The translations under genes were made by a program, and so were the position numbers. From IMG/VR virus record IMGVR_UViG_3300032277_000005, positions 1 through 52,702 of that record: a DNA stretch of 52,702 bases; one strand, 5' to 3'. The notes under the pieces are model-generated. The model did no database searches. It had not been told where the DNA came from and worked only from the letters and a program-made list of their open reading frames with translations. How positions within the stretch are numbered: position 1 is the stretch's first letter; every line of letters begins with the position of its first letter. Of this stretch, positions 1 through 52,702 are shown piece by piece. This DNA comes from a virus (Duplodnaviria; Caudoviricetes).

Positions 1-68
1 TAACCCTTAAAGCAGCGCGTTGATTTGAGCGCAGCGAAAAGCAATCCGCCTGACTTTTGTTGTTAGGC
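1..68 (-). mobile_element. attC-like site (complete copy at 52573..52643)
   Basis: Minus reading across the origin: GCCTAAC-AACAA-AAGTCAGG...GCTGCTT-TAAGG-GTTAAGC (R''-spacer-L''...L'-spacer-R'). Confidence 0.85.
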
Positions 69-127
69 TCAGGAATTACGGTACATACTATGAATGACGA
101 TGAACTAATAGCAAAGATAAGTGAAAA
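1..127. repeat. 127-bp terminal direct repeat (copy 1); circular-assembly overlap
   Basis: 1..127 is identical to 52576..52702. Confidence 0.95.
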
Positions 128-452
128 ACTCCTCGGCTACAGGGAAGGAAGCCCAGAAAACATTATCTGTAAGATAGACGCAATGCAAGATAGAGACTCA
201 ACTCTGTGGATAGGTGCATTCCGCTATTACTGTGGTCGCATGACAATAGCTGTAAGCGGATTTTGCGAAACAATGATCAGCAACATTGAAAACATTCCAG
301 ATGAAGCAGTGTCAATAATTAAGCGCGACCTAATTGAGGCTTTTGCTGATGACGACCGGGATCGCGAAGTTGGGAATGCCGTAAAACGACTTGGTATGGA
401 CTGCGATCGGCAGAAATGGCTGGAGGTTCTAGCCGCGATAAGCGGAGCCTAA
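90..452 (+). CDS. cassette-borne hypothetical protein
   Basis: ORF 57..452, likely ATG at 90; bounded by GTTAGGCTC (62) and GAGCCTAAC (445-453). Confidence 0.75.
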   Translation: MNDDELIAKISEKLLGYREGSPENIICKIDAMQDRDSTLWIGAFRYYCGRMTIAVSGFCETMISNIENIPDEAVSIIKRDLIEAFADDDRDREVGNAVKRLGMDCDRQKWLEVLAAISGA

Positions 453-499
453 CAAAGAGATAGACGGCGCACCGCGTCCGTTGCATCGAGGTGTTATGA
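447..499 (-). mobile_element. attC-like site (short family A)
   Basis: GCCTAAC...GTTATGA hairpin; shares AGAGAT..GCATCGAGG(T/C)GTTA with sites at 2317 and 44279. Confidence 0.8.
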
Positions 500-589
500 G
501 TAATACAAGCGAACATTAAATAACGGAGATAATATGAAAACACTAGAAGAAGTACAAGCGCAGTTACTAGGCGAGAAGGAGAGTAAGTA

Positions 590-1336
590 ATGCCTAAAAT
601 CGTGAACATGGAAGGGCTAAAGTTTGGAATGTTATCCGTTGTAAATAGGGCTGGGGTCAATAGTGATGGGAGGGTAACATGGCATTGCCAGTGTGATTGC
701 GGCAATGAAAAAGTGGTTAGTGGTAAAGCCATGAGAGGGGGGGAGACTTCAAGCTGTGGCTGTCTTCGCTGGGGCGATAAACGGAAAGCGGATGACATGA
801 AAATCACAAAAGCAGACATCGAAGCAGTAGTAACGTATAACCCTGAAACCGGCGCACTGATATGGAAGGAGCGCACAGCAGAGCAGTTTGAAGATAAAAA
901 TCTTCGGCGCGCATGGAATGATCAATGGGCGGGCGGCAAAGCAGGCCACTTCGAGGCAGACGAAGGGCATGTTAGGTTGAAAATAAAAAACAGGCAGATC
1001 TACGCTCGTAGAGCTATTTACATTCTAATGACCGGGAGAAACCCACCAGGGCCATTGATATTAAAAGATGGGGACAAGGGTAATTTAAAATGGGCAAATA
1101 TCGCTGTTAAAGAAACAAAGAAGTCTCTAGCAGAGAAAAGAGCGGCGCGACTCGCAGCAAGAAAGCCTAAGCCTGTATATCCAGGTGTAGTCTATGACTG
1201 GTATGACAAGAAATGGTTAGCTGTGATAAATCTAGCCAAGTTCGTCACTATCAGGGTTGGTGTATTCGCAACAGACAGCGAGGCTATCAAGGCCAGGGCT
1301 GATAAGCTGGAATCAATGGGGCTGGCTAGCTGTTGA
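590..1336 (+). CDS. HNH/AP2-type homing-endonuclease-like protein, HNH residues degenerate
   Basis: N-terminal FGMLSV..WHCQCDCG..SCGC motif; YNPETGALIW; HNH-like segment lacking His; C-terminal YPGV..KKWLAVI..GVF AP2-like region. Confidence 0.75.
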   Translation: MPKIVNMEGLKFGMLSVVNRAGVNSDGRVTWHCQCDCGNEKVVSGKAMRGGETSSCGCLRWGDKRKADDMKITKADIEAVVTYNPETGALIWKERTAEQFEDKNLRRAWNDQWAGGKAGHFEADEGHVRLKIKNRQIYARRAIYILMTGRNPPGPLILKDGDKGNLKWANIAVKETKKSLAEKRAARLAARKPKPVYPGVVYDWYDKKWLAVINLAKFVTIRVGVFATDSEAIKARADKLESMGLASC

Positions 1337-1351
1337 TGAGAAGGTGAGCAT

Positions 1352-1425
1352 TTATAACCCCTTGCTATGCGGCGCGACGTTAGGATCGTCCGGCGCGTAG
1401 CGCGAACATGAGCAAGTTGTTATGG
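1352..1425 (-). mobile_element. attC-like site
   Basis: Minus reading CCATAAC-AACTT-GCTCATGT...GCATAGC-AAGGG-GTTATAA; extra C in L''. Confidence 0.85.
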
Positions 1426-1811
1426 CGGATTTGCACAACATTAACGACCACATGGCAAGATATTGTGAGTGTGGATGCGTGAGATTTAACCTGCTGCGTA
1501 GTGGCGCTATTGAGTGCGACGACTGCCAGCTTAAACAACCAAAACTAAATTGGAGTGAAGACATGAACCCGGATTACAAACCAGAAGCAGAAGTAACTTT
1601 TAGCGATGACCAGATTGAGCAAGGCAAGGAAATTATTCGCGCGGCGATAACCAAAAATCAGCAGTGCTTTTGGCCTGACATTGTTGCAGAGGGTAACGGC
1701 TCTCTGCCTGCTTGGGTGCTACTTAAAGCGATCAGTGAAATGCAGAAAACAAAAGAGCTACGCTTGCGCGAAGACAGCTACGAACACGCAATGGAATATA
1801 TTTTGCGGTGA
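1422..1811 (+). CDS. cassette-borne hypothetical protein with CxCxC/CxxC zinc motif
   Basis: ORF; ends GTTATGGC (1419) and GCCATAAC (1812). Confidence 0.7.
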   Translation: MADLHNINDHMARYCECGCVRFNLLRSGAIECDDCQLKQPKLNWSEDMNPDYKPEAEVTFSDDQIEQGKEIIRAAITKNQQCFWPDIVAEGNGSLPAWVLLKAISEMQKTKELRLREDSYEHAMEYILR

Positions 1812-1812
1812 G

Positions 1813-1875
1813 CCATAACGCCATAGCTAAATGGGCCACGCAGTTTGTGGCTCCAATTTCAGTGACTTGTTATAC
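1813..1875 (-). mobile_element. attC-like site
   Basis: Minus reading GTATAAC-AAGTC-ACTGAAAT...ATTTAGC-TATGGC-GTTATGG; 40 bp identical to the site at 45606. Confidence 0.9.
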
Positions 1876-1889
1876 GAGGATAAATAAAG

Positions 1890-2075
1890 ATGGATAGAAG
1901 AAACGAAGACTACGAGCTAGCTGCAAAAATTGTTGACGAAGTGCTAAATAAGTCAAGCTTGCATAGACTACCTCACGAAGACGGGACATCTCCAACCTAC
2001 TGCCTTGGGCTAGAGGAAGGAGGAACTCTGCCATATATTGCGGAGCTGTTAGCTAAACACAGGCTTGGCGTATAA
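1890..2075 (+). CDS. cassette-borne hypothetical protein
   Basis: RBS GAGG; ends GTTATACG and CGTATAAC; stop overlaps TAAC. Confidence 0.7.
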   Translation: MDRRNEDYELAAKIVDEVLNKSSLHRLPHEDGTSPTYCLGLEEGGTLPYIAELLAKHRLGV

Positions 2076-2130
2076 CGCTTTAATTAAAAGGCTGCGCTTT
2101 TCGCAGTCCGTTTTGAACTACTTGTTAGCT
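2070..2130 (-). mobile_element. attC-like site
   Basis: Minus reading AGCTAAC-AAGTA-GTTCAAAA-CGGACTGCG..CGCAGCC-TTTTAAT-TAAAGC-GTTATAC; textbook attC spacing. Confidence 0.9.
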
Positions 2131-2142
2131 GTGGAGGCTACG

Positions 2143-2322
2143 ATGAAAAAACCAACGATTGATGATTTGAAAAAAGAGCTTGAAGCTGCAAGCAAGCGGA
2201 TAGAAATTCAAGAACGGTATTTAACTGAAGCGGACACTGTGCGCCGACTTATTGTTGCAGCGGGGCTGATTGATGAGGATAAGTTTCGACAAGCAGAGGA
2301 ACTTATAAGTAAGGACAGCTAA
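2143..2322 (+). CDS. cassette-borne small coiled-coil protein
   Basis: GGAGG RBS then ATG 2143 (MKKPTIDDLKKEL); ends GTTAGCTGT and ACAGCTAAC. Confidence 0.7.
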   Translation: MKKPTIDDLKKELEAASKRIEIQERYLTEADTVRRLIVAAGLIDEDKFRQAEELISKDS

Positions 2323-2369
2323 CAGAGAGATCGGAGGCGCGTAGCGACCTCTGCATCGAGGCGTTATAG
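2317..2369 (-). mobile_element. attC-like site (family A)
   Basis: AGCTAAC-AGAGAGATC...GCATCGAGGC-GTTATAG. Confidence 0.8.
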
Positions 2370-2546
2370 ACCCGCAACAATACGGAGTGAAAGGCAATAT
2401 GAGGATAGGACAAGGCATAGCTCGTGCTGCGCTTGTGGCCGGGGCTACAGTGCTTGAGATTTTTGACAAGCCAGCGGCGGGTTTGTGGGCCGTTATTGTT
2501 GTATGGGTTTTCCTAGCAGACTGGCACCTAAAAGAGATAGGCAAAG

Positions 2547-3029
2547 ATGACTAACCCAACACACATAACAGCAGACACCCTGCCCGGCATTATCGACAAC
2601 CTGAAAGCGGCTTGTGAGTCAGACAAAGATTACCAGTCGTCAATAACGCTGTTCGATAACTCACTGAAAGCCCGCCAGAGGGCGCTGGCTAACTGTTGGT
2701 ACAAAGATATAGCCGATAGCGAGGGTTATACATCAGGCTACGCAGAGGCGCTTTGCAAATATCATTACGGGTTCCGCATCAGGTGTGAGAATGACCCGGA
2801 TTTAGAGCGCATTATTCGCAGTATGCTTGACGGCAGGGCCTACGATGCAAAGCTTAAAATAATAGAGGTGTATCGTGAGTTCTTCCCAATACTGAGAAGC
2901 AAAGACGGAATGTCCACAGAGCAGCAAGGCCGATACCTATTCGAGATACAGCGCGGTATGGGTGCAGAGGGAATATTCCTATCAACACCTAAAGAGCGAT
3001 CACTATTGAGTTACCCGGAGGCAGGATAA
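2547..3029 (+). CDS. NinB/YbcN-like recombination protein
   Basis: SLKARQRALANCWYKDIA and STEQQGRYL..I motifs; position among nin-like genes. Confidence 0.55.
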   Translation: MTNPTHITADTLPGIIDNLKAACESDKDYQSSITLFDNSLKARQRALANCWYKDIADSEGYTSGYAEALCKYHYGFRIRCENDPDLERIIRSMLDGRAYDAKLKIIEVYREFFPILRSKDGMSTEQQGRYLFEIQRGMGAEGIFLSTPKERSLLSYPEAG

Positions 3030-3307
3030 TGGCTAAGAAAACAAAAATAAGGCAGTCAGCTAGAAACGAGGCTTGTTCGCTTCGCGTATCGCCACAGTGC
3101 CAAGATGGCGAGACAGTTGTTTTCTGCCATCTAAACAGCCCGAACAAAGGCATGGGCATCAAAAGCCCTGATATTTTCGGCGTGTACGGCTGCTACTGGT
3201 GTCATCAACAACTTGACTCAGGCAATGTAAATTACAGCGACAAACTAAGGGCGCTGATGGAAACACAATACAAGCTGGTCGAAAAAGGGCTTATTAGTTA
3301 TGGGTAA
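3029..3307 (+). CDS. DUF1364/YbcO-like HNH-fold protein
   Basis: IRQSARNEACSLR..C..ETVVFCHL..GMGIK..D..GCYWCH. Confidence 0.75.
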   Translation: MAKKTKIRQSARNEACSLRVSPQCQDGETVVFCHLNSPNKGMGIKSPDIFGVYGCYWCHQQLDSGNVNYSDKLRALMETQYKLVEKGLISYG

Positions 3308-3743
3308 GAATGTTGTTATCGGGTGTGACCCAGACTCAAAAGCTCATGGCGTGGCTGTTTACATGGATGGGAGGTTGATAGAGCTACGCAGCTTTGAGCT
3401 GCTAGAGCTACAGCAATACATCGAGCAGGACTGTTGTGGTTCTAACAGTATAGAGCTGCATATCGAAAATGTTTGCGGGGTAAGTGCGGCATTCAACGCA
3501 AGGGATAGGAAAACAAATCTCAATGTGAAGTTAAAAATTGCGCAGCATATTGGAATGTGCAAGCAAGCCCAGGTTGAAGTTGAAAGAATGGCTGAGGCTA
3601 ACGGCGTGAAAGTAGTTAAGCACAAAATATCTAAGATGTGGAAAAAAGACAAAGCGCAATTTGAGAAGGTAACAGGCTGGAGTGGGCATAGTAATGAAGA
3701 CACGCGCAGTGCAAGCTGGTTTGGCTATCTAGGCTGTAAATAA
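3300..3743 (+). CDS. RuvC-like Holliday junction resolvase
   Basis: IGCDP, HIEN and NEDTRSA acidic motifs of the RNase H fold. Confidence 0.55.
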   Translation: MGKNVVIGCDPDSKAHGVAVYMDGRLIELRSFELLELQQYIEQDCCGSNSIELHIENVCGVSAAFNARDRKTNLNVKLKIAQHIGMCKQAQVEVERMAEANGVKVVKHKISKMWKKDKAQFEKVTGWSGHSNEDTRSASWFGYLGCK

Positions 3744-3757
3744 ATATAAATTAGCGC

Positions 3758-3786
3758 TTGCATTAGCGCACATAATATAGTATACT
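3758..3786 (+). promoter_or_regulatory. sigma70-type promoter
   Basis: TTGCAT-17 bp-TATACT, followed by a CCAGC..GCTGG hairpin and GGAG RBS. Confidence 0.65.
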
Positions 3787-3834
3787 GGTTTCACCAGCTA
3801 AGGGAAGCTGGCTTTTATTAAACCGGAGAAAGCT

Positions 3835-4071
3835 ATGATTTATGCACAAGTTGGAACAATGCGGAAGGCAGGGTTAGCCGCGAAGTGGGGAAGGTTGAAA
3901 GGAGGTGCGCCAGCCATGTTTGTTAGGAACCCGGCTAGCGACCTAAAACACCAGCGGGAAAAGTGGTGGCATTTTGACGAGGCCATGCAAAAGTTAATGA
4001 CCGCCGAGGGAGTGGTCAAAGGGTTTGATTCTGCGACGTTGTTGGGGGGTATTTTTAGCATTAAAGCATGA
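3835..4071 (+). CDS. hypothetical protein
   Basis: ORF with RBS downstream of promoter. Confidence 0.6.
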   Translation: MIYAQVGTMRKAGLAAKWGRLKGGAPAMFVRNPASDLKHQREKWWHFDEAMQKLMTAEGVVKGFDSATLLGGIFSIKA

Positions 4072-4319
4072 ATGATTGCGATTATTGCAGAGACAGCGAC
4101 GGCGACCTATATAGTTGCCCGAACTGTCACGGCGAAGGATTTAATATAATGACACCAAAAACAAACGCACAACTACAAAAGACCCGCGACGATAAGCAGC
4201 GGGCAATGGGGCGCACTGGGCGCAAGGTCTGGGCGACACCAGAGGAACACGCGCATATTAATCAATGCCTGGCCAAGTACCGAAAAAAGCAGGAAAGGCT
4301 AGCAAGGAAAGCACAATGA
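4068..4319 (+). CDS. hypothetical protein with CxxC pairs
   Basis: ORF coupled by ATGA overlap. Confidence 0.55.
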   Translation: MNDCDYCRDSDGDLYSCPNCHGEGFNIMTPKTNAQLQKTRDDKQRAMGRTGRKVWATPEEHAHINQCLAKYRKKQERLARKAQ

Positions 4320-4675
4320 CTGACATAACCGGAACATGGGCCACCATCCCCGACTGCCCTAAGTACGAGTGCCTTTACGATCAGTCGAAGGGTACAAAGG
4401 TGCGGTTTAAAAAGACGGGGCCCGCTATACGCAACGGGATTAGCCGAAACGGCAGAAAGGCTGGCAAGTATTTAGAGGTTGGGCATGATGGGATGTTGGC
4501 TATAAAAAATCACCCAAACATGATGGCTTGTAGATGGACACCGCAAGAGTTGTGGGAGCACACATTTAAAAGCAAGCGCCTAATCACACCGGCAGAGCGC
4601 AAAGAAATCAGAATGCGCGAGGCGGCAGAGAGAAGGGCAGCAAATCAACTAAACAGGGATATGATAAGTGAGTGA
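4316..4675 (+). CDS. hypothetical protein, NUMOD4-like N-terminus
   Basis: Likely ATG at 4316 (MTDITGTWATIPDCPKYE). Confidence 0.5.
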   Translation: MTDITGTWATIPDCPKYECLYDQSKGTKVRFKKTGPAIRNGISRNGRKAGKYLEVGHDGMLAIKNHPNMMACRWTPQELWEHTFKSKRLITPAERKEIRMREAAERRAANQLNRDMISE

Positions 4676-5096
4676 AATAATGAAGATCAGGCTGCTGTCT
4701 GATTCAGCGACAGTACCAAGCAGGGCGACCAAGGGCAGCGCTGGTTATGACCTGAGTTGTGACAAGGGTTTTATCCTACAGCCCAATGAGCGGCGACTGA
4801 TCGGCACTGGGTTGGCTATAACGCTGCCTGTAGGGTCGTGGGGCGAAGTAAGGTCACGATCAGGGTTGGCGTCAAAGTACGGCATCGACGTTCAGGCAGG
4901 GACGATAGACCAGGATTATATCGGGGAGTTAATGGTGCTGCTGGTTAACAACGGCAATAGGCCGCTACGGTGTGAAACCGGCGACAGGATTGCACAGCTA
5001 GTCGTCCAAAAATGCATGAAGCCAAATATTATGGTAGTGCCGTCGCTGGATAAAACAGACCGTGGCGATGGTGGCTTTGGGCACACTGGGAAATAA
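4668..5096 (+). CDS. dut: trimeric dUTPase
   Basis: All five motifs: AGYDL, RSG, GTIDQDYIGE, GDRIAQL, RGDGGFGHTG. Confidence 0.95.
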   Translation: MSEIMKIRLLSDSATVPSRATKGSAGYDLSCDKGFILQPNERRLIGTGLAITLPVGSWGEVRSRSGLASKYGIDVQAGTIDQDYIGELMVLLVNNGNRPLRCETGDRIAQLVVQKCMKPNIMVVPSLDKTDRGDGGFGHTGK

Positions 5097-5151
5097 CGCT
5101 TTAGCTAAATCGCGCAGCGTAGCGGAGTCGAATTTCAGCGCGTTGTTAGGC
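5091..5151 (-). mobile_element. attC-like site abutting the dut stop codon
   Basis: Minus reading GCCTAAC-AACGC-GCTGAAAT...ATTTAGC-TAAAGC-GTTATTT. Confidence 0.9.
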
Positions 5152-5164
5152 GCATTACGGAGTA

Positions 5165-5395
5165 ATGAGAATGGGCATAAATAGATATAAAAAAGACCAC
5201 AATATAGATGGGTGGCATGTAGTGGACACTGAGCGCGGAGGGATATTGCACGCCGATGATATTGTTAAACGCTTAAACGAATATGAGGCTCTTTTGGCTG
5301 AGGCCGATGAGTACTTAAGCATCAATGAATTAACAAGCATTGGCAGTGGAAGCATTCTTCATCAGAAGTTTATAGCGATAACAGGCAAATACTAA
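5165..5395 (+). CDS. cassette-borne hypothetical protein
   Basis: ORF; ends GTTAGGCG (5145) and CGCCTAAC (5396-5403). Confidence 0.7.
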   Translation: MRMGINRYKKDHNIDGWHVVDTERGGILHADDIVKRLNEYEALLAEADEYLSINELTSIGSGSILHQKFIAITGKY

Positions 5396-5442
5396 CGCCT
5401 AACAGCACAGGCAAGCTAGCTGCAATCAACAGGGCAACCCCA

Positions 5443-5685
5443 ATGAACCCAACACTTAAATACAGATGCGGAGAGTGCGGCGACTCGCACAACGACCACG
5501 ACGAAGCACTCGAGTGCTGCCCTCCACAAATAAACGAAGTGTATCTGTGTGGGCACTGCCATGAAGACTACGGCCACGACGAAGACGCCGCCGAAAATTG
5601 CTGCGATGACGTTGACCCGGACGCCCTACCAATAGTAAGCCAACAAGAACTCGAAGCTGCAGGCCAAATGAGGCTCTGCGCATAA
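5443..5685 (+). CDS. Cys-rich acidic small protein
   Basis: Two CxxC...CC repeats. Confidence 0.7.
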   Translation: MNPTLKYRCGECGDSHNDHDEALECCPPQINEVYLCGHCHEDYGHDEDAAENCCDDVDPDALPIVSQQELEAAGQMRLCA

Positions 5686-5738
5686 CGCTTTAGGTAAAGC
5701 GCCGAGGTACGAGGTCGATTTTGACCGACTTGTTATAT
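5680..5738 (-). mobile_element. attC-like site
   Basis: Minus reading ATATAAC-AAGTC-GGTCAAAA...CTTTACC-TAAAGC-GTTATGC. Confidence 0.9.
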
Positions 5739-5751
5739 TTTGGAGGTTGGT

Positions 5752-5940
5752 ATGAAATTTGAAGATAGCACTGGATGGATTTGGTTTTTTGTTGACGAGT
5801 ATGGCGATGTAGGCACTGAATTTTTTTGGCTTGAAGAAAAGGAAGGTGAAATGCCGTACCAAATGGAAAAGGCTAGTTGGGATACTGAGAATAAAAGCTC
5901 TATACCAACAAGGGCAAGAATAGCGGAATTAAAGATATAA
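5752..5940 (+). CDS. cassette-borne hypothetical protein
   Basis: GGAGG RBS and ATG 5752; ends GTTATAT and ATATAAC. Confidence 0.7.
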   Translation: MKFEDSTGWIWFFVDEYGDVGTEFFWLEEKEGEMPYQMEKASWDTENKSSIPTRARIAELKI

Positions 5941-6022
5941 CCGCGGATTTAACCGGAGAGGAATGGAGCAATGAGTGAAACGAATAGCGGAATGACGAAT
6001 CCGGTTGAAACCTTTGTTAGGG
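5935..6022 (-). mobile_element. attC-like site (family B) encoding RBS, ATG and leader of the next gene
   Basis: ATATAAC...GGAG..ATGAGTGAAACG...GACGAATCCG...GTTAGGG. Confidence 0.85.
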
Positions 6023-6306
6023 TGCCGTGGCCTGAGGATAAATTGCCCTTGAAATTGAAAAACCCTAAGTGCCCGATTTGTGGCGGGGCATTATTTATTA
6101 CTGGGGTTAACGCTTGTGAGCAGGAGGATAACGGCGACTGGATAGCAAGCGAGATTGACATTGATTGCGAAAACGAGCCGGACATTGACAGTGACGAATG
6201 GGAAGACTGGCACAAGTGGCACTACAGCATGCCATATGTGGATTGGCTGCCGATAGACCGGCAGATTTTGAAAATGGTGCAGAGGACGTTTTACTTTGCA
6301 CCCTAA
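5971..6306 (+). CDS. cassette-borne zinc-ribbon protein starting inside attC
   Basis: CPICGG motif; ends GTTAGGGTGC and GCACCCTAAC. Confidence 0.7.
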   Translation: MSETNSGMTNPVETFVRVPWPEDKLPLKLKNPKCPICGGALFITGVNACEQEDNGDWIASEIDIDCENEPDIDSDEWEDWHKWHYSMPYVDWLPIDRQILKMVQRTFYFAP

Positions 6307-6360
6307 CCTTTACTTAACCGGTGCAGCTTTGCTGCATCCGCGTTTAAGTTGTTGTTATGT
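6301..6360 (-). mobile_element. attC-like site
   Basis: Minus reading ACATAAC-AACAA-CTTAAACGCGGATGCAGC-AAA-GCTGCACCGGTTAAG-TAAAG-GTTAGGG. Confidence 0.9.
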
Positions 6361-6383
6361 TTCGATTGTACAGATTCTAAGCT

Positions 6384-6445
6384 GTGAACTTATTTCACTT
6401 TATTTGTGTTATTTGCTTGACTATGTGAACTTAGTGCACTATAAT
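6384..6445 (+). promoter_or_regulatory. cassette-internal sigma70 promoter with two operator-like imperfect palindromes
   Basis: TTGACT(6417)-17 bp-TATAAT(6440); GTGAACTTATTTCAC (6384) and GTGAACTTAGTGCAC (6425). Confidence 0.8.
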
Positions 6446-6492
6446 TAGTTTCAAGAGTTAGGGAATGGCCCTAACAAAACGGAGCTAAGACA

Positions 6493-6681
6493 ATGATTAA
6501 ATCAGTAGACGAACTAAAAGCAGGCGACATTCTTAAAAACACTAATCATGGTTTTGAGATTGAAATTAAAGAGATTGGTAAAAAGAACACCCGCTACATC
6601 AACTTAGAGACTGGTGAGAAAGTAAAAAGCTTCACTACAAAATTCAACTTCATGCTACGCGAAGGAGTGTTTGTTAAGTGA
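6493..6681 (+). CDS. small basic hypothetical protein
   Basis: GGAG RBS; first gene of the promoter-bearing cassette. Confidence 0.7.
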   Translation: MIKSVDELKAGDILKNTNHGFEIEIKEIGKKNTRYINLETGEKVKSFTTKFNFMLREGVFVK

Positions 6682-7121
6682 ACGCAAAACAGACCAGATT
6701 AGCCCGACAAATGCTGGGCTTAAACCAAACCGAGTTTGCTGCACTGCTTGGCTGGACAAGCAAAAGAAACATAGTGAATTTAGAGCGCGGCGATAAAGAA
6801 GTAATGACACAAACAGCTTTAGCAATTGAATGCTTACTAAGAAGAAATAACAAATTTGGAGAGTTTGAGATGATTAATAAAATGCAGCCAGTTTTGGATT
6901 TTATATTAACTGAGATTAAGCGCGTTAATGGAAGCCGATCCGACAATACCACCATTTCTCAAGACGAAACAAATCAAGAGCTGGTTGATATTTTTCACGA
7001 TACTGCAAATAAGTTTACTGATATTGACTTTGAATTAACTGACAGCGAGGACGATCTAATAGAGCTTTTTGGCTACAAGGGCTATTGCTCTATTCGTGAA
7101 GCTGAAAGCGGTGCGTATTAG
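6678..7121 (+). CDS. XRE-family HTH regulator with C-terminal extension
   Basis: ARQMLGLNQTEFAALLG..IVNLERG. Confidence 0.8.
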   Translation: MNAKQTRLARQMLGLNQTEFAALLGWTSKRNIVNLERGDKEVMTQTALAIECLLRRNNKFGEFEMINKMQPVLDFILTEIKRVNGSRSDNTTISQDETNQELVDIFHDTANKFTDIDFELTDSEDDLIELFGYKGYCSIREAESGAY

Positions 7122-7123
7122 AA

Positions 7124-7185
7124 ACATAACCGATAGCTTAACGGCTGGCGCTTTTGCCAGTCCGATTTACAGCGCCTTGTTAGGC
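7124..7185 (-). mobile_element. attC-like site
   Basis: Minus reading GCCTAAC-AAGGC-GCTGTAAA...GTTAAGC-TATCG-GTTATGT. Confidence 0.85.
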
Positions 7186-7199
7186 GCGGGAGAGACTAG

Positions 7200-7409
7200 A
7201 TGCCAGTTACAGATTACAGCGATGCCGATTTAGTTAAGCGAGCGGTAAGAAACGCAAAACCAAACATAAACGGAACCGCACCTCGATGGGTTGCCGTAAT
7301 GGATACTTTCGGCCTTGGCAGAACATACGCATACGAATTATGCCGGTTGCATGACTTGAATCCAGACGACCCGATTGAGGGCGCACGTTGTATTTCCTGC
7401 AACCCTTAG
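7200..7409 (+). CDS. cassette-borne phage hypothetical protein
   Basis: ORF; ends GTTAGGCGC and GCGCCTAAC. Confidence 0.7.
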   Translation: MPVTDYSDADLVKRAVRNAKPNINGTAPRWVAVMDTFGLGRTYAYELCRLHDLNPDDPIEGARCISCNP

Positions 7410-7410
7410 C

Positions 7411-7488
7411 GCCTAACCCCATAAACACGCGGAAACGAAACAAGCGAAGCGGCGTGTAGTGAATCGCCGTGATTTTACATTGTTATAT
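7411..7488 (-). mobile_element. attC-like site (own cassette apparently truncated)
   Basis: GCCTAAC...CACGCGG..CCGTGATTTT..GTTATAT; no matching ATATAAC end downstream. Confidence 0.75.
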
Positions 7489-7581
7489 TTTGGAGATTTT
7501 ACGATGAGTGAGTTACAAACGGTAGCGGCAAGGCTCTGCAAACAATTGAGATGTTAATTAAGGCGATGAAGGTGAGAGATA

Positions 7582-7914
7582 ATGATTAAATCAAAACGCG
7601 GCGTATCAATCGACAACTGTCGGCCCGAGATACTTATAGCCTTGATCTCAGTTGACCCTATCTATGCCAAGCATGGTGTAGATACTGTGGTCACGTCCGG
7701 GTCAGAGCCTTACAAGCACAGTGCTTTGCGCTCGGCACACTATAGGGGTGACGCTGTGGACTTGAGAATCAAAAACGTAGAGGTCGATAAAAGGGCGCGG
7801 GTATTCCAAGCAATCAAGCGCAAGTTAGGCCCGGATTTTGTTGTTCTGCACGAGGGTAAGGGTAAGGCGTGGGAGCATATTCACATTCATTGGTCGCCTA
7901 TATTCCACAGCTAG
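7582..7914 (+). CDS. endolysin, peptidase M15 family
   Basis: SAHYRGDAVD and HIH zinc-binding motifs. Confidence 0.85.
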   Translation: MIKSKRGVSIDNCRPEILIALISVDPIYAKHGVDTVVTSGSEPYKHSALRSAHYRGDAVDLRIKNVEVDKRARVFQAIKRKLGPDFVVLHEGKGKAWEHIHIHWSPIFHS

Positions 7915-7974
7915 CATAAGCTCTGGTTAGTGGTATAATGCAAAGCCTATGCGTCGCAAGGGCGCTCAAACAAG

Positions 7975-8490
7975 ATGGCCGGAATGGCATTAAGGGCAGC
8001 GATGAGTGACGACGACCAGGGTATATCTATGCTAAGAGATGAGATGTCTCAGATTAAGAGCTGGATAAAGGCGACAGATGCAACAATTAAAGGTTTTCTG
8101 TCACGACTGGTCGATGCGGAGGAGCGGGTAGCTCGCGCAGAGGAGCGAGGCGCGGCAGCCGAAGAGAAGACAGCGACCCGTATGGCTTGGCTGATTATGC
8201 TATTTATAACGAGCTTAGGCGGTCTTGTTGTGATGATGTTGGATGTTTCGGCAAGATCTGATGAAAAGATCAACGCTATCGAAGATAAAACGATGGAGGT
8301 ATTAATTGCCGTTCACGGTAGCAGCGTACTAATGCAACAACATCTCATTACCGCCGGTAATGTTAAAAAGGAGATCTATCACGCTGTTGAGGCTGTAGAA
8401 AAGTCATTGCAAACATCAATAGAAAGAACCCTCAACGCTGTAAAAGACAATAGATCCGCGATACTTAATCACGAAAGGGCGGAAAGGTAA
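7975..8490 (+). CDS. single-TM coiled-coil membrane protein (lysis region)
   Basis: Hydrophobic WLIMLFITSLGGLVVMML segment. Confidence 0.55.
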   Translation: MAGMALRAAMSDDDQGISMLRDEMSQIKSWIKATDATIKGFLSRLVDAEERVARAEERGAAAEEKTATRMAWLIMLFITSLGGLVVMMLDVSARSDEKINAIEDKTMEVLIAVHGSSVLMQQHLITAGNVKKEIYHAVEAVEKSLQTSIERTLNAVKDNRSAILNHERAER

Positions 8491-8858
8491 TGGCATTCCT
8501 GACGACGCTCGATGAATTTGATTACAAGCCTTTAAACAACGGGCTTGTCGAGAATCAGGGTAAGCTGGTCTGGCAAGACCCCGTTACACACGCAGTCTAC
8601 ACAGTTCCCGATGGGTTCCCGTCTAATTTAATGTCGTACCCTTGGTGGTCTGGCTGGCTATTCAATAAATTAGACAATACTGGCCGCGCTTCAATGCTGC
8701 ATGACTATCTAGTCGATAAGACAATCGGTAATAGCATGTGGCGCGATGATCAGTACAGGGCAGCTCTAAAAGCTGACGGTGTTAACAAATTTAAGCGAGG
8801 GATTGCTTATACCGGCCTCCGTATTGTTTCTGGCCCCAGTGGGATTAAAATCAGATGA
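8490..8858 (+). CDS. DUF1353-like protein
   Basis: VPDGF..S.P..ASMLHDYL..D..AL..GV. Confidence 0.7.
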   Translation: MAFLTTLDEFDYKPLNNGLVENQGKLVWQDPVTHAVYTVPDGFPSNLMSYPWWSGWLFNKLDNTGRASMLHDYLVDKTIGNSMWRDDQYRAALKADGVNKFKRGIAYTGLRIVSGPSGIKIR

Positions 8859-9103
8859 ATAAAATCATAGCGGCATTGCTAATCTCTGTGCTTTCCGGTT
8901 GCGCTGAATACCAAATAATCGCAGCCGAGAAGGGCGCACAGGCAGCGGACGACTCACTAAGAGCTGCACGGTGGGGTCATTGCTCCGCAGCATCAGCGGC
9001 ATCGCTAGAACGCAAGTACCAACTGTACAGCAACCCAAACGGCCCCTTAGCTACGGCCTGGCGGGAGCTGTGCTACAACTCAGACGAAGTTATCGAGGAT
9101 TAG
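8855..9103 (+). CDS. lipoprotein (possible spanin component)
   Basis: Signal peptide with LSGC lipobox. Confidence 0.6.
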   Translation: MNKIIAALLISVLSGCAEYQIIAAEKGAQAADDSLRAARWGHCSAASAASLERKYQLYSNPNGPLATAWRELCYNSDEVIED

Positions 9104-9106
9104 ATC

Positions 9107-9316
9107 ATGGACAACAAATTTATTCTTAAATCAAAAACCATTCTGGGCGCTATTTTAACTTTCGCTATTGCGATTCTTCCGCAATTTGGCGTGAGCTTTA
9201 CCGGAGAAGATGCGGCTCTTATTTCCGCAGGTATTGACCAGTTGGCTATTTTAGCGACCACAGCCTTAACCGTTTACGGGCGGTTTGCTGCTAAAACCAC
9301 AGTGTCGGCACTATAA
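9107..9316 (+). CDS. putative holin
   Basis: 69 aa, two hydrophobic segments, SKTI..G..YGR pattern. Confidence 0.55.
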   Translation: MDNKFILKSKTILGAILTFAIAILPQFGVSFTGEDAALISAGIDQLAILATTALTVYGRFAAKTTVSAL

Positions 9317-9349
9317 ATATTAACACACTCTGTTATTGAGGAAACTAAG

Positions 9350-9856
9350 ATGAAAAAGTATTTATTAATTGCACTGTTAGCCTTCAGCCCCTTCACCTTT
9401 GCAGAATTTGACCGCACAGACCCTGCCGATTTGCTTGCCCTAAAATCAGAAGTGGCGAACGACCCTATTGCCATGGGATATGTGCTGACAGGTTCGACAC
9501 CCAAAATACTGAGCCAGCTTAATACGGGCAGTCTCAATGTGGGCGGGGAAACAACCGGCGAAGCGTTCACCGCTGGCTTGTTGCTAGAAGTTATTGATTC
9601 GGACGATATTACTATTGGCAATAAGTTTAGTGAAGGTAATGCTCGCTGGCTAGATTATCTAATGAGTTCCGCCAGTGCTAATCAAAATTTCGCTTTCTTT
9701 GAAGCGCGTGTGAGGGCTATCTTTGATTTCAACCCAACACCCCAAACCATTATCAACCTTGATGCCGCTACTCGGTTAATATCAAGGGCAGAAGTTTTAT
9801 TCGGTGTTGATGTAACTATCAGTAAGGCGGACTGGCTAGCAGCGAGGGATAGCTAA
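9350..9856 (+). CDS. hypothetical protein with signal-peptide-like N-terminus
   Basis: MKKYLLIALLAFSPFTFA. Confidence 0.6.
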   Translation: MKKYLLIALLAFSPFTFAEFDRTDPADLLALKSEVANDPIAMGYVLTGSTPKILSQLNTGSLNVGGETTGEAFTAGLLLEVIDSDDITIGNKFSEGNARWLDYLMSSASANQNFAFFEARVRAIFDFNPTPQTIINLDAATRLISRAEVLFGVDVTISKADWLAARDS

Positions 9857-10251
9857 TGGCTAGGGGGTTTACACGCTACTTAACCAGCTTCACTGTGCAG
9901 GCCAGCGCAGCTATTACTGCGGACGCTGATAGCGCAGGTACGCAAACTGCATTTGATACAGCCGTCTCCGGTAATGCTGATGGTTGTGACAGTGCTTTAA
10001 TTGAGATTGATGTAACATCCGCACCGGCCACCGCTGCAAGGTGTAAAGTTTACATCGTGCCAGAGGAGTTCGACGGTGCTGGCGATGCTGCACAGAAATA
10101 CGCGGGATCTATTGCGATTGCAACGACTGCTGACAAATACAGTTTAGAAATTGACGGATTACCAGAAGCGGGCAAGATAGTAATACACGCCGTTGACTAT
10201 GGCTTTACCGCCAGCGCTGCCATGAAGCCCTCGTATATCGCGGACGCTTAA
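9856..10251 (+). CDS. putative virion protein
   Basis: Ala/Thr-rich ORF, translationally coupled. Confidence 0.5.
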   Translation: MARGFTRYLTSFTVQASAAITADADSAGTQTAFDTAVSGNADGCDSALIEIDVTSAPATAARCKVYIVPEEFDGAGDAAQKYAGSIAIATTADKYSLEIDGLPEAGKIVIHAVDYGFTASAAMKPSYIADA

Positions 10252-10253
10252 TA

Positions 10254-11327
10254 ATGGGTATTTTAATACCTAAAAGGCGAAGGATTTGGAAAGAGAAGCC
10301 CTTAGAGGGCGCTAGATTTCCTAGCTTTGTAGCGTCAGGATTTTTAATCGACGAACGATCTGGCGACCCCTTCGATCATGGAGCGCAGAGTGAAGGCGGG
10401 GCGCTTGGCACCTTTTCTTGGTTTGAAAAAGCGGGCGTTCCCGCAGTTAGCGCGACCGTTAGAGATCAATTGTGCTTATCCGGGGCAAGAAGCGCAACCA
10501 CTCATGCACTGGTTATCGATTTTACCGTAGAAGACCACGATCTTAACAACTACACAGGGTATCTATCTGGGGGGCTTCGCACCGGCACTGTTACTGGTAA
10601 TGCCACTGATGAAACCATTACGCTGGGGCCATTTGGCAGTGGTGATTACAGATATGTTAAAGATATATTTGGCCCAGGTGAATACACGCTCGTACTGTGG
10701 TTTGATGGACAGGATTACCAGTTTTCAGTTAATGGCAGTAAATTAGCTGCATTTGATGGTGCCGGTGGTGGAATAACTTATCTTGTAGATACGACTATTT
10801 CGGGGTCTGGTAAGGGCTACTCAGGAAGCCGCAGGGTATTCTATAAAAGTATTTATATAATAGATCAACCAGTTGATGATGATTTTGCAGTTTCATTATC
10901 CGAAAACCCCTACCAAATACTAAAGCCCCGCCGCAAGTTCTGGGTAGTGCCTAGTGCAACAGACACCACGGCCCCTATACTATCCTCACCCACAGGCACA
11001 AAGACCGGCAGCACTACAGCAGACGGCACAGTATCAACAGACGAAGCCAATGGCACGTTATACTATCTAGCGTCAGAGAACGCGACAGAGACAGCGGCAA
11101 CGATTAAGGCGGGTAGTAGTCAGGCGGTAACAGCAACGGGTGTGCAGAACGTATCATTCACAGGCTTAACGCCATCGACATTGTATTATGCGCACTACGT
11201 TCATGATGACGCAGCTATCAACGAATCAAATGTACAAACGAGCGCAAGCTTTACGACAGATGCCGCCTCGAGTGTAATCGCCATATTTAGACGACGAATT
11301 GAAGGGCAAGGTAATGCTTTTAGGTAA
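10254..11327 (+). CDS. putative virion protein, LamG-like plus FN3-like domain
   Basis: Beta-rich N-terminal part; DTTAPILS..TDEANGTLYY..TGLTPSTLYY FN3-like region. Confidence 0.55.
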   Translation: MGILIPKRRRIWKEKPLEGARFPSFVASGFLIDERSGDPFDHGAQSEGGALGTFSWFEKAGVPAVSATVRDQLCLSGARSATTHALVIDFTVEDHDLNNYTGYLSGGLRTGTVTGNATDETITLGPFGSGDYRYVKDIFGPGEYTLVLWFDGQDYQFSVNGSKLAAFDGAGGGITYLVDTTISGSGKGYSGSRRVFYKSIYIIDQPVDDDFAVSLSENPYQILKPRRKFWVVPSATDTTAPILSSPTGTKTGSTTADGTVSTDEANGTLYYLASENATETAATIKAGSSQAVTATGVQNVSFTGLTPSTLYYAHYVHDDAAINESNVQTSASFTTDAASSVIAIFRRRIEGQGNAFR

Positions 11328-13599
11328 ATACAACCAAGAGAAAACAGTAAGGTTTCGCCTCTTTCAAGTAGATGGTGTTGATTTTGAGTCAGCCGCTACA
11401 TTTGCCGCTGGTGATGTGAAGATCATGAAAGATGAGGGAGTGGAGGCTAACACCACCAATCTGCCCACAGATGAGGGCCAAGGCTATTCACTTGTCTTAA
11501 CCGCCACAGAAATGAGCGCGGCTCGAATAGAGATTTATATTGTCGATCAAACAGCTACAAAAGTGTGGCTCGATACCGGGTTGTCTATTGAGACCTACGG
11601 CAACGCCAGCGCAGAACACGCCTTCGACTTAGACACAGCAAGTACAGCCCAAACAGCCGATCACACAGCAGGCATTGCAGATATACCGACCGTGGCAGAA
11701 TTCAATGCGAGAACATTGGCCGCAGCGGATTACTTCGATCCAGCTACTGACACAGTTGCAGCTGTTACAACAGTTGCGAGCGTAAGCGGTTCGGTCGGTA
11801 GTGTAACTGGTAGCGTGGGAAGCGTAACGGGGGCCGTGGGCAGTGTTACAGCGCAAGTCTCGGCAGACGTAACCGCTATCAGCGGCGACTCGACGGCGGC
11901 TGATAATTTAGAGCTTCAATACGATGGAACAGGACTTGTAGGTGATACATACCCGGCCACACAAACACAGGTCGGCCAGTTATCAACAGGATCGGCGTCA
12001 ATAAGTAAAGCGGCATCTACAGCAGTTATTACAGCAGGTGCAGAGACCAACACTTACACAAGCACAAAATCGCGTGATGGTGTTTACCACGAAATTGCAG
12101 ACGCGGCTGGGGTTATTGACTTTTATTATGAATTCGATATTGGAGGCAATGGCGTAGGCGCTGATGTGCAGTTTTTTGGCAGAATGACAGGGGTAAATGA
12201 CAACCTAGATATCTTTGCTTACGATTGGGCTAATACAACATGGGATCAGGTTGGCACTACAGAAGGCGAAAATACGACAACAGATTGGGCTGGGTTCGTA
12301 AGTTTAGACGTATCGCATACTGGCACAGGTGCAAATGCGGGTAAAGTTCGCGTTAGAGCTTACAAAGCGTCAGGCTTAACGTCGGCTGTATTGTATATGG
12401 ATCAAATCTATATCAGTTACGCTGTAGTTGCTGAATCAGTTGGCTACGCTCAAGGCCGGGTGTGGATAAACACCGACGCAGCAAACACGAATACAAACCT
12501 ATACCGTGATGGCACAGCAGATAATCCAGTGAGCACCTTAACTGCGGCTAAGACGATTGCGGATAGCTTAGGAATAAAAGACTTCCACGTTACCTCAAAC
12601 TCGACGATAACATTGCTGGCCGATCTTAACGGCTACAATGTCTATGGTGTTGGGTACGCACTAAACACAGCAGGCTATGACCTTGCAGGCACACATATAT
12701 TACATTCAAGCCCTATCAACGGGACTGTAACAACAGCAGGAAGCTCTGATCACTGGGACGCGCTAGATTCGATTATAGATACAGTAACAGCCGACGACGC
12801 GCATCTTACGAATTGCATATTTATCGGTACTTACACTTTTGGCACCAGCGCCATTGTTACGCCAGAAGTCAATATGAACCACTGTAAGTCGGGCATCGCA
12901 GGAGCATCAGCCCCAGTATTCACAAAAACACCAGGCGCTACCCTCACATGGTCGGTGCGAGATTGGAAGGGAGGCATGACTATCAACGGTCTGGAAGCTG
13001 GCGATACTGTTACTATCGGTGGTGGCGAGCTAGGCACAATCACGCTTAACGGTGCAGATGCGAGTGTTGAGGTAAGGGGTATTGCTAAAGCAGTAACCAA
13101 CAATCTCACAGGGTCGCCTACAGTAAACCTCGATGGTGTTGTTATAGCCTCGGATGTGGCTAGCATATCCTCTGAGATAGGCACGGCAGGCGCAAACTTA
13201 ACCGATCTAGGCGGCATGTCCTCAACAATGAGGTCGCAGGTCAACACAGAGGCCGATACAGCCCTCACAGACTACGACGGGCCTACCAACACAGAGTTCG
13301 AGGCTAGAACCCCGACAGCGGCGCAATTAGCCTACATTGTGGCCAACGCAGCAACAGGGATGCCCGTCACATTCACTACTAGCGGCGGGTCGACTACAGC
13401 AGCGGTTTTAAATAACGTTGATGGCGCTGCGGCGAGTGCCACAGATGATCAATATAATGGAAGGTTGCTTGTATTCACTGACGGGACTCTGAAAGGGTGT
13501 GTAACAGATATAACCGATTATGTCGGGTCTACTACTACCGCAACCATCACAGCTATCCCGTTCGCGCCAGAATCCACTCATAACGCGAGACTGTTATAA
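11314..13599 (+). CDS. fibre/spike-like virion protein
   Basis: Thr/Ala/Gly-rich; SVTGSVG tandem repeats; DGTADNPVSTL motif. Confidence 0.6.
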   Translation: MLLGKYNQEKTVRFRLFQVDGVDFESAATFAAGDVKIMKDEGVEANTTNLPTDEGQGYSLVLTATEMSAARIEIYIVDQTATKVWLDTGLSIETYGNASAEHAFDLDTASTAQTADHTAGIADIPTVAEFNARTLAAADYFDPATDTVAAVTTVASVSGSVGSVTGSVGSVTGAVGSVTAQVSADVTAISGDSTAADNLELQYDGTGLVGDTYPATQTQVGQLSTGSASISKAASTAVITAGAETNTYTSTKSRDGVYHEIADAAGVIDFYYEFDIGGNGVGADVQFFGRMTGVNDNLDIFAYDWANTTWDQVGTTEGENTTTDWAGFVSLDVSHTGTGANAGKVRVRAYKASGLTSAVLYMDQIYISYAVVAESVGYAQGRVWINTDAANTNTNLYRDGTADNPVSTLTAAKTIADSLGIKDFHVTSNSTITLLADLNGYNVYGVGYALNTAGYDLAGTHILHSSPINGTVTTAGSSDHWDALDSIIDTVTADDAHLTNCIFIGTYTFGTSAIVTPEVNMNHCKSGIAGASAPVFTKTPGATLTWSVRDWKGGMTINGLEAGDTVTIGGGELGTITLNGADASVEVRGIAKAVTNNLTGSPTVNLDGVVIASDVASISSEIGTAGANLTDLGGMSSTMRSQVNTEADTALTDYDGPTNTEFEARTPTAAQLAYIVANAATGMPVTFTTSGGSTTAAVLNNVDGAAASATDDQYNGRLLVFTDGTLKGCVTDITDYVGSTTTATITAIPFAPESTHNARLL

Positions 13600-13760
13600 T
13601 GGCGGTATCTGGTTCTCAAAAGACGCGAATAGGGGGGCAGGTTTCTGGTGTTGGCAAGGCTCAATCGTTTGCTGCTAAATCCCCAGGGTCAATAACTGAG
13701 ACTATATTAGATTATGGTCGAGGGTTTATGAGAGCTATGAGCAGAGGTATTAAGCGATGA
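13599..13760 (+). CDS. small hypothetical protein (53 aa, not in ORF track)
   Basis: MAVSGSQKTRIGGQ..; overlaps both neighbours (TAATG, ATGA). Confidence 0.55.
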   Translation: MAVSGSQKTRIGGQVSGVGKAQSFAAKSPGSITETILDYGRGFMRAMSRGIKR

Positions 13761-14665
13761 TTGTCGCAAAGAAGAACGAAGCGTATTATCTAACATTCCC
13801 AGCTATCGACTCTACAACACCGGCAAGCTACAAAACAGGCTTAAGCCCAGTTGATACGGCGTACTATAAGGATGGGGCAGGAGCATGGACAAGCCTTTCA
13901 ATAACTGACACAGCGACGGAAATAGGGTCAACAGGTGTCTACGAAATAGATCTGACAGCGACAGAACTCAACCACGATAGAGTAATTATAAAATTCTCAG
14001 TTAGTGGCATGGCGGATGACGCATATCAGTTTGATCTACAAACAAAGTTAGTCGACGACCTAAACGACGTGGCGGCCACGGATATAGTTTCAGGTGGGCC
14101 AATAGATACAACAAGCGGCGCGGTTGATACGGTGACGACTAACACCGACATGAGGGGGACTGACTCAGCCGCCACAGCCTCTGCACTGGCTACAGCCCAA
14201 AACGATCTTGATACTATAACGGGTGCAGATGGGGTGACGTTAGCGACAACTCAAGCACTGTACGCTCCCAACAAGACCGCCCCCGATAACGCGGGTATAG
14301 CTGGCATACAAGCCGACTTAGATAACGCGACAGATGGGCTAGGGGCGTTGAAAACTCTTATTGACGCTATACAAGTGGACGTTGATTCTATGGGGATCAC
14401 TAAAAACGTCGCGTTCAGCAACTTCGAATTCCCAATGGTGTTAACGTCTGACCACTACACAGCAGCTACAAGCAAGACAGTTACAGGTGAGCGGTCAATA
14501 GATGGAGGGGCTTTTGCATCGGTTAGCGGAACAATTGCTGAGGTTGGGTCAGGTGTTTATCAATGCGACCTATTAGCTGCCGACACAAATGGCGATGTCA
14601 TAACCTACAAGTTTTCAGCTACGGATTGTGATGACACCATCATTACGATAACGACGCGAGCATAA
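13757..14665 (+). CDS. putative virion protein with duplicated terminal domain
   Basis: EIGSTGVYEIDLTATELN and EVGSGVYQCDLLAADTN. Confidence 0.55.
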   Translation: MIVAKKNEAYYLTFPAIDSTTPASYKTGLSPVDTAYYKDGAGAWTSLSITDTATEIGSTGVYEIDLTATELNHDRVIIKFSVSGMADDAYQFDLQTKLVDDLNDVAATDIVSGGPIDTTSGAVDTVTTNTDMRGTDSAATASALATAQNDLDTITGADGVTLATTQALYAPNKTAPDNAGIAGIQADLDNATDGLGALKTLIDAIQVDVDSMGITKNVAFSNFEFPMVLTSDHYTAATSKTVTGERSIDGGAFASVSGTIAEVGSGVYQCDLLAADTNGDVITYKFSATDCDDTIITITTRA

Positions 14666-14666
14666 A

Positions 14667-15086
14667 ATGCTATTAAGGTGGGGGAGGAGAGGTGTATTTG
14701 TTGCGGCATTAGCTGTGACGCATATAACACCAGCCCCCTCGACATCAACCTATGTTAACAAGGCAGCCTATAGGTATAGCGTAGCAATAGAGTCGCGCCA
14801 TGTTACTCCAGCTAATACCACAGCGACATACATAAACAGGGTTGAATATCGGCCCACTTTAAAACCAAAACATATTACTCCAAGCGCGGACGCATCCAGT
14901 TATATACAACGGATAGCGGTAATACCAGGAGTAACAATAGAATATCGCCACATAACACCAGTCAACACCCCCGTTGTTGATGTGGATACAGGTGGGGGCG
15001 GATCAAGATTAGCCCTTCTACTAAGGGAAGACCAAGAGATTATTGATATAATCACAGCTATAGGGCCATTACTGGTGAATACATGA
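14667..15086 (+). CDS. hypothetical protein with four H(I/V)TP repeats
   Basis: HITPAP, HVTPAN, HITPSA, HITPVN. Confidence 0.55.
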   Translation: MLLRWGRRGVFVAALAVTHITPAPSTSTYVNKAAYRYSVAIESRHVTPANTTATYINRVEYRPTLKPKHITPSADASSYIQRIAVIPGVTIEYRHITPVNTPVVDVDTGGGGSRLALLLREDQEIIDIITAIGPLLVNT

Positions 15087-15218
15087 GCGATAAACCAATA
15101 TACAGAACATTTGACACGGTCGATGCAATGAAGCGCGTTGACCCTAAACCTGTTGTTTACCCTACTTACAAACTAGGCAATGGCAAGGCTGAGTATATGA
15201 AGTCTCGGATAGGAGAGG

Positions 15219-15701
15219 ATGCAAGGTTTGTCAAAAGAAAATAAGGCTGGAAGGCCAACAAAATACAAAGAAGAGTACAGTGAGCAGGTAGAAAAATTAT
15301 GTAGACTAGGCTCTACTGACGAAGATATTGCTGATTTTTTTAATGTGTCGGTGGCAACTATTGGCAATTGGAAAAATGATTATTCTGGTTTTTTAGAGGC
15401 CATAAAAAGAGGTAAGGTTGTCGCGGATGCAGAGGTGGCGGACAGGCTGTACAAGAGGGCGACTGGCTATAGCCATCCCGATGTGCATGTGAGTAATTTT
15501 CAGGGCGAGGTAACATTAACGCCAATCAAGAAGAATTACCCGCCTGATACTACAGCGGCTATCTTTTGGTTGAAAAATCGCCAGAAAGAGTATTGGCGTG
15601 ATAAGCAGCATGTGGAGCAGTCTGGCAGCGTCAGTGTGGCTATTGCGGATATTCTTGGGGAGATAGACGGCACAAGCAAAGGCCTGCCAGTTGACGAATG
15701 A
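15219..15701 (+). CDS. terS: terminase small subunit
   Basis: GRPTKY, HTH, and PPDTTAAIFWLKNRQ motif; precedes TerL. Confidence 0.9.
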   Translation: MQGLSKENKAGRPTKYKEEYSEQVEKLCRLGSTDEDIADFFNVSVATIGNWKNDYSGFLEAIKRGKVVADAEVADRLYKRATGYSHPDVHVSNFQGEVTLTPIKKNYPPDTTAAIFWLKNRQKEYWRDKQHVEQSGSVSVAIADILGEIDGTSKGLPVDE

Positions 15702-17169
15702 GGATAAACTAAAGACCCGGCTAGGCGACCAAGTGTGGAGGCTTAACAACCTTTACTGGATTGTGGATAAGTCAGGCCAAAAGATTAAATTCAAGATGAA
15801 CAAGCAGCAGCAGGCCTTGTTTAACGGCATGTGGTATTTAAACTTAATCCTCAAAGCGCGGCAGTTGGGAATGACGACGTTTATTCTCATTTTCATGCTG
15901 GATAGATGTCTGTTTAACTCAGACACAAAAGCCGGAGTTATCGCTCACAATAGAGAGGACGCGCAGAAATTCTTCCGGGAAAAACTAAAATACGCTTACG
16001 ACAACCTGCCTGAATGGTTGAGAGCAGAAAGGCCAGCGAAAAATGACAGGTCAGGAGAGTTGGTATTCGAGAACGGCAGCTCGGTGACCGTTGGCACATC
16101 AATGCGGTCATCATCGCTGCAATACCTGCATATCAGTGAGTTCGGCAAAGTCTGCGCAAAGTACCCAGACAAGGCCAGGGAGATAGTCACCGGCGCACTC
16201 AACGCGGTAGAGGCAGGCCAGTTTGTGTTCATTGAAAGCACAGCAGAGGGGCAGCAGGGCTATTTCTACGACTATTGCACCGAGGCTGAAAGGGCGGCGA
16301 TAGAGAAGCGCAAGCTAACAAAACTCGATTACAAGTTGTTCTTCTTCCCGTGGTGGGAGAATGAGGGTTACAGGCTAGAGGGTGATGTAATCCACACGCA
16401 GGAAACCACCGAGTATTTTGACGACCTATCGCATAAAGACGGCATCCACCTCGATAGAGAACAAAAAAACTGGTACATCAAGAAGCTATCGACGCAAAAA
16501 GACGATATGAAGCGGGAATACCCGTCAACCATCAGAGAGGCGTTCGAGCAGTCGATACAAGGCGCGTACTACGCTAAAGAAATGGCGTCAGTGCGGAATG
16601 ATGGCAGGCTCCGCAAGCTCCCCTACGAGCCATCACTACCCGTCTATGTGTTTTTTGACTTGGGCCGCAATGACTATACTTCTATGTGGTTTATGCAGGA
16701 TTACCGGGGGCAGTATAGGTTTATCCGCTATTACGAGAACAGCGGCGAGTCGATACAGTTCTACATCAAGAAGATGCAGGAGTACCAGTACGTCTATGAC
16801 ACGCTGTACTTGCCGCATGATGCTAATGTCACTGATCTCAGCCGTGCTGATAACAAATCACGGGCCGATATCGTCCGAGGTATGGGGATGAAAGTGGAGG
16901 TGGTATCAAGAGTACCGTACAAAGCAGAGGCAATACAAGCCGTCAGGGATGTGCTGCCTAAGTGCTATTTTGACGAAGAAAACGCAGCAGGCGGTGTGGC
17001 TAGCCTAGATGGGTTCAAAAAAGAGTGGAACGACAAGTTAGGCGTGTGGCGTGATGAGCCTGTAAGGAATGACGCAAAGCACGGAGCTGACGCATTTGAA
17101 CAGTTTGCGCGAGGGTACACAGCAAGAATGGATCATCAAGGCAGTTTTGAGGCAGAGGATTACGCATGA
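15691..17169 (+). CDS. terL: terminase large subunit
   Basis: LKARQLGMTT Walker A, LHISE Walker B, ESTA, FDLG nuclease, HGADAF. Confidence 0.95.
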   Translation: MTNEDKLKTRLGDQVWRLNNLYWIVDKSGQKIKFKMNKQQQALFNGMWYLNLILKARQLGMTTFILIFMLDRCLFNSDTKAGVIAHNREDAQKFFREKLKYAYDNLPEWLRAERPAKNDRSGELVFENGSSVTVGTSMRSSSLQYLHISEFGKVCAKYPDKAREIVTGALNAVEAGQFVFIESTAEGQQGYFYDYCTEAERAAIEKRKLTKLDYKLFFFPWWENEGYRLEGDVIHTQETTEYFDDLSHKDGIHLDREQKNWYIKKLSTQKDDMKREYPSTIREAFEQSIQGAYYAKEMASVRNDGRLRKLPYEPSLPVYVFFDLGRNDYTSMWFMQDYRGQYRFIRYYENSGESIQFYIKKMQEYQYVYDTLYLPHDANVTDLSRADNKSRADIVRGMGMKVEVVSRVPYKAEAIQAVRDVLPKCYFDEENAAGGVASLDGFKKEWNDKLGVWRDEPVRNDAKHGADAFEQFARGYTARMDHQGSFEAEDYA

Positions 17170-17519
17170 TTGAGGTCGATATAACACTGGACGATATGAA
17201 AGAGGCCGTGCATAACGATCAGGTGTGCAGGCATTTTGGCGCAGCTATCTCAAAAGCCTACCCTGGGCGCAAGTGGCTTGTTGAGGTGTTGGATAGAGGC
17301 TACCTCTGCTACATCAAGATTCCCACTATCTCTATGGAGTACGGTATCGCGGTGAAGTTAAGTAAAACCCTGAGAAGTGATACAATCAACTGCGTAAGAT
17401 CGGCAGGAGAGCTGCTAGAGCGATTCAAGCTAACACGCGGCCAGACTGATAACGCCGATGTATTCCAGCTACCATCGAACTACAAAGGCGTAATAGGCGC
17501 AGAGAAGGGCGAAATCTAA
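17166..17519 (+). CDS. hypothetical protein
   Basis: Coupled ORF between terL and portal. Confidence 0.65.
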   Translation: MIEVDITLDDMKEAVHNDQVCRHFGAAISKAYPGRKWLVEVLDRGYLCYIKIPTISMEYGIAVKLSKTLRSDTINCVRSAGELLERFKLTRGQTDNADVFQLPSNYKGVIGAEKGEI

Positions 17520-19669
17520 TGGATGACAAACACCCCGGCGAAGTAGAAGACGCTATAGCGCCAGAAGGCGTCAATAATGAGATTGACGAGGGGGCGGTCT
17601 GGGTGCAGCGAGCGTCAGAGGCATACGCGGCGTCTACTGATTATATGGAATCGTCTGTTCTCAACCAGTGGGACACGAACATTGATAACTTCCGCAGTCG
17701 GTCAGCTACAAAGAACGGCGGCACTGGCTCTAAGATATTCAGGCCCAAGACGCGATCAGCTATCAGATCACACGAGGCGGCACTAGCTACGGCGCTATTC
17801 TCAAGCAACGACCTAGTATCAGTAGACCCGGCAGATCAAAATAACGAAGTGCAGGCACTCAGCGCCAAACTCAACAAAGCACTGATACAGCACAGGCTAG
17901 AAAAAACGATCCCTTGGTTTATGACTGTGATTGGCGGCTATCAAGACACCCTGAATTACGGCGTGGTGGTCAGCAAAACCTACTGGAAGCATGAAGAAGA
18001 AGAGTCTAGCGACTTTGCAGTGGCTTATGATGAGCAAGGCGAGCCATTGCGTGATAAAGAAGGCTTTGTACTTGGACAGCGAGCAGCACCAGAGGTAACG
18101 GTCGATGAGCCTGTTATTGACCTGCTAGCCCCTGAAAACTTCCGTTTTGATCCGAATGCAGACTGGCGCAACCCGATCAGTGACAGCCCTTATCTTATCG
18201 AGCAAATCCCCATGTACGCAGGCGATGTTATTGATCGTATGCAGAAAGAGGGCGACGATAAGACGGGCGAACCGGAGTGGTACGGCTACACGTTATCGCA
18301 GATTTTAAAAGCCGGTGGCGATACGACAGAGAATAAACAAACCAGGCTGGCCAGAGAGGGCGACCGAGAAGACCCTACTGATGTGTCTCAATACAACGAA
18401 TTCACTCCTGTATGGGTGCATTTCAATATATATCGGCAAGAAGGCGTCGATATGGCGTACTACACGCTGGGCACGACGTTGTTATTGAGTGAGCCTGTAC
18501 CGCTGACTGACATTTATAAGCATGGCCGCGAGGTTTACACCCTGGGTGTTTCGACCATTGAAGCGCACCGAAACTACCCGTCGGCCCTGAACGAACTGGG
18601 TAGCAACACGCAGAATGAGATAAACACGCTAGCCGACCAACGATACGACAATGTTCGCCTAGTGTTGAATAAACGCTATTTCATTAAGCGACAGGGTAAT
18701 GTTGATCTGCCGGCCCTGGCTAATAACCGGCCCGGTGGTGGTGTGTTTGTCGATGACCCTAACGGCGACGTGAAAGTCGTTGATACCCCGGACGTGACAA
18801 GCTCAAGCTATGCAGAGCAAGACCGGCTCAATCAGGATATGGATGAACTGATGGGCACGTTCTCTACGTCAACAGTGCAATCTAACCGGGCGATGAATGA
18901 AACAGTCGGCGGTATGAACCTGATGGCCACAGGTGCCAATGCGTCCCAAGAGTACATCATGCGCACGTTCATTGAGACATGGGTCGAACCTGTACTTCGC
19001 ACACTTGGTAAGCTAGAGCAGTATTTTGAGACAGACGAAACGATTGTCGCTTTAGCAGCAAGCAAGGCCGGAATACCAGCAGAGGCAGCCAAAGACCCAG
19101 AGTTAATGGATAAATTGATCGAGCAGGACTTAAACATCACTGTAAACGTCGGGCTAGGCAACACTAACCCGCAGCAGAAGATGCAGAAGTTAATGATGGC
19201 GGTCAACACAACAGCAGGAATGCCCGAAATGGCCGCCAAGACTGACTGGCCGGCAGTGGTTAAAGAGATATGGGCGTTTGCTGGCTATGGTGATGGCGAC
19301 CGCTTTGTAGCGAAAGAGGAGGAAGGAGGTCAGCCGCAAGAGCAAGCCCCACCTCCCGAGGTGCAAGCCAAGCAGATGGAGCTACAAGCCAAAGCACAAG
19401 AGGCTGATCTAGGACGACAGCACGAAATGGCTATGCTTCAACTGCGATTACAGCAAGAAGGCGAGCAGTCCATCACTGAAATGAATACCCGCCGAGAGCT
19501 AGAGCTAATCAAGCTGTCAGAGGCCAAGGGTATTAAGTTGGAGGAGTTGAGGGCTAAAGTGAATATCGAGAGCAGCAAGGACAAGACTAAGCGGGAGACT
19601 GAGGCATTGAAAGCCAGCCTTGTATCGAGAGAGTTTGGCATCAAGATGGCGACTGGTAGCGGAATATGA
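17519..19669 (+). CDS. portal protein
   Basis: 716 aa after terL; NETVGGM motif; helical C-terminus typical of podoviral portals. Confidence 0.85.
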   Translation: MDDKHPGEVEDAIAPEGVNNEIDEGAVWVQRASEAYAASTDYMESSVLNQWDTNIDNFRSRSATKNGGTGSKIFRPKTRSAIRSHEAALATALFSSNDLVSVDPADQNNEVQALSAKLNKALIQHRLEKTIPWFMTVIGGYQDTLNYGVVVSKTYWKHEEEESSDFAVAYDEQGEPLRDKEGFVLGQRAAPEVTVDEPVIDLLAPENFRFDPNADWRNPISDSPYLIEQIPMYAGDVIDRMQKEGDDKTGEPEWYGYTLSQILKAGGDTTENKQTRLAREGDREDPTDVSQYNEFTPVWVHFNIYRQEGVDMAYYTLGTTLLLSEPVPLTDIYKHGREVYTLGVSTIEAHRNYPSALNELGSNTQNEINTLADQRYDNVRLVLNKRYFIKRQGNVDLPALANNRPGGGVFVDDPNGDVKVVDTPDVTSSSYAEQDRLNQDMDELMGTFSTSTVQSNRAMNETVGGMNLMATGANASQEYIMRTFIETWVEPVLRTLGKLEQYFETDETIVALAASKAGIPAEAAKDPELMDKLIEQDLNITVNVGLGNTNPQQKMQKLMMAVNTTAGMPEMAAKTDWPAVVKEIWAFAGYGDGDRFVAKEEEGGQPQEQAPPPEVQAKQMELQAKAQEADLGRQHEMAMLQLRLQQEGEQSITEMNTRRELELIKLSEAKGIKLEELRAKVNIESSKDKTKRETEALKASLVSREFGIKMATGSGI

Positions 19670-19953
19670 GCGACTTCACCGACTACGACATAGCCCTATT
19701 CGCCCAGGCTGACCTCGGAGAGCAAGCAAGAGACTTCCTGAAAACCGATATAGGCCGGTACTTAACAGGGTGCGCAGAGCAGCAGATCAATGATTGCAGC
19801 CGCGAATTGCTCAAAGTTTTGCCTAGTAACACAGATAAGATACAATTGCTACAGAACAAAGCCCTGACAGCGAGTAACTTCATTGTATGGGTACAAGAGG
19901 CTATTGATATGGGCGATGCCGCCCTTCAACAGGTGCAACAAACCGAGGGTTAA
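19666..19953 (+). CDS. hypothetical head-module protein
   Basis: Coupled ORF. Confidence 0.6.
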   Translation: MSDFTDYDIALFAQADLGEQARDFLKTDIGRYLTGCAEQQINDCSRELLKVLPSNTDKIQLLQNKALTASNFIVWVQEAIDMGDAALQQVQQTEG

Positions 19954-19956
19954 AAA

Positions 19957-21018
19957 ATGTCCGAAGAATTACAAGAAGCGATTGAAGTCGAAGAATCCGA
20001 ACTATCGGCGGAGTTAGATGGCGAAGAGTTATCAACAGAGGATAAGCCCCCGGCATTATCACCTCGAGAAGCTGCTATCGAAGCAATGGCTGCGGCCAAG
20101 TCTGAGCAGTCTCCGGGCACTATTGTTGATGCACTAGGCAATGAGGTTGATGAAAACCTTGACGATGAAGACTACGACAATCTTGACCCAGAGATTAAAG
20201 CGCCAGAGCCAGAGTCGCCAGTATTCCTGAACGATGATGGCAAGTACGCGATGAAGCTGGCAGTCAACGGCTCAGAAGTCGTGCGCTCGTTAGATGAGAT
20301 CGTCGCAGAATCACAGAAACAGATATCCGCCGACCAAAGACTGCAAGACGCAGCAGAGCAGCGGAAACAGATTGAAGTAAGAGAGGCCGAGTTATTGCAG
20401 CGAGAGAACGCTGTCAATGAAGCCTCCTTACAACAAAACAACCAGCTATCCAGCCAGGACGTTGGGGAAGATGCTCGTAGCGAAGCTAGGAGTTTTGTAG
20501 AAGGTGTTTATGAAGGCGACACCGAGGCTGCTATTGAGCAATTAGCAAAGATTATACAAGGGCGGCAACTGCCTACCCAAGTTGATGCTAATGCGATTGG
20601 TCAGCAAGCAGCAAAAGACGCCATCGCCACAATTGAAGCTATGAACGCAGAGAAGGCGTATACAGGCTCACTTGAGGACGGAGTAGCATGGCTTGAGGAA
20701 AATCACCCAGACGTAAGGCAAAACAAATCGCTAGAGCGGTATGTGGACGCTGAAATCAACGTGATTATGACCAAAGAGCCAAGTATTACTCCAGAAGCAG
20801 CAATCAAACGTGCGACAGAGACCGTTTTAGAGCAGATGGGGCAACCCAAAGCCGAGAAAAGTAGTCGCGCATCCAACAAAGCAGGGCTACACCGCGAGCC
20901 TGCCCGAAAATCGCTAAGTAAAAAACGGCCAGTACCGGAAGTTATTGATAACTCCCCGGCTGCTGTAATTGCTCAAATGCGAAAAGAACGGCAGATGATA
21001 GCGGGTAGACGCTCTTAA
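19957..21018 (+). CDS. scaffolding protein
   Basis: Acidic, coiled-coil, KLAVNGSEV motif; directly before capsid gene. Confidence 0.7.
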   Translation: MSEELQEAIEVEESELSAELDGEELSTEDKPPALSPREAAIEAMAAAKSEQSPGTIVDALGNEVDENLDDEDYDNLDPEIKAPEPESPVFLNDDGKYAMKLAVNGSEVVRSLDEIVAESQKQISADQRLQDAAEQRKQIEVREAELLQRENAVNEASLQQNNQLSSQDVGEDARSEARSFVEGVYEGDTEAAIEQLAKIIQGRQLPTQVDANAIGQQAAKDAIATIEAMNAEKAYTGSLEDGVAWLEENHPDVRQNKSLERYVDAEINVIMTKEPSITPEAAIKRATETVLEQMGQPKAEKSSRASNKAGLHREPARKSLSKKRPVPEVIDNSPAAVIAQMRKERQMIAGRRS

Positions 21019-21032
21019 TCAGGTAAATTATC

Positions 21033-21971
21033 ATGGCTGGACAATTATGGTCAGGTGCCAGTGGTTATATGGCCACCGAGACACTTTCAAAAGAACTGCG
21101 AGAGGCTGTGCAACCGCTTTCTCGTTTCACTCAATTTTGCGACACCGAAGAAGCTATCGGAAAAGGCAATGGCGACGTTTACACATGGAACGTACATGGC
21201 GACACGTCTGTTGATTGCCCTACTACCGGGCTTGATGAGAACGCCAAAGTACCCGAAACTGGTTTTGCAACCAGTCAGGGCAGCGTAACTCTCAAAGAGT
21301 TTGGTATTGCCGTACCTTTCAGCAAGAAGTACGACGACCTGTCTGAGCAGCCCGTAAAGGCGATCATTCAGAAGACGCTGAAGAACTCAGCAGCTCGCAC
21401 AGAAGACGCAGTAGCTCATGCTCAGTTCGACGCTTCATTGCTAACGGGCACTGGTGGCGGTAGTGGCGCTGTAACAGTGCAGACTGATGGCACGTTCTCT
21501 GGCGCTGCCGTTGCAATGACTATTGCGCACGTCAAGACCATTGCCGACACTATGCAGGAGCGCAACATCCCTGTATTCGACGGTGAGAACTATGGCGCTA
21601 TCATGCGTCCTACTACCCTTCGCCCCGTTCTCACTGAGCTTGAAAGCATCCATCAGTACACCGATGGCGGCTGGACACGCATTATGAACGGCGAGAAGGG
21701 CAAGTATGAAGGCATCCGCTTTACTACTCAGACTAATATCGCTTCTAAAGGTTATTCGGCTGGTGATGCGGCTTACTTCTTTGGCTCAGACACCGTGACC
21801 CAGGTTATCTCCTGCCCAATGGAGTTACGCGGCAAGATTCCCGATGACTACGGTCGCTCACAAGGCATTATGTGGTATGCGCTAGAGAACTTTGCGCTGA
21901 CTCATAACGATCAAACCAGTGCTGAAACTAAGGCTCAGGCCCGTGTTTTGCGTTGGGGTGGTTCAAGCTAA
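21033..21971 (+). CDS. major capsid protein
   Basis: 312 aa; GEKGKYEGIRF and DYGR..GIMWY motifs; followed by terminator. Confidence 0.85.
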   Translation: MAGQLWSGASGYMATETLSKELREAVQPLSRFTQFCDTEEAIGKGNGDVYTWNVHGDTSVDCPTTGLDENAKVPETGFATSQGSVTLKEFGIAVPFSKKYDDLSEQPVKAIIQKTLKNSAARTEDAVAHAQFDASLLTGTGGGSGAVTVQTDGTFSGAAVAMTIAHVKTIADTMQERNIPVFDGENYGAIMRPTTLRPVLTELESIHQYTDGGWTRIMNGEKGKYEGIRFTTQTNIASKGYSAGDAAYFFGSDTVTQVISCPMELRGKIPDDYGRSQGIMWYALENFALTHNDQTSAETKAQARVLRWGGSS

Positions 21972-21976
21972 TTACT

Positions 21977-21995
21977 GCCCCCTTCGGGGGGCTTT
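21977..21995 (+). terminator. intrinsic terminator
   Basis: GCCCCC stem with TTCG loop followed by TTT. Confidence 0.7.
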
Positions 21996-22010
21996 ATAGA
22001 GGAAATAATT

Positions 22011-22370
22011 ATGAGTTATGCAAACCCTACGACAGTTGGCTATCGTTTTCCGGCTGCCACATTGTCATCTGCGGCGGTAATTGGTCGCATTCAAGCACCA
22101 GACGGCAAGAAAGGTCGAGTAGTTGACGTGTCCTTGGTTACTACTACAGCAACCACAGTGGCCGCCTGTACTGTAACGATTGGCACAGGCGCAGACGCAG
22201 ACGCTTACGCGACCCAAGCTGTACCTGTTACAGCCATCAATCTTGGCGTACAAGGCACTACAGCCGTTTACAATCACGAAATCCCAGAAGACACTTTAGT
22301 ATTAGTGACTGCGGGTGGTGAGTGTACGGCTGGTGCAGGCGACGTTACTGTAATCATCGACTGGTACTAA
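22011..22370 (+). CDS. putative capsid decoration/cement protein
   Basis: Small beta-rich ORF after the capsid gene. Confidence 0.5.
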   Translation: MSYANPTTVGYRFPAATLSSAAVIGRIQAPDGKKGRVVDVSLVTTTATTVAACTVTIGTGADADAYATQAVPVTAINLGVQGTTAVYNHEIPEDTLVLVTAGGECTAGAGDVTVIIDWY

Positions 22371-22537
22371 GGAGTACATTATGAGTATTGAAGATGGCAC
22401 ATCAATGAAAGAAGGCTTCGACGCAAAGAAGCAAGGCGCTAAACCTACTGCGGTAACTCAGCGACCCTCTAAGGGTGGCGGTTTTATCAAGGAAGGCAAA
22501 GGCGGTAAAGGTAAAGGCGGCAAATAAGCCGTAAACA

Positions 22538-22562
22538 AGGGGCTGCTTCGGTGGCCCCTTCT
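22538..22562 (+). terminator. intrinsic terminator
   Basis: AGGGGCTGC-TTCG-GTGGCCCCT-TCT. Confidence 0.6.
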
Positions 22563-22733
22563 CCTTTGAGGAAAAGATTATGCGCAACATCACCATGACC
22601 CACGAAGAGTTTAGAGAGTATCACGAAGGCAAAGACGTTAAGCCTAGCCTTGAAGATGGCCACAGCGGTAAGACCGTTGTCGGTCAATACGAGCGAGACT
22701 GCAAAAAGCACAAGGTAAAGCATATCGGAGAAT

Positions 22734-23051
22734 ATGACGATGCTTGATAAATCCCGCGAGCACTCCACCATCTACGGCGGCACGGGCACAACGCGCTTTA
22801 TCCAAGACGGTCACAGGTACGGCTCGAATGAGAAATACCTGGGGAAAGTAGGTGAAGAAGATCGACCTATCTTTAAGCCTAAACAGGCTGAAACTGTTAT
22901 AATTGGCGACGACCTAACAAGTATGGGTAAAGCGGAATTAATCACGCTAGCAACTTCTCATGGCCTCAAGGCTGACGGAAGAATGTCGGAAGAAACATTG
23001 CGAAATAAGATAGGTAAATATAATGCCGACGTTCTTGGAGCTGGTGAATGA
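22734..23051 (+). CDS. hypothetical protein with C-terminal HeH/Rho-N-like motif
   Basis: MGKAELITLA..GLKADGRMSEETLR. Confidence 0.5.
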   Translation: MTMLDKSREHSTIYGGTGTTRFIQDGHRYGSNEKYLGKVGEEDRPIFKPKQAETVIIGDDLTSMGKAELITLATSHGLKADGRMSEETLRNKIGKYNADVLGAGE

Positions 23052-23679
23052 TCTAAGGCGCGAGTGTAGCGTTTCTGGATCAGCCGTATCGACCGTTGTA
23101 GGTCAGACTGGCGAGTATTTACGCTTAGTTAATTGGATCAATCAAGCCCACGCAGAGATTCAGGGTAAATACTTCGACTGGAAGTTCCTAAGAGCCACTG
23201 CCCAATTCACAACCGCTGTAGGCGTCGAAACAGTCCCCGCGCCTAGCGATCTCAACACATGGGATATGACTAGGTTCTACCAGGGCACAGATCAAATCTG
23301 CGCTAAAGAGTGGATTGATTATCGCCCTAACACCGCGGCAAGCGGCAAGCCTAGCGATATATTTATTCGTTACGACAACGATCTGCATCTTTACCCAAAC
23401 CCAGATGACGCTTACGTCTATGACTATGAGTATTTTAAGACTCCGCTCGTAATGGCCGTCGATAGTGATGAGCCGCTAATCCCTGCGCACTTGCAGCGGG
23501 TTATTGTTTATCGGGCCATGATTATGTATGCCAATTATGAAGAAGCCCCAGAGCTAAAAGCGCAGGCCGGCGAACTGTTCGGTGAGGCAATGAGGCAGCT
23601 TTCAAACCACCAGCTATCGAACAAGTCACAATTCTATGGAAGAAGCGAGACTGACCTGTTCACGGTAGAGGTGCAATGA
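23023..23679 (+). CDS. head-tail adaptor (tail tubular protein A-like)
   Basis: TFLELVN..W.FL..P.PD..YEY..P.IP pattern; position. Confidence 0.7.
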   Translation: MPTFLELVNDLRRECSVSGSAVSTVVGQTGEYLRLVNWINQAHAEIQGKYFDWKFLRATAQFTTAVGVETVPAPSDLNTWDMTRFYQGTDQICAKEWIDYRPNTAASGKPSDIFIRYDNDLHLYPNPDDAYVYDYEYFKTPLVMAVDSDEPLIPAHLQRVIVYRAMIMYANYEEAPELKAQAGELFGEAMRQLSNHQLSNKSQFYGRSETDLFTVEVQ

Positions 23680-25730
23680 AGAATAAAATCATATCAATGG
23701 GTGGCGGGCTGAACTTAGAGTCGCCCCACTTGTCGATAAAAGAAGGACAGGTCATTGAGGCCGAGAACTTTGAGCCAGACCTTAACGGCGGCTACACAAG
23801 GGTTCAAGGCTATGAGCGGCTAGACGGGAGGATAAAACCTTCTGACGCTGTATGGTACTCACTGATCGTCGATGATGCCTCTGGGGTCTCTTTAGGCGCT
23901 ATAACGGGGTCTAGTAGTGGAGCCACGGCTAACGTCGTCGTGATTGATGGTAACGAGCTTTGTATTACCAATCTCACTGGCAACTTTAATACCAGTGACA
24001 CGTTTTCTGGCGCAACTGTAACCGTTGTCGAGGCGCTTGAGGGTCGTGATGACCCGTTCGATTTTGGTGTTTGGGAGTTAGCCGCCCAAGATTATTACCG
24101 CGACCTCATCACAGCCGTGCCGGGTACAGGCAGTATTCTTGGCGTCTGGCACTACAACAGCTACAGCTACGCCTTTAGAAGCAACGGCTCAGTCGTAAAA
24201 ATGTTTAAAAGCTCTTTATCCGGCTGGGTGGAAGTAACGCACTACCAAGTGCTTAACTTTGATGCTGGTGTGGGCGCTGACGGCGATATAGTCGCTACAA
24301 CTGTCATTGATGGTGGCACAAGTTCAGCCCAAGGCACTGTTAAGCGAGTCGTTGTTACTGATGGGACATGGGGTGTTGATGCTTCGGGCTATTTTATTGT
24401 CGATGTGACAACAGGTGCCTTTCAGGATAACGAAGCTATACAGGTCTCAGCGGTAACAAAAGCCACTGCAAACGGTGCTGATACTGATATTGAGTTCACA
24501 CTGGGTGCGAACAAGTTTGACTTTATTAATTACAACTTCAAAGGCAATGAGTCGTCGATCCGAATGTACGGGTGCGACGGCGTAAACAATGCTTTTGAGT
24601 TTGATGGGACATTATTAACCCCAATCTTCACTGGTACGCCAACCGACGCGCCCCATCTTATTGAAGCGCACAAAAAGCATCTATTCTTAGCCTTCGCAGG
24701 AGGCTCCCTACAGCACTCTAGCCTGGGCGACCCAATGATATGGAATGCAATACTAGGAGCCGCAGAGATAGCCTTGGGCGATTCGGTAACGGGTATTGAG
24801 TCAATCACTGGCGATACATTGATAGTTGGGACTGATAGGTCTATCCATGCGCTGTATGGGTCAAGCACACTGGACTGGAATCTATCATTAATCGCATCCA
24901 ATACTGGCGATGTTGCCAATACGCTGGACGTGCTTGGAGCGCCCTTTGTTGTAACTAGAAACGGCATCACCAGGATTGACTCGGTGCAGGCTTACGGCAA
25001 CTTCCAGTCGTCCACAGTATCAAGGCTAGTAAAGCCATTACTTGATGGAATGTTGGCAAACAAAAACCTTATAGGTGTATCGGTATCAAGGGCTAAAAAC
25101 CAGTACAAGATATACTTTGATGATGGGTTTGGTGTTGTCATGTCCTACGATCAGCTTTACGGGCAGGCACAGCTACCCCAATTCACTGTATTTAATTACC
25201 TGTCTAATCCAACAGCGGTTAGCTCAGTATCTCTCGACGGTGCTGATGAAATTCTATTGTTTGGCGATGACTCAGGTTTTGTTTATCAAGAGTTAAGAGG
25301 CCATAGCTTTGATGGAGAGGCTATTGTCAGCGCATTAAGAACACCATTCCTTCATCTTGGCTCACCATCCAACAGAAAGGCATTCAGGCGTTATGACTTA
25401 GAGGTCGATGTAGAGCGCAACGCAGAGGTAAGAATTAGCTATGAGTTCTCCTACGGGCAGTCTCACACAGCGCAAAGCTCACTCGGCAACCTAATAAGCG
25501 ATGCAGAGTCGCAGGAAGTCTTAGCGATTGGTGGTGGTGGTTATTGGGATAGTAACGACTGGTTAGAGTTTAACTGGAGCGCCGATCAGGTTGAGCAAAA
25601 GATAGCGTCTATGGAGGGCACTGGTCACAACCTGTCCATGCTTTTCTACTCATCGAGTGCGACAAGCTCAGAGTTCACAATTAACAATATTACCTTTTCG
25701 TATCTTATGCGACGAGCAAACAGGGGCTAA
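23676..25730 (+). CDS. tail nozzle/stabilisation protein (tubular B-like)
   Basis: 684 aa beta-rich, GGLNL start, follows adaptor. Confidence 0.7.
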   Translation: MKNKIISMGGGLNLESPHLSIKEGQVIEAENFEPDLNGGYTRVQGYERLDGRIKPSDAVWYSLIVDDASGVSLGAITGSSSGATANVVVIDGNELCITNLTGNFNTSDTFSGATVTVVEALEGRDDPFDFGVWELAAQDYYRDLITAVPGTGSILGVWHYNSYSYAFRSNGSVVKMFKSSLSGWVEVTHYQVLNFDAGVGADGDIVATTVIDGGTSSAQGTVKRVVVTDGTWGVDASGYFIVDVTTGAFQDNEAIQVSAVTKATANGADTDIEFTLGANKFDFINYNFKGNESSIRMYGCDGVNNAFEFDGTLLTPIFTGTPTDAPHLIEAHKKHLFLAFAGGSLQHSSLGDPMIWNAILGAAEIALGDSVTGIESITGDTLIVGTDRSIHALYGSSTLDWNLSLIASNTGDVANTLDVLGAPFVVTRNGITRIDSVQAYGNFQSSTVSRLVKPLLDGMLANKNLIGVSVSRAKNQYKIYFDDGFGVVMSYDQLYGQAQLPQFTVFNYLSNPTAVSSVSLDGADEILLFGDDSGFVYQELRGHSFDGEAIVSALRTPFLHLGSPSNRKAFRRYDLEVDVERNAEVRISYEFSYGQSHTAQSSLGNLISDAESQEVLAIGGGGYWDSNDWLEFNWSADQVEQKIASMEGTGHNLSMLFYSSSATSSEFTINNITFSYLMRRANRG

Positions 25731-25732
25731 GA

Positions 25733-26407
25733 ATGACCGCTAATTATTACACCAGGACAATGGCTTTCGCGGAACGAACGAGAGCAAAAGGTGAAGACGT
25801 TAGGCTTGAATACGACGCCATTGATACATCGTTTGATCTTGTCGCGGCTGATGTTGATAGGGCTATAACCCTTCCAGCAGGCACTATCGCAGAGATAACA
25901 GGCACCCCAGCAGAACTTGCGAACAAGGTTGTGGGTTTTGATGGTAGCGGCGTAGCGACAGCTTTAGACATCAACTCAGTTCCTATCGACGGGGCGATGT
26001 ATAACCTTATCGAAGACCTCACACCACAATTAGGCGGGAACCTAGACACACAGTCGTTCACTATTGATGGTCGAGATATTACTGTTGATGGGGCTACGCT
26101 TGATAGTATTGATATAGCAAAGCTAAACGCTATCGAGGCCAACGCGAATAACTATATTCACCCAACCGGCGATGGTAGCAATCACATTCCAACGGCAGGG
26201 ACAGTAGGGCAGATACTTATTAACACTGCATCGGGAACAGCTACATGGCAGGACGAGTACACGCATCCCACTGGCGCGGGGAGTGAGCACCTACCTACTG
26301 GCGGCACGGTGGGGCAAATCCTTACAAACACTGCGAGCGGAGAAGGCTCTTGGCAGAAGAACAGCGCCAAACATTTGTTTGATAAATCTTATTTTGGGGG
26401 CATCTAA
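25733..26407 (+). CDS. tail-fibre-like protein
   Basis: PQLGGNLD motif; two 33-aa YxHPTGxGSxHxPTxGTVGQIL repeats. Confidence 0.6.
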   Translation: MTANYYTRTMAFAERTRAKGEDVRLEYDAIDTSFDLVAADVDRAITLPAGTIAEITGTPAELANKVVGFDGSGVATALDINSVPIDGAMYNLIEDLTPQLGGNLDTQSFTIDGRDITVDGATLDSIDIAKLNAIEANANNYIHPTGDGSNHIPTAGTVGQILINTASGTATWQDEYTHPTGAGSEHLPTGGTVGQILTNTASGEGSWQKNSAKHLFDKSYFGGI

Positions 26408-26410
26408 GCG

Positions 26411-26899
26411 ATGGAAGCGACTTCATATTCAGCTATAAACACTGCAGCAAGCGGCACCAGCGAAGAAGCTTTATATACCGTACCTACAGGCAAGATTGCC
26501 AAGATTATATGGCACACAGGCCATATTGCTGGCACAGCAGGCGTCGCACTACAGCATATAACAGCAAGCGATGCAATATCCGTTTTTCGCACAGCGATCT
26601 ATACTAGTAGCGTGTCTTACGGGATGTATATTAGGTGCGGCTCCGTGAATATATTAAGCACCAAAGAAGGAGGCGCATCATCTTTAATAGGCACATTGGC
26701 ATTGATGGAGAGCGCTGGAGTTATGGATACAATAAGCAATCATACAACATCCTCAGCCGGCAGCGCGGCAGCCAGCGAGATTCAGACAGTAAATAATGGA
26801 ATAATCCTTGTTGCAGGCGAGAGTGTATCAATAAAAACCTCTAATTACCTAAATACGAAGTTCTCCTATGACTTTCTCGTTCTTGAGGATGACATTTAA
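26411..26899 (+). CDS. putative tail protein
   Basis: LYTVPTGK motif. Confidence 0.5.
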   Translation: MEATSYSAINTAASGTSEEALYTVPTGKIAKIIWHTGHIAGTAGVALQHITASDAISVFRTAIYTSSVSYGMYIRCGSVNILSTKEGGASSLIGTLALMESAGVMDTISNHTTSSAGSAAASEIQTVNNGIILVAGESVSIKTSNYLNTKFSYDFLVLEDDI

Positions 26900-27495
26900 T
26901 GCTTATCAACGTAAAGCCTGATGGGTCACTCGGGGGCCGGGTGAATATATCCAACCCTACTACCCTTGAGCAATTCAGGTTGAGCAATCCTACGTTTATC
27001 TACACTGATGGGGATTTCGATCACCCTGATAGATATTACGAGTACAAGGGTGGATCAATATCATTACGAGCAAATTGGGAAGACCTTTTAGCAGAGGATG
27101 AGGCCGCCGATGTAATCCAAAGGGCGGAAGACGCGGCAGCATATCTAGTGCGTAGCAAGGCTCGCAAGATTGCCGAAGCTGCAACCTTGGCAGGCTCAGC
27201 GATGCTAGAAGAGGTTGTTAGTGATGGTGAAAGCTACATTCCAACCAGCGATGTAATTGCAGATATTGCCAATACACTTGGCGTTATGGGTCGAAACCCT
27301 ACAGAGAAGATAGATTTCAAAGGCGCGTCAGGCTGGGCGCTTGTCAATAAAGCAAGCTTACAAGGCTTGCAAAGCGTTATATGGGCCAGAAGCAAGGTGG
27401 TTCGGGCCAATCATAGGCATCATGAAGAAGCCATCACGGCAATCTCAACGCAAATAGAATTAGACGCATACGACATAACTACAGGGTGGGTATAA
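26899..27495 (+). CDS. tail fibre assembly-like protein
   Basis: C-terminal ELDAYDITTGW signature. Confidence 0.55.
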   Translation: MLINVKPDGSLGGRVNISNPTTLEQFRLSNPTFIYTDGDFDHPDRYYEYKGGSISLRANWEDLLAEDEAADVIQRAEDAAAYLVRSKARKIAEAATLAGSAMLEEVVSDGESYIPTSDVIADIANTLGVMGRNPTEKIDFKGASGWALVNKASLQGLQSVIWARSKVVRANHRHHEEAITAISTQIELDAYDITTGWV

Positions 27496-27496
27496 C

Positions 27497-28477
27497 ATGG
27501 CTCTTTCGATATGGGATATTGTTAAAGGCGATATAGCCGCAGGCAAAGTTGGGGCTACGCAAGCAGCAGCAAAACCCGCCGCCCCTGCAGTGATGCCTCC
27601 GGTAACAATATCGACGCCCGCCCCGGCCACCGAGACAATCGAGATAGAGGGGGCGCAAGCGAACGGCTATGAACCCTCATCCTACAAGGCGGCCCCACAG
27701 GCGACCACAACGAGTTATTCTGCTCCTGCTAAAGCGGCAACGCAGTCGTATGAGGCTGTCAGCCAGGATGTTACGAATGACCAGTTAGTGTCAGACCAGT
27801 TAACCAATCTGCTTGATAGTGATAGCCCGTATATAAAACAGGCTAGGCAGCAAGGTCTACTGGCTTCGCATTCAAGAGGTTTATTGAATAGCAGTATGTC
27901 GGCAGGCGCGGCGCAAGGCGAGGCAATTAGAGCCGGTCTTCCTATCGCGCAGCAAGACGCCAATACTTATTATAGCGCGGCCACAAACAACGCTAACGCC
28001 CAAAATAGGCAGCTAGAGTTCGGCGCGAGAGAGTCTAACGCGGCAGCACTACAGCACAGCCAGCAACAAGCAGCAGCAATGCGAGCGACGGCAGACGCTA
28101 AAAACATAGCGAGTAGAGAGGCGACGGCAGCGTCAAACAGAGCTAAAGAGTTTGGGGCAACGGCAGTTAATCGCGCAGGTGAGTTTTATGCCAGCGCCAA
28201 AAACGCAGCCTCAATACAGAATGCAAACAATGAATTGACCGCTTCGCTTCAAGAAATGAAGAATGAAATAAGCACATATTCAACCGACGTACAGCGCAGC
28301 ACGGCGCTCGATAATCTTGGGTTAAACCTATTCAATACGGCGGTCGAGACAGGTGTTTTTAATAACGCTGAAACTGTGACAGGTTATTTCAATACAGTGT
28401 CAGACTTATTCCCTGATCTTGGCATTCAAATGATTAGCGATGCAGCATCAACAACGCCAGAAGGGGTAGTCGTGTAA
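27497..28477 (+). CDS. putative ejection/internal virion protein
   Basis: RGLLNSSM..A..A.PIAQQDA motif; Ala/Gln-rich. Confidence 0.6.
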   Translation: MALSIWDIVKGDIAAGKVGATQAAAKPAAPAVMPPVTISTPAPATETIEIEGAQANGYEPSSYKAAPQATTTSYSAPAKAATQSYEAVSQDVTNDQLVSDQLTNLLDSDSPYIKQARQQGLLASHSRGLLNSSMSAGAAQGEAIRAGLPIAQQDANTYYSAATNNANAQNRQLEFGARESNAAALQHSQQQAAAMRATADAKNIASREATAASNRAKEFGATAVNRAGEFYASAKNAASIQNANNELTASLQEMKNEISTYSTDVQRSTALDNLGLNLFNTAVETGVFNNAETVTGYFNTVSDLFPDLGIQMISDAASTTPEGVVV

Positions 28478-29895
28478 TGCGAACCATCACCCCCAGTAGG
28501 TTCGCGCAGTATTCCGAGCCAATCGCTAACCAGGCTTTAAATCAAAGCCGGCCGAGCGGCCAGAACGCAAGCCAGGTAAGTCAAGGAAGTGTTGGGTCAA
28601 ACATGCTTCAGGAATACGGCGGTATAGCCAAACACGCCCTATCACCAAGCAGCACTAGCATTGCTGGCGGCTACAACAAGGTTTATGACCTTGCGACAGG
28701 ATGGCAAGCCCCAACCACTGTGATGACTTCTGGTGGGGCAACAGCGATACCCGCTGACCAAATAGCAAGCGATAGCGGCACGTTCGGCGGCACAAACTTT
28801 GCTAACGCTGCTTACGGCTACGCTGGCGGAAAGCTAGCCAATGAGCTATTTGACAACAAAGGGTACTCCGATATAGGCGGGGCTACTGGGGCGAGCTTAG
28901 GGGCTTCCGCCGCTGTTGGAACAGGCGCGATAGGAACAACTCTTAGCAGTTTAGGTTGGGCTGCCGGGCCTGTTGGCGCTATAGGCGGGGCAGTGCTTGG
29001 TGCAGCTATCGGCTCATTGTTTGGCGGCGACTCAGATGATTATAGATTTCGCATATATTCTGGTGAGCTGGGCGAAAACTCGCAATTAAATACAGATCAG
29101 CTAACTGAGAAGCAAAGCGATTGGGAGTCGATAAACCGAGGCGGAGGGCTTGGTCGATACCAAGTGGAAGGCGGCGATAACATGACTGGCGCGTATGACC
29201 GCTGGGTGGGAAGTGGTGATTACAGCAAGAACACCAGCTCTGCCTATAAGTGGCTAAAGGAAGGAAACACATTTTCGATAGGTGACAAATACAGCGGCCC
29301 CGAGGGCGATTACTCAGAAGCCATCAGAAAGGACTGGGCTAGCGTGGATACAGCGTTCGGGAAGTACACAGTTGGACACATTGACGATATTCCCGGTAGA
29401 ACAAAGTTTGCAACAGGCTGGGTAGATTCTATTGGAAAGCTAGATGAGGCGGTGGCATCTATATTAACCCCAGATCAAATAGCGGCCAGCAAGGAGGGGC
29501 TAAGCGGATCTATACAGGGAACTCCAGATTGGCATAACAAGTCTGGGCAGAACTACGCAACAGACGCGATGGTATTTGACCGCTATACTGCAATCTTTGA
29601 GCTAGCAGGGCGCGATGATCTCGCAGAGCGATACATTGAGGCTATGGATAGATCCATATCAGGACAGGCAGAAGACGGCGGCAAAACAGCAAGAGCCATC
29701 GATGAGCTAGCAAAGATACTGGAAGCCGAGTCCAAATCACGCCAAGCACAAGCGGCAACGGACGCCACAGATAGTATTACTGCGGATAGAGTTAGCCCTA
29801 CAGCCACATCGAGGGCGCAACCAAACCCTAGACGAATCACAATCACCAGGCCAGAAGGGGTTATAAACCCAGCAATGGAGTTAAATTATGTCTGA
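28477..29895 (+). CDS. putative ejection protein
   Basis: Glycine-zipper GPVGAIGGAVLGAAIGSLFG. Confidence 0.55.
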   Translation: MRTITPSRFAQYSEPIANQALNQSRPSGQNASQVSQGSVGSNMLQEYGGIAKHALSPSSTSIAGGYNKVYDLATGWQAPTTVMTSGGATAIPADQIASDSGTFGGTNFANAAYGYAGGKLANELFDNKGYSDIGGATGASLGASAAVGTGAIGTTLSSLGWAAGPVGAIGGAVLGAAIGSLFGGDSDDYRFRIYSGELGENSQLNTDQLTEKQSDWESINRGGGLGRYQVEGGDNMTGAYDRWVGSGDYSKNTSSAYKWLKEGNTFSIGDKYSGPEGDYSEAIRKDWASVDTAFGKYTVGHIDDIPGRTKFATGWVDSIGKLDEAVASILTPDQIAASKEGLSGSIQGTPDWHNKSGQNYATDAMVFDRYTAIFELAGRDDLAERYIEAMDRSISGQAEDGGKTARAIDELAKILEAESKSRQAQAATDATDSITADRVSPTATSRAQPNPRRITITRPEGVINPAMELNYV

Positions 29896-30532
29896 TCTAT
29901 GGAGCACATTAGTCAAGGGCTTTGATACTGTAGTGGAATTCTCGAACAACGGAAGCCTTATTAGCGATGCTGTTAACGGCGCAATGTTTGGCGCACTTAC
30001 TACAGCTATTGGTGGTGGTGATATTGCAGAAGGCGCAGCATGGGGGGCGGCCGGCAATGCTTTGGCTGGGGCAGGTGATGAGGGTCTTTTTAAGATTGCT
30101 GGGCGAGGTGTAGCTGGCTACGGCATTGACAAAGCAGTCGGCGGCGATGGCCTGATCGGTGGCGCTGGTGGAATGTTGGCGGGCTTTCTTGAAGGCGGGG
30201 AAGGCGTCACAAGGACTGAAAACAATAAGTCTACTGACAGCACAACCACTAGAACAAAAGGTGGCGGCGCGGATATCGGCGGTAAAGAATCACCAGGGAT
30301 GCTTGAAAAATACGGTATTCTTAAAGCTGATGGCGACGGTACAGTGCTTGGCAAAGGGTTGGTATCTGCTATTGGCGCGATGGGAGCCGCCGACGCGAGA
30401 GAAGATGAAATGGAGAAGGCTGCAGAAATACGCGACAAGTCAGACCGCAACAAAAAAGAACTAGATGAAGAATTCCAGCAGCGGAACCTGGCAGGATTTA
30501 GACAGCCATCTATGATTGTGAGGAACGGATAA
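29888..30532 (+). CDS. putative ejection protein
   Basis: Gly-rich hydrophobic segments. Confidence 0.5.
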   Translation: MSDLWSTLVKGFDTVVEFSNNGSLISDAVNGAMFGALTTAIGGGDIAEGAAWGAAGNALAGAGDEGLFKIAGRGVAGYGIDKAVGGDGLIGGAGGMLAGFLEGGEGVTRTENNKSTDSTTTRTKGGGADIGGKESPGMLEKYGILKADGDGTVLGKGLVSAIGAMGAADAREDEMEKAAEIRDKSDRNKKELDEEFQQRNLAGFRQPSMIVRNG

Positions 30533-31020
30533 TGGAAGCCACAGACGAGCAGAAGTCTATACTTGAGCGAGTTGTCGTTAATGCAATGCGCGTAATGAGC
30601 AACAAAGAGACCTCCCCAAAGGTTATGGGGTTTCTAACCAGCGGCAAATCGACGGGCGAAGGGTTTTCACTGGCTCTTACTTATGTTCTTAAAACTGTTA
30701 TTAGCGGGCTGTTAAAGAAAGGGGTTGATGTTGCGCCAGAGGTTTTAATGAGCGAGAACGGCGGCGCATCTCAAGTTGCTCAGTTAATTGTCGCCCTGAT
30801 TGAATCGCAAGGCGGCGATATAACGCCAAACGAAATACAAAAAGGGCTAGAGGTCGGGCTGCAAAACTTTGGCACGATGATGAATGAAGATGCAGCTAAG
30901 GCCCAGCAACCGCAAGACCAGCAAGCGCAACCGCCACAACAACAGCAGCCACAGCAAGCCGCAGTACAACAACAGCCGCAACAAGGTATGCTTGCATCAC
31001 ATCAAGGAGGTGCTCAATGA
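30532..31020 (+). CDS. hypothetical protein with Gln-rich tail
   Basis: Coupled ORF. Confidence 0.6.
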   Translation: MEATDEQKSILERVVVNAMRVMSNKETSPKVMGFLTSGKSTGEGFSLALTYVLKTVISGLLKKGVDVAPEVLMSENGGASQVAQLIVALIESQGGDITPNEIQKGLEVGLQNFGTMMNEDAAKAQQPQDQQAQPPQQQQPQQAAVQQQPQQGMLASHQGGAQ

Positions 31021-31967
31021 ATTTAGGTGCAGCGTTAGCAGGTGGTGCGCAGGGTGTTATGGGTGGCTGGGATGACAACCGAGAGGCTATCAAAGCCCAG
31101 GCAGAGCGTGATTTTAAGATGACGCTTGAAGAAACTCGCATGACTAACACCAGAGCTTTGCGCGATGAAGGGTGGAAGCGAGAGGACGCCAAAGAAGAAC
31201 GATACCTACAAGACGAGGAAGTGCGACTAGGAAATGAACGCGCTGCCGCGATGGAGCAACGCGCCCATGAGATAAGCGAGAATGACAAAGACCGCGAGAG
31301 TAGAGAGAAGGCGTCTGCGCTGAGAGCTGGTAATAGCGACAAGCTACCGTCCAAGATCAAGCTGGCGGCAGAACAGCTAGATATTCTTCTTAAGAAAGAT
31401 ATGCTCACGCCTCAAGACGAAGAAAACATTAAGTATTATCGCGGCATAGTGGACGGGCACATAGGCGGCAGGGAGCCAGACGCTCCAAACCCAGGCGCTA
31501 TCGCCAAGCTAACTAGCGGGAAAGGAACACAGCGAGAGCTTGAGGGCTTCGAACGTGCGTTTGGCTTGGAGCCGGGTACGGCCAAGAAGCTATACGATAA
31601 AGCAAACCCGGCGCCACAAAAGACAGTGGAGGTGGCTGATACAAGCGCGGCAGGGCTGCTAGCAGGGCGTAATAAGGTTGTAGCGAATAAAGCAAAAAAA
31701 GCTAAAACTGATAGAGAGAAGGGAAAAGCCACATCTGATGCTGCCGATTATATAGAGAAGGTAAAAAACGGGTCAATATCTAGCACCCAGTCTTTTTTGA
31801 AAGGAGGAGTTTCATCGGCCATAAAGTCTAGCGCCAATGGGCAGCTTCAAGAGTTAGCGAATATAGCCGACAACCCAAATATCGACGCAGAGGTTAGGCG
31901 CGAGGCAAGGGCGATGATTCAAAAATTTATTTTATTAGAGCAAGGTAAAAAAGCAGAGACGCGCTAA
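31017..31967 (+). CDS. putative internal virion protein
   Basis: Gly-rich N-terminus plus charged coiled coil. Confidence 0.55.
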   Translation: MNLGAALAGGAQGVMGGWDDNREAIKAQAERDFKMTLEETRMTNTRALRDEGWKREDAKEERYLQDEEVRLGNERAAAMEQRAHEISENDKDRESREKASALRAGNSDKLPSKIKLAAEQLDILLKKDMLTPQDEENIKYYRGIVDGHIGGREPDAPNPGAIAKLTSGKGTQRELEGFERAFGLEPGTAKKLYDKANPAPQKTVEVADTSAAGLLAGRNKVVANKAKKAKTDREKGKATSDAADYIEKVKNGSISSTQSFLKGGVSSAIKSSANGQLQELANIADNPNIDAEVRREARAMIQKFILLEQGKKAETR

Positions 31968-34900
31968 TGGCTGAAAATATGCAGGATGACTATGATATTG
32001 GTACATCCGATTATTGGAATAACACCCCCGATGCCGGAGATGACTTTTCTAGTGCAGATTATTGGAACAGTCCATCCGCTGCCAAAGAAGAAGCAGGGGA
32101 CTTCATAAGCGGTGTTAAGTCGGGCTACGAAAACCTCAAGGCTGCCGGGCATGGTGCCAGCGCATTGCTGGGCGGTGCTTTCGGCAATGAGGAGTGGCAA
32201 GCTAGCGCACTCGAAGACTATCAAGCCGCTACTGCTAGGGCTGGCGAGCATCAAGGGCGCGTCACTCATATCGAGCAGATCAAGGGGTTTGGCGATCTCC
32301 TAGACTTCGCACAGTTCCATATGGGCAGTGGTATGGTATCGACCCTGCCTACACTTATTGGTGGTGGTGTTGGCTCTATAGCGGCTAAGAAGGCGCTTAC
32401 CGGGTACATTGAAGGTAAGGTCGCTGATGAGATTAAGAAAGGCGTAGCGGAAGACGTTGCGCTCAAAACTGTAGGCGCATCCATAGCTAAGAAAGGCGCT
32501 GCCGCTGGTGGTTTCGCTGCTGCCGACACTCAATTATCAGGTCTCACCTTCGGGAATATCTACGAAGAAACTGGCGAGATCGAGCGCGGCAAGTCACTTA
32601 TTAGCGGTACTGGCCAGGCTGCGCTTGAAATCATCCCCGGCATGGCTGTCCTTAGAAAAATGGGACTTGGCAAGGTCGCACAAGAAGGCATCCAAGAAGC
32701 TGCCGACGGAATTCTCAAAGCCACAGGTAAGATTGCCGGACAAGAGGCGCTTACTGAGGGCGGTCAAAACATTATCGAGACGGCTACCCTTAAATGGGTG
32801 GACGAGAACCGCGATCTACTAGGCGAGGAAGGCTATTTAGGTGTCCTTAATGCTATGGCAGCGGGTGCTGCTGGCGGTGCTGGTATGGGCGCAGGGTCTC
32901 ACCTTATCGGCAGAGGGCCACTGCGCGGTGTAAAACTCACCCCAGAGCAGAAAGAGCAGAACCGCAAGAAGCTACAAGCCATTCAGCTAGAAAGAGCCAA
33001 TGCCAAGGCGCAGGCAGCGGCAGATGCGACAGGTGGAGACTCTCTCACAAGGTCTATCGCCGAACAACAATCTCACATTGAGACTGATGGCGAGGTTATT
33101 GGCACAGGCCGAACACTACCTGGCGACTTGAACGAGTACCCGGCCGGCGAGATTACCGAGACCTTTGAGCCGCTAGTCGGTGATGATGGTGTTACTCAAC
33201 TTAAGCCCGGTGAACAGCCTATAATGCCGCAGAGAAACGCGGGGCAAGGCATTGACGGCCTTATCGCCACAGCAAACAAGCTCGGGTTTGAAGAAGAGGC
33301 AGTAAGACTTACCACAGCTAAAGACCTATATAAGCGAGCGGCAACGGTATCGAAAGACGGTGACAACGTGTTAGCGGGAAGGCTGGCCGATAAAGCTAAC
33401 GCTATCCGCAATGATATTCTAAAGCAGCCCGTTATTGAGCAAGAGTTCGCCAATCAATACCCGGTCGAATACACCTTTATAGTCGAGGGTGTAGAGGGTG
33501 GCGAGCTAGCGACTACCGATAACCAAAACTTCACTATGCCCGACGCTGATATTGAAGGCGAGTCGCTGCGAGTACCAACCAATAGGTTAGAAGATCGTCG
33601 CGGCACCAATCGACTAGAAGACAGCGGCACCATCTATGCGGGTCAAGACCCAGTAGTGCCGGGCGCACCAGGGGGTGACTATCAGGGTGTTGGCGACAAC
33701 ATTATCAACCGCACCGCAGGAAACCAACCGTTACTAGGCCGCAGAAATCTACCGAGCGAGATTGTTGATGACGTTCGTTTTGATGCGCGACGTGGCAACG
33801 TGTCACGACAGCAATCGCAACCTATAACAAGCGAAGAGCTAGAGCAGCCGGGGCTTGAGCAAGAAGCAATGGGTGCAAAACCCCAGCCTGTCATGACACC
33901 AGAGCAGCCTGTCATGACACCGGCCACGGCAGAAGAGATTGCGCAAGACGCCAAAGACGAGGCTAAGATCAAAAGGCAGGAGCGCGGGAAGGAGCAAGCA
34001 AGAAAGACCAAGATTGTTAACTCAGACAAAGATAGTATCGCTGAGGCCGTTGCGAAACTCGGCGGCCTTAATGAAGACTCGCAGATAAAAGCAACCGGCG
34101 ATAATAAGGCAAACAGGAACGTCCCGTTTGCAGGCCATGTATTTAATCACAAGACAGGCGTAGGCTTTGACGAAATGGCTATGCTTCTCCATGAGCAGGG
34201 CTACATACCTGCCGCTGAAATGGGAAATCTTGGCGGTGAGCCATACCTAACCGAAGCACTCCAAAAGGAATTTGGCGGTATGGGCAAGGTCTTCGCTCCA
34301 GGCTCGAAGGCCGAAAGTGCAGCGATGGAGCAGCAGGAGCAAGACGCAAGGGAGCAGGAGTCGTTTGCAGAAGAAGCCGCGCTTGAGAAGATTAAGCTAG
34401 AACGCGAAGCTGTTGAGCTGGAATTAAAGCAGCTTGAATCGCTATACCCAGAGGCAGCCATCACCGCCGCCCCCAGCAAAATGGAGATAGAAGTCGATGA
34501 ATACTACCAAGGACTTGAAAGCACCCGACCTGAACAGCTACCAGGCCAGGGAGCAGTGGCTCAAGCTGGACAAGAAGCGCAAGGCGATTATCAAGCGGCA
34601 GGTGTTGAGCATACGCAAGATCAAGCAGCAGAAGGCTTAACCCTTGCGACCGAAACTGATGGCATTAAGGCTAAGAAGCCAACAGCGAAGGAAGCCAAAG
34701 CCACAGACGACAAGGCTCAAATCGACCGAGAGCGAGACTTCTTTGGACTGGAACAGCAAAACAACCAGTCTAAATCAGAAGGAAATCAAGGCGGATTAGA
34801 TTTAGCGCCAAAGACTAGCCCGACACTGAGAGAGAAGCTTGCCAAGGCAGCAGAAGAAAAGGCCAAGAAAGGCACTCCATTAAGTGAGATAATAGTCGTG

Positions 34901-35002
34901 CACGAAGACGGCAAGAAAGAAAGCGCAGATAAAGCACTAGCAAATTCGATAAAGCGCCTCGACGCGCTATACGCACTGAAAGCGTGTATTAATGGAGGTT
35001 AG
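31967..35002 (+). CDS. large internal virion/ejection protein
   Basis: 1011 aa; EALTEGGQ motif; Ala/Gly helices. Confidence 0.6.
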   Translation: MAENMQDDYDIGTSDYWNNTPDAGDDFSSADYWNSPSAAKEEAGDFISGVKSGYENLKAAGHGASALLGGAFGNEEWQASALEDYQAATARAGEHQGRVTHIEQIKGFGDLLDFAQFHMGSGMVSTLPTLIGGGVGSIAAKKALTGYIEGKVADEIKKGVAEDVALKTVGASIAKKGAAAGGFAAADTQLSGLTFGNIYEETGEIERGKSLISGTGQAALEIIPGMAVLRKMGLGKVAQEGIQEAADGILKATGKIAGQEALTEGGQNIIETATLKWVDENRDLLGEEGYLGVLNAMAAGAAGGAGMGAGSHLIGRGPLRGVKLTPEQKEQNRKKLQAIQLERANAKAQAAADATGGDSLTRSIAEQQSHIETDGEVIGTGRTLPGDLNEYPAGEITETFEPLVGDDGVTQLKPGEQPIMPQRNAGQGIDGLIATANKLGFEEEAVRLTTAKDLYKRAATVSKDGDNVLAGRLADKANAIRNDILKQPVIEQEFANQYPVEYTFIVEGVEGGELATTDNQNFTMPDADIEGESLRVPTNRLEDRRGTNRLEDSGTIYAGQDPVVPGAPGGDYQGVGDNIINRTAGNQPLLGRRNLPSEIVDDVRFDARRGNVSRQQSQPITSEELEQPGLEQEAMGAKPQPVMTPEQPVMTPATAEEIAQDAKDEAKIKRQERGKEQARKTKIVNSDKDSIAEAVAKLGGLNEDSQIKATGDNKANRNVPFAGHVFNHKTGVGFDEMAMLLHEQGYIPAAEMGNLGGEPYLTEALQKEFGGMGKVFAPGSKAESAAMEQQEQDAREQESFAEEAALEKIKLEREAVELELKQLESLYPEAAITAAPSKMEIEVDEYYQGLESTRPEQLPGQGAVAQAGQEAQGDYQAAGVEHTQDQAAEGLTLATETDGIKAKKPTAKEAKATDDKAQIDRERDFFGLEQQNNQSKSEGNQGGLDLAPKTSPTLREKLAKAAEEKAKKGTPLSEIIVVHEDGKKESADKALANSIKRLDALYALKACINGG

Positions 35003-35004
35003 TA

Positions 35005-35343
35005 ATGGCGTTTTTATCAGAGGAAGACTACGAGGCTAGAAAGAAGTCTAAAGTAGCCAAGCTACCCGCAGCAGACAAAACAGGCGATGCTATCAAAGAG
35101 ATTGCCAAGGTATCTGCCACGCTAGCCGATGTTTCTACCAATACGCTCCGTATGGCCACTGAGAGCGCCGCTGAGAGCGCCACACAGACACAAGAGCTTA
35201 TTACTGCGCTAACTGCCGCCATTGCAAAGATGGGGCAGCACAAGGGCGCAAGGCCAGCCCCAGTAAGACTTGTGATTAACCGCAAAGACCGTCTTATAGA
35301 CACTATCGATGTAATACCTCTTGTCAAAAAGGCTGATAAATAA
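35005..35343 (+). CDS. hypothetical protein
   Basis: Coupled ORF. Confidence 0.6.
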   Translation: MAFLSEEDYEARKKSKVAKLPAADKTGDAIKEIAKVSATLADVSTNTLRMATESAAESATQTQELITALTAAIAKMGQHKGARPAPVRLVINRKDRLIDTIDVIPLVKKADK

Positions 35344-38300
35344 TGTCCAAAGTTTCATGTATTAATACTACTGCCAACCTTGATAAGCGTGATGTAAAGA
35401 CATTCAAGGCTGATATTAAATCAGGAGCCAAACCAGAAGATGTTGTTGAGATTCTTATTAGTGACGCCTTAGCAGAACACGAAAGTCTACTTGAAATCAT
35501 CCGAAGCAAGGGTGGTGTTGTTGAGGGTTATGTTCCCCCGGTAGAGGAGTTAAAGCCCGCCGCCGACGTTAAGGGGGAAGAGATAGAGGCGACCAAGGTA
35601 GGAAAGAAAAAGCCACGAGCAACCCCACCTGAAAAGAAAGCTCAGGCCGCAAAAAAAACTGAAGCTAAACCAAGCCCCACAAGCGCCCGCCCCGGAATCC
35701 TAACCGAAAGCAAAGCCAAGATAATAAGGTCTATGGCTAAAGATGCTGGAGTGAAAAAAGGGTCGCCGGGGTACGAAGATGCTATGACTGAAATAGCGTC
35801 TAAGTATGATGATGAGCTTGAGCGAGCGGAGTTTTCACTGCCTTTTGAAGAGTTTAAGGCTTTGCCTGATAACGGGCGCACAAGTGATGAGCAGTTAAGA
35901 GTTATTTACGACAGTGTAAGGGAAGAGCTGGGGATAAAAGAAAAGACCGCTGCGCCGGTAGACGAGCCTTTAGACGAGGAAGTGCGATTTCAAATCGCAG
36001 TTGATGATAGTAATCAGGCTATCATTGATGAGATTGACGAACTTTCAAAAAAGGCTAAAGCTCGTAAGGCTGAGTCTGAGCCAGAAGGAATGTCGATTGA
36101 TCTTGTTTTGCCTGAGCTTGATTATTTGTCAGATAAAGAAAAAACTCGATTCCATGATCTTAAGCAATCCCTCCCAAGTCAAGGGCAGGAGGCGACTGAT
36201 GCGAAAGCAAGAAACAAGGCGCGTGTTGCTGCGCGAAAAAATGCCAAGGAAAAGACTGTTGAGCTGGCTGACACCTCTGATGTTGGCGGCGAAATGTCAT
36301 TTAATCGCAGAGGCAAGGGGATAACTGCCAGCGAAATAAGAAACACTGAAAACGAGACAGAGCGCGTAGCACTCGCCGTAAAGTCGAAACTATGGAAGCG
36401 CCCAGATTATCAAGTCATGGTTGATGAGGGTGTTCAACCGGCAATCGCCCATGTAATAAAGCAAATATACGACAGCATCCCAACAAAACCCCCGTTTACT
36501 GGCGATAAGTATCTCAATGCCTACGCTGAAACTGTAGAAGCTACCCGGCAAGCCATAGATGACGTGCTGCTGAATCCCAAAAAGCTCGCAGCAATAATGG
36601 CCGCTATAAACGTGCAGATACAGAAAAGACAGGCTGTGTTCGGCGGCAAGGGCATGGATATATCGGAGTTGATGAACAAGGCGTTAGACCCTGTTACTGG
36701 CGCTGACCCGTTAGAGTCGATCACTGATATTGTCTTCCCCGAGAATGACGAAGGCGCTCGGTGGGGGCGCAAGAACGTAGAGGGCAACGATAAGGCTAAT
36801 GCCACCAACAACCTGTATAAAAACACAACCATATCAGTCGAGATGCTAACCAAGGCGCTTATAGCGATTGATAAGAAAGGCTGGCCTGCCAAGCAAGAGT
36901 CGTGGCAGCGGTCGTACCGCATAGAAGAGAAAGACGGCGAATTCCGTTTAATCAAAAACAAACGATACACGCCAGAAAGCATACATAAATCTAAAGATGA
37001 CGCGATAGAGGCCGCAAGGGCGCTTACCAAAAAAAGCAAGGATGATAAGTTTAAAGAACCTGAAACTCCCGTGGAGAACTCAAGGCGATTAGGCGATGAC
37101 TCTCGCGGCGGCAGGAACGTATCTTCCAAAGAACTGCAAGAAAGGTTCGGCTTAAAGGCTATAAATTTTGGCAACTGGATGAGCAAGCCCGCTGCGGCTA
37201 AAGAAAGGCAGGGCCATGTTAACAGTGCTTATGACGCCCTTAGTGATCTTGCGATAACCTTAAATCTTCCTGATAAAGCCATGTCCTTTGATGGTCAGCT
37301 GGGCCTGGCTATCGGCGCTCAGGGCGCTGGTGGTAGGAATGCCGCGCATTTTGTCGCAGGTGTTAATGAGATCAACCTAACCCGAACGTCTGGCGCAGGC
37401 AGCCTGGCCCATGAGTGGGCGCACATGCTTGACCATTACTTTGGTGTCCAGTCAGGAATGGCTGCAAGTTCAGACCCGTTCGCGTCATGGGCGACACTTG
37501 GGGTGAGGAAGATAAAAGAAGGTTCAGAAATTCGCCCGGAGATGGCAGAGGCATTTGGCACAATCGTCGAGGTCATGCGGAAAAAGAAAGAATCCATTGA
37601 GGCTATGAAGGCAAGGGAGCAGAAACACGCTGACCTCGCGGTCGAATCACTTAGTAAATTTATCGACAGCAACGACATAAGAAGCATTGTTGCAGGGGAC
37701 AAAGATGCAGAGGCGGCGCTTGCCAATATAGAGAAGGGCGGCAAGTCAGATTATACCGAGTGGCCCCCTGTTGGTAGGCGAAGAAAGCCAGAAGGGTACA
37801 CGTCGGCAGACGTTAAGTTAATTGCTGACCTAGCAGGATGGGATTTTGCGAAGGCTGACAAACTTAACAGCGAGGCTGGTGCTGTAAGGGTTTATGTTGG
37901 CGATTCCAAGATGGCTCAGAAGCAGCTTACATTGCACACTGATTTTTACCGTAACGCATCGGGGCTAGAGAGTAAAAGCGGCAAGCCTTATTGGACAACG
38001 CCGCATGAAATGTTTGCAAGGGCATTCGAGACATACGTTACCGACAAGCTAGACGGCAAAGATAAACTAAACAGCTATCTTGTAAGCGAGTGGAAAAACA
38101 ATACAGACGGCGAGATGGAGGCTCTTTTTAACGACGGCCCTAACTTCCGATACCCGCGTGATGCTGATAGAGCTGCGATCAACGAAGCCTTTGACACTCT
38201 TATTGGCGGAATAAAGACAAAGGAGACTGACAGCGGTGTGGCGCTGTATAGCCGCAACTACAAAACCAATCCAGCAGCAGCAACCGTCGCTGAAATCAAC

Positions 38301-41300
38301 GCAGAACTATCGACCGCTGTAAGCCGCTTAGACAAGGCGATAAAGCAGCGAGTACAGATCGTTCAGACTACAAGCGATCTTCCCGTAGACGTGCCTACAG
38401 ACGTTCGTGGAATGTATTACGACGGTATTGCCTACGTTGTCGCTGATAACACGCCTGTATCTGACGCAAAGACCGTATTAACCCACGAGATAGTGGGCCA
38501 CATGGGCCTGGAGGAAATGCTAGGCGATTCATTCTCTGACGTTATCGGCAAGATCAAGCGCATGAAGCGAGTAGGTAACAAGCAGGTCGCGGAGATTGTC
38601 AAAACACTAAAGAGAAGCTATGTCGATGAAAACGGGAATTACGCACTAACACCTAATCAAGAAGCAAGGGAAATACTCGCCCATATTGCCGAGACCGACC
38701 ACAACCACTCATTAGTCAAACAGATTATTGCCAAGCTAAAACTATGGCTGGCACGAATGGGGCTGGCTAACAAGGATAGCGCGGAGGTTGGCTACCTGAT
38801 TGCACAGGCCGCAAGGTATGTTGAGGGCAAGGGTGATGCTGTATTAATAACTTCTACGGGAAATATAGAGCCTTATTTCGCTAAAGCCTATCATGGATCG
38901 CCGCACAAGCATGATGGAAGGCTAGACCCCTCTAAGATAGGCACAGGCGAAGGCGCACAGGCTTACGGTTATGGGTATTATGTGGCTGAGAGCGAAAAAG
39001 TCGCCGACAGCTATAGAGTGCAGCTTTCTGACGCGAAAGTAACCTTTGACGGGAAGGTTGCAAAAGACCCTTACCATGTAGAAGAAGGGCGAATGATTAA
39101 AGAATCATATCGGATTGAAATAGCTGAGATAGCACTGTCTTTGCGAGGCCGGTATAAAAATAACAAAGGTAATATGCAGAAAGCTATAATAGAGAATGGG
39201 GCCAAATATATTAATGACAGGGATTCCTTATCGCAATATAGAAAAGACACAAACTATGTTTTGAGCAACTTGGATAGATTCGACTATGAAAAAGGCCACC
39301 TATACGAATACGAAATAGACGACGACGCCATAAGCAAGATGCTTGATTGGGATGCGCCTTTGAGCGAGCAGAGCGACAGTATTCAGGGTGTCGCGGCAAG
39401 GGAGCTTGCTTTAGAAACCGGGATAACCCCAGCCCATGAAAATTTTGAGGCTATGGTGGGGCTGGCTAAGAATCAACTAAATGCTAAGACTGGCGAAGAT
39501 CTATATAAAAGCATGGTGAATAGGCTTGGCATGGATGCAGAGGTGTCACCGGACGAGATTGCTAGCCGTTATTTGTGGGCAGAGGGCGTCCCCGGCATTA
39601 AATACTACGACGGGCAATCAAGAGGCGAGGGGGAGGGAACCCGCAACTTTGTCATATTCCCTGGCGCAGAAGATATTGCAACGCCTATAAGCCGTAATGG
39701 AGTAATGTTTAGCAGAGAAACCCCAGGCACTCCAGAGTACGAAGCCGCTAAAGCTAAGGGCCTGGATATGTCCAAAAAAGCCAGGATGCAGCGAGCGCGG
39801 GATATGGGCTTTGATACCGATACCGTTTGGTATCATGGGACAGGTCGCCAATTCAGTTCATTCGACCCTAAAGCTGAGGGGGAGTTTTCTTCAATAGACA
39901 CTAATAATGTTGTTACTTTTACCACAGATGAAAATATAGCCAAAAGATACGCTAAGGAGTCAGCCGTTTCTGAAAAACAATGGGACGACGAACTAAACAG
40001 GTATATAAAAAATGGAAACCCGCGCATTGTTGAGGCATATTTGCCCTCAAACATAAAAAACATTGATGCTATCGGGAGACACCATGATTCTAAATGGATG
40101 ATTGGAGAGCAAGAAAAAGCGCGAAATCAAGGGTTTGATGGCGTTCGCTTTAATGGGTTAGCTGACGATGTTTACTACAATCCACTGGCAGGCGCGTCAG
40201 ATATAACACAGATATTCGACCCCTCTAATATCCGCTCAGTAAACGCCGCCTTCGACCCTATGGAAAAAGACAGTGCTGAACTGTTGTTTTCTCGGGGTGA
40301 TGGGAACTGGAAGGATGATTCCACAGGCTTCGCCATACCAGACGAGACTTGGAAGACAGTTGCTATCCGAAAGCTACAGGATAAATTTAAAGTCCTGAAA
40401 GACTTACAGGCTAACATTATTGAATCTGGAGGTGAGATTAGCGAGGAGGCAAACGCCTATATTGCGGAAGAGCTATTCCACGGCAAGGCGGAAAACGATA
40501 TTGCCATAATGAGGGATGAATTTGTCGCGCCAATGGCTGAGAAGATGGCGGAGTCTGGTATCACACAGGCACAGCTTGACAAATATCTTTATGCGCTACA
40601 CGCCGAAGAGCGGAACGATCATATAGCGTCAATAAACCCTGATATGCCCGACGGCGGGTCTGGGATGAAGACATCTAAAGCCAAAAAAATTATTGCCGAT
40701 ATAGAGCAGGGAGGCAAGGCGGCTGACTACAAAGACCTTGCCGGCATTGTCCATGCGATGCTAAGAGAGCGCCGCAGAGTTATTATTGACGGCGGCCTTG
40801 AGGATGACGGCCTAATTGATGCATGGGAAGATAAGTACAAAAACTACGTTCCGTTAAAAGGCTTTGCTGAGAACGAGCTAGATGACTCAAGACCAAAAAC
40901 AGGGCAAGGCTTTAACATTGGTGGCAAGGAATCCAAACGTGCACTAGGCCGAGGCTCAGAGGCCGCTAGCCCATCATCGTTCGCTATTATCGACCTGACA
41001 GAAACATTGGTTCGCAATCGCAAGAACGAAGTGGGTAACGCGCTGTTAAAGCTGATTGAAGACAACCCGCAAGAAAGCTATTGGGCATCTTATACCGAAG
41101 ACAACCCAGACACCGACCGGCGCATTGTGAAAGTGGATGGCAAGGATGTTGTCAAAGAGACAGTCATCCCAATGGCTTTGATGAAAGACCAATACTTCAC
41201 CACTAAGCGTAATGGAAAAACGCATTACATGAAGCTGGAAGACCCTCGCTTAATGGACGCGATGAAGAACCTTGGCGTAGAGCATGGCGGCACTGTCATT

Positions 41301-43040
41301 AAGACTATGGGTAATATCACAAGGATAATGTCTGCGCTGAACACAAGCTACTCACCAGAATTTATTACGGGCAATTTTTTAAGGGATGTCCAAACCGCCG
41401 TGTTAAACCTAAAGGCCGAGCAAACAGCCAGTAGCGGGAAAATTAACGGTGAGGAAATTGTATCGCAGACGGTAAAAGATATTCCTTTAGCCATGCGGTC
41501 GGTGTATGCGTCTCTTTCTGGCAAGAAAATAAAAGGAGCCAAGGGTAAAGAGTTTCAAGATTGGTTTGAGGAGTTCAAGAAAGCTGGCGCTAAAACAGGC
41601 TGGTTTGACATGAAGGATCTCGACGGCCAAGCAAGAGAAGTAGAGCAGCTTGTCGAAATGTCCAGCGGCACCACGAAAGGCAATGCGTTGAAGTGGGCTA
41701 AATCCGCAGCAGGCGTTGTTGAAAATATGAATTCAGCGGTAGAGAACGCCGTTAGATTATCCGCTTACGTCAATGCTCGCAGAGCTGGAATATCTGAGCA
41801 AAAAGCGGCGTCTCTTGCCAAGAATATGACTGTAAATTTCAATCGAAAAGGGGAGGTAGGCGCGACACTAAACGCTCTATTCATGTTTAGTAACGCATCT
41901 ATCCAGGGTGTGGCCAACTTCGCTAGGACTATGGGGACGCTCAAAGGCGACAAATCGTTGAAGTGGCAAAACCTTAACAACGCGCAAAAGCTAGGCGTAG
42001 GTATGGCCGCAGGCGCTTTCTTCATTGCGATGGCTAACAGGTCTTCTGCTGGAGAAGATGACGACGGGGTAAACTGGTTCGACAAGGTGCCGGATTACGT
42101 CAAAGAGAGAAACATCGTCATTATGAAATCTTTGTTTGGGGGCGAGCAGGACGGCACATATTGGAAGATCCCGCTCCCTTATGGCTACAATATTTTCAAT
42201 GTCCTTGGTGATTCAATGGAGTCAGTGGCGTTTAGCGACAAGCCAGTCACTAATACAGCGGGAAGACTCACGCTTGCCACGCTTGGCTCATTCTCGCCTA
42301 TCGGGTTCCAAGACTCTAAAACCGTTATGGGCGGCGTATTAAAGAACGCGACCCCGACAGTATTTAAGCCGGTGACAGACATAGCTCTAAATGAGAACTT
42401 CTTTGGCAGCAGCATCTATAGTGAAAACTTCCCGTTTGGCACACCTAAGCCTGATAGCGCAATGGCTCGCAGGTCAACACCAGAAGGCTACCGCAAGGTG
42501 GCTGAATGGCTTAACGAAGGCACAGGCGGCAGCAAGCAGCGTCCAGGGGCTGTTGATATAAACCCCGATGTTATGAGGTACATCGCTGATTACTTTGGCG
42601 GGGCGGCTTACGGATTCTTCGGCTCTAAAGTCCCAGACGTAGTGCATCGCGCAATTAACGACGTTGATGTTGAAGTTAACAGAATGCCATTTGTTAGCCG
42701 TATATCGGGGCGAGTGATGCACTATGATGATATGGGCGACTTTTACGAGCGCAGGGATGAGATAAACCAGATCCACGCAGAGTACAAAACGCTTGAGGGT
42801 GGCGAGAGAGCCGGTTTTTACCGCAAGTATGGCGACAAGATGCGGTTATCCGCTGGAATTAAATCAGCAGAGAAGCGGCTAAAGCTGCTACGTAAGCAGC
42901 GTGACCGAGTGTACGCGAACGAAGATCTTAGCTTTGCGCAGAGGGATGAGAGATTGAAAGACGTACAAGCGAAGATGAAGAAGGTGGTTGACGAGATAAA
43001 TAAAAACTACAACAACGCCTTAACGAAGTCGCTGAAGTGA
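35343..43040 (+). CDS. giant polyvalent protein (zincin peptidase-like, ADP-ribosyltransferase-like and LPD38-like domains)
   Basis: 2565 aa; HEWAHMLDHY; HEIVGHMGL; AYHGSPH..GTGEGAQAYG; WYHGT..F..FD; C-terminal KIPLPYG..NENFFGSSI. Confidence 0.8.
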   Translation: MSKVSCINTTANLDKRDVKTFKADIKSGAKPEDVVEILISDALAEHESLLEIIRSKGGVVEGYVPPVEELKPAADVKGEEIEATKVGKKKPRATPPEKKAQAAKKTEAKPSPTSARPGILTESKAKIIRSMAKDAGVKKGSPGYEDAMTEIASKYDDELERAEFSLPFEEFKALPDNGRTSDEQLRVIYDSVREELGIKEKTAAPVDEPLDEEVRFQIAVDDSNQAIIDEIDELSKKAKARKAESEPEGMSIDLVLPELDYLSDKEKTRFHDLKQSLPSQGQEATDAKARNKARVAARKNAKEKTVELADTSDVGGEMSFNRRGKGITASEIRNTENETERVALAVKSKLWKRPDYQVMVDEGVQPAIAHVIKQIYDSIPTKPPFTGDKYLNAYAETVEATRQAIDDVLLNPKKLAAIMAAINVQIQKRQAVFGGKGMDISELMNKALDPVTGADPLESITDIVFPENDEGARWGRKNVEGNDKANATNNLYKNTTISVEMLTKALIAIDKKGWPAKQESWQRSYRIEEKDGEFRLIKNKRYTPESIHKSKDDAIEAARALTKKSKDDKFKEPETPVENSRRLGDDSRGGRNVSSKELQERFGLKAINFGNWMSKPAAAKERQGHVNSAYDALSDLAITLNLPDKAMSFDGQLGLAIGAQGAGGRNAAHFVAGVNEINLTRTSGAGSLAHEWAHMLDHYFGVQSGMAASSDPFASWATLGVRKIKEGSEIRPEMAEAFGTIVEVMRKKKESIEAMKAREQKHADLAVESLSKFIDSNDIRSIVAGDKDAEAALANIEKGGKSDYTEWPPVGRRRKPEGYTSADVKLIADLAGWDFAKADKLNSEAGAVRVYVGDSKMAQKQLTLHTDFYRNASGLESKSGKPYWTTPHEMFARAFETYVTDKLDGKDKLNSYLVSEWKNNTDGEMEALFNDGPNFRYPRDADRAAINEAFDTLIGGIKTKETDSGVALYSRNYKTNPAAATVAEINAELSTAVSRLDKAIKQRVQIVQTTSDLPVDVPTDVRGMYYDGIAYVVADNTPVSDAKTVLTHEIVGHMGLEEMLGDSFSDVIGKIKRMKRVGNKQVAEIVKTLKRSYVDENGNYALTPNQEAREILAHIAETDHNHSLVKQIIAKLKLWLARMGLANKDSAEVGYLIAQAARYVEGKGDAVLITSTGNIEPYFAKAYHGSPHKHDGRLDPSKIGTGEGAQAYGYGYYVAESEKVADSYRVQLSDAKVTFDGKVAKDPYHVEEGRMIKESYRIEIAEIALSLRGRYKNNKGNMQKAIIENGAKYINDRDSLSQYRKDTNYVLSNLDRFDYEKGHLYEYEIDDDAISKMLDWDAPLSEQSDSIQGVAARELALETGITPAHENFEAMVGLAKNQLNAKTGEDLYKSMVNRLGMDAEVSPDEIASRYLWAEGVPGIKYYDGQSRGEGEGTRNFVIFPGAEDIATPISRNGVMFSRETPGTPEYEAAKAKGLDMSKKARMQRARDMGFDTDTVWYHGTGRQFSSFDPKAEGEFSSIDTNNVVTFTTDENIAKRYAKESAVSEKQWDDELNRYIKNGNPRIVEAYLPSNIKNIDAIGRHHDSKWMIGEQEKARNQGFDGVRFNGLADDVYYNPLAGASDITQIFDPSNIRSVNAAFDPMEKDSAELLFSRGDGNWKDDSTGFAIPDETWKTVAIRKLQDKFKVLKDLQANIIESGGEISEEANAYIAEELFHGKAENDIAIMRDEFVAPMAEKMAESGITQAQLDKYLYALHAEERNDHIASINPDMPDGGSGMKTSKAKKIIADIEQGGKAADYKDLAGIVHAMLRERRRVIIDGGLEDDGLIDAWEDKYKNYVPLKGFAENELDDSRPKTGQGFNIGGKESKRALGRGSEAASPSSFAIIDLTETLVRNRKNEVGNALLKLIEDNPQESYWASYTEDNPDTDRRIVKVDGKDVVKETVIPMALMKDQYFTTKRNGKTHYMKLEDPRLMDAMKNLGVEHGGTVIKTMGNITRIMSALNTSYSPEFITGNFLRDVQTAVLNLKAEQTASSGKINGEEIVSQTVKDIPLAMRSVYASLSGKKIKGAKGKEFQDWFEEFKKAGAKTGWFDMKDLDGQAREVEQLVEMSSGTTKGNALKWAKSAAGVVENMNSAVENAVRLSAYVNARRAGISEQKAASLAKNMTVNFNRKGEVGATLNALFMFSNASIQGVANFARTMGTLKGDKSLKWQNLNNAQKLGVGMAAGAFFIAMANRSSAGEDDDGVNWFDKVPDYVKERNIVIMKSLFGGEQDGTYWKIPLPYGYNIFNVLGDSMESVAFSDKPVTNTAGRLTLATLGSFSPIGFQDSKTVMGGVLKNATPTVFKPVTDIALNENFFGSSIYSENFPFGTPKPDSAMARRSTPEGYRKVAEWLNEGTGGSKQRPGAVDINPDVMRYIADYFGGAAYGFFGSKVPDVVHRAINDVDVEVNRMPFVSRISGRVMHYDDMGDFYERRDEINQIHAEYKTLEGGERAGFYRKYGDKMRLSAGIKSAEKRLKLLRKQRDRVYANEDLSFAQRDERLKDVQAKMKKVVDEINKNYNNALTKSLK

Positions 43041-43183
43041 AAAAACAAAGAACAGGCCGACGCGATAAAGAACGGGATAAGGCATCCGGCACCCAGCACC
43101 ATTAGCTCAGGTGTGCTGGAAAGCCACGCCAAGATAAACAAAGCAATGGACGCTATAAGCAAGCTTGGTATAAACCGTTTCAA
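43007..43183 (-). CDS. small two-TM membrane protein (not in ORF track)
   Basis: TTG start; MKRFIPSLLIASIALFILAWL..LGAGCLIPFFIASACSLFF. Confidence 0.4.
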   Translation of the reverse strand: MKRFIPSLLIASIALFILAWLSSTPELMVLGAGCLIPFFIASACSLFFHFSDFVKALL

Positions 43184-43217
43184 AGTCAGCCCCTATGTTA
43201 AGTAAGGGCTGATTATA

Positions 43218-43430
43218 TCACTCTCCAGCTTTCGCTATAAATTCACCGCACCACCATATCTCTCGAACTGTCGGGAAGTAAAAATTATAAGTGTCGAGAA
43301 ATGCAAGCTCGCTATCTTGCGCCTGTCTTACAGGAGGGTATCGCCTACATTCCCCTAGCGTGAAAATTTCGTCGTCTCCATCGGAAAGAAAATCCCAGTA
43401 TTTGCAATCAATACATTTATCCTTTTTCAT
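43218..43430 (-). CDS. small Cys-rich phage protein
   Basis: CIDCKYW..GECRRYPP..WCGEF. Confidence 0.7.
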   Translation of the reverse strand: MKKDKCIDCKYWDFLSDGDDEIFTLGECRRYPPVRQAQDSELAFLDTYNFYFPTVREIWWCGEFIAKAGE

Positions 43431-43433
43431 GGG

Positions 43434-43715
43434 CTAATCAAACTTCTCAAGCTCAAACTCAAACCGGCTAGGCTTTCGCGTCGCTTCAACCTCGATAGTC
43501 TCATAGGTATTAGTGTTGTTATTATAAGTCTCTATCGTTGTCGTCCCTCCGTATGTCCTTACACTATCCACGTCAATATCCTTTGTTCGCCCGGTTGAGT
43601 GGTTGTAGGTGCGTATATTCTGCCCTGCCTCCACTCCCGCCGGCTCTTTCCAGTAGTCGCTGGCCGAGGCTGTGACTGTGGTCGTTGCTAGCATTGTCGC
43701 CATAAGTAGTTTCAT
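43434..43715 (-). CDS. exported hypothetical protein
   Basis: Signal peptide MKLLMATMLATTTVTASA. Confidence 0.6.
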   Translation of the reverse strand: MKLLMATMLATTTVTASASDYWKEPAGVEAGQNIRTYNHSTGRTKDIDVDSVRTYGGTTTIETYNNNTNTYETIEVEATRKPSRFEFELEKFD

Positions 43716-43734
43716 TGTATATCCCTATTGTTGA

Positions 43735-43989
43735 TTAATGTACAATCTCTTCGCTTGTCAAATCCTCGCTACAAAGTCTAACCATGGTTAGCAAATACTC
43801 GAGGTCTAAGGACAGTCGCCCAAGCCAATCCAGGTCTTCTGTATGCGCAGCTATTTCTTCGGAAATACAGCTTAAAGCATAGTCCAGCTCATTGGACGCC
43901 TCTCGTGTATCTTCCAAAATACTGATCTCAGTCAACAGGCTGGCAAGTTTGGTAATTAAATTAGACTCATTGTGCTTATTTTGTGTCAT
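43735..43989 (-). CDS. hypothetical protein
   Basis: GAGG RBS; helical acidic ORF. Confidence 0.6.
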   Translation of the reverse strand: MTQNKHNESNLITKLASLLTEISILEDTREASNELDYALSCISEEIAAHTEDLDWLGRLSLDLEYLLTMVRLCSEDLTSEEIVH

Positions 43990-44032
43990 AATATCCTCTC
44001 TCCGATTGGCGGTTTCACATCCCGCTATCCTT

Positions 44033-44058
44033 ATCCCGCTTAATTGCGGGATTTTTTT
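44033..44058 (+). terminator. intrinsic terminator (plus orientation)
   Basis: ATCCCGC-TTAATT-GCGGGAT-TTTTTT. Confidence 0.65.
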
Positions 44059-44278
44059 GTCTAAACATCACCTACCAATACTTTCTTAATAACCTCAAGC
44101 CTCTCCTCGTCCTTGGCCTTTTCACGATTGCCTTGCTTGGCTGATGATTTTCTCCATAGCGTCAATTGCTGCCATCACTGTGCCTGGTTGTGCTGTTAGT
44201 TGTTTATTCATTGGTTGCCTCGTTTTTAAATTGATCAGCAATGTCCGCGAATATGATCGTCTTGCCGTATAATTATGT

Positions 44279-44327
44279 ATATAACACCTCGATGCAGCGG
44301 GCGGAGCCGCCGATCTCTTTGTTAAAT
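44279..44327 (+). mobile_element. attC-like site (family A)
   Basis: ATATAAC-ACCTC-GATGCAGC..GCCGATC-TCTTT-GTTAAAT. Confidence 0.8.
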
Positions 44328-44519
44328 TGCCGCAAACTCAGATACAACCGTGTTTTCGTAAGAATTCCCCTCAGTTGTCATCCAGTGAAAGTTGCCGTCC
44401 TCGTCTTTTTCCCAGTACGCGACAGCTTTGCGCCAATTAGTTTTTATCAAATAATGAGTGTGGCGCTTTGGTTTGGCGGTCCCGTTATTTACAATCCAGT
44501 TAATCGTTTGTTTTGCCAT
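44322..44519 (-). CDS. cassette-borne hypothetical protein
   Basis: MAKQTINW..; ends GTTAAATTG (44321) and CAATTTAAC (44532). Confidence 0.7.
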   Translation of the reverse strand: MAKQTINWIVNNGTAKPKRHTHYLIKTNWRKAVAYWEKDEDGNFHWMTTEGNSYENTVVSEFAAI

Positions 44520-44533
44520 CAATCGAACCCTCA

Positions 44534-44590
44534 ATTTAACAAAGCAGTCAAAACGACTGCGTAAACTTGCGTTTTACCTCGTGGTTATGC
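44534..44590 (+). mobile_element. attC-like site
   Basis: ATTTAAC-AAAGC-AGTCAAAA...TTTTACC-TCGTG-GTTATGC. Confidence 0.85.
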
Positions 44591-44785
44591 GCCTTTCTTT
44601 AAGGCTCTTTTACTGTAGTCTCTGTATATTTTGTGGCCGCATTTCCAGCACCTTGGTTCGCTCTTAGCAGTAGATTTGGCTGTGTCATAGCCACAGTTGC
44701 CACAAGGCTCGTACCATATATCAAAATCACGTAGCGCATAACAACGCGCTGAACTCGGATTCGTCTCTTTACTCGCTTCGCTCAT
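44585..44785 (-). CDS. cassette-borne zinc-ribbon protein starting inside attC
   Basis: MSEASKETNP.. with CGNC and CWKC; ends GTTATGCGC and GCGCATAAC. Confidence 0.7.
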   Translation of the reverse strand: MSEASKETNPSSARCYALRDFDIWYEPCGNCGYDTAKSTAKSEPRCWKCGHKIYRDYSKRALKKGA

Positions 44786-44817
44786 TTCGTTCCTCACCGG
44801 TTAGCTCAAGGTTAGGC
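44736..44817 (+). mobile_element. attC-like site (family B, leader-encoding)
   Basis: GCATAAC-AACGC-GCTGAACT-CGGA...CCGGTTAGC-TCAAG-GTTAGGC. Confidence 0.9.
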
Positions 44818-45063
44818 GCTAGGGCCGTAGGACTCAAATTCAACCCAGTCAGAAATCATCTGCCAAACTTGGTTATACATAGGCCAGTCTTTCTCGACCA
44901 CAACACAGTCAATGTCAGCGCAATCTCCAGAGTCAAGATCCTTATCAGGCTGCTTGATACTTGATAGCTCCAATAAAATATTATTGAGCTTCAGCTTTGA
45001 CTCAGTGGGCAGCAAATCAATATCTTTCCTCTTGAGTACTAAGTACCTATTTTCACGTTCCAT
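44812..45063 (-). CDS. cassette-borne phage hypothetical protein
   Basis: MERENRYLVLKRKD..CVVVEKDWPMY; ends GTTAGGCGC and GCGCCTAAC. Confidence 0.7.
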   Translation of the reverse strand: MERENRYLVLKRKDIDLLPTESKLKLNNILLELSSIKQPDKDLDSGDCADIDCVVVEKDWPMYNQVWQMISDWVEFESYGPSA

Positions 45064-45082
45064 AATTCTCACTCCGTAACGC

Positions 45083-45154
45083 GCCTAACAACAAATTGTT
45101 GCAGACTGTTCAATCGCTGCGCTCAATCACAGCGGCAAAATAAAAAGGTTAGCT
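45083..45154 (+). mobile_element. attC-like site
   Basis: GCCTAAC-AACAA-ATTGTTGC...GCAAAAT-AAAAAG-GTTAGCT. Confidence 0.85.
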
Positions 45155-45367
45155 GCCCTTAAACTTCTGCATTATTTCTTTGCATTTATCAATATCACCA
45201 CTTCGCCTAAGATCGTCTATATCCATCTCACCCATAGCTCGTCTATCTTCTGACCAAGGGTCGCCATCGTGTTCGTATTCATCATAATCAATTACCGCGT
45301 TTAGAAGCAGCTCAAAAGCAGCTAACAACACGTTCAAATCTGACTCGCTACACTTCGTTTCGCTCAC
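45149..45367 (-). CDS. cassette-borne protein starting inside attC
   Basis: AGGAG RBS and GTG start within attC; ends GTTAGCTGC and GCAGCTAAC. Confidence 0.7.
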   Translation of the reverse strand: MSETKCSESDLNVLLAAFELLLNAVIDYDEYEHDGDPWSEDRRAMGEMDIDDLRRSGDIDKCKEIMQKFKGS

Positions 45368-45388
45368 AATTTAACTCCTACGTTATAC
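45320..45388 (+). mobile_element. attC-like site (leader-encoding)
   Basis: AGCTAAC-AACAC-GTTCAAAT...ATTTAAC-TCCTAC-GTTATAC. Confidence 0.9.
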
Positions 45389-45392
45389 GGCT

Positions 45393-45584
45393 TTATCTGC
45401 TGCTGGTAACATCACAGCCGTGTTCTTGGAGCCACTTTTTTACAACGTAGTGAAATTGACGGTGGATTACGTCTATAGCCGCTTTGCTGACCTCGGGCCT
45501 CATCGGCGACTCTTCTAAATTCTTAAGTTTAAGCTGGTCGAGCAGCGCCTTAGCGTCCGCGTCTTGGATAATAATTGCTCGCAT
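45393..45584 (-). CDS. cassette-borne hypothetical protein
   Basis: AGGAG RBS; ends GTTATACGGC and GCCTTATAAC (9/10 complementary). Confidence 0.7.
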   Translation of the reverse strand: MRAIIIQDADAKALLDQLKLKNLEESPMRPEVSKAAIDVIHRQFHYVVKKWLQEHGCDVTSSR

Positions 45585-45605
45585 TGGTCTCTCCTACCTG
45601 TCGCC

Positions 45606-45670
45606 TTATAACAAGGCACTGAAATTGGAGCCACAAACTGCGTGGCCCATTTAGCTTGATTGCGTTATGC
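45606..45670 (+). mobile_element. attC-like site
   Basis: TTATAAC-AAGGC-ACTGAAAT...ATTTAGC..GTTATGC; 40 bp identical (inverted) to 1825..1864. Confidence 0.9.
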
Positions 45671-45838
45671 GCCCATAGCCCTTAAGCAAAGCTTGCATGT
45701 GACTTTAGTTTTTCTGGTTGTCGTTCCTTTTCTCACATACCCGCAGGCCGCTCCGTCATAACCTCTATCTCGATAATCGCGTACAGCGTAATCAGGTGCG
45801 TTTTTTAAAATTGTCGGGTCGTAGTAATGTACTTTCAT
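45665..45838 (-). CDS. cassette-borne 57-aa protein (not in ORF track)
   Basis: MKVHYYDPT..ACG..VTCKLCL; GAGG RBS; ends GTTATGCG and CGCATAAC. Confidence 0.65.
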   Translation of the reverse strand: MKVHYYDPTILKNAPDYAVRDYRDRGYDGAACGYVRKGTTTRKTKVTCKLCLRAMGA

Positions 45839-45863
45839 TTCACGCCTCTAATGTATTAAATTC

Positions 45864-45919
45864 GCATAACAAGTCGTCAATCGGACGGCTGCGCCAGCCG
45901 GTTACTTTTGGCGTTATGC
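45864..45919 (+). mobile_element. attC-like site
   Basis: GCATAAC-AAGTC-GTCAATCGGACGGCTG..CAGCCGGTTAC-TTTTGGC-GTTATGC. Confidence 0.85.
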
Positions 45920-46177
45920 GCCAAGTCTTCGTATTATGGCGGCAATTTTCTTTGTCATCGTTCCCCAAAAGCTGCCGTTAATCCATTCGTAGTTGGCACC
46001 TCTATCTTGGGTTTCAACAACTTTTGCACACTCTTCAATGGCCTCCGATCTAACGTCTGCCAATATCTTTAAATGATCGCTGTATCTAACCCATTCGCCA
46101 GCGGCGTCTACCTTTTCAAAAAGGCTCTGTCCCGTGTTGGGGCAATACCCAACGTCAAATTCATATCTATCAACCAC
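45914..46177 (-). CDS. cassette-borne phage protein (second gene of a two-gene cassette)
   Basis: GEWVRYSDH..AIEECAK..IAAIIRRL. Confidence 0.65.
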   Translation of the reverse strand: MVDRYEFDVGYCPNTGQSLFEKVDAAGEWVRYSDHLKILADVRSEAIEECAKVVETQDRGANYEWINGSFWGTMTKKIAAIIRRLGA

Positions 46178-46364
46178 AGCAACCTCCGTTCACTTTCTCA
46201 GCGTCTTTATATTCTTTGTCAATATCTTCTATTAACCCAACCTCAATTAACGGTATAGGCGTCCCATCTTCTAAGGTGGGTCGCCCGCACCATCCGCACC
46301 GATAGCGCATAACAACACGCTCAAGGCTCGCCTTCGGCTGGACTTCGTTCTTCGCTTCGCTCAT
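46170..46364 (-). CDS. cassette-borne protein starting inside attC
   Basis: MSEAKNEVQ..; CGWCG; cassette ends GTTATGCGC (45913) and GCGCATAAC (46305). Confidence 0.65.
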   Translation of the reverse strand: MSEAKNEVQPKASLERVVMRYRCGWCGRPTLEDGTPIPLIEVGLIEDIDKEYKDAEKVNGGCCG

Positions 46365-46391
46365 CTCTCGCCCCTTAGCTCTGGGTTATAT
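46307..46391 (+). mobile_element. attC-like site (family B, leader-encoding)
   Basis: GCATAAC-AACAC-GCTCAAGG...CCTTAGC-TCTGG-GTTATAT. Confidence 0.9.
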
Positions 46392-46625
46392 TTCCTTATC
46401 TAGTTCTGTTTTAGTCACGTATATACAATCACCTTCGCAAGAGTAATCGGCGTAAAATATCCAACCATCATCCTTGCCGTAATCGCGCTCTTCGTAATCC
46501 ACTGGATCTCTGGCGTAGTCTTTTGCTTTAGCCTTCGCCCATTCAACAGCCTTGTCAGCGTCAGTAAATGGGTGCGCGGTTGTATCTCTATGCCTGTCCT
46601 TCCAAATCGCTATGTAAATTTCCAT
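46386..46625 (-). CDS. cassette-borne hypothetical protein
   Basis: Ends GTTATATTT and AAATATAAC. Confidence 0.7.
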   Translation of the reverse strand: MEIYIAIWKDRHRDTTAHPFTDADKAVEWAKAKAKDYARDPVDYEERDYGKDDGWIFYADYSCEGDCIYVTKTELDKEI

Positions 46626-46647
46626 ACTTGCAAACCTCTTAGTTAAA

Positions 46648-46677
46648 ATATAACCAGGCGCTCAACTCGGATTCGTC
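46648..46677 (+). mobile_element. half attC site (R''-L'' arm only)
   Basis: ATATAAC-CAGGC-GCTCAACT-CGGATTCGTC matches the left arm of 44736; no L'/R' follows. Confidence 0.65.
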
Positions 46678-46833
46678 GCTATTCTCACCCCGCAAAACAC
46701 CTTTCTCGCACAATATGCGCTTTCTCATATAGCCCAGACTCAACAATCATTTCGGCAGATTCTTTGTTCATAGTGCCAGATAGACACCATCGCGGGTTAT
46801 CGTCCCCGGTGTACCAGTATTTGATTCTGTACA

Positions 46834-47895
46834 TTAAATACCATCCATAACGCTATTAGCGAAGCGTACAAGCCCAATATCTAACGATTCAATCAGCGCA
46901 GCCCTTTGTGCCTCGTTTGCCTCTTCCAGTATCTCAGCGGCCCCTGTTGTATCTTCACCCTCACAAGCCTCTGTAAGCGCGTCTAGCATATCGCGGTATG
47001 TTGCCCATCCTTTGTCCTCTATCGCCTTGCAGAGCTGCTTACCTTTCGTCTTATCGCCCTTCGGGAATGAGTTATACAGGGAGATTTTTATCATGTCGTC
47101 GAGTTCACGCCACCACAGCACATAATCAACCGGGTCGCCTTTGAGTAGTTCGTGGAATGTATTGGCTTGCTCTTTCGAGTGCTGGAGGTATTCGACCTCA
47201 CCAGTATCAAGACTTTCAAGCCCTTCATGCTGGTTGAGAATGTTAATGGCTTCCTCAATACGAGCCAAGCCACCAGACTGAGGCCATGACTTGTAAGCGC
47301 GTTTGATTAGCGTTTTCTTCGCCATCTCCCCGGCCCACTTGCCAGCCCACGGGCCGCCTCTAGCCTTTGATGAGTTTCTGACCTCTAGTATTTCGCCAGC
47401 GGTCATGCGGTCAACAAGATAGCCGCCAGATGTAAGTTTAGCCACACAGTACCCACCTATCAGGTTTTTTAGAGGGTTGGCAGCGTCAAACCTATTCGGG
47501 TCAAAAGCCTTAAATTCATGGCCGGGAATTTCAGTCATACTCTTCCACGTCACTACGTCGCCTTCGTATGCAAGCTCTGCTTTTGCCCATTCAATAGCCC
47601 CGGCATCTGTGGCTAGTTTAACCAATCCCTTAAAACTAAGATCAAGGCAAACCATGCCGCCACGAGGCACCAGATAGGCGTGAGCAGACGCAGGGTTCAA
47701 GCTAATGCCAATGGCGGCCACGTTTAAAATTGCGTTACGCAGTGAGTCCTGGTTATTCTCCGCCGTCTTTAGTGTTAAATCGTTTTTCATTATCTGTTGC
47801 TTGGCAAACAGACATTCAGTTTCAAACACTAAATTATAGTTATTCTGCTTGGCAAACGACTCTTTTAATTCAACTAACTGATTAACGATGCTCAT
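46834..47895 (-). CDS. recT: RecT-family single-strand annealing protein
   Basis: AAIGISLNP..AYLVPR..SFKGLVKLA..EMAKKTLIKRAYKSWP; likely ATG at 47895. Confidence 0.85.
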   Translation of the reverse strand: MSIVNQLVELKESFAKQNNYNLVFETECLFAKQQIMKNDLTLKTAENNQDSLRNAILNVAAIGISLNPASAHAYLVPRGGMVCLDLSFKGLVKLATDAGAIEWAKAELAYEGDVVTWKSMTEIPGHEFKAFDPNRFDAANPLKNLIGGYCVAKLTSGGYLVDRMTAGEILEVRNSSKARGGPWAGKWAGEMAKKTLIKRAYKSWPQSGGLARIEEAINILNQHEGLESLDTGEVEYLQHSKEQANTFHELLKGDPVDYVLWWRELDDMIKISLYNSFPKGDKTKGKQLCKAIEDKGWATYRDMLDALTEACEGEDTTGAAEILEEANEAQRAALIESLDIGLVRFANSVMDGI

Positions 47896-48155
47896 TATGC
47901 TTCCCCTATGCTTGCAACGTAGTCGAGACATTTTTTCTCGATGAGTTTTGGCCAAATATCCATGTCACTTATGTTTAAGTCCTGCCATGTGGTCAATAGC
48001 GTTACGTCAGCAACTTCAAGCGTTGGGCCTCCTGCTGGCTCGCTATCTTCAACAGCCCCGGTAAGTTTTGCCGGCGTGCCGGGGAAATACTCGAACTCAA
48101 TCTCAACAGGCACATTGCCATCCCCAATCTCAGTTTTTAGTGTGTAGTCAGGCAT
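47895..48155 (-). CDS. hypothetical protein
   Basis: Coupled ORF. Confidence 0.6.
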   Translation of the reverse strand: MPDYTLKTEIGDGNVPVEIEFEYFPGTPAKLTGAVEDSEPAGGPTLEVADVTLLTTWQDLNISDMDIWPKLIEKKCLDYVASIGEA

Positions 48156-48421
48156 TAGTCTTCTCCGATTAGTAATTTATCAACAATAGCCGCACGTTTC
48201 TTGTCGCCCTTGAGTCGCCACGCCTCGGCAGCCGCTAGCATTGTTCCCGGTAACGCAGTGAGACTGCCTAGTGCTTTTTCCCTATCCGGTCGCCTATCCC
48301 CAGGCGGGGTAGACAGTGCCTCCTCCTCAGTCCAGCCGCGGCGTACGCGCTGATGAACAAGTTCTGAATCAAGCCCCATACGCTCGGCCTTCTGCTTTAG
48401 CGTACCCACAAAGCGGCTCAC
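48155..48421 (-). CDS. small HTH-like protein
   Basis: TLKQKAERMGL..RVRRGWTEEEAL. Confidence 0.55.
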   Translation of the reverse strand: MSRFVGTLKQKAERMGLDSELVHQRVRRGWTEEEALSTPPGDRRPDREKALGSLTALPGTMLAAAEAWRLKGDKKRAAIVDKLLIGED

Positions 48422-48651
48422 AGTAGCGCCTCCAGTTCTTTCTGTGCCATTTCGATTCGATTTTGTACTGCTTCGACCTTTAGCGCTTTGAGCGCGTCAC
48501 TCTCTGCGCGGGCGTCGATAATATTAAATTCAACCTCAATAACGTCTGACACCAGAATATATTCGTTGTTGTAACTGCCAATCTTCCCCACACCTTCGGC
48601 TCCATGCTTTATATGCCGATAAATCCCTACCTTTACTTTTTGTGCTGTCAT
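48418..48651 (-). CDS. hypothetical protein, first gene of the leftward operon
   Basis: GGAG RBS and ATG at 48651. Confidence 0.6.
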   Translation of the reverse strand: MTAQKVKVGIYRHIKHGAEGVGKIGSYNNEYILVSDVIEVEFNIIDARAESDALKALKVEAVQNRIEMAQKELEALL

Positions 48652-48679
48652 GCTTTCTTCTCCGTTTGCTTGAGAGCTA

Positions 48680-48708
48680 ACAATAGCACCGCGCATTTAA
48701 GAATGCAA
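48680..48708 (-). promoter_or_regulatory. leftward early promoter
   Basis: TTGCAT-17 bp-TATTGT on the minus strand. Confidence 0.6.
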
Positions 48709-48722
48709 TGGTTTATATACGC

Positions 48723-48750
48723 TTGACATATAAGGGCAGCATGCTAGAGT
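48723..48750 (+). promoter_or_regulatory. rightward early promoter
   Basis: TTGACA-16 bp-TAGAGT with extended -10 TG. Confidence 0.6.
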
Positions 48751-48772
48751 GTTGGCTCAATAAGGAGATCCA

Positions 48773-48934
48773 ATGAAATATTTACTAGCACCTGTGAACT
48801 TAACCAAAGAGCAGCACACATGGCTTGCGAAGCAAAGCAAAGACACGCTTGAATCTAAATCAGTGATTATTCGCCGTCTAATCCAGTCTGAAATGGACAA
48901 GGCAAGCGCGTTTATTAAGAAGGGCGAGTCATGA
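48773..48934 (+). CDS. ribbon-helix-helix (CopG/Arc-like) regulator (not in ORF track)
   Basis: AGGAG RBS; MKYLLAPVNLTKEQHTWL..SKSVIIRRLI. Confidence 0.55.
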   Translation: MKYLLAPVNLTKEQHTWLAKQSKDTLESKSVIIRRLIQSEMDKASAFIKKGES

Positions 48935-49113
48935 AAGTCTACATAATATGCGCAATTATCTTGGTTGTAGCATTCTTGCAAGGCTGCGGCTATGACGACG
49001 AGACCCTTGCTGCCGAGCATTATGTAAGCATGGTGTGTTCTGGGGCGTGGCCAGATTATCGAAGTGTACAGCCTGATTGCACAATACCGCCAGCACGACC
49101 AAATCAATACTAA
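48931..49113 (+). CDS. small lipoprotein
   Basis: Signal peptide with LQGC lipobox. Confidence 0.6.
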   Translation: MKVYIICAIILVVAFLQGCGYDDETLAAEHYVSMVCSGAWPDYRSVQPDCTIPPARPNQY

Positions 49114-49163
49114 CGCCATGGCTAGCCGGAGAGGAGCGAAATGAGCAAAGCGAATGAAGACGA
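49108..49163 (-). mobile_element. half attC site (L'-R' arm, family B)
   Basis: TACTAAC-GCCATG-GCTAGCCGGAGAGGAGCGAAATGAGC.. resembles the corresponding arm of 44736 and 5935. Confidence 0.6.
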
Positions 49164-49239
49164 TTGACCACCAACACCTAGTCGGATTATAATTAACGTA
49201 GGAAACCGACTTCCTACCTCTGGGCCTTCCCTCCCAGGC

Positions 49240-49275
49240 AAAAAACCCTAGTCCTTCTCCGTGCTGGGGTTTTTT
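49240..49275. terminator. bidirectional-looking terminator
   Basis: AAAAAACCCTAG...CTGGGGTTTTTTT. Confidence 0.55.
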
Positions 49276-49407
49276 GCGTCCGGATACAAATAATTCCAGC
49301 CTAATACTTGTTTTCTGAAAGCAGGTATATACACCAAATAAATACCACAGTAATCCGCATTCATGATTTGAATGTTGATAATGTTCGCGTATAGATTATA
49401 CTAATTC

Positions 49408-49461
49408 AGCTCACCTAGCCTTAGCGGGCGAACGACAGACTTATCACCTGTCTGGTGAGTG
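49408..49461 (+). ncRNA. candidate structured 5' leader RNA
   Basis: CTCACC/GGTGAG outer stem enclosing GCC..GGC and GACAG..CTGTC hairpins; TTGATA-16 bp-TATACT promoter just upstream. Confidence 0.45.
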
Positions 49462-49503
49462 CTTTAACTTTCGATACAAACCTAATTGATAGAGGTTGTA
49501 CCT

Positions 49504-50028
49504 ATGGAACAAAACAAAAACATTGAAAATGGAAGTGATGTAAGCACTTCATCTTGCTGTATATGTGGCGAAATAAAGCCAGTTAGTTTGTTTTACAAAC
49601 ACGCAAAGACTAAAGACGGGTGCTCCTCTCGGTGCAGAGAGTGTCAAAAGGCGTATGCGCGGCAACACCGTATAGATAACAAAGATTATTACCTAAGAAA
49701 AAATAGAGAATACAGCAGAACAGAAAAATATAAGCAAAAAAAAAAGGATTATTATCAAAGTGAAGTTGGGCGAGAGTCACAGCGCAAGGCCAAAGTGGTA
49801 TACAAAAGCAAAAATGTAACAAAGGTTGCAGCGTCAGCAAAGCTCAACGGGGCAATTCGCGCCGGGGATATATTAAGGCCAGAGATATGTGGAGAATGCG
49901 GCAAGCCGTCCAAGGTAATCCACGGGCATCATGATGACTATCTGTTGCCGCTAGAGGTTAGGTGGATGTGTCCTATGTGCCACATGGCTTGGCATGGGAA
50001 GAATGGGCCAGGCCTGAATGGAGATTGA
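49504..50028 (+). CDS. HNH endonuclease-like protein
   Basis: CCIC..CREC N-terminus; CGECG..HGHHDDY..RWMCPMCH. Confidence 0.75.
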   Translation: MEQNKNIENGSDVSTSSCCICGEIKPVSLFYKHAKTKDGCSSRCRECQKAYARQHRIDNKDYYLRKNREYSRTEKYKQKKKDYYQSEVGRESQRKAKVVYKSKNVTKVAASAKLNGAIRAGDILRPEICGECGKPSKVIHGHHDDYLLPLEVRWMCPMCHMAWHGKNGPGLNGD

Positions 50029-50409
50029 CTATATGTAGTCGATTGAATTAATATCAGGCAAAGAAAACCCCGGCGTAGAAACCGGGGTTAGTTTCAAGCA
50101 AGCTTTGACGGGCAACTTGAAACAGGATCACATCTTACCATACCAATATCCTATCTACAAAGCCCGTCGCAGTCACATTTTTAGCGGGTTTTGATACTGT
50201 CAAACGCAATAACCTGAGTCGCATAGCACGATATTGGCTGCCTCGCGTATTAGGCAATCAATTATGCAATGGTATACGCCAGTCCACACCGCGCACTGAC
50301 TGCCACCTGAATGGAGCCACTTGGAATGGGGAACCTGATTACAACGCTTGGTTATATACCAGCTTGGAAAGGGCGGTAGGTATGACTTAAATTTAACAAA
50401 GGTGAAGAT

Positions 50410-50577
50410 ATGAAACTAAGCAAGCGAGAGAGGTTTTTGACCCACAACGCATACGAGGCCGGGGCTGAATGGGAGTACGCTAACAGCGAAGCATGGCTAG
50501 CATCGCCCTACCACGACACTGGCGACGATATGGAGGAGCAATTGGCCCAGTCTGCGGCTGAAATAAAAGAGGATTAA
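50410..50577 (+). CDS. small hypothetical protein (55 aa, not in ORF track)
   Basis: AGGTG RBS; MKLSKRERFL.. Confidence 0.5.
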   Translation: MKLSKRERFLTHNAYEAGAEWEYANSEAWLASPYHDTGDDMEEQLAQSAAEIKED

Positions 50578-50636
50578 CCCTTGCGCTATACAAGCACAAT
50601 GTGGCACAGTGTGGGAACACTAAGCAAGGGGGACGT

Positions 50637-51140
50637 ATGAAGCTACACAAAACGATTAGATTAGATGAGAAGTTAGTCGAGGCCATTAACGAGCTGGCTA
50701 TCAAAAATCGGCGCAAGTGGAGCAATCAAGTTGAGTGTTTGCTTGAAGATGCGCTAAATAGGGGAAAGGTTGAATTGCCGACCTGCAAGCTAACAGAGTT
50801 TGCGGAAAGATTAGAAGAGGAGCGAGCAAGTAGTAGTGTTGTGCCAGTTAAGCCGAAAAAGCCGGTCGCTAGGTTTATCAAACCAACGGTGGATGATGTG
50901 CGCGGCTACTGTCAGGAGAAGGGCTACACATTCGACCCGGAGGCATGGATGGCGCACTATGAGGCAAACGGCTGGAAAGTTGGCCGCAATGGCATGAAGT
51001 CGTGGAAAGCAGCCTGTACAACGTGGAGCAAGCGAGAATCTAAAAACACTGGTCAGCAAAAACAATACCTCACAGCCGCAGAGAAAACAGCACAACGCCT
51101 GCGAGACTCACGCGACCCTGTAAAAGCGATGGATTTTTAA
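50637..51140 (+). CDS. replication initiator-like protein with N-terminal Arc-like RHH domain
   Basis: KTIRLDEKLVEAINELA..RKWSNQVE plus FIKPTVDDV..HYEANGWKVG..MKSWKAACTTW. Confidence 0.65.
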   Translation: MKLHKTIRLDEKLVEAINELAIKNRRKWSNQVECLLEDALNRGKVELPTCKLTEFAERLEEERASSSVVPVKPKKPVARFIKPTVDDVRGYCQEKGYTFDPEAWMAHYEANGWKVGRNGMKSWKAACTTWSKRESKNTGQQKQYLTAAEKTAQRLRDSRDPVKAMDF

Positions 51141-51141
51141 C

Positions 51142-51678
51142 ATGGAAAACATTAACGATTTATCAAACATGGTTGTGAGTAATGCGAGGAGCGGCCAGGC
51201 TGAACCAGTAACTCAGTCGAAATTCACAAAGGAAGAACGCGCCCCGATTGCTTACTTCTTTGTGCGCTTGTCTGAAATCTACGGCACAGAGTACAGCCGC
51301 CAACTGGTCGATAACCATGCAGAGACTTGTGCAAAACGCGAGTGGGGCGACAAGCTAAAGCATTACGACAGGGCGCAACTAGAAAAAGGCATGGAGTATA
51401 TTAAAAACCTGATCGTTGATGATGACGAAGGCTGGAAGTTTATGAATATCGGCCGGTGTGTTGGCGCGATACTCGAAGCAAACAGGTCTACAGCCGCGCA
51501 CAAAGCTCTACCGGCCCCAGAGGGCGAAAGAATGGAGAAAGATGACGCAATGGCAAGACTGGCAGCAATCAGGGCGGAATCATGCCCAGAGCCAGCCGAA
51601 CCCAAACGCATAGATACAACATCGGTAGAGTCAGAGCTAGAGGCTATGCCGGTAATCAGGAGAGATAGTGATGAGTAA
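51142..51678 (+). CDS. lambda P-like helicase loader
   Basis: Follows initiator; FVRLSEIYG..AKREW..QLEKG pattern. Confidence 0.5.
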   Translation: MENINDLSNMVVSNARSGQAEPVTQSKFTKEERAPIAYFFVRLSEIYGTEYSRQLVDNHAETCAKREWGDKLKHYDRAQLEKGMEYIKNLIVDDDEGWKFMNIGRCVGAILEANRSTAAHKALPAPEGERMEKDDAMARLAAIRAESCPEPAEPKRIDTTSVESELEAMPVIRRDSDE

Positions 51679-51940
51679 TACTAAAATACCGGAAGCGTTA
51701 GAAGCAAGGCTACAAATCAACATCTTTGTAGATTGCCCTAATAAAGATTGTGGCTGGTTAATTGATCTGTTGGATGAAAGCGATACGAATGGATGTTATC
51801 AAAACGAGGAAGGCAGCTTGCTAGAACAAGCCTGCCCATCAGAGGGTCACTGGTCAATAGAGCACAAGAAATTCGAATGCAACAACGTCGTATGTACGCA
51901 ATGCAAAACAGAATTTAATGTAAAAGGCTTAGGTTGGTAA
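51668..51940 (+). CDS. hypothetical zinc-ribbon protein
   Basis: CPNKDC and CTQC motifs. Confidence 0.6.
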   Translation: MMSNTKIPEALEARLQINIFVDCPNKDCGWLIDLLDESDTNGCYQNEEGSLLEQACPSEGHWSIEHKKFECNNVVCTQCKTEFNVKGLGW

Positions 51941-52069
51941 TTGAGAGAGGTGGAGAATGAAATGGAAAGCACCTACAAGGAAGTAAAGCACTGCATAGTA
52001 TTTCTATCGTGCATACTAGGGCCGTGGCTGATAGCTTACATTGTTTTTAGGGCGAGATAGTCGAAGAAA

Positions 52070-52133
52070 GAATAACGCCAGAGCTGTGCGGCGTGGAGCG
52101 CAGCGTAACGTCCGAACGAGCGACTTGTTAAGC
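52070..52133 (-). mobile_element. attC-like site
   Basis: Minus reading GCTTAAC-AAGTC-GCTCGTTC...GCACAGC-TCTGGC-GTTATTC. Confidence 0.85.
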
Positions 52134-52149
52134 AAATTATTTGGAGATA

Positions 52150-52578
52150 ATGATGGAGATTGAAAAAATTGGCGAGTTAATCAAGACCCAGGACAATCGG
52201 ATAACCGACCAGCCTATTTTTATCGTGCAGCAAAAACACAGGGAATGGGGTTATGACTCTGCTTATTGTGATGATTACAAATGGCTAGAAACTGAAAGCG
52301 GTGACTACTGTGAAGCAGATGAAGAAATAATTGAAGAACTTGAAATTAAAGAAAATGAATTGTTTGAAAGCACAAAGCCGTATGAAAAACACTATTACAA
52401 GGATCATTGGAAATTTGTAACTTCATGCTTCACAGAGCAAGGTTGCAAAGATTACATTGAAAGTAATGGGCACAATTTGAGAGAGCCAAGAATTTACGCT
52501 GAAGGTAGTTATAGAAATGAAGAATTTAGGGCAGTACGAAATATGCTAATTGAGCAGGCCGCCTGCAAGGCTGCTTAA
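52150..52578 (+). CDS. cassette-borne Ead/Ea22-associated-type phage protein
   Basis: TQDNRITDQP..FVTSCFTEQGCKDYI..NGHNL..PRIYA..SYRNEE; ends GTTAAGCA and TGCTTAAC. Confidence 0.7.
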   Translation: MMEIEKIGELIKTQDNRITDQPIFIVQQKHREWGYDSAYCDDYKWLETESGDYCEADEEIIEELEIKENELFESTKPYEKHYYKDHWKFVTSCFTEQGCKDYIESNGHNLREPRIYAEGSYRNEEFRAVRNMLIEQAACKAA

Positions 52579-52643
52579 CCCTTAAAGCAGCGCGTTGATT
52601 TGAGCGCAGCGAAAAGCAATCCGCCTGACTTTTGTTGTTAGGC
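52573..52643 (-). mobile_element. attC-like site (same locus as 1..68)
   Basis: GCTTAAC...GTTAGGC. Confidence 0.85.
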
Positions 52644-52702
52644 TCAGGAATTACGGTACATACTATGAATGACGATGAACTAATAGCAAAGATAAGTGAA
52701 AA
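52576..52702. repeat. 127-bp terminal direct repeat (copy 2)
   Basis: Identical to 1..127. Confidence 0.95.

What the first reader, a model, noticed from the sequence alone, without database searches (positions are those of the whole stretch)
1..7488. A phage whose early accessory genes are built from integron-like attC gene cassettes, with no integrase on board
Seen: 13 complete attC-like hairpins on the right arm (52070, 52573/1, 447, 1352, 1813, 2070, 2317, 5091, 5680, 5935, 6301, 7124, 7411) and 8 on the left arm. Each runs TAAC core, 5 bp, L'' box, variable stem-loop, L' box, about 5-6 bp, GTTA core, and they separate short ORFs. Established: this is the attC architecture recombined by integron integrases (IntI); attC clusters without IntI (CALINs) are mainly described in bacterial replicons. 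Seen: no tyrosine-recombinase-like ORF in what looks like a complete genome. Inference: the phage keeps a shufflable cassette library inside its early operons and borrows a host IntI, or an unrecognised enzyme, in trans.
Basis: partly seen in the sequence, partly recalled or inferred. Interest (0 to 1): 0.95.

Follow-up and report, generated by a model that had tools for sequence, protein, structure and literature searches.

The report
Phage genes bracketed by integron sites
A complete marine phage genome carries about twenty integron recombination sites (attC) between its early genes but no integrase, and relatives differ exactly at those sites, so it probably shuffles genes with its host's integron enzyme.

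Summary
The window is a complete 52.6-kb phage (127-bp terminal repeat). It has 21 TAAC…GTTA hairpins between short early genes on both divergent arms and none in the 35-kb structural block.

A covariance model built from nine of them finds the attC arrays next to true integron integrases (TIGR02249, 434-443 bits, cut-off 265) in two Cycloclasticus genomes and hits a third genome, a Methylophilaceae one, that also encodes such an integrase. It also hits 19 of 22 genomes of that family. One phage site is 86% identical to the first attC of such an integron. They are therefore real attC sites.

No tyrosine or serine recombinase is found in the phage, and no tyrosine recombinase in five related attC-bearing phage records.

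One point is new. The phage sense strand corresponds to the attC bottom (recombined) strand, the reverse of host cassettes. Each attC therefore travels with its downstream gene, and the crossover TAA|C coincides with the upstream stop codon. Relatives and contigs from other samples break homology at that 5' TAAC.

Host IntI acting in trans is the best explanation but is untested. Small attC clusters in phages were published in 2023. The scale, the polarity and the junction evidence here appear to be new.

The parts
1..68 (+). attC site (long variable loop). Same site as 52573-52643, repeated by the 127-bp terminal redundancy. The TAA of ORF 52141-52578 lies inside the TAAC.
   Evidence: R1 17.1 bits, E 0.076; GCTTAAC...GTTAGGC fits RYYYAAC/GTTRRRY
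447..499 (+). Short-class attC-like site (47 nt core). The stop codon of ORF 57-452 lies inside the TAAC.
   Evidence: R2 63 bits (training member); R1 17.8 bits. Homology with G004, L148 and L149 starts at its TAAC.
1352..1425 (+). attC-like site, divergent, with a shorter spacer
   Evidence: R1 16.1 bits, E 0.14. An X2 contig loses homology at 1358, the C of the TAAC.
1813..1875 (+). attC site. Its core is nearly identical to 45606-45670 on the other arm.
   Evidence: R1 74.2 bits (training member); folds as R pairing, spacer, then 3 bp, bulge, 4 bp, bulge, 2 bp, bulge and 6 bp
2070..2130 (+). attC site. The stop of ORF 1890-2075 lies inside the TAAC.
   Evidence: R1 69.4 bits. An X4 contig matches only 2073-2127, with both flanks unlike.
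2317..2369 (+). Short-class attC-like site. The stop of ORF 2143-2322 lies inside the TAAC.
   Evidence: R2 66.1 bits. One X2 contig jumps from 2323 to a 7414-type attC, and another X2 contig starts its homology at 2320.
5091..5151 (+). attC site directly after the dUTPase gene (4680-5096). Its stop lies inside the TAAC.
   Evidence: R1 69.2 bits. Among three relatives (G004, L148, L149) two other continuations follow the same TAAC.
5680..5738 (+). attC site. The stop of ORF 5443-5685 lies inside the TAAC.
   Evidence: R1 69.0 bits; 79% identical to the first attC of the G002 integron
5935..6022 (+). Composite, long-type attC-like site. The ribosome-binding site and ATG of ORF 5971-6306 lie inside its variable loop.
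   Evidence: R1 only 10 bits, E 5.2; resembles 44739- by eye
6301..6360 (+). attC site that opens the 823-bp module 6304-7130
   Evidence: R1 61.2 bits. X3 contigs are identical from 6302 and unlike before it.
6304..7130 (+). Candidate mobile unit: an attC, its own promoter-like site (6417-6445) and two ORFs (6493-6681; HTH regulator 6678-7121), bounded by two TAA|C cores
   Evidence: 0 differences in X3 contigs over 6302-7131 and X4 contigs over 6304-7132, unlike beyond; promoter 11 of 12; regulator family match
7124..7185 (+). attC site, the closest to a host attC
   Evidence: R1 60 bits; 86% identical to G001:C8:147688-147751, the first attC beside intI
7411..7488 (+). attC-like site with a long loop, the last before the structural genes
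   Evidence: R1 10.9 bits, E 3.1. Variants of it occur in X1-X4 with other flanks.
52070..52133 (+). attC site, the first of the right-arm array. Its loop motif GGAGCGCAGCGTA is shared with host attCs.
   Evidence: R1 30.7 bits, non-training; compare host sites at L137 5286 and 9199
44279..44327 (-). Short-class attC-like site, left arm
   Evidence: R2 73.5 bits; 93% identical to L148 5571-5615
44534..44590 (-). attC site, left arm
   Evidence: R1 52 bits
44736..44817 (-). Long-type attC site, with a ribosome-binding site and ATG inside the loop
   Evidence: R1 41.2 bits, non-training; sequence
45083..45154 (-). attC-like site, divergent
   Evidence: R1 9.7 bits, E 6.1; AGCTAAC...GTTAGGC
45320..45388 (-). 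Long-type attC site. The GTG start of ORF 45149-45367 lies inside it.
   Evidence: R1 37.5 bits, non-training
45606..45670 (-). attC site, twin of 1813-1875
   Evidence: R1 68.7 bits
45864..45919 (-). attC site
   Evidence: R1 39.6 bits
46307..46391 (-). Long-type attC site. The ATG of ORF 46170-46364 lies inside it.
   Evidence: R1 19 bits and 29.6 bits
49107..49170 (+). Eroded attC: the 5' half is intact and the 3' core is lost. It follows lipoprotein ORF 48931-49113.
   Evidence: 88% identical to the 5' part of the G004 attC at L140 4744-4793; sequence

Best explanation
The hairpins are genuine integron attC sites of the type found in chromosomal integrons of Cycloclasticus-family and some Methylophilaceae bacteria.

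The phage encodes no integrase. The integron integrase (IntI) of the infected cell most likely folds the single-stranded sites and recombines them.

In the phage the recombined ('bottom') strand is the sense strand. The crossover (AA|C in the 5' core) therefore falls right after the TAA stop codon of the upstream gene. The unit that moves is C + attC + downstream gene(s) + ...TAA.

Recombination between two sites on one genome would delete or excise a unit. Recombination between sites on co-infecting or related genomes would swap units. The result is a pool of early accessory genes that is reshuffled without homology.

Shown: the sites are attC homologues, they are strand-specific, the phage lacks a recombinase, and relatives differ at the predicted crossover.

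Inferred: that IntI is the enzyme, that the host is Cycloclasticus-like, and that the shuffling benefits the phage.
For: 1. Homology to attC sites beside intI. R1, built only from phage sites, hits G001:C8 at 147689-164189, all on the minus strand and starting about 800 bp from an integron integrase (TIGR02249 442.7 bits, cut-off 265). It hits G002:C72 beside another integrase (433.6 bits), and G003, which also has one (438.2 bits). It hits 19 of 22 genomes of that family at E<=1e-4. Window 7125-7186 is 86% identical to the first host attC, and only attCs match at DNA level (4 matches). Host and phage loops share the motif GAGCGCAGCGTA.

2. Strand. In the host, intI is on the minus strand, the long cassette ORFs are on the plus strand, and the R1 hits are on the minus strand. 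Seven of 9 host sites directly follow a plus-strand ORF. In the R100 reference, the aadA1 attC has its bulged bases in the 5' half of the coding strand. The phage sites have them in the 3' half of the sense strand. So the phage sense strand is the bottom strand. In 6 phage records, 51 of 57 sites have a same-strand ORF of at least 40 aa ending in the 5' core.

3. Breakpoints at the predicted crossover.
- The dUTPase gene is alike up to TAAC in the window, G004, L148 and L149, and is then followed by three different attCs.
- The short attC plus its leader is shared by the same four records from TAAC onward, behind three different upstream genes.
- One X2 contig is 99.8% identical over 1825-2323 and then continues into a 7414-type attC. 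Another X2 contig starts its homology at 2320. A third ends at 1358.
- X3 and X4 contigs are identical over 6302/6304-7131/7132 and unlike outside.
In every such case the attC stays with the downstream gene.

4. Structure is kept by compensatory changes.

5. No tyrosine or serine recombinase is found in the window. PF00589 gave 0 of 5 in related attC-bearing phage records, two of them rated 100% complete.

6. Published context. The bottom strand is recombined about 1000 times better than the top strand, and folding is favoured on the lagging-strand template (PMC13108822, passages read). IntI1 recombined 5 of 6 phage-borne attCs (PMC9892861, section 3.4 read).
Against: - No recombination assay was done, and the IntegronFinder/HattCI models could not be run.
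- The host is not established. The phage terminase finds nothing in 0 of 22 family genomes. GC is 48% in the phage against 42% in the host array.
- No phage cassette gene is shared with host arrays at DNA level.
- The short class is absent from the candidate host family (0 of 22).
- Eight of the 21 sites do not reach E 0.03 with R1 (447+, 52573+, 1352+, 7411+, 44279-, 5938+, 45083-, and 2317+, which R1 did not list). Three of these are the short class, carried only by R2, which was trained on them.
- Some attCs recur with unrelated flanks on both sides (1816 against 45609-; X4 2073-2127; X3 7414-7485), which one 5' crossover does not predict.
- Mosaic breaks also occur away from attCs (565, 3322/3723, 3761/4264).
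- The bulged base nearest the 3' core is C, not the host's G, in several phage sites.
- Evidence from other samples is contigs only, not reads.
Confidence: 0.68

Rival explanations
1. Passive invasion. Host IntI inserted attCs (empty or decayed cassettes) into phage DNA at secondary AA|C targets formed by TAA-C stop codons. The sites persist only where they do no harm, and the phage gains nothing from them. IntI is still the agent, but there is no maintained 'library'.
For: By my own reading of the sequence, 14 of 21 sites have the upstream stop codon inside the TAAC. Insertion at stop-codon targets would explain why every site has the bottom strand as sense. Eroded and half sites exist (49107, 5938, 46653-). 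No cassette gene is shared with host arrays. Relatives G004, L148 and L149 have no array where the window has seven sites, between 52070 and 2547.
Against: Arrays recur in at least 6 distinct phage records with up to 13 sites. Structure is conserved by compensation. Identical multi-gene units move between otherwise different contexts. Some attCs have become the translation start of the downstream gene, which argues for long co-evolution.
Confidence: 0.2
2. No integrase is involved. The hairpins serve the phage at RNA level (processing, stability or translation signals in early mRNAs) or as short 'linker' repeats. Exchange happens by the phage's own RecT, NinB and resolvase or by microhomology.
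For: The phage encodes a RecT-like annealing protein, NinB and a Holliday-junction resolvase. The structured strand is the transcribed sense strand on both arms. Several sites carry a ribosome-binding site and start codon. Some attC cores recur with both flanks unlike.
Against: An RNA role does not explain 79-86% identity to attCs that lie beside intI in bacterial integrons, where they are on the opposite strand to the genes. The conserved ends are only about 7 nt, short for annealing-based exchange. Long high-identity segments break at the 5' TAAC and never only at the 3' GTTA.
Confidence: 0.1
3. Assembly artefact: a chimera of phage DNA and bacterial integron DNA.
For: The record is a metagenome assembly. 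The best holder among public runs may be its own source sample.
Against: The sites are interleaved with phage genes on both arms. The record closes with a terminal repeat. The same architecture occurs in independent records and samples.
Confidence: 0.01

Closest known systems
CALINs (clusters of attC sites lacking an integrase) in phage genomes: Qi, Rajabal, Ghaly, Tetu & Gillings 2023, PMC9892861
   Same: attC sites with gene cassettes in phages that have no intI. The authors proposed use of bacterial IntI, and IntI1 recombined 5 of 6 tested phage attCs (section 3.4 read).
   Different: That paper found 17 CALINs in 10,705 genomes, each with at least 2 sites. The one figured array whose numbers I saw (TJE1) has 3 attC sites and 4 ORFs, and two arrays are described as having the usual bacterial cassette orientation. 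Here there are about 21 sites on both arms of one genome and 3-13 in five related records. Gene polarity is reversed, the attC type can be traced to a host integron family, and junction evidence comes from relatives. Its supplementary tables could not be opened and may list larger arrays.
Sedentary chromosomal integron, as in G001:C8 (Cycloclasticus MAG) and, from the literature, Vibrio cholerae
   Same: Same attC type: R boxes, about 5-nt spacers, a 3-bp L helix, bulged bases on one strand and a variable loop. Arrays of single-gene units. An inverted VapC toxin-antitoxin cassette shows that genes on the bottom strand occur in hosts too.
   Different: The phage has no intI, no attI and no common promoter. 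Its genes lie on the bottom strand throughout. The sites are spread among essential early genes rather than forming one array.
Promoter-early stem-loops (PeSLs) of T4-type phages, proposed to mediate gene shuffling (recalled from memory; no paper read here)
   Same: Repeated intergenic stem-loops flank small accessory early genes and mark mosaic boundaries.
   Different: PeSLs are thought to act through homologous recombination and carry promoters. The sites here are attC homologues with a defined site-specific crossover point.

Membership tests
integron attC recombination site | Inverse core sites: 5' ...AAC (R box) and 3' GTT... that can pair | tested here: met
   TAAC and GTTA are present in 21 of 21 listed sites. 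The full RYYYAAC is met in 7 and GTTRRRY in 7 of 21. The R helix pairs in 98.5% of cells over 68 sites.
integron attC recombination site | Unpaired central spacer, a short L helix, then bulged (extrahelical) bases on one strand only, and a variable terminal loop | tested here: met
   The consensus has a spacer, then 3 bp, bulge, 4 bp, bulge, 2 bp, bulge and 5 bp, with all bulges in the 3' half. The R100 aadA1 attC has the same geometry on its bottom strand. The inner stem varies with compensation. The bulge nearest the core is G or C in the phage and G in the four host sites shown.
integron attC recombination site | Homology to sites that form cassette arrays next to an integron integrase | tested here: met
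   R1 hits arrays beside TIGR02249-positive intI in G001 and G002, and hits G003, which also encodes one. It hits 19 of 22 family genomes. Identity is 86% and 79% to the first host attCs. This is not met for the short class (0 of 22 genomes).
integron attC recombination site | Detected by the curated attC covariance model (IntegronFinder) or by HattCI | not testable with these tools
   Those models are not on hand. Rfam 15 has no match at gathering score.
integron attC recombination site | Recombined by IntI as folded single-stranded DNA, with the bottom strand preferred and the crossover at AA|C | not testable with these tools
   Indirect only: homology breaks in relatives fall at the 5' TAAC of the sense strand.
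complete integron | intI gene, attI site and cassette promoter next to the array | tested here: not met
   PF00589, TIGR02249 and PF00239 give 0 matches in the window. By definition this is therefore a CALIN-like arrangement, not an integron.
canonical integron gene cassette | The ORF lies on the attC top strand, with the attC at its 3' end | tested here: not met
   Phage ORFs lie on the bottom strand, and the attC travels with the downstream ORF. The host array shows the canonical arrangement at 7 of 9 sites.

The most novel reading that the evidence does not exclude
A lineage of marine phages runs a reverse-polarity cassette system. Ordinary phage early genes became mobile cassettes when host-type attCs were inserted at their TAA|C stop codons. 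Each attC now serves as a portable 5' leader (sometimes providing the ribosome-binding site and start codon), and the stop codon is the crossover point. The host's SOS-inducible IntI swaps these units among co-infecting phages. If a host integron captured such a unit, the gene would face away from the cassette promoter and stay silent. This would be a natural case of cassette genesis, which is an open question in integron biology.
Probability: 0.4. Interest if true: 0.9.

Novelty: new variant of a known kind. Interest (0 to 1): 0.8.

Why it matters
Integrons are regarded as bacterial devices. How genes first acquire an attC, and so become cassettes, is unresolved.

Here ordinary phage genes (dUTPase, HNH endonucleases and many small genes of unknown function) are bracketed by attCs of a recognisable host type. 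The orientation is one that a stop-codon target would produce. Near-identical units sit in different contexts in different samples.

If host IntI moves them, three things follow:
- Phages exploit a host enzyme for homology-free gene shuffling.
- Phage and host cassette pools are linked.
- The attC type could be used to predict hosts of uncultured phages.

It would also give a tractable system for watching cassette birth and exchange.

Tried and rejected
- Megablast of 1-7500 against 50,697 phage records gave no match.
- Rfam gave no family at gathering score.
- Fifteen viral contigs that share the Holliday-junction resolvase at 48-75% identity gave one R1 hit at E 0.67, so they are too distant or lack the sites.
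- Of 76 bacterial stretches that matched the DNA pattern, 9 gave R1 hits at E<=0.1. Only those in three genomes scored above 25 bits, and the rest are chance.
- tblastn of window early ORFs against the attC-bearing viral loci found almost nothing shared except in G004. These phages share the sites, not the genes.
- The terminase search in 22 Cycloclasticus-family genomes found nothing. This says nothing firm about the host.
- Model R2 (short class) found nothing in those 22 genomes and only its own training members in 15 loci.
- Public runs are held as contigs only, so excised circles, read-level deletion junctions and frequencies could not be examined. Parts of the stretch without cover in X2-X4 are not evidence.
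- X2 is labelled an oil metagenome and holds near-identical pieces. I treat this only as a weak hint towards a hydrocarbon-degrading host.
- GC skew follows transcription and cannot place an origin on its own.
- I considered a reciprocal model built from host attCs and dropped it, because those sites had been found with R1 and the test would be circular.
- I did not run the large protein searches on cassette ORFs, since they return no genomic context.
They may list phage CALINs with more sites than the main text shows.

Full report
**What the window is.** The window is an IMG/VR virus record of 52,702 bases with direct terminal repeats, rated 100% complete. Its first and last 127 bases are identical, so the unique genome is 52,575 bases.
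- Genes run leftward on the minus strand from about 48.7 kb to 43.2 kb.
- Genes run rightward from about 48.8 kb, through the junction, to 7.5 kb.
- The structural genes follow at 7.6-43 kb.
- Recognisable early genes include a RecT-like protein, NinB, a Holliday-junction resolvase, a dUTPase, several HNH endonucleases and an HTH regulator.
- The small genes between the hairpins match no Pfam family above threshold (10 tested).

**The observation.** There are 13 on the right arm and 8 on the left arm, plus eroded remnants at 49107 and, as half sites, at 5938 and 46653 (minus strand).
- The bare pattern TAAC-N40-70-GTTA occurs 40 times against 21 expected, and 0 of 100 shuffles reach 40.
- RNAalifold on nine sites gives R-box pairing, a spacer, then 3 bp, bulge, 4 bp, bulge, 2 bp, bulge, 5 bp and a loop. 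Eleven of the 18 pairs show compensatory change.
- Model R1, built from these nine, finds 16 window sites at E<0.2, all on the sense strand of their arm, and nothing convincing in the structural block.
- Four more sites are only weak R1 hits.
- Three short sites (43-47 nt) form a separate family, model R2.
- Across 68 phage and host sites, 92.1% of cells pair against 69.1% in shuffles. The covariation score is 0.48 against 0.12, and slid controls stay below 0.07.

**What the elements are.** A DNA pattern taken from the sites found 26 other viral stretches and 76 bacterial ones.
- R1 singled out two Cycloclasticus genomes and one Methylophilaceae genome.
- All three encode an integron integrase above the curated cut-off: TIGR02249 at 442.7, 433.6 and 438.2 bits against a cut-off of 265 (confirmed on the protein).
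- In G001 the R1 hits begin about 800 bp from intI and form an array over 17 kb. In G002 they follow intI on the same small contig.
- The array carries typical cassette content: an SDR oxidoreductase, an Ada-like methyltransferase and an inverted VapC toxin-antitoxin pair.
- R1 hits 19 of 22 genomes of that family at E<=1e-4.
- Window 7125-7186 is 86% identical to the first attC of G001, and 5680-5749 is 79% identical to the first attC of G002. At DNA level only attCs are shared, with 4 matches in 22 genomes.
- Host and phage loops share the motif GAGCGCAGCGTA.
The main class of phage hairpins is therefore homologous to bona fide attC sites.

**Polarity.** In the R100 class 1 integron, intI1 and aadA1 are divergent. 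The aadA1 attC, read on the coding (top) strand, has its extra bases in the 5' half. They therefore lie in the 3' half of the bottom strand.
- In G001, intI is on the minus strand, the long cassette ORFs are on the plus strand, and the R1 hits are on the minus strand. Seven of 9 sites directly follow a plus-strand ORF.
- R1 models the phage sense strand, and its bulges are in the 3' half. The phage sense strand is thus the attC bottom strand.
- This holds on both arms of the window (18 of 20 sites have a same-strand ORF ending in the 5' core) and in five other phage records, for 51 of 57 sites overall.
- The bottom strand is the one IntI recombines, about 1000 times better than the top strand (PMC13108822, passages read). 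The crossover is G|TT on the top strand (PMC9892861, section 3.4), which is AA|C on the bottom strand.
- In the phage this places the crossover immediately after the TAA stop codon. By my own reading, that stop lies inside the TAAC at 14 of 21 sites.
- The attC is therefore tied to its downstream gene.

**Test of that prediction with relatives.** G004, a 20.7-kb fragment, shares the replication protein (86% identity), NinB (78%) and dUTPase (94%) with the window.
- G004 has no attC where the window has seven, between 52070 and NinB.
- The dUTPase genes of the window, G004, L148 and L149 align up to TAAC. Three different attCs follow.
- The short attC plus its leader is shared by these four records from TAAC onward, behind three different upstream genes.
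- Contigs from other samples give the same picture:
  - One X2 contig is 99.8% identical over 1825-2323 and then continues into a 7414-type attC.
  - Another X2 contig begins homology at 2320, and a third ends at 1358.
  - X3 and X4 contigs are identical over 6302/6304-7131/7132 and unlike beyond. That is one unit running from one TAA|C to the next, and it carries its own near-consensus promoter.
- I saw no long segment that broke only at the 3' GTTA.
- Against a simple picture, some attCs recur with both flanks unlike (1816 against 45609-; X4 2073-2127; X3 7414-7485), and ordinary mosaic breaks also occur away from attCs (565, 3322/3723, 3761/4264).

**Other phages.** Arrays of R1 sites occur in G005 (52.8 kb, rated 100% complete, 13 sites on two divergent arms), G006 (10), G007 (7, spaced 250-340 bp), G008 (5) and G004 (3). 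None has a PF00589 match (0 of 5). They share almost no genes with the window apart from G004. The sites, not the genes, are what these phages have in common.

**Mechanism.** The best reading is that the integron integrase of the infected cell acts in trans on these sites.
- The phage has no tyrosine or serine recombinase.
- The sites match a host attC type closely.
- Only IntI is known to move attCs.
- The breakpoints sit where IntI cuts.
The enzyme, the host and any benefit to the phage remain inferred. The fixed polarity could come from insertion at secondary AA|C targets supplied by TAA-C stop codons. It could also reflect selection for having the bottom strand on the lagging-strand template or the non-template strand. 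GC skew is compatible with an origin between the arms but is confounded by transcription. In four long-type sites the variable loop holds the ribosome-binding site and start codon of the downstream gene. This fits a long association of each attC with that gene.

**What is known.** Qi et al. 2023 screened 10,705 phage genomes. They reported 3 complete integrons, one In0 element and 17 CALINs with at least two attCs each, and showed that IntI1 recombined 5 of 6 phage attCs. Two full-text searches found no other paper on attC arrays in phages. The IntegronFinder 2 paper mentions phages only in passing. The kind of finding is therefore known. The number and spread of sites, the reversed polarity, the traceable host attC type and the junction evidence appear not to be in print, as far as these searches and the unopened supplements allow me to say.

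**Verdict.** This is a new variant of a known kind, with interest 0.8.

Noticed in passing
window 535-591; L140 5085-5628: The 18-codon ORF after the short attC at 450 is an internal-deletion remnant of a 181-codon ORF in relative G004. The first 10 and last 8 codons are kept, and the break at 565 is not at an attC.
   Followed up: partly
window 6417-6445: A near-consensus promoter (TTGACT, 17 nt, TATAAT; 11 of 12) lies inside the attC-bounded unit 6304-7130. It sits upstream of a 62-aa ORF and an HTH regulator, and may be the switch to middle or late genes.
   Followed up: no
window 44739-44814(-), 45323-45385(-), 46310-46388(-), 5950-6019(+); L140 4741-4822: Long-type attCs hold a ribosome-binding site and a start codon (peptides beginning MSEAK, MSETK or MIKAN) in their variable loop. 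The ORF reads out through the 3' GTTA core.
   Followed up: partly
window 590-1336, 3029-3307, 49486-50028, 48155-48421(-): There are three HNH endonuclease genes, plus a weaker fourth candidate at 48155-48421 (-). ORF 590-1336 looks like a fusion of two HNH families (phrog_374 N-terminus, phrog_99 C-terminus). In G004 the C-terminal part is a separate gene.
   Followed up: no
window 1813-1875(+) and 45606-45670(-): Two attCs on opposite arms share a 40-nt identical core, but their spacers and both neighbouring genes differ. The source-sample contigs branch there.
   Followed up: partly
L137 12343-12965 (G001:C8): The host integron holds an inverted VapC toxin-antitoxin cassette, a natural example of genes on the attC bottom strand.
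   Followed up: partly
G001:C4, C10, C12; G015:C1 at 0.54, 2.06 and 2.46 Mb: R1 hits in Cycloclasticus-family genomes also lie far from the intI array. They could be further attC clusters or prophage-borne sites.
   Followed up: no
window 35343-43040: A single 2565-codon ORF ends the structural block. It was not examined.
   Followed up: no
L140 5627-6043: G004 carries an SSB-like gene after the short-attC unit, where the window has an HNH gene. The break falls exactly at the start codon, not at an attC.
   Followed up: no

Follow-up and report, generated by a model that had tools for sequence, protein, structure and literature searches.

Evidence that the divergent early-gene arms of a tailed phage are arrays of integron-type cassettes without an integrase

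Organization of the genome

The window, meaning the whole 52,702-nucleotide stretch analyzed here (IMG/VR record IMGVR_UViG_3300032277_000005), is a complete phage genome of 52.6 kb with a 127-bp terminal repeat. It contains 21 sites with the full anatomy of an attC site, 13 in the right arm and 8 in the left arm, plus three partial sites. Sites were scored with two covariance models, R1, which was built from nine phage sites only, and R2. Many of the encoded proteins, e.g., those at 10254 to 13599, have no family.

Right arm
52073..52130, +, attC-type, first full right-arm site (R1 26.8 bits, R2 43.4 bits)
1..65, +, attC-type, the same as 52576-52640 in the terminal repeat (R2 20 bits, E 0.035); ends TGCTTAAC / GTTAGGCTC
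450..496, +, short (45-nt) attC-type, class A (R2 17.9 bits, E 0.11); AAC/GTT paired in the fold; repeat family D5
1355..1422, +, attC-type (R2 22.2 bits); the ATG of its GTTATG starts ORF 1422-1811
1816..1872, +, attC-type (R1 69.6 bits)
2073..2127, +, attC-type (R1 66.8 bits)
2320..2366, +, short attC-type, class A, found by eye with no model match; 78% identity to 449-497 (D5), and fold
2367..5093, +, multi-gene backbone block (YbcO-like nuclease by Pfam, dUTPase with 94% amino acid identity to that of contig L051, others); no own-end pairing (run of 1 nt)
5094..5148, +, attC-type (R1 67 bits); interior with 96-98% identity in other phage contigs, where flanks differ
5400..5403, +, TAAC end of unit 5097-5402, a terminal junction at which the backbone follows directly, without a site; ends GTTAGGCG / CGCCTAAC
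5683..5735, +, attC-type (R1 63 bits)
5938..6019, +, attC-type (R2 20.4 bits); RBS and ATG (5971) of ORF 5971-6306 within the variable loop
6304..6357, +, attC-type, belonging to mobile unit 6307-7129 (R1 60.4 bits); contigs of runs X3, X4, and X5 start at 6302-6306
6307..7129, +, mobile cassette: attC, own promoter (6417-6445), ORF 6493-6681, and HTH ORF 6678-7121 (HTH_3); ~100% identical pieces in runs X3, X4, and X5
7127..7182, +, attC-type (R1 57.9 bits)
7414..7485, +, last right-arm site, found by eye with no model match; matched by contigs of runs X3, X4, and X5

Left arm and central region
44282..44324, −, short attC-type, class A, last of the left arm, found by eye
44537..44587, −, attC-type (R1 47.7 bits)
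44739..44814, −, attC-type (R1 42 bits); RBS and ATG of zinc-ribbon ORF 44585-44788 inside
45086..45151, −, attC-type (R2 19.2 bits, E 0.055)
45323..45385, −, attC-type (R1 33.3 bits); RBS and GTG start of ORF 45149-45367 inside
45609..45667, −, attC-type (R1 64.1 bits)
45867..45916, −, attC-type (R1 34.5 bits)
46310..46388, −, attC-type (R1 25.6 bits); RBS and ATG of ORF 46170-46364 inside
46651..46693, −, first left-arm site, partial, with only the 3' half; 80% identity to 44738-44781 (D10)
46834..47955, −, RecT-family annealing protein (PF03837, E 1.4e-22), the only recombination protein recognized
49111..49175, +, partial site of the central control region, with the 5' half, RBS, and ATG; 87-90% identity to sites in L021, L039, and L054

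Anatomy of the sites

Among 59 distinct sites, in an alignment that was fitted to the model, the R-box triplets are nearly invariant: TAAC is present in all 59 and GTTA in 58, with CTTA in the remaining one. In the L and loop stems, 93.4% of cells are paired, with compensatory changes in 12 of 18 pairs; none of 500 shuffles reached the observed pairing score, and slid controls paired at 29 to 48%. Unpaired positions include columns 122 and 128, both in the 3' arm, and the spacers (columns 5 to 12 and 133 to 138); the bulge nearest the R box (column 128) is a G in 37 of the 59 sites. This placement of extrahelical bases on the 3' arm agrees with the attC bottom strand as described in passages of Nivina 2016 (PMC5027507). 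Site lengths range from 41 to 80 nt. The sites thus have the R'/R'' AAC and GTT triplets, L'/L'' boxes conserved in structure, extrahelical bases opposite the AAC, an unpaired spacer, and a variable terminal structure. Four full sites also hold the RBS and start codon of their own gene.

The R1 model, built from phage sites, also matches all 23 attC sites that accompany intI in the chromosomal integron of a Stenotrophomonas (locus L186; E ~1e-10), whose intI scores 486 bits against a cutoff of 265. Across the bacterial sequences it gives 88 matches in 12 loci. Recognition of the sites of intI-bearing integrons by the same model, together with the anatomy, identifies the phage sites as attC.

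Units with complementary ends

The original prediction was that the GTT end before a gene is the reverse complement of the AAC end after it, and the 10 right-arm and 8 left-arm end pairs that it counted were all found in place. We measured contiguous complementarity beyond the common GTTA/TAAC in all 20 units that have both ends. Own ends pair over a mean of 4.2 nt, and 17 of the 20 units reach at least 3 nt, whereas 380 non-own pairings average 0.72 nt and 6% of them reach 3 nt. When partners were permuted, 0 of 100,000 trials attained the observed sum of 84, the maximum among them being 52. For the 21 pairs formed by both ends of a single integrated site, the mean is 0.48 nt, and one pair reaches 3 nt. 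Pairing is limited to 1 nt in unit 493-1355 and the multi-gene block 2363-5094; the 18th of the originally counted pairs, 45382/45609, has 2 nt, one mismatch, and then 3 nt.

Each unit was then circularized in silico, as had been proposed, and folded with DNA energy parameters. The mean folding energy is −14.0 kcal/mol when the site is closed by the unit's own end, compared with −10.4 for the resident end and −10.7 for the ends of other units; circularized sites are therefore 3.6 kcal/mol more stable than resident ones, and the own end wins in 16 of 19 cases. For 17 of the 20 units, then, the R box of a free cassette can be formed from the unit's own two ends. The pattern extends to related phage contigs, in which 33 intervals between adjacent model matches have a mean of 3.5 nt versus 0.98 nt and 23 of them reach 3 nt (0 of 20,000 permutations attained the sum). 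Several of the ten that fail are long and probably hold undetected sites.

Mirrored orientation of the arrays

All 18 model matches in the window lie on the coding strand, and there are none in the 36-kb late region. In the L186 integron, all 23 R1 matches are on the strand opposite the cassette genes. Since bacterial matches oppose the cassette genes and phage matches do not, the coding strand of the phage is the bottom strand of attC, and attC lies 5' of the gene. Gene intervals give the same picture, with 12 of 12 in the window on the model strand and 48 of 57 in bacteria on the opposite one. The canonical layout, in which the gene is on the attC top strand and attC is 3' of it, is therefore not that of the phage; relative to their genes, the arrays are mirrored, so that a site goes with the downstream gene rather than with a gene upstream of it, as unit 6307-7129 illustrates. 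With all of the genes on the bottom strand, simple copying from bacterial arrays does not explain these cassettes.

Movement of units and breakpoints

Unit 6307-7129 recurs in contigs of runs X3, X4, and X5, from three other studies, and almost every matching piece shows only 0 to 3 differences. The X3 and X5 contigs diverge from the window at 6302 to 6306 and at 7131 to 7132, i.e., at TAA|C on both sides, and their flanks beyond these points read like other sites of the family. A contig of run X2 joins 2323 to 7443, both TAA|C points, through a variant of site 7414..7485. Phages G001 and G004, which have no detected protein in common, share one attC-plus-gene unit at 94% identity, with TAAC at either boundary. 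The contig matches examined included neither a circle junction nor an empty site (a joint of 6306 to 7130). Together with the anatomy and the own-end pairing, the different neighbors of unit 6307-7129 and the TAA|C breaks support the claim that integron-type cassettes were excised and integrated, and a view of ~20 small early genes of this phage as integron-type mobile cassettes bounded by folded attC sites.

The original prediction needs two refinements. First, it had placed the opening at G|TT, but the main cut is at AA|C, on the 5' side of the site. As the site travels with the downstream gene, the proposed circularization at AA|C and the empty junction predicted from it are right. Second, contigs L049 and L060 share a gene module that is 99% identical behind different attC interiors, as well as a 59-nt interior, nearly identical to that of site 52073..52130, that is 100% identical between them in different flanks. 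A canonical single cut at AA|C cannot produce this re-assortment, and comparison of these sequences gives evidence that some recent exchanges broke at the GTT end too. The sequence common at breakpoints is only 4 to 7 nt, which is too little for homologous exchange.

Absence of an integrase from the phage records

The window has at least two attC sites close together with no intI nearby, the definition of a CALIN, and it does not have the intI (TIGR02249) next to attI and Pc that marks a complete integron. There is no TIGR02249 match in the window, no tyrosine recombinase in G001 to G004, and no integron integrase above the cutoff in G005 or G011 to G014; the integron integrase is thus absent from all ten phage records checked (the window and nine related ones). 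The site family also occurs in at least 13 other viral contigs, mainly of unrelated phages, and BLASTP found no protein common to the site-bearing phages G000, G002 to G005, and G011. A metagenome scan for one attC subtype returned phage contigs only, and the homologues of one cassette protein searched were in metagenome contigs only. On these comparisons, the attC subfamilies look phage specific.

Proposed mechanism and alternatives

We consider it likely, with a probability of about 70%, that the divergent early-gene arms are both true integron-type cassette arrays, i.e., attC clusters without an integrase, in which the ends of each unit are complementary through excision as a circle and re-entry at AA|C, the recombinase most probably being a host IntI. 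Each site is a single-strand hairpin. Its R box pairs TAAC with GTTA and continues into an extension that differs between cassettes; ~5 unpaired nucleotides form the spacer, the L box has one or two bulges, and the loop is variable. In the coding strand, the 5'-AAC and the bulges lie on opposite arms, which is the bottom-strand geometry. A unit thus consists of C, attC, GTTA-extension, gene, and extension'-TAA. It would leave as a circle in which its two ends pair with each other to close the R box, and this would account for the complementarity of the ends of a gene. The circle would re-enter at the AA|C of another site. Because attC is 5' of the gene, it can carry the RBS and start codon of that gene. 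The enzyme would most probably be an integron integrase supplied by the host cell, and the breaks at G|TT may reflect use of the opposite strand.

It is unlikely, but deserves the most weight among the alternatives, that the attC-like sites are moved by an enzyme other than IntI, perhaps an unrecognized phage protein or a host hairpin enzyme (e.g., of the Xer or HUH type), which could cut either end of the hairpin. Such an enzyme would fit the lack of an integron integrase in ten phage records, the apparent phage specificity of the attC subfamilies and cassette pool, the mirrored layout, the breaks at both AA|C and G|TT, and the many phage proteins without a family (e.g., 10254 to 13599). However, BLASTP gives the site-bearing phages no common protein, the architecture corresponds feature by feature to that of IntI substrates, with the cross-match to integron arrays, and IntI1 recombined five of the six attC sites of other phages that were assayed (Qi 2023, PMC9892861, section 3.4).

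That the arrays are fossils, acquired once and now retained for a different function (e.g., as RNA hairpins for mRNA processing or translation starts), with the cassettes immobile, is improbable. The start signals in four sites, the truncated sites (46651, 49111, and 5400), and the fact that sense-strand hairpins would form in mRNA too are all consistent with it, yet own-end complementarity is useless in an integrated unit and is nevertheless kept in 17 of 20, a ~100% identical unit occurs in other contexts in three studies, and 99 to 100% identical modules are re-assorted between L049 and L060.

In T4-type phages, promoter/stem-loop modules flank shuffled early genes and act through homologous recombination between repeats; like the sites described here, they are short conserved repeats with hairpins between small early genes, at the borders of swapped modules, but they are not known to have AAC/GTT cores, a bulged L box, or unit-specific complementary ends. 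Mosaicism by homologous or RecT-mediated annealing between conserved repeats, for which the phage has a RecT and the conserved site interiors, or hairpins that are plain transcription terminators, is very improbable, as originally argued, because the breakpoints lie at site edges with only TAAC(GC) or (CTT)GTTA in common, the adjacent interiors come from different subfamilies, inverted ends specific to each unit would not arise by annealing, and the 12 terminator-like matches (7.7 ± 3.1 in shuffles) overlap a site on the coding strand at only one place, 5712-5731.

Comparison with known systems

Among known systems, the phage arrays come nearest to the sedentary chromosomal integrons of bacteria (Stenotrophomonas sp. 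JC08, L186, and the Luteimonas and Lysobacter arrays). Both have the AAC/GTT R box, unpaired spacer, bulged L box, and variable loop, a site length of ~50 to 60 nt, units of one or two small genes, a TAAC whose TAA is often a stop codon, and cassette-specific R-box extensions, and one covariance model scores both (phage, 26 to 70 bits; bacterial, 30 to 51 bits). Unlike the bacterial integrons, the phage has no intI, attI, or Pc; its genes are on the bottom strand and preceded by attC; its two arrays are in opposite orientations, each codirectional with transcription; a single array draws on several attC subfamilies; an RBS and start codon lie inside some sites; and there is evidence for exchange at the GTT end also.

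Small attC clusters of the CALIN type have been published for virulent phages, including Pseudoalteromonas phage H101 and Tetrasphaera phage TJE1, where they are reported as rare, with 17 clusters among 10,705 phage genomes. Clusters have at least two sites each, and the one in TJE1 comprises 3 sites with 4 ORFs (Qi 2023, PMC9892861). Like the window, H101 and TJE1 have attC sites without an integrase, and the present model finds both (H101, 75922-77984, four matches; TJE1, 1019-1516, two matches). The annotated genes of H101, like those of the window, lie on the model strand, whereas the orientation in TJE1 is canonical. The abstract, section 3.4, and further passages of that paper make no mention of a mirrored layout, own-end pairing, in-site start codons, or sharing among uncultured phages. 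What is new relative to the published clusters is the scale (21 full and 3 partial sites versus 3 in TJE1), the mirrored layout, and the crossovers at both site ends.

Significance

Integrons are regarded as bacterial devices. About 20 early genes of one phage that are cassettes, and a site family linking it with at least 13 other viral contigs of several unrelated types, indicate that phage mosaicism truly arises in part by site-specific exchange of cassettes and that phages may depend for it on a stress-induced host enzyme. More tentatively, and with somewhat less than an even chance of being right, there may be a phage-specific pool in which unrelated marine and mat phages swap cassettes of reverse layout (attC 5', sometimes providing the translation start) by means of a borrowed host integron integrase or another enzyme. 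Both hairpin strands would be used, a module could leave with either neighboring attC interior, and the pool would be one of the main routes by which early genes of these phages become mosaic, as well as a second setting, independent of the first, for the making of cassettes. Confirmation of the breaks at both site ends would imply less strict strand choice during replication of phage DNA than in the arrays of bacteria. The mirrored layout, in which attC itself contains start signals, represents a second, differently organized set of cassettes and offers a route into the old question of how cassettes are made.

Genome organization

The first 127 bases of the record recur at its end as direct terminal repeats, and the window represents a viral genome in full, with 52,575 unique bases and a G+C content of 48%. 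The genome encodes a large terminase, a portal, a major head protein, an endolysin, and a RecT-family protein. Tyrosine recombinases, whatever their type, were not detected in the genome. Its genes are arranged as follows:

43.2-48.7 kb, minus strand: small genes, running leftward from ~48.7 kb
~49.5 kb to 7.5 kb, plus strand: small genes, running rightward across the record ends
7.6-43 kb: late genes

Positions 1 to 8000 had no megablast match among cultured phages, and ORF 11299-13599 had none by tblastn. The matches to the terminase are all below 60% identity (best listed, 48%), come from many host genera, and point to no one host. Between the lysis genes and the terminase lie ORFs of 357 and 766 amino acids (10254-13599) with no Pfam, PHROG, or PDB relative; the larger is 56% identical to a protein of G001, a related 52.8-kb phage. 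At the end of the late region, a single 2565-amino-acid ORF (35343-43040) has only 28% identity over 697 residues to its G001 counterpart.

Anatomy and census of the sites

Read along the coding strand, a site consists of TAAC, 4 to 7 unpaired bases (often GCnnT), a 9- to 10-nt arm (commonly AGyTAAAnsG), a stem-loop that varies in length, a return arm in which 1 or 2 bases are unpaired, some 5 further unpaired bases (often GnCTT), and GTTA. A covariance model built from nine window sites (R1) found 13 sites in the window. The second model (R2), applied unfiltered, detected 18 distinct sites; every one is on the coding strand, and the late region has none. Three others accepted by eye and by repeat family bring the full sites to 21, and three partial sites are also present:

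2320-2366: full site, accepted by eye and repeat family
7414-7485: full site, accepted by eye and repeat family
44282-44324: full site, accepted by eye and repeat family
46651-46693: partial site
49111-49175: partial site
5400: partial site, a bare TAAC junction

A criterion of paired AAC and GTT in the unconstrained minimum-energy fold missed most sites and was dropped.

The window and its relatives together gave 59 distinct sites, every one with TAAC and 58 with GTTA. Their stems are 93.4% paired in an alignment fitted to the model, for which slid controls (29 to 48% paired) are the fairer comparison, and compensatory changes occur in 12 of 18 pairs. The coding strand folds more stably than the opposite strand at 17 of the 21 full sites. 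The sites are not terminator-like, in agreement with the original prediction, which had argued against simple terminators.

At 15 of 22 ends, in our own reading of the ORFs and sites, the preceding gene terminates on the TAA of TAAC. Four full sites (class C) contain a ribosome binding site (RBS) and a start codon that opens the frame continuing downstream:

5938-6019: full site with RBS and start codon
44739-44814: full site with RBS and start codon
45323-45385: full site with RBS and start codon
46310-46388: full site with RBS and start codon

The zinc-ribbon motif of ORF 44585-44788 has no start upstream other than that of the site, and the truncated site at 49111 retains its RBS and start codon signals. 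This truncated class C site, in the central control region, lies 3' of a small lipoprotein-like ORF (48931-49113) and is followed by a G+C-rich hairpin and a T run, all within 49111-49290.

In a relative, locus L051, a minimal site of ~30 nt (505-540) stands behind a dUTPase gene whose product is 94% identical in amino acids to that of window 4668-5096. It keeps only the two ends of the consensus, which suggests internal deletion of sites. Two otherwise unrelated phages, G004 (32950-33049) and G005 (37510-37608), have in common a 100-nt site at 96% identity, with GGAG eight bases 5' of the ATG in its GTTATG end; its 3' part would serve as RBS and start codon.

Own-end complementarity of the units

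The original prediction held that each cassette between 62 and 7417 has its own complementary GTT and AAC ends, and every pair that it listed was found where it had been placed. We compared the bases after the GTTA of a unit with those before its TAAC. Beyond the shared GTTA/TAAC, the contiguous complementary run in the 20 two-ended units averages 4.2 nt and is at least 3 nt in 17, versus a mean of 0.72 nt for the 380 non-own pairings; none of 100,000 permutations reached the observed sum. The two ends of one integrated site (21 pairs) have a mean run of 0.48 nt. Own-end pairing fails in unit 493-1355 and in the multigene block 2363-5094. The final site of each arm (7414-7485 and 44282-44324) was without a detected partner end. 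In the related contigs, the values are 3.5 nt for own ends versus 0.98 nt (33 intervals; reached by none of 20,000 permutations).

In silico circularization, proposed together with the prediction, also favored the own ends: in 16 of 19 cases, the fold is more stable with the own far end of a unit than with the resident one. Mean fold energies are -14.0 kcal/mol with the own far end, -10.4 kcal/mol with the resident end, and -10.7 kcal/mol with the ends of other units.

attC identity of the sites and mirrored layout of the arrays

At least 120 stretches in bacterial genomes match the phage consensus pattern, and many of the 80 matches listed are in Luteimonas, Lysobacter, Stenotrophomonas, Rhodanobacter, and Nitrosomonas, a listing that gives no ranking of host taxa. 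R1 gave 88 matches, in tandem arrays, in 12 such loci. Stenotrophomonas sp. JC08 (L186) has an integron integrase gene on the minus strand (486 bits; cutoff, 265) adjoined by 23 R1 matches, all minus, while the cassette frames are plus in 20 of 21 intervals. In four bacterial arrays taken together, 48 of 57 intervals have their longest frame on the strand opposite to that of the model. The phage arrays have it on the model strand: 12 of 12 intervals in the window and 5/6, 3/3, 6/6, and 3/3 intervals in other phage arrays.

The accessible text of Nivina 2016 (PMC5027507) describes the bottom, recombined strand of attC as carrying 5'-RYYYAAC in R' and GTTRRRY in R'', plus extrahelical bases close to L'' on the arm that faces AAC. 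In our sites, the bulge nearest the R box is most commonly G (37 of 59). The phage coding strand has this bottom-strand geometry, and thus the genes lie on the attC bottom strand. The window sites are attC sites, arranged in mirrored arrays. A unit comprises C, the attC, a GTTA-extension, the gene, and extension'-TAA, with the attC 5' of its gene. The use of TAA as the upstream stop codon and the RBS and start codons inside four full sites fit this layout. The predicted reading of the units as excised and integrated cassettes holds, with the polarity corrected to attC 5' of the gene.

In the accessible part of Qi 2023 (PMC9892861), 17 attC clusters without an integrase, each of at least two sites, are reported from 10,705 phage genomes. 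The covariance model finds the sites of two of those phages: Pseudoalteromonas phage H101 has the mirrored orientation, like the window, whereas Tetrasphaera phage TJE1 has the canonical one. Our literature search returned no other paper devoted to attC in phages. It likewise brought up no account of a mirrored arrangement, of attC sites that contain start codons, or of uncultured phages sharing cassettes.

Cassette cargo

Eight of 10 cassette proteins have no Pfam match; of the other two, one has only a subthreshold DUF6581 match and one is an HTH_3 protein. Other window ORFs of no assigned function gave no recombinase family and no PDB relative, only weak Atlas leads. Unit 6307-7129 has its own near-consensus promoter (TTGACT-17-TATAAT, 6417-6445), placed between 23-nt direct repeats (6383-6405 and 6424-6446). 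Downstream (within 6358-7121) are a 62-amino-acid ORF and the 147-amino-acid HTH_3 protein, which could be a regulator or a toxin-antitoxin-like pair. Homologues of the HTH_3 protein are confined to metagenome contigs, several of them phage sized.

Movement of units between genomes

Unit 6307-7129 is matched by short assembled contigs, rather than reads, of three sequencing runs from three studies (X3, X4, and X5), with 0 to 3 differences in nearly all pieces; the remainder of the window is without cover in these runs. In X3 and X5, the matched stretch extends from 6302 or 6306 to 7131 or 7132, and the unlike flanks beyond it read like 5' halves of other family sites. By these limits, the break at either end falls no more than a few bases from TAA|C, so that the upstream attC belongs to the unit. 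No empty 6306-to-7130 joint or circle junction is listed among the contig joints of the runs, absences that carry no weight. In a further run (X2), a contig 99.8% identical to 1825-2323 enters a variant of site 7414 after TAAC, skipping 5119 bases between two TAA|C points; a second X2 joint, 5100 to 5717, is weak, with only 22 letters on one side.

G001 and G004, between which no common protein was detected, have in common one attC-plus-gene unit at 94% identity. TAAC borders the unit at either end, and its 5' arm is shortened in the G004 copy. Site interiors are up to 96 to 100% identical between phages with differing flanking genes. In G001 (L187/L188), a 3.2-kb array of about seven sites (19321-22510) lies between the terminase gene and a homologue of window 17166-17519. 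These genes abut in the window, and thus cassettes can also occupy the structural module. In this G001 array, the TAAC end is missing from the first site, and the far limit is a bare TAAC junction followed by AGCA, like window 5400.

A 287-nt gene module, running from about GTTA to TAAC, is 99% identical in loci L049 and L060 and lies behind differing attC interiors; the two loci also have a 59-nt interior in common at 100% identity, with both flanks differing. A lone AA|C cut cannot part an interior from the gene behind it; either the opposite strand is sometimes used or another process acts. Were the opposite strand used, the coding strand would be cut at G|TT and own-end pairing would be preserved all the same.

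Spread of the family and the recombinase

The site family is present in at least 13 viral contigs besides the window. In a viral pattern scan, 47 of 60 loci had no model match and were treated as chance, and none of five RecT relatives (L001 to L005) has sites. Among the site-bearing phages compared, only G001 shares structural genes with the window. By blastp, G002 to G005 and G011 gave only two weak local matches in G003 and one 18-residue overlap in G002, and no protein is common to all of these phages and the window. Site 5094-5148 had only E=4 blastn matches in cultured phages, within genes; a metagenome scan for its subtype gave six stretches, apparently all in phage-type contigs (two being G001 and L038), with no bacterial context recognized.

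None of the 10 phage records checked has an integron integrase, and G001 to G004 have no tyrosine recombinase whatever; those of G005 and G011 are ordinary phage types, under the IntI cutoff. Since the records checked have no integron integrase and the phages compared have no common protein, the simplest reading is that the recombinase is a host integrase acting in trans, which is consistent with the recombination by IntI1 of attC sites of other phages described in the accessible part of Qi 2023 (PMC9892861). Bottom strands on the lagging-strand template fold and are excised more readily, according to the accessible part of Richard et al. 2024. If replication ran outward from the central region, it would put the bottom strands of both arms on that template; GC skew tracks the coding strand in the window and gives no direction of replication, so this placement stays an idea. 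The phage genome in the window carries a cassette system that is large, mirrored, and without an integrase.

What the first reader, a model, noticed from the sequence alone, without database searches (positions are those of the whole stretch)
2070..2130. Cassette genes are systematically antisense to attC polarity (inverted cassettes)
Established: on the attC top strand the 8-nt L'' with the extra, extrahelical base follows R'' and a 5-bp spacer, and genes normally precede R'' on that strand. Seen: that pattern appears on the strand opposite the genes in every site I parsed. Examples are the minus reading AGCTAAC-AAGTA-GTTCAAAA..TTTTAAT-TAAAGC-GTTATAC among plus genes, and the plus reading GCATAAC-AACAC-GCTCAAGG..CCTTAGC-TCTGG-GTTATAT at 46307 among minus genes. 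Inference: each unit is attC, start, gene, TAA; the G|TT crossover falls at the upstream gene's TAA|C; and the recombinogenic bottom strand is the coding strand. Such cassettes would be silent from Pc in a host integron but expressed in the phage operon.
Basis: partly seen in the sequence, partly recalled or inferred. Interest (0 to 1): 0.92.

Follow-up and report, generated by a model that had tools for sequence, protein, structure and literature searches.

The report
Mirror-polarity integron cassettes in a phage
This complete marine-type phage genome carries about twenty genuine integron recombination sites (attC) between its early genes, all turned so that the recombining strand is the gene strand, the opposite of bacterial integrons, and natural variants show whole gene units swapped exactly at these sites.

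Summary
Confirmed. The window is a complete circularly assembled phage genome of about 52.6 kb. It has no integrase. Twenty to 22 attC sites lie between small early genes on both divergent arms.

- **Real attC sites.** A covariance model built only from the phage sites, read on the gene strand, found 10 of 10 real class-1 attC sites in 110 kb of plasmid DNA. All ten lay on the strand opposite the cassette genes.
- **Inverted polarity.** The reverse model, built only from those ten class-1 sites in bottom-strand orientation, scored 19 of 20 window sites higher on the gene strand.
- **Other phages.** Four further uncultured phage records and Pseudoalteromonas phage H101 show the same inversion. 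Tetrasphaera phage TJE1 and chromosomal arrays of a Cycloclasticus-related family are canonical.
- **Gene ends.** They fall on the bottom strand at 62 of 72 phage sites and on the top strand at 37 of 52 bacterial sites.
- **Natural breakpoints at TAA|C.**
  - One window unit (6307-7129) recurs at 99% identity or more in three other metagenome studies, with different flanks.
  - One phage cassette is 281/281 nt identical to the first, Pc-facing cassette of a real integron.

The cause of the inversion is unresolved. This is a new variant of known phage-borne attC clusters.

The parts
1..68 (+). attC site cut by the window start. It is the same sequence as 52573-52643, because the window ends overlap by 127 nt.
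   Evidence: Exact 127-nt overlap of the two ends. R1 9.9 bits and R2 10.3 bits, both truncated.
447..499 (+). Short symmetric attC-like site ('type B', 5-nt spacers on both sides). The TAA of ORF 57-452 lies in its 5' R box.
   Evidence: R1 40.0 bits (training). R2 15.5 bits on + against 16.4 on -, so polarity is not resolved independently.
1352..1425 (+). attC site downstream of the HNH-endonuclease ORF 590-1336.
   Evidence: R1 23.3 bits (not training), R2 14.7 bits. A contig of run X2 loses likeness at C1358 of TTATAAC.
1813..1875 (+). attC site. It is a near-copy of the site at 45606-45670 on the other arm.
   Evidence: R1 60.7 bits, R2 29.2 bits; sequences.
2070..2130 (+). The attC site of the finding. 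The TAA of ORF 1890-2075 is the TAA|C of its 5' R box. ORF 2143-2322 follows it.
   Evidence: R1 58.0 bits. R2 32.6 bits on + with no minus hit. Its R-box and spacer letters match an attC of integron L058.
2317..2369 (+). Short symmetric attC-like site (type B). Its 5' R box holds the TAA of ORF 2143-2322.
   Evidence: R1 31.4 bits. R2 11.8 against 11.4 bits, a tie. X2 contigs break or join at 2320 and 2323.
5091..5151 (+). attC site, the best-scoring one. It holds the TAA of ORF 4668-5096.
   Evidence: R1 66.9 bits, R2 44.6 bits.
5680..5738 (+). attC site holding the TAA of ORF 5443-5685.
   Evidence: R1 60.2 bits, R2 33.5 bits. 79% identical to an attC of G006.
5935..6022 (+). attC site with a long loop that contains the ribosome-binding site and start of ORF 5971-6306.
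   Evidence: R1 17.7 bits, R2 22.5 bits, not training; sequence.
6301..6360 (+). attC site that travels with the downstream ORFs 6493-6681 and 6678-7121 as one unit (C6307 to TAA7129).
   Evidence: R1 51.7 bits. R2 18.6 against 11.9 bits. The block recurs at 99% or more in runs X3, X4 and X5. Unlike flanks are read on both sides in X3 and X5; in X4 the left piece begins at a contig end.
7124..7185 (+). attC site. Likeness of the shared unit ends at its TAA|C (7129|7130).
   Evidence: R1 52.5 bits, R2 18.5 bits. 86% identical to an attC of G016. Breakpoints at 7130-7132.
7411..7488 (+). Probable diverged attC-like site with TAAC and GTTAT ends. It serves as a junction in a natural variant.
   Evidence: Not significant with either model (R2 7.5 and 9.6 bits). 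An X2 contig joins 2323 to a diverged copy of 7418 onward. The site alone recurs in X3, X4 and X5.
44279..44327 (-). Short symmetric attC-like site (type B) among minus-strand genes.
   Evidence: R1 36.9 bits. R2 20.8 bits on - against 16.1 on +.
44534..44590 (-). attC site holding the TAA of ORF 44585-44797.
   Evidence: R1 46.3 bits. R2 19.3 against 11.0 bits.
44736..44817 (-). attC site whose loop contains the start of ORF 44585-44797. It holds the TAA of ORF 44812-45072.
   Evidence: R1 37.5 bits (not training). R2 30.4 against 7.4 bits.
45083..45154 (-). attC site holding the TAA of ORF 45149-45367.
   Evidence: R1 12.2 bits, R2 23.4 bits.
45320..45388 (-). attC site whose loop contains the GTG start of ORF 45149-45367.
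   Evidence: R1 50.2 bits, R2 34.3 bits.
45606..45670 (-). attC site, a near-copy of 1813-1875.
   Evidence: R1 55.1 bits, R2 14.5 bits.
45864..45919 (-). attC site holding the TAA of ORF 45914-46177.
   Evidence: R1 38.6 bits, R2 28.2 bits.
46307..46391 (-). It holds the TAA of ORF 46386-46625, and the start of ORF 46170-46364 lies in its loop.
   Evidence: R1 40.2 bits (not training), R2 42.8 bits.
52070..52133 (+). attC site. Its body is 96.6% identical to an attC of phage contig G005, which sits before a different gene.
   Evidence: R1 41.6 bits, R2 36.1 bits.
52573..52643 (+). attC site holding the TAA of ORF 52141-52578.
   Evidence: R1 20.5 bits. R2 19.8 against 7.4 bits.
49486..52702 (+). 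Start of the plus-strand early arm, which continues across the circular junction to about 8 kb. Its small ORFs are separated by the sites above.
   Evidence: ORF list, GC skew, PHROG matches on this strand.
43218..49119 (-). Minus-strand early arm. It includes RecT (46834-47955), followed by eight attC-delimited small ORFs.
   Evidence: ORF list, RecT Pfam match at 1.4e-22, negative GC skew.

Best explanation
**What it is.** The sites are genuine integron attC sites of the type found in chromosomal integrons of a Cycloclasticus-related family. They are held in a virulent-looking SU10-type phage as two integrase-less arrays, one on each divergent early arm.

**Polarity.** Each site is oriented so that the recombinogenic bottom strand is the mRNA-sense strand. 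That strand has the 5'-AAC arm first and the bulged L'' arm last. Three things follow:
- The cleavage point AA|C coincides with the TAA stop of the upstream gene.
- The mobile unit is C, attC, ribosome-binding site, gene(s), TAA.
- The attC travels as the 5' leader of the gene behind it, not as the 3' tail of the gene before it.

**How units move.** An integron integrase supplied by the host would excise, insert and exchange these units between co-infecting phages and the host integron. In the phage they are read through as part of the early operon. At a bacterial attI they face Pc.

**Shown here.** Site identity, polarity, spread over several unrelated phages, exchange of units, and breakpoints at TAA|C.

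**Inferred.** That an integrase does it, and why the polarity is kept. My reading of the cause has three parts:
- attC x attC insertion preserves polarity, so all phages trading in one cassette pool must share one convention.
- Only promoterless units that read with the phage operon are kept.
- With the bottom strand on the sense strand, the site lies on the non-template strand. If genes follow the replication fork, it also lies on the lagging-strand template. That configuration raises folding and excision in Vibrio cholerae, so it would favour high turnover.
For: **Site identity**
- R1, built from phage sites only, recovers 10 of 10 class-1 attC sites, all on the strand opposite the cassette genes.
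- R2, built from class-1 sites only, recovers the phage sites.
- In 55 phage sites, all 7 L-box pairs show compensatory changes. 95.3% of cells pair, against 77.3% when shuffled, and the covariation score is 0.461 against 0.110, exceeded in 0 of 500 shuffles. That alignment was fitted to the model.
- Window sites are 79-86% identical to attC sites in genomes of G006's family.
- R1 hits occur in 20 of 22 genomes of that family.

**Polarity**
- 19 of 20 window sites score higher on the gene strand with R2.
- All 55 R2 hits at E<=0.01 in six phage records lie on the gene strand.
- Gene ends fall on the bottom strand at 62 phage sites, on the top strand at 4, and on neither at 6, of 72.
- The same counts are 0/9/1 of 10 class-1 sites and 4/28/10 of 42 sites in seven chromosomal array loci. 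Fisher p is about 4e-16.
- The gene strand folds more stably at 18 of 20 sites, as the bottom strand does at 9 of 10 class-1 sites.

**Mobility**
- The relative G003 (portal 58-60%, terminase 65% identical) shares no early-arm ORF with the window.
- G003 also has a five-site array inserted between two genes that are adjacent in the window.
- A 110-aa cassette is 97% identical between the unrelated phages G003 and G004.
- Phage contig G005 and the first cassette of integron L058 share 281/281 nt. L058 encodes an integron integrase scoring 433.6 bits against a cut-off of 265.

**Breakpoints at TAA|C:**

**No integrase in the phage:**

**Lagging-strand effect:** passages of PMC13108822.
Against: - No experiment with an integrase was possible, and the host is unknown.
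- The phage sites fold weakly as DNA (-3 to -16 kcal/mol) compared with class-1 sites (-14 to -34), and many minimum-energy folds are not the attC shape.
- Three short symmetric sites have no independent polarity.
- In the G005/L058 pair, identity starts at ACTT-GTTAGCT, the 3' R box. The upstream attC body did not travel with the gene, so a second kind of crossover or short-homology exchange also occurs.
- attC bodies alone are shared at 96-98% between phages, in front of different genes.
- Some X2 breakpoints are not at TAA|C: 1825 lies 6 nt inside a site, and 565 is not in a site.
- Tetrasphaera phage TJE1 has canonical polarity: 3 R2 hits on the minus strand with genes on plus. The inversion is therefore not a general rule for phages.
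- The inverted phage records may all trade in one or two cassette pools, so they are not independent samples.
- The breakpoint evidence rests on assembled contigs.
Confidence: 0.75

Rival explanations
1. The sites are used mainly as short homology patches by phage recombination, not by an integrase. The window encodes RecT. The polarity would then be inherited passively from one ancestral inverted array.
For: - A RecT gene lies in the minus arm.
- attC bodies are shared at 96-98% between phages without flanking likeness.
- The 5' edge of the G005/L058 block lies in an 11-nt stretch common to both contexts.
- The 5' edge of the G003/G004 block lies inside an attC loop.
Against: - Homology exchange does not need, and would not preserve, a bulged L box with compensatory changes at all 7 pairs, nor the 5/6-nt spacer asymmetry.
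- One junction is an attI junction of a real integron.
- Breakpoints sit at TAA|C, where only 4-7 nt are shared.
- Five RecT-related phage loci have no such sites.
Confidence: 0.12
2. The hairpins are phage RNA or DNA regulatory elements, such as processing sites, attenuators or translational couplers. They would resemble attC only by convergence, and the polarity would simply reflect which strand is transcribed.
For: - The sites lie in every intergenic gap of two operons.
- Several contain the ribosome-binding site and start codon of the next gene.
- The sense strand folds slightly better.
- Rfam has no matching family.
Against: - A model of these sites finds all 10 class-1 attC sites and almost nothing else in 110 kb.
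- The same site alleles occur in bacterial integron arrays.
- A phage unit sits at an attI.
- A regulatory role could still be added on top of the attC role.
Confidence: 0.04
3. Polarity is canonical after all. Each attC would belong to the gene before it, with the crossover at the GTT in front of the next gene, and the reader and the models would have misassigned the strand.
For: - The gene-then-site layout, with the stop codon in the first R box, looks like canonical cassettes.
- The three symmetric sites are tied.
- The left edge of the G005/L058 block is at the GTT side.
Against: - R2 was trained on class-1 bottom strands whose gene strand is annotated.
- With the same model, bacterial arrays and TJE1 come out canonical.
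- Block 6307-7129 includes the upstream attC and excludes the downstream one.
Confidence: 0.03

Closest known systems
Clusters of attC sites lacking an integrase (CALINs) in virulent phages: Qi, Rajabal, Ghaly, Tetu and Gillings 2023, PMC9892861 (abstract, section 3.4 and passages read)
   Same: - attC sites lie between small genes of phages that have no integron integrase.
- Five of six tested phage sites recombined with attI1 under IntI1, and bottom strands did better than top strands.
- Phage H101, one of their phages, shows the same inverted polarity with my models.
   Different: - They report 17 CALINs, each with at least two sites. Here there are 20-22 sites on two arms.
- The passages I read call the H101 and TJE1 cassette direction 'most typical of bacterial arrays'. 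A word search of the main text found no mention of gene strand against attC strand.
- Their figures are not held, and the supplements that may show strands are closed.
- They do not report cassette sharing between phages, or with an integron.
Reverse-oriented cassettes in sedentary chromosomal integrons, such as toxin-antitoxin cassettes with their own promoter (PMC13108822, passages read)
   Same: The gene lies on the attC bottom strand. Integron L058 holds two such cassettes.
   Different: - In bacteria they are a minority: 4 of 42 sites by my measure, and three of those four ORFs look spurious.
- In bacteria they need their own promoter.
- Here they are the rule, have no visible need of a promoter, and are read through in an operon.
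Class-1 mobile integron attC sites (aadA1, aadA2, aadB and others)
   Same: R boxes, 5/6-nt spacers, and a 7/8-nt L box with one extra base. They score 22-48 bits with the phage-derived model.
   Different: - The gene lies on the top strand and the attC follows its gene.
- The hairpins are much more stable.
- intI1 and attI1 lie beside the array.
Promoter/stem-loop intergenic repeats that shuffle modules in T4-type phages (recalled, not looked up here)
   Same: Repeated intergenic hairpins bound exchangeable small early genes.
   Different: Those are thought to act through homologous recombination and carry promoters. The present sites have integron attC anatomy and occur in bacterial integrons.

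Membership tests
integron attC site | Inverse core sites R'' (RYYYAAC) and R' (GTTRRRY) at the two ends | tested here: met
   TAAC and GTTA are invariant in 14 aligned sites. The R helix pairs in 99.1% of cells over 55 sites.
integron attC site | Imperfect L''/L' repeat with an extrahelical base on one arm only, and conserved structure with variable sequence | tested here: met
   The RNAalifold consensus has a 7-bp L helix with a single bulge on the 3' arm. All 7 L pairs show compensatory changes (the alignment was fitted to the model).
integron attC site | Recognised by a covariance model of known attC sites | tested here: met
   IntegronFinder's own model was not available. R2, built from 10 class-1 sites, serves as a proxy. 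It gives 16 window hits at E<=0.0045 and 55 hits at E<=0.01 in six phage records. Reciprocally, R1 finds 10 of 10 class-1 sites.
integron attC site | The single strand folds into a stable hairpin | tested here: inconclusive
   DNA-parameter energies are -3 to -16 kcal/mol, against -14 to -34 for class-1 sites. Several minimum-energy folds are not the attC shape.
integron attC site | Recombined by an integron integrase at 5'-AA|C-3' of the bottom strand | not testable with these tools
   Indirect evidence only: natural breakpoints at TAA|C and one attI junction.
CALIN (attC cluster without integrase) | Two or more attC sites and no integron integrase nearby | tested here: met
   20-22 sites. 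TIGR02249 has no match at E<=0.001 in the whole record.
canonical integron cassette | The ORF lies on the attC top strand with its attC downstream, so that Pc reads it | tested here: not met
   19 of 20 sites have the bottom strand on the gene strand. Gene ends fall on the bottom strand at 17 of 20 sites.
complete integron | intI gene with attI and Pc beside the array | tested here: not met
   No intI. attI and Pc were not searched for separately.

The most novel reading that the evidence does not exclude
Marine phages keep a cassette pool of their own in mirror polarity. In these 'attC-first' units the stop codon is the crossover point. Host integron integrases shuffle the units between unrelated phages. 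The integrase would thereby be a shared service for phage accessory-gene exchange. Reverse-oriented cassettes in bacterial integrons would then be captured phage genes, placed antisense to Pc.
Probability: 0.4. Interest if true: 0.9.

Novelty: new variant of a known kind. Interest (0 to 1): 0.8.

Why it matters
Integrons are seen as bacterial gene-capture devices in which the strand choice of the integrase guarantees that cassettes are read from Pc.

Here the same sites organise the early, fast-evolving genes of several unrelated phages, but with the rule turned round. This gives a concrete mechanism for module exchange among phages that needs no homology. It also predicts a two-way traffic between phage genomes and host integrons. 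One identical cassette was found in both.

It also offers a simple sequence signature, gene on the bottom strand, for phage-derived cassettes in bacterial arrays. All of this can be tested with existing conjugation assays and with a polarity-aware scan of viral databases.

Tried and rejected
- **First scripts.** Scans for complementary R boxes and perfect stems and a sliding fold were either too loose or too strict, and I dropped them in favour of covariance models. One search failed on a parameter limit.
- **Database searches with no result.** Rfam gave 0 families at gathering score. blastn of 10254-13599 against the phage collection gave no match.
- **RecT-related loci.** L004-L008 hold no sites. 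They served only as a negative control.
- **Viral pattern scan.** It returned 10 loci. Five (L013, L017, L020, L021, L022) had no R1 hit at E<=0.1.
- **Bacterial genome pattern scan.** It returned 32 loci. Only L058 holds an array and L043 has one weak hit; the rest look like chance matches.
- **Shared early-arm proteins.**
  - Window early-arm ORFs have no tblastn match at E<=1e-5 in the other phage records, apart from an 18-residue stretch that is an attC read as protein.
  - At the DNA level, only attC sites of 1-8000 match genomes of G006's family.
- **'Bottom-strand' gene ends in bacterial arrays.** Of four such calls, three ORFs look spurious and none matches the phages.
- **Replication direction.** I considered inferring it from GC skew. 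The skew follows the gene strand and cannot separate replication from transcription.
- **Parts without contig cover.** Parts of 1-9000 without cover in X2-X5 say nothing.
- **Unused tools.** Complex prediction, structure prediction and the large protein searches were not used, because no claim here rests on a protein fold or on binding.
- **Claim of no prior report.** My statement that the inverted polarity is not in print rests on three full-text searches and on passages of that paper.
Full report
**What the window is**

The two ends of the window overlap exactly by 127 nt, so it is a circular assembly of about 52,575 unique bases. The collection labels it a complete virus record with terminal repeats.

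It encodes an SU10-type portal, a large terminase, a capsid protein and RecT. It has no integron integrase or other match to TIGR02249.

Genes run on the plus strand from 49486 across the junction to 43040. They run on the minus strand from 49119 down to 43218. GC skew follows the gene strand.

**The observation**

The quoted letters are present at 2070-2130 and 46307-46391.

Between the small ORFs of both early arms lie 49-88-nt imperfect palindromes. Read on the gene strand, each has xxxTAAC, a 5-8-nt spacer and a 7-nt box, then an 8-nt box with one extra base, a 5-nt spacer and GTTAxxx.

In aadA1 of plasmid R100 and in nine more class-1 cassettes from four plasmids, the order on the gene strand is the reverse: 5-nt spacer and 8-nt box first. 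Passages of PMC5027507 state that the integrase cleaves the 5'-AAC-3' of the bottom strand. They also imply that in wild-type sites the extrahelical bases lie on the arm opposite that triplet. On the phage gene strand the bulge is on the arm opposite the TAAC.

**Model tests**

*Model R1.* R1 was built from 14 window sites read on the gene strand.
- On the window with filters off it gave 27 matches at E<=10.
- The 19 matches with E<=0.11 are all on the gene strand, and five of these were not in the training set.
- The best opposite-strand score at any site is 12.1 bits.
- On 110,044 bases of five class-1 integron loci it found 12 matches. These were the 10 true attC sites, all on the strand opposite the annotated cassette genes, plus two 14-bit matches.
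- On 75,348 bases of five phage loci related through RecT it found nothing at E<=1.

*Model R2.* R2 was built only from those 10 class-1 sites in bottom-strand orientation.
- On the window, its 16 best matches (E<=0.0045) are on the gene strand.
- 19 of 20 sites score higher on the gene strand.
- Site 447-499 scores 15.5 against 16.4 bits. The three short symmetric sites are near ties. Site 7411-7488 is not significant.

*Other checks.*
- Folding with DNA parameters favours the gene strand at 18 of 20 sites, by a mean of 0.85 kcal/mol. It favours the bottom strand at 9 of 10 class-1 sites, by a mean of 2.47.
- The phage hairpins are much weaker overall.
- Over 55 phage sites, all seven L-box pairs show compensatory changes (that alignment was fitted to the model).

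**Gene strand**

An open frame of 40 codons or more ends in or next to the 5' R box on the model strand at 17 of 20 window sites, and on the other strand at 1. Seven cassette ORFs on that strand match PHROG families, among them an HNH endonuclease and a transcriptional regulator. In four sites the ribosome-binding site and start codon of the next ORF lie inside the attC loop.

**Other phages**

A pattern from the window sites found 10 viral loci, and five of them hold arrays.

| Record | What it is | Model hits | Source |
|---|---|---|---|
| G003 | Relative of the window (portal 58-60%, terminase 65%, capsid 62% identical) | 19 R1 hits on two arms | |
| G002 | Another SU10-portal phage | 15 R1 hits | |
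| G004 | Temperate-type phage with HK97-type capsid and a phage integrase | 10 R1 hits | |
| G005 | Fragment with terminase and portal-like genes | 4 R1 hits | |
| Pseudoalteromonas phage H101 | Phage whose attC sites were shown to work with IntI1 (PMC9892861) | 4 R1 and 3 R2 hits, all on the strand of the annotated genes | |
| Tetrasphaera phage TJE1 | From the same paper; the counter-example | 3 R2 hits on minus, genes on plus, so canonical | |

In every array of the first five records, the model strand follows the gene strand. Over the six inverted records, gene ends fall on the bottom strand at 62 sites, on the top strand at 4 and on neither at 6, of 72. All 55 R2 hits at E<=0.01 are on that strand.

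**Bacterial comparators with the same site type**

The one bacterial locus with an array from the genome scan is L058. It is a 4.8-kb contig of a genome whose record title names an uncultured Cycloclasticus. It is a real integron:
- It has an integrase scoring 433.6 bits against a cut-off of 265.
- Cassettes lie to one side of the integrase, with attC bottom strands opposite the cassette direction.
- Some of its sites share R-box and spacer letters with window sites.

R1 hits occur in 20 of 22 genomes of its family. In seven array loci from that family, 42 sites give 4 bottom, 28 top and 10 neither, and three of the four 'bottom' ORFs look spurious. Class-1 sites give 0, 9 and 1 of 10. The contrast between phage and bacterial counts has a Fisher p of about 4e-16. 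The phage arrays are not independent draws, however.

**Exchange and breakpoints**

*Turnover between relatives.* The window and G003 share their structural genes but no early-arm ORF. G003 also has a 3.2-kb insert with five sites between the terminase gene and the next gene, which are adjacent in the window.

*Cassette shared between unrelated phages.* A cassette is 93.8% identical over 385 nt between G003 and G004. Likeness ends at ATATAA|C on the 3' side and begins inside the upstream attC.

*Cassette shared with an integron.*
- Phage contig G005 and the first cassette of integron L058 share 281 of 281 nt.
- The block ends at AGCTAA|C.
- In L058 that point abuts the intI-proximal segment, whose likeness to other genomes of the family stops at the same GTTA core.
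- The second reverse cassette of L058 is a DNA methyltransferase of a phage family.

*The window's own cassettes in other runs.* Contigs of four other runs were laid on 1-9000.
- In three studies, the block from 6302-6306 to 7130-7132 is present at 99% identity or more. Unlike sequence is read on both sides in X3 and X5; in X4 the left piece begins at a contig end.
- That block is C6307 to TAA7129. It contains the upstream attC and two ORFs and lacks the downstream attC.
- In run X2, one contig joins 2323 to a diverged copy of 7418 onward, so 5.1 kb are absent between two TAA|C points.
- Another X2 contig changes flank at 2320, and another at 1358.

*Exceptions.*
- X2 breakpoints at 1825 and 565 are not at TAA|C.
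- In the G005/L058 pair the upstream attC bodies are unrelated, with identity starting at ACTT-GTTAGCT.
- attC bodies alone are shared at 96-98% between phages in front of different genes.

So crossovers or short-homology exchange at the other R box also happen.

**Mechanism and cause**

The anatomy and the breakpoints fit integrase-type exchange at the AA|C of the sense strand, with the integrase supplied by the host.

Why the polarity is inverted is not settled. Insertion by attC x attC keeps polarity, and promoterless units are useful only if they read with the operon. A trading network of phages would therefore be locked into one convention. TJE1, from an unrelated host, uses the other one.

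A further possibility concerns the strand that carries the bottom strand. On the sense strand, the bottom strand lies on the non-template strand. If genes follow the fork, it also lies on the lagging-strand template. In Vibrio cholerae that orientation raises folding and excision (passages of PMC13108822). I could not determine the replication direction here.

**Prior knowledge**

Phage-borne attC clusters are known (PMC9892861; abstract, section 3.4 and passages read). Reverse cassettes are known in chromosomal integrons.

Three full-text searches and a word search of that paper found no statement that phage arrays have their genes on the attC bottom strand. They also found no report of cassette sharing between phages and an integron.

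Noticed in passing
window 1-127 and 52576-52702: The 'direct terminal repeat' is an exact 127-nt overlap of the two ends. That is what a circularised assembly gives, so it need not be a physical terminal repeat. An attC site spans the junction.
   Followed up: partly
window 44736-44817, 45320-45388, 46307-46391, 5935-6022: The ribosome-binding site and start codon of the downstream ORF lie inside the attC loop. The loops share a GAGCGAAGCGA-like stretch, so the ORFs begin with similar residues (MSE...). The 3' arm of the attC is translated.
   Followed up: no
window 590-1336: An HNH endonuclease ORF (phrog_374 and phrog_99) sits as a unit between two attC sites. It is a homing-type gene inside a second kind of mobile unit.
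   Followed up: no
window 1813-1875 and 45606-45670: Nearly the same attC allele is present once on each arm in opposite orientation. The copies differ mainly in the first spacer. A contig of run X2 carries the spacer of the second copy in front of the genes of the first.
   Followed up: partly
G003 (L024 359-2217, record 20359-22217): A 3.2-kb array with five attC sites is inserted between the terminase gene and the next structural gene. These two genes are adjacent in the window (15691-17169 and 17166-17519).
   Followed up: partly
L058 1330-1431 and genomes G006-G027: The roughly 100 nt between intI and the first cassette of the integron recur at up to 7 places per genome in 16 of 22 genomes of the family. 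Nearly all matches end at the same GTTA core. They may be spare attI-like sites or a small repeat element.
   Followed up: no
L058 4050-4700 (minus): The second reverse-oriented cassette of the bacterial integron encodes a DNA methyltransferase with a strong phage-family match (phrog_67, 2e-65). This fits the idea that reverse cassettes come from phages.
   Followed up: partly
NC_019930 (TJE1) 244-1519: The three attC sites of Tetrasphaera phage TJE1 have canonical polarity relative to orf1-orf3, unlike phage H101 and the marine records.
   Followed up: yes
window 35343-43040: A single ORF of 2565 codons lies at the end of the structural module. It matches G003 only weakly (28% over 670 residues).
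   Followed up: no
window 49180-49300: The divergent gap between the two arms holds a very stable stem-loop (about -38 kcal/mol in a 100-nt window, RNA parameters) flanked by runs of A and T. It could be a bidirectional terminator or part of an origin.
   Followed up: no

What the first reader, a model, noticed from the sequence alone, without database searches (positions are those of the whole stretch)
5091..5403. Solo cassette integrated exactly at the dUTPase stop codon: stop codons as landing pads
Seen: dut ends GGGAAATAA|C followed by an attC. The cassette ends CGCCTAA|C and is followed by non-attC DNA (agcacaggcaag..). Removing 5097..5402 restores gggaaataa|cagcacagg. The array at 5680 likewise starts at the TAA|C of gene 5443..5685, and the half site at 49108 at the TAA|C of the lipoprotein gene. 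Established: IntI can insert cassettes at secondary GTT/GWT (attG-type) sites. Inference: inverted polarity lets a gene ending TAAC accept a new downstream gene without damage, so no attI is needed.
Basis: partly seen in the sequence, partly recalled or inferred. Interest (0 to 1): 0.8.

Follow-up and report, generated by a model that had tools for sequence, protein, structure and literature searches.

The report
Integron cassettes inside a phage genome
A marine phage keeps its small early genes as integron-type gene cassettes read on the opposite strand to usual, so the integrase cut site falls on each gene's TAA stop codon, and the piece after the dUTPase gene is one such cassette.

Summary
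No attC follows.

The window is a complete 52.7-kb phage with about 20 attC sites in its two early arms and no tyrosine recombinase. "Inverted polarity" is supported:
- Four dut alleles lose homology exactly at TAA|C.
- The neighbouring cassette 5941-6306 recurs at 99-100% identity in three other studies, mostly with TAA|C ends.
- The coding strand folds like the bottom strand of aadA1 attC.
- The same attC family lies beside intI in Cycloclasticus genome bins (MAGs), bottom strand equal to phage sense strand.
- Related phage contigs share cassette ORFs at 98-100% identity with those arrays.

Not supported as written:
- The cassette is not "solo". It heads a run of seven attC sites.
- In the three relatives examined, a different attC-bearing cassette follows the dut stop.
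- No empty allele was found.

Insertion into an attC-less site and later loss of the neighbour's attC remain equally open. The enzyme, probably host IntI acting in trans, is inferred. This is a new variant of phage CALINs (attC clusters lacking an integrase).

The parts
4668..5096 (+). dUTPase gene. Its stop TAA (5094-5096) plus C5097 forms the AA|C crossover point.
   Evidence: phrog_135 E 1.4e-50. Homology to relatives L020, L021 and L022 ends at TAA|C.
5091..5151 (+). attC site. 5' box AAATAAC (5091-5097), L-box hairpin, 3' box GTTAGGC (5145-5151). The + strand is the bottom-strand equivalent.
   Evidence: Sequence. The DNA fold has single-base bulges on the 3' arm, as in the bottom strand of aadA1 attC. 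The same attC body occurs in viral loci L056/L060 and L058/L065.
5097..5402 (+). The cassette of the finding: C + attC body + RBS + ORF + closing half-box GCCTAA (306 nt).
   Evidence: GTTAGGC (5145) and GCCTAAC (5397) are perfect complements, so the circular form would have a 7-bp R box.
5165..5395 (+). Cassette ORF, 76 aa (74 aa from the second ATG at 5171), function unknown.
   Evidence: weak phrog_37446. 11 homologues at 63-96% identity in metagenome proteins.
5397..5403 (+). Closing R-box GCCTAA|C, not followed by an attC.
   Evidence: no GTTRRRY between 5403 and 5700.
5403..5685 (+). attC-less unit with ORF80 (5443-5685, zinc-ribbon-like, phrog_32948). It ends GCATAA|C like a cassette but has no opening attC or GTTATGC box.
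   Evidence: Homologues were found only in unrelated high-GC phages without attC.
5680..5738 (+). attC S8. It heads cassette 5686-5940.
   Evidence: 79% match to the attC next to intI in Cycloclasticus G002.
5941..6306 (+). Cassette with attC S9 (5935-6022) and ORF111 (5971-6306). The ORF starts inside the attC.
   Evidence: 99-100% identical in contigs of runs X2, X3 and X7, with unlike flanks. Left ends at 5936-5938, with one at 6016. Right ends at 6307-6309. 90% aa in viral locus L039.
6307..7129 (+). Two-gene cassette (attC S10 6301-6360) with its own sigma-70-like promoter (6417-6445), ORF 6493-6681 and HTH regulator 6678-7121.
   Evidence: Boxes GTTATGT and ACATAAC are perfect complements. 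Promoter scores 11 of 12. phrog_14076.
7130..7488 (+). Cassette with attC S11 (7124-7185) and ORF69 (7200-7409), closed by GCCTAAC (7411-7417) of attC S12 (7411-7488).
   Evidence: S11 is 86% identical to the attC of cassette 2 of the Cycloclasticus G001 integron.
1..2369 (+). Upstream part of the + arm array: attC S1 (52573-52643, spanning the terminal repeat), S2 447-499, S3 1352-1425, S4 1813-1875, S5 2070-2130, S6 2317-2369.
44279..46693 (-). Minus-arm array: attC T1 44279-44327, T2 44534-44590, T3 44736-44817, T4 45083-45154, T5 45320-45388, T6 45606-45670, T7 45864-45919, T8 46307-46391, and a 3' half-site 46650-46693.
48931..49165 (+). Lipoprotein gene (48931-49113) ending ACTAA|C, followed by a 5' half attC that holds an RBS and an 8-codon ORF.
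   Evidence: 88% identical to the first 50 nt of a complete attC in L003/L021.
46834..47955 (-). RecT. With NinB/Orf (2547-3029) and a Holliday-junction resolvase (3300-3743) it forms the phage's own recombination set. Relevant to the rival explanation.
   Evidence: PF03837 E 1.4e-22. phrog_7283 and phrog_1770.

Best explanation
Window 5097-5402 is a complete integron-type gene cassette. It consists of C, the attC body up to the GTTAGGC box, an RBS, a 74/76-aa ORF, and the cassette's own closing half-box GCCTAA.

It lies in a complete 52.6-kb phage genome. That genome organises the small accessory genes of both early arms as about 20 such cassettes and encodes no tyrosine recombinase.

In this phage lineage the coding strand is the attC bottom strand. 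The integron-integrase cut (AA|C) therefore lies at the 5' end of each attC as the genes are read, and it coincides with the TAA stop of the gene in front, here dut. A cassette recombining at that point adds a gene to the operon without touching the upstream gene, and it brings its own stop and half-box for the next event.

The enzyme is most likely the chromosomal integron integrase of the host acting in trans during infection. The host is probably a Cycloclasticus-like marine gammaproteobacterium.

Shown here: the anatomy, the polarity, the junction positions, and the sharing of the attC family and of whole cassette ORFs with bacterial integron arrays.

Inferred: the enzyme, the host, and when and how this cassette arrived.

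Open: how the right junction (GCCTAA|C followed by attC-less DNA) arose. It could be insertion into an attC-less AA|C (G|TT) site, or loss of the neighbour's attC.
For: (1) Anatomy. 20 sites carry xxxTAAC...GTTAxxx boxes. The chain rule holds in 16 of 18 pairs against 2.2 expected, and in only 1 of 20 same-hairpin pairs.

(2) Polarity from orthologues. The window, L020, L021 and L022 (dut 93-96% aa) share dut up to ...ATAA|C and then carry four different attC bodies and ORFs. L003 5002-5116 matches window 450-565 starting at TAAC, with different upstream genes.

(3) Polarity from a moving cassette. Window 5941-6306 is 99-100% identical in contigs from three other studies. Left ends lie at 5936-5938 in 4 of 5 left loose ends. 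Right ends lie at 6307-6309 in 3 of 3 runs.

(4) Strand identity.
- aadA1 attC fetched from R100 has its bulges on the 5' arm in the top strand and on the 3' arm in the bottom strand.
- In 8 of 20 phage sites the unconstrained fold found the main stem. In 7 of those the single-base bulges lie on the 3' arm of the sense strand, and S2 also has one on the 5' arm.

(5) Host integrons.
- The attC family pattern hits two Cycloclasticus MAGs, each with an integron integrase (TIGR02249, 442 and 433 bits, cut-off 265).
- In G001 the hit is cassette 2 of a 12-cassette array next to intI. It matches on the intI strand (the bottom strand), with its ORF on the bottom strand. The other 11 ORFs are on the top strand.
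- Three of the four window-versus-MAG matches are attC sites (S8, S11). All four lie in or next to the integron arrays, on the intI strand. The fourth is weak (E 9e-4) and is not at a listed site.

(6) Exchange between phage and integron.
- L055 1427-1707, the cassette next to attI/intI of Cycloclasticus G002, is 100% identical over 281 nt to phage contig L066 and 98.6% to L062.
- L043 2096-2450 is 97.7% identical to L066.
- L066 carries terminase, portal and major head genes.

(7) No phage integrase.
- PF00589 gives 0 hits at E<=1 in the window.
- It gives none in 3 of 5 related records.
- The other 2 have ordinary integrases (49 and 45 bits on TIGR02249, against a cut-off of 265).
Against: - The finding's own cassette was seen in no second genomic context. 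Only source run X1 covers it. Viral-contig searches with its ORF found nothing.
- No empty allele was found.
- The attC body is not always linked to the downstream ORF. The 82-aa unit shared by L055, L066 and L062 has three different attC bodies upstream, with the junction near G|TTAGCT. One X7 contig joins ORF111 at 6016 (G|TTAGGG) to another N-terminus. S7's attC body occurs with other ORFs on both sides.
- The bulged bases of attC 5091-5151 are C and A, not the G and T recalled for classical bottom strands.
- 12 of 20 sites did not give the main stem in an unconstrained fold.
- RNAalifold found no consensus structure on the MAFFT alignment. No attC covariance model (IntegronFinder or HattCI) could be run.
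- Host assignment rests on metagenome bins, and for this phage only on 79-86% attC similarity.
- No recombination assay exists.
Confidence: 0.75

Rival explanations
1. One reading: the circular cassette inserted by attC x secondary-site (attG-type) recombination into an attC-less target dut-TAA|C-AGCACAGG, on the other strand G|TT.
For: - The right flank has no attC.
- The inferred target contains G|TT. This fits the GWT consensus of attC x attG insertion (Loot et al., bioRxiv 10.1101/2022.09.11.507474, passages seen).
- Both junctions are exact at AA|C.
- The cassette is complete, with a perfect R box in circular form.
Against: - No empty allele was found. The 18-mer gave 2 hits, both in an unrelated jumbo-phage coding sequence.
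- In the three close relatives examined, another attC-bearing cassette follows the dut stop. No relative has ORF80.
- The supposed pre-insertion state would itself hold an attC-less unit that ends like a cassette (GCATAA|C). So an attC loss or another irregular event is needed anyway.
Confidence: 0.4
2. The cassette inserted by ordinary attC x attC recombination in front of an ORF80 cassette, and ORF80's attC was later lost by deletion (domestication).
For: - ORF80 ends with the common closing box GCATAA|C but lacks the matching GTTATGC.
- attC decay is visible in this lineage: a 3' half-site at 46650-46693, a 5' half-site at 49114-49165, and a 30-nt mini-attC after dut in L021.
- Loot et al. 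note that folded attC sites are easily deleted by replication slippage (passage).
Against: The deletion would have to start exactly after GCCTAAC. No remnant of an L box or 3' box is left.
Confidence: 0.4
3. 5097-5685 is a single two-gene cassette, and GCCTAAC at 5397 is only a relic.
For: The closing box GCATAAC (5680-5686) is complementary to GTTAGGC in 6 of 7 positions. Multi-gene cassettes exist here (6307-7129).
Against: A perfect 7-of-7 (8-of-8 with the next base) complement sits directly after the first ORF's stop. 16 of 18 pairs in this genome are perfect.
Confidence: 0.1
4. Not integrase-driven. The phage's own recombination functions (RecT, NinB/Orf, resolvase) shuffle modules by annealing at short conserved repeats, as proposed for promoter-stem-loop cassettes of T4-type phages.
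For: - The phage has RecT, NinB/Orf and a resolvase but no integrase.
- Junctions occur at both boxes of the attC.
- Identical attC bodies occur with different neighbours.
Against: - Junctions are sharp at TAAC even where the attC bodies share no further homology.
- The complement chain rule is the product expected of site-specific exchange.
- The same units sit inside bacterial integron arrays, one directly at attI next to intI.
Confidence: 0.12
5. Classical polarity: each ORF belongs with the attC downstream of it, with the crossover at G|TT as the genes are read.
For: Stop codons inside the first box of an attC are also common in classical cassettes. The complement chain rule alone does not distinguish the two polarities.
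Against: - dut does not keep its downstream attC in any of the three relatives examined.
- ORF111 never keeps its downstream attC, in 3 of 3 runs, nor does the 82-aa unit, in 3 of 3 copies.
- The strand relation to intI in G001 and G002 is the opposite.
Confidence: 0.03

Closest known systems
[quoted passage not shown] Qi et al. 2023, Front Microbiol, PMC9892861 (outline, abstract and section 3.4 read, plus passages).
   Same: attC sites and cassettes in phage genomes without intI. Marine phages are among them. Their attC sites were recombined by IntI1 in assays.
   Different: [quoted passage not shown] Here there are about 20 sites in one 52.6-kb genome, covering both early arms. The coding strand is the bottom strand, ORFs start inside attC sites, and cassettes are shared with host integron arrays. 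Its supplementary tables could not be opened and may bear on orientation.
Sedentary chromosomal integron arrays. The example here is the Cycloclasticus MAG G001 integron, reconstructed.
   Same: Same attC family, same box consensus, same hybrid-site chain rule. At least one cassette has the same architecture as the phage's.
   Different: The bacterial array has intI and attI, and 11 of 12 ORFs are on the top strand. The phage has neither intI nor attI, and in all cassettes examined the ORFs lie on the bottom strand.
attC x attG insertion of cassettes outside integrons. Loot et al., bioRxiv 10.1101/2022.09.11.507474 (passages read).
   Same: IntI can place a cassette at a bare GWT site, where it can be expressed from a resident promoter and excised again. 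The right junction at 5402|5403 fits this.
   Different: That work was shown in E. coli and V. cholerae chromosomes with classical cassettes. Here the target would be a phage operon and the stop codon of a gene. The event itself is not demonstrated.
Inversion of the V. cholerae superintegron. Richard et al. 2024, Sci Adv, PMC13108822 (passages read).
   Same: Placing attC bottom strands on the lagging-strand template raises excision from below 7e-5 to 3e-2. In the phage the bottom strand is the G-rich coding strand in both arms. That is the strand expected to be single-stranded more often.
   Different: That was an engineered inversion of a bacterial array. In the phage it would be the natural state, and the replication direction is only inferred from skew.
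Promoter-early stem-loop (PeSL) mobile regulatory cassettes of T4-type phages. Arbiol, Comeau and Krisch 2010
   Same: Small early genes of a phage are flanked by repeated stem-loop elements that go with modular shuffling.
   Different: PeSLs are promoter plus stem-loop and are thought to act through homologous recombination. They have no AAC/GTT boxes and no link to integrons.

Membership tests
integron attC site / gene cassette | Terminal boxes RYYYAAC and GTTRRRY in inverted orientation, 50-140 nt apart | tested here: met
   20 sites of 49-88 nt with xxxTAAC...GTTAxxx. For 5091-5151 the boxes are AAATAAC and GTTAGGC.
integron attC site / gene cassette | Imperfect inner repeats (L boxes) forming a hairpin with extrahelical bases on one arm, which marks the recombined (bottom) strand | tested here: inconclusive
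   In 8 of 20 sites the unconstrained DNA fold gives the main stem. In 7 of those the bulges lie on the 3' arm of the sense strand, at positions like the aadA1 bottom strand. S2 also has a 5'-arm bulge. 12 of 20 sites gave other folds. RNAalifold on the alignment gave no consensus.
integron attC site / gene cassette | Hybrid sites: the box halves flanking one cassette are complementary, not the halves of one hairpin | tested here: met
   16 of 18 against 1 of 20. Permutation mean 2.2, and 0 of 100,000 reach 16.
integron attC site / gene cassette | Cassette moves as a unit between contexts with junctions at the AA|C / G|TT crossover | tested here: met
   Met for the neighbouring cassette 5941-6306, for the dut junction and for units shared with bacterial arrays. 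Not seen for 5097-5402 itself.
integron attC site / gene cassette | Recombined by an integron integrase | not testable with these tools
   Indirect only. The same attC family and the same ORF units lie in arrays next to intI.
integron attC site / gene cassette | Score above threshold with the attC covariance model or HMM (IntegronFinder, HattCI) | not tested
   These models are not among the tools. Rfam has no match in the window. No model of my own was built.
classical cassette polarity (ORF on the attC top strand, attC 3' of the ORF) | ORF and the attC downstream of it move together, with the crossover G|TT read in ORF sense | tested here: not met
complete integron | intI gene and attI site next to the array | tested here: not met
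   PF00589 gives no hit at E<=1 in six frames of the complete genome, while the control rings in 14 of 14 genomes.
CALIN | Two or more attC sites without intI on the replicon | tested here: met
attC x attG secondary-site insertion | Cassette flanked on the distal side by non-att DNA, target GWT, and an empty allele known | tested here: inconclusive
   Non-att flank and G|TT are present. No empty allele was found in viral contigs or among relatives.
PeSL-type phage shuffling cassettes | Early promoter plus stem-loop in front of each ORF | tested here: not met
   Only 1 strong promoter-like site in 4000-8000 (6417-6445), and it is not at the attC sites.

The most novel reading that the evidence does not exclude
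A lineage of marine phages has taken over the integron system of its hosts as its own gene-exchange device.
- Early accessory genes are packaged as cassettes coded on the attC bottom strand.
- This makes them recombine readily in the phage, because the bottom strand lies on the strand that is most often single-stranded.
- It lets them insert seamlessly at TAA stop codons of phage operons without any attI.
- It keeps them silent (antisense to Pc) when they are deposited in bacterial integron arrays.
- Those arrays would then serve as a shared reservoir of phage genes as well as of bacterial defence genes.
Probability: 0.4. Interest if true: 0.88.

Novelty: new variant of a known kind. Interest (0 to 1): 0.78.

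Why it matters
Integrons are treated as bacterial devices, and recent work sees their arrays as banks of anti-phage defence genes. This phage suggests the traffic runs both ways.

- A virulent-type phage with no integrase builds both of its early-gene arms from integron cassettes.
- Related phage contigs share cassette units at 98-100% identity with arrays that sit next to intI in marine bacterial genome bins.
- The phage reads its cassettes on the strand opposite to the classical one.

If host IntI does the exchange, three things follow.
- It would explain how small phage accessory genes (likely host-takeover or counter-defence genes; their functions were not determined here) are swapped so quickly.
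- It would give a natural case in which attC orientation is tuned for high turnover.
- It would make the old question of where cassettes come from testable in a phage-host pair.

It also offers a host-prediction signal (attC family) for uncultured phages.

Tried and rejected
EMPTY ALLELE
- The exact 18-mer of the predicted empty allele in viral contigs gave 2 hits (L006, L007). Both lie inside a coding sequence of an unrelated large phage, so they are chance.

SEARCHES FOR CONTEXT THAT LED NOWHERE
- Megablast of 3300-8000 against isolate phages: no match.
- Distant blastn of 43200-46900: one 60-nt hit in a Vibrio phage, not followed.
- Terminase tblastn: best 48% identity, so no close isolate and no host from that.
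- ORF76 as a single protein and as an alignment of 12 homologues found no viral locus.
- ORF111 found nothing in genome contigs.
- ORF80 relatives are in unrelated high-GC phages and say nothing about the junction.
- tblastn of all early ORFs of the window against the host loci: no hit.
- Three of the six genome contigs pattern hits (L041, L042, L045) look like chance and were dropped.
- Read laying: runs X2, X3 and X7 left most of 3800-7700 without cover, including 5097-5402. This says nothing about absence.

STRUCTURE AND MODELLING ATTEMPTS
- Rfam: no family.
- My first structural scan for AAC...GTT hairpins gave mostly false positives in coding DNA.
- A later scan for closing boxes without an attC was too strict and found nothing usable.
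- RNAalifold on the 16-site MAFFT alignment predicted no pairs because the L boxes are out of register. I therefore built no covariance model.

CONSIDERED AND REJECTED
- The attC sites as terminators. Only the 5712-5731 hairpin scores, and the count does not exceed shuffles.
- A phage-encoded IntI.
- The N-terminal extension of homologue P0004 reads as if an attC were translated through. This is a guess from protein letters, not used as evidence.

- Supplementary files of papers were not opened.
Full report
WHAT THE WINDOW IS

The 52,702-nt window is a complete viral record with a 127-nt terminal repeat. Structural genes fill about 9-43 kb.

Two divergent early arms flank a regulatory region near 48.7 kb:
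- + strand genes from about 49.4 kb through the ends to about 7.5 kb;
- - strand genes from 48.7 down to 43.2 kb.

Identified early functions are:
- dUTPase (4668-5096, phrog_135, E 1.4e-50);
- RecT (46834-47955);
- NinB/Orf (2547-3029);
- a Holliday-junction resolvase (3300-3743);
- three HNH-type endonucleases.

A six-frame search with PF00589 finds no tyrosine recombinase at E<=1, while the control rings in 14 of 14 genomes. No close isolate phage exists in the collection. The best terminase match is 48% identical.

THE OBSERVATION

- dut ends GGGAAATAA (stop 5094-5096), then C5097.
- The site 5091-5151 has the boxes AAATAAC and GTTAGGC around a hairpin.
- ORF 5165-5395 follows.
- GCCTAAC lies at 5397-5403.
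- After 5403 the only GTT up to 5700 is GTTGACC, inside the next ORF. So no attC follows, not even a decayed one.

The site is one of about 20 in the genome:
- twelve on the + arm (S1-S12);
- eight on the - arm (T1-T8);
- plus half-sites at 46650-46693 and 49114-49165.

Read in gene order, the 3' box of one site is the perfect complement of the 5' box of the next site downstream in 16 of 18 pairs. The two boxes of the same hairpin are perfect complements in only 1 of 20. Shuffling the partners gives 2.2 matches on average and never 16 in 100,000 trials. This is the hybrid-site signature of integron arrays. It shows that GTTAGGC (5145) and GCCTAAC (5397) belong to one cassette.

WHICH POLARITY

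The chain rule alone fits both polarities, so I used five other lines of evidence.

(a) Orthologues. Three metagenomic relatives with 93-96% identical dut (L020, L021 = the contig of L003, L022) share dut with the window up to ...ATAA|C. All four alleles then carry different attC bodies and different ORFs. L022 even has an attC of another subfamily. In the same way, L003 5002-5116 matches window 450-565 from TAAC onward behind unrelated upstream genes.

(b) A cassette caught moving. Window 5941-6306 (attC S9 plus ORF111) is 99-100% identical in contigs of three other studies: marine, beach sand and marine sediment metagenomes. The flanks are unlike. Left ends fall at 5936-5938 in four of five left loose ends, and at 6016 in one. 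Right ends fall at 6307-6309 in all three runs. Viral locus L039 breaks right after CCCTAAC as well.

(c) Several ORFs start inside the upstream attC, with an RBS there:
- ORF111 in S9;
- the ORFs behind T3, T5 and T8;
- L003 4775 onward.

(d) Strand identity. I fetched the aadA1 attC of plasmid R100 as a reference. Its top strand folds with single-base bulges on the 5' arm and its bottom strand with bulges on the 3' arm. In 8 of 20 phage sites the unconstrained fold found the main stem. In 7 of those the sense strand has its bulges on the 3' arm, at nearly the same positions as the aadA1 bottom strand. S2 also has a single 5'-arm bulge. The other 12 sites gave other folds and are uninformative.

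(e) Host integrons.
- A degenerate pattern of one attC family, written in phage sense, hits two Cycloclasticus MAGs and a 3-kb contig binned as Legionellaceae. Three further hits look like chance.
- Both Cycloclasticus MAGs encode an integron integrase (TIGR02249, 442 and 433 bits, cut-off 265).
- In G001 I could walk a chain of 12 cassettes from the attI junction G|TTATGT. Eleven have their ORF on the top strand.
- Cassette 2 carries the phage-family attC. It matches the phage-sense pattern on the intI strand (the bottom strand). Its 72-aa ORF is on the bottom strand, behind the attC and an RBS, and its stop lies inside GCCTAA|C.
- The window gives four DNA matches to these MAGs. Three are attC sites (S11 86% and 80%, S8 79%). 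The fourth is a weak match (E 9e-4) from window ~52082-52133, which is not a listed site.
- All four lie in or next to the integron arrays, on the intI strand.

Conclusion on polarity: the phage's coding strand is the attC bottom strand. The crossover expected from the integron mechanism is AA|C at the 5' end of the bottom strand. This mechanism is recalled from MacDonald 2006, Bouvier 2009 and Nivina 2016, which I did not read here. The strand preference is stated in the passages I read from PMC13108822. The expected crossover is where the junctions are observed.

TRAFFIC BETWEEN PHAGES AND INTEGRONS

- L055 is the 4.8-kb Cycloclasticus G002 contig with intI. Its cassette next to attI (1427-1707) is 100% identical over 281 nt to viral contig L066 and 98.6% identical to L062.
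- L043 2096-2450 is 97.7% identical to L066 1-355.
- L066 is a real phage contig with terminase, portal, head-morphogenesis and major head genes next to its cassettes.
- In the bacterial arrays these units are coded on the bottom strand, that is, antisense to the array's direction of expression.
- The attC family pattern occurs in 10 IMG/VR contigs besides the window (11 stretches).
- I examined 12 matches in 10 loci, which are 9 distinct sites because two phages are present twice. The upstream frame stays open for at least 36 codons and ends in the TAA of TAAC in 10 of 12 (7 of 9 distinct). A same-strand ORF starts within about 25 nt behind the site in 11 of 12 (8 of 9 distinct).
- None of the window and five related viral records encodes an integron integrase. 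Three of the five related records have no tyrosine recombinase at all. The other two have ordinary integrases (49 and 45 bits against the 265-bit cut-off).

RESULTS THAT COMPLICATE THE PICTURE

The attC body is not always tied to the downstream ORF.
- The three copies of the 82-aa unit (L055, L066, L062) have three different attC bodies in front. Identity starts near G|TTAGCT, while the right end is AGCTAA|C in all three.
- One X7 contig joins ORF111 at 6016 to a different N-terminus.
- The 55-nt body of the finding's own attC occurs nearly unchanged in L056/L060 and L058/L065, with other ORFs on both sides.

So the downstream end of a unit is always AA|C. The upstream end is either AA|C one attC further up (body kept) or the G|TT box (body exchanged). 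Frequent bottom-strand events and rare top-strand events would give this pattern. Homologous exchange within attC bodies is an alternative. I could not distinguish the two.

THE FINDING'S CASSETTE IN PARTICULAR

Window 5097-5402 has every part of a complete unit and would form a perfect 7-bp R box as a circle. In place, its 5' box is supplied by dut (AAATAAC, 4 of 7 complementary).

It is not solo. It heads a run of seven attC sites to 7488. That run includes a two-gene cassette with its own strong promoter (6307-7129; promoter 6417-6445, 11 of 12).

The real oddity is the next unit, 5403-5685. ORF80 ends with the common closing box GCATAA|C but has no attC and no GTTATGC in front.

Two histories fit.
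- The cassette inserted into an attC-less AA|C (G|TT) site. This reaction is known for IntI (Loot et al., passages).
- It inserted normally and ORF80's attC was later deleted. attC decay is visible in this lineage: two half-sites in the window and a 30-nt mini-attC after dut in L021.

Evidence that could decide between them was not found.
- The predicted empty allele was not found.
- ORF76 has 11 homologues at 63-96% identity in metagenome proteins, but their contexts could not be fetched.
- ORF80's only relatives are in unrelated high-GC phages.

I rate the two histories about equal.

HOW IT MOST LIKELY WORKS

Shown: cassette anatomy, bottom-strand coding, AA|C junctions on stop codons, the shared attC family, and shared units with arrays next to intI.

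Inferred: the host's IntI acts in trans on phage DNA during infection. Cassettes enter by attC x attC exchange, or occasionally at a bare site, right behind a TAA stop. They are expressed by read-through from phage early promoters. Some attC sites supply the RBS and the first codons.

A further inference explains the orientation.
- The coding strand is G-rich in both arms.
- It is the non-template strand of transcription.
- If replication runs with transcription, it is also the lagging-strand template.
- Richard et al. 2024 (passages) report that bottom strands on the lagging-strand template favour folding, and that inverting the V. cholerae array raised excision from below 7e-5 to 3e-2.

The phage arrangement would thus maximise turnover, while the same cassettes lie silent in bacterial arrays.

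COMPARISON WITH WHAT IS KNOWN, AND NOVELTY

Phage CALINs are known. Qi et al. [quoted passage not shown] Secondary-site insertion is also known (Loot et al.).

The following features are not in those papers as far as I read them, nor in any title or abstract listed by four full-text searches:
- a phage whose two early arms are built from about 20 cassettes;
- coding on the bottom strand;
- ORFs that start inside attC sites;
- crossover on stop codons;
- near-identical units in host integrons.

A fifth search (Cycloclasticus plus integron) listed nothing relevant. The supplementary tables of Qi et al. were closed and might list cassette orientations.

I file this as a new variant of a known kind. 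It is a CALIN by definition. It is not a complete integron, and it does not have classical cassette polarity.

VERDICT

- Observation: confirmed.
- Interpretation: partly supported.
- Confidence in the core reading (genuine integron-type cassette, bottom-strand coded, crossover on the dut stop codon): 0.75.
- Host IntI as the enzyme: about 0.6.
- Secondary-site insertion for this cassette: about 0.4.
- Interest: 0.78.

Noticed in passing
window 5935-6022; 44736-44817(-); 45320-45388(-); 46307-46391(-); 49114-49165: One attC subfamily carries an RBS and a start codon in its loop, with a leader beginning MSE(A/T)K. The downstream ORF then begins inside the attC and reads through the GTTRRRY box. 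The truncated copy at 49114 leaves an 8-codon ORF.
   Followed up: partly
window 535-592 versus L003 5086-5628: The window holds an 18-codon remnant (MKTLEEVQAQLLGEKESK) of a 180-aa ORF that is complete in relative L003. It is an internal in-frame deletion inside a cassette, not at an attC.
   Followed up: partly
window 6307-7129: A two-gene cassette that brings its own strong sigma-70-like promoter (6417-6445, 11 of 12 matches) and an HTH regulator. It may be a self-regulated module.
   Followed up: no
L021 (= L003) 4086-4118: A 30-nt mini-attC directly after dut. It has the 5' box, 5' L arm, 3' spacer and 3' box, but the loop and 3' L arm are missing. This is an example of attC decay by internal deletion.
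   Followed up: no
G001:C8:147052-157100 (L053 11053-21089): A chromosomal integron of a Cycloclasticus MAG with at least 12 cassettes in a perfect box-complement chain from the attI junction G|TTATGT. Cassette 2 is of the phage type. The chain ends at an attC whose 3' box could not be found.
   Followed up: partly
L043 (3-kb contig binned as Legionellaceae): Four cassettes, two coded on the top strand and two on the bottom strand. One bottom-strand unit is 97.7% identical to phage contig L066. The binning of such a short contig is uncertain.
   Followed up: partly
window 2324-5096: The conserved block from NinB to dut is itself bounded like a giant cassette. It opens with C plus attC S6 (3' box GTTATAG) and closes with AAATAA|C, but the boxes match in only 5 of 7 positions.
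   Followed up: no
window 1813-1875 and 45606-45670(-): Two attC sites on opposite arms are 98% identical over 50 nt but differ in the 5' spacer and in their neighbours.
   Followed up: no
window 590-1336, 3029-3307, 49486-50028: Three HNH-type endonuclease genes lie in the early arms, one of them inside the cassette region. Relatives L003 and L062 have similar ones.
   Followed up: no
window 35343-43040: A single 2565-aa ORF at the end of the structural region. It was not analysed.
   Followed up: no
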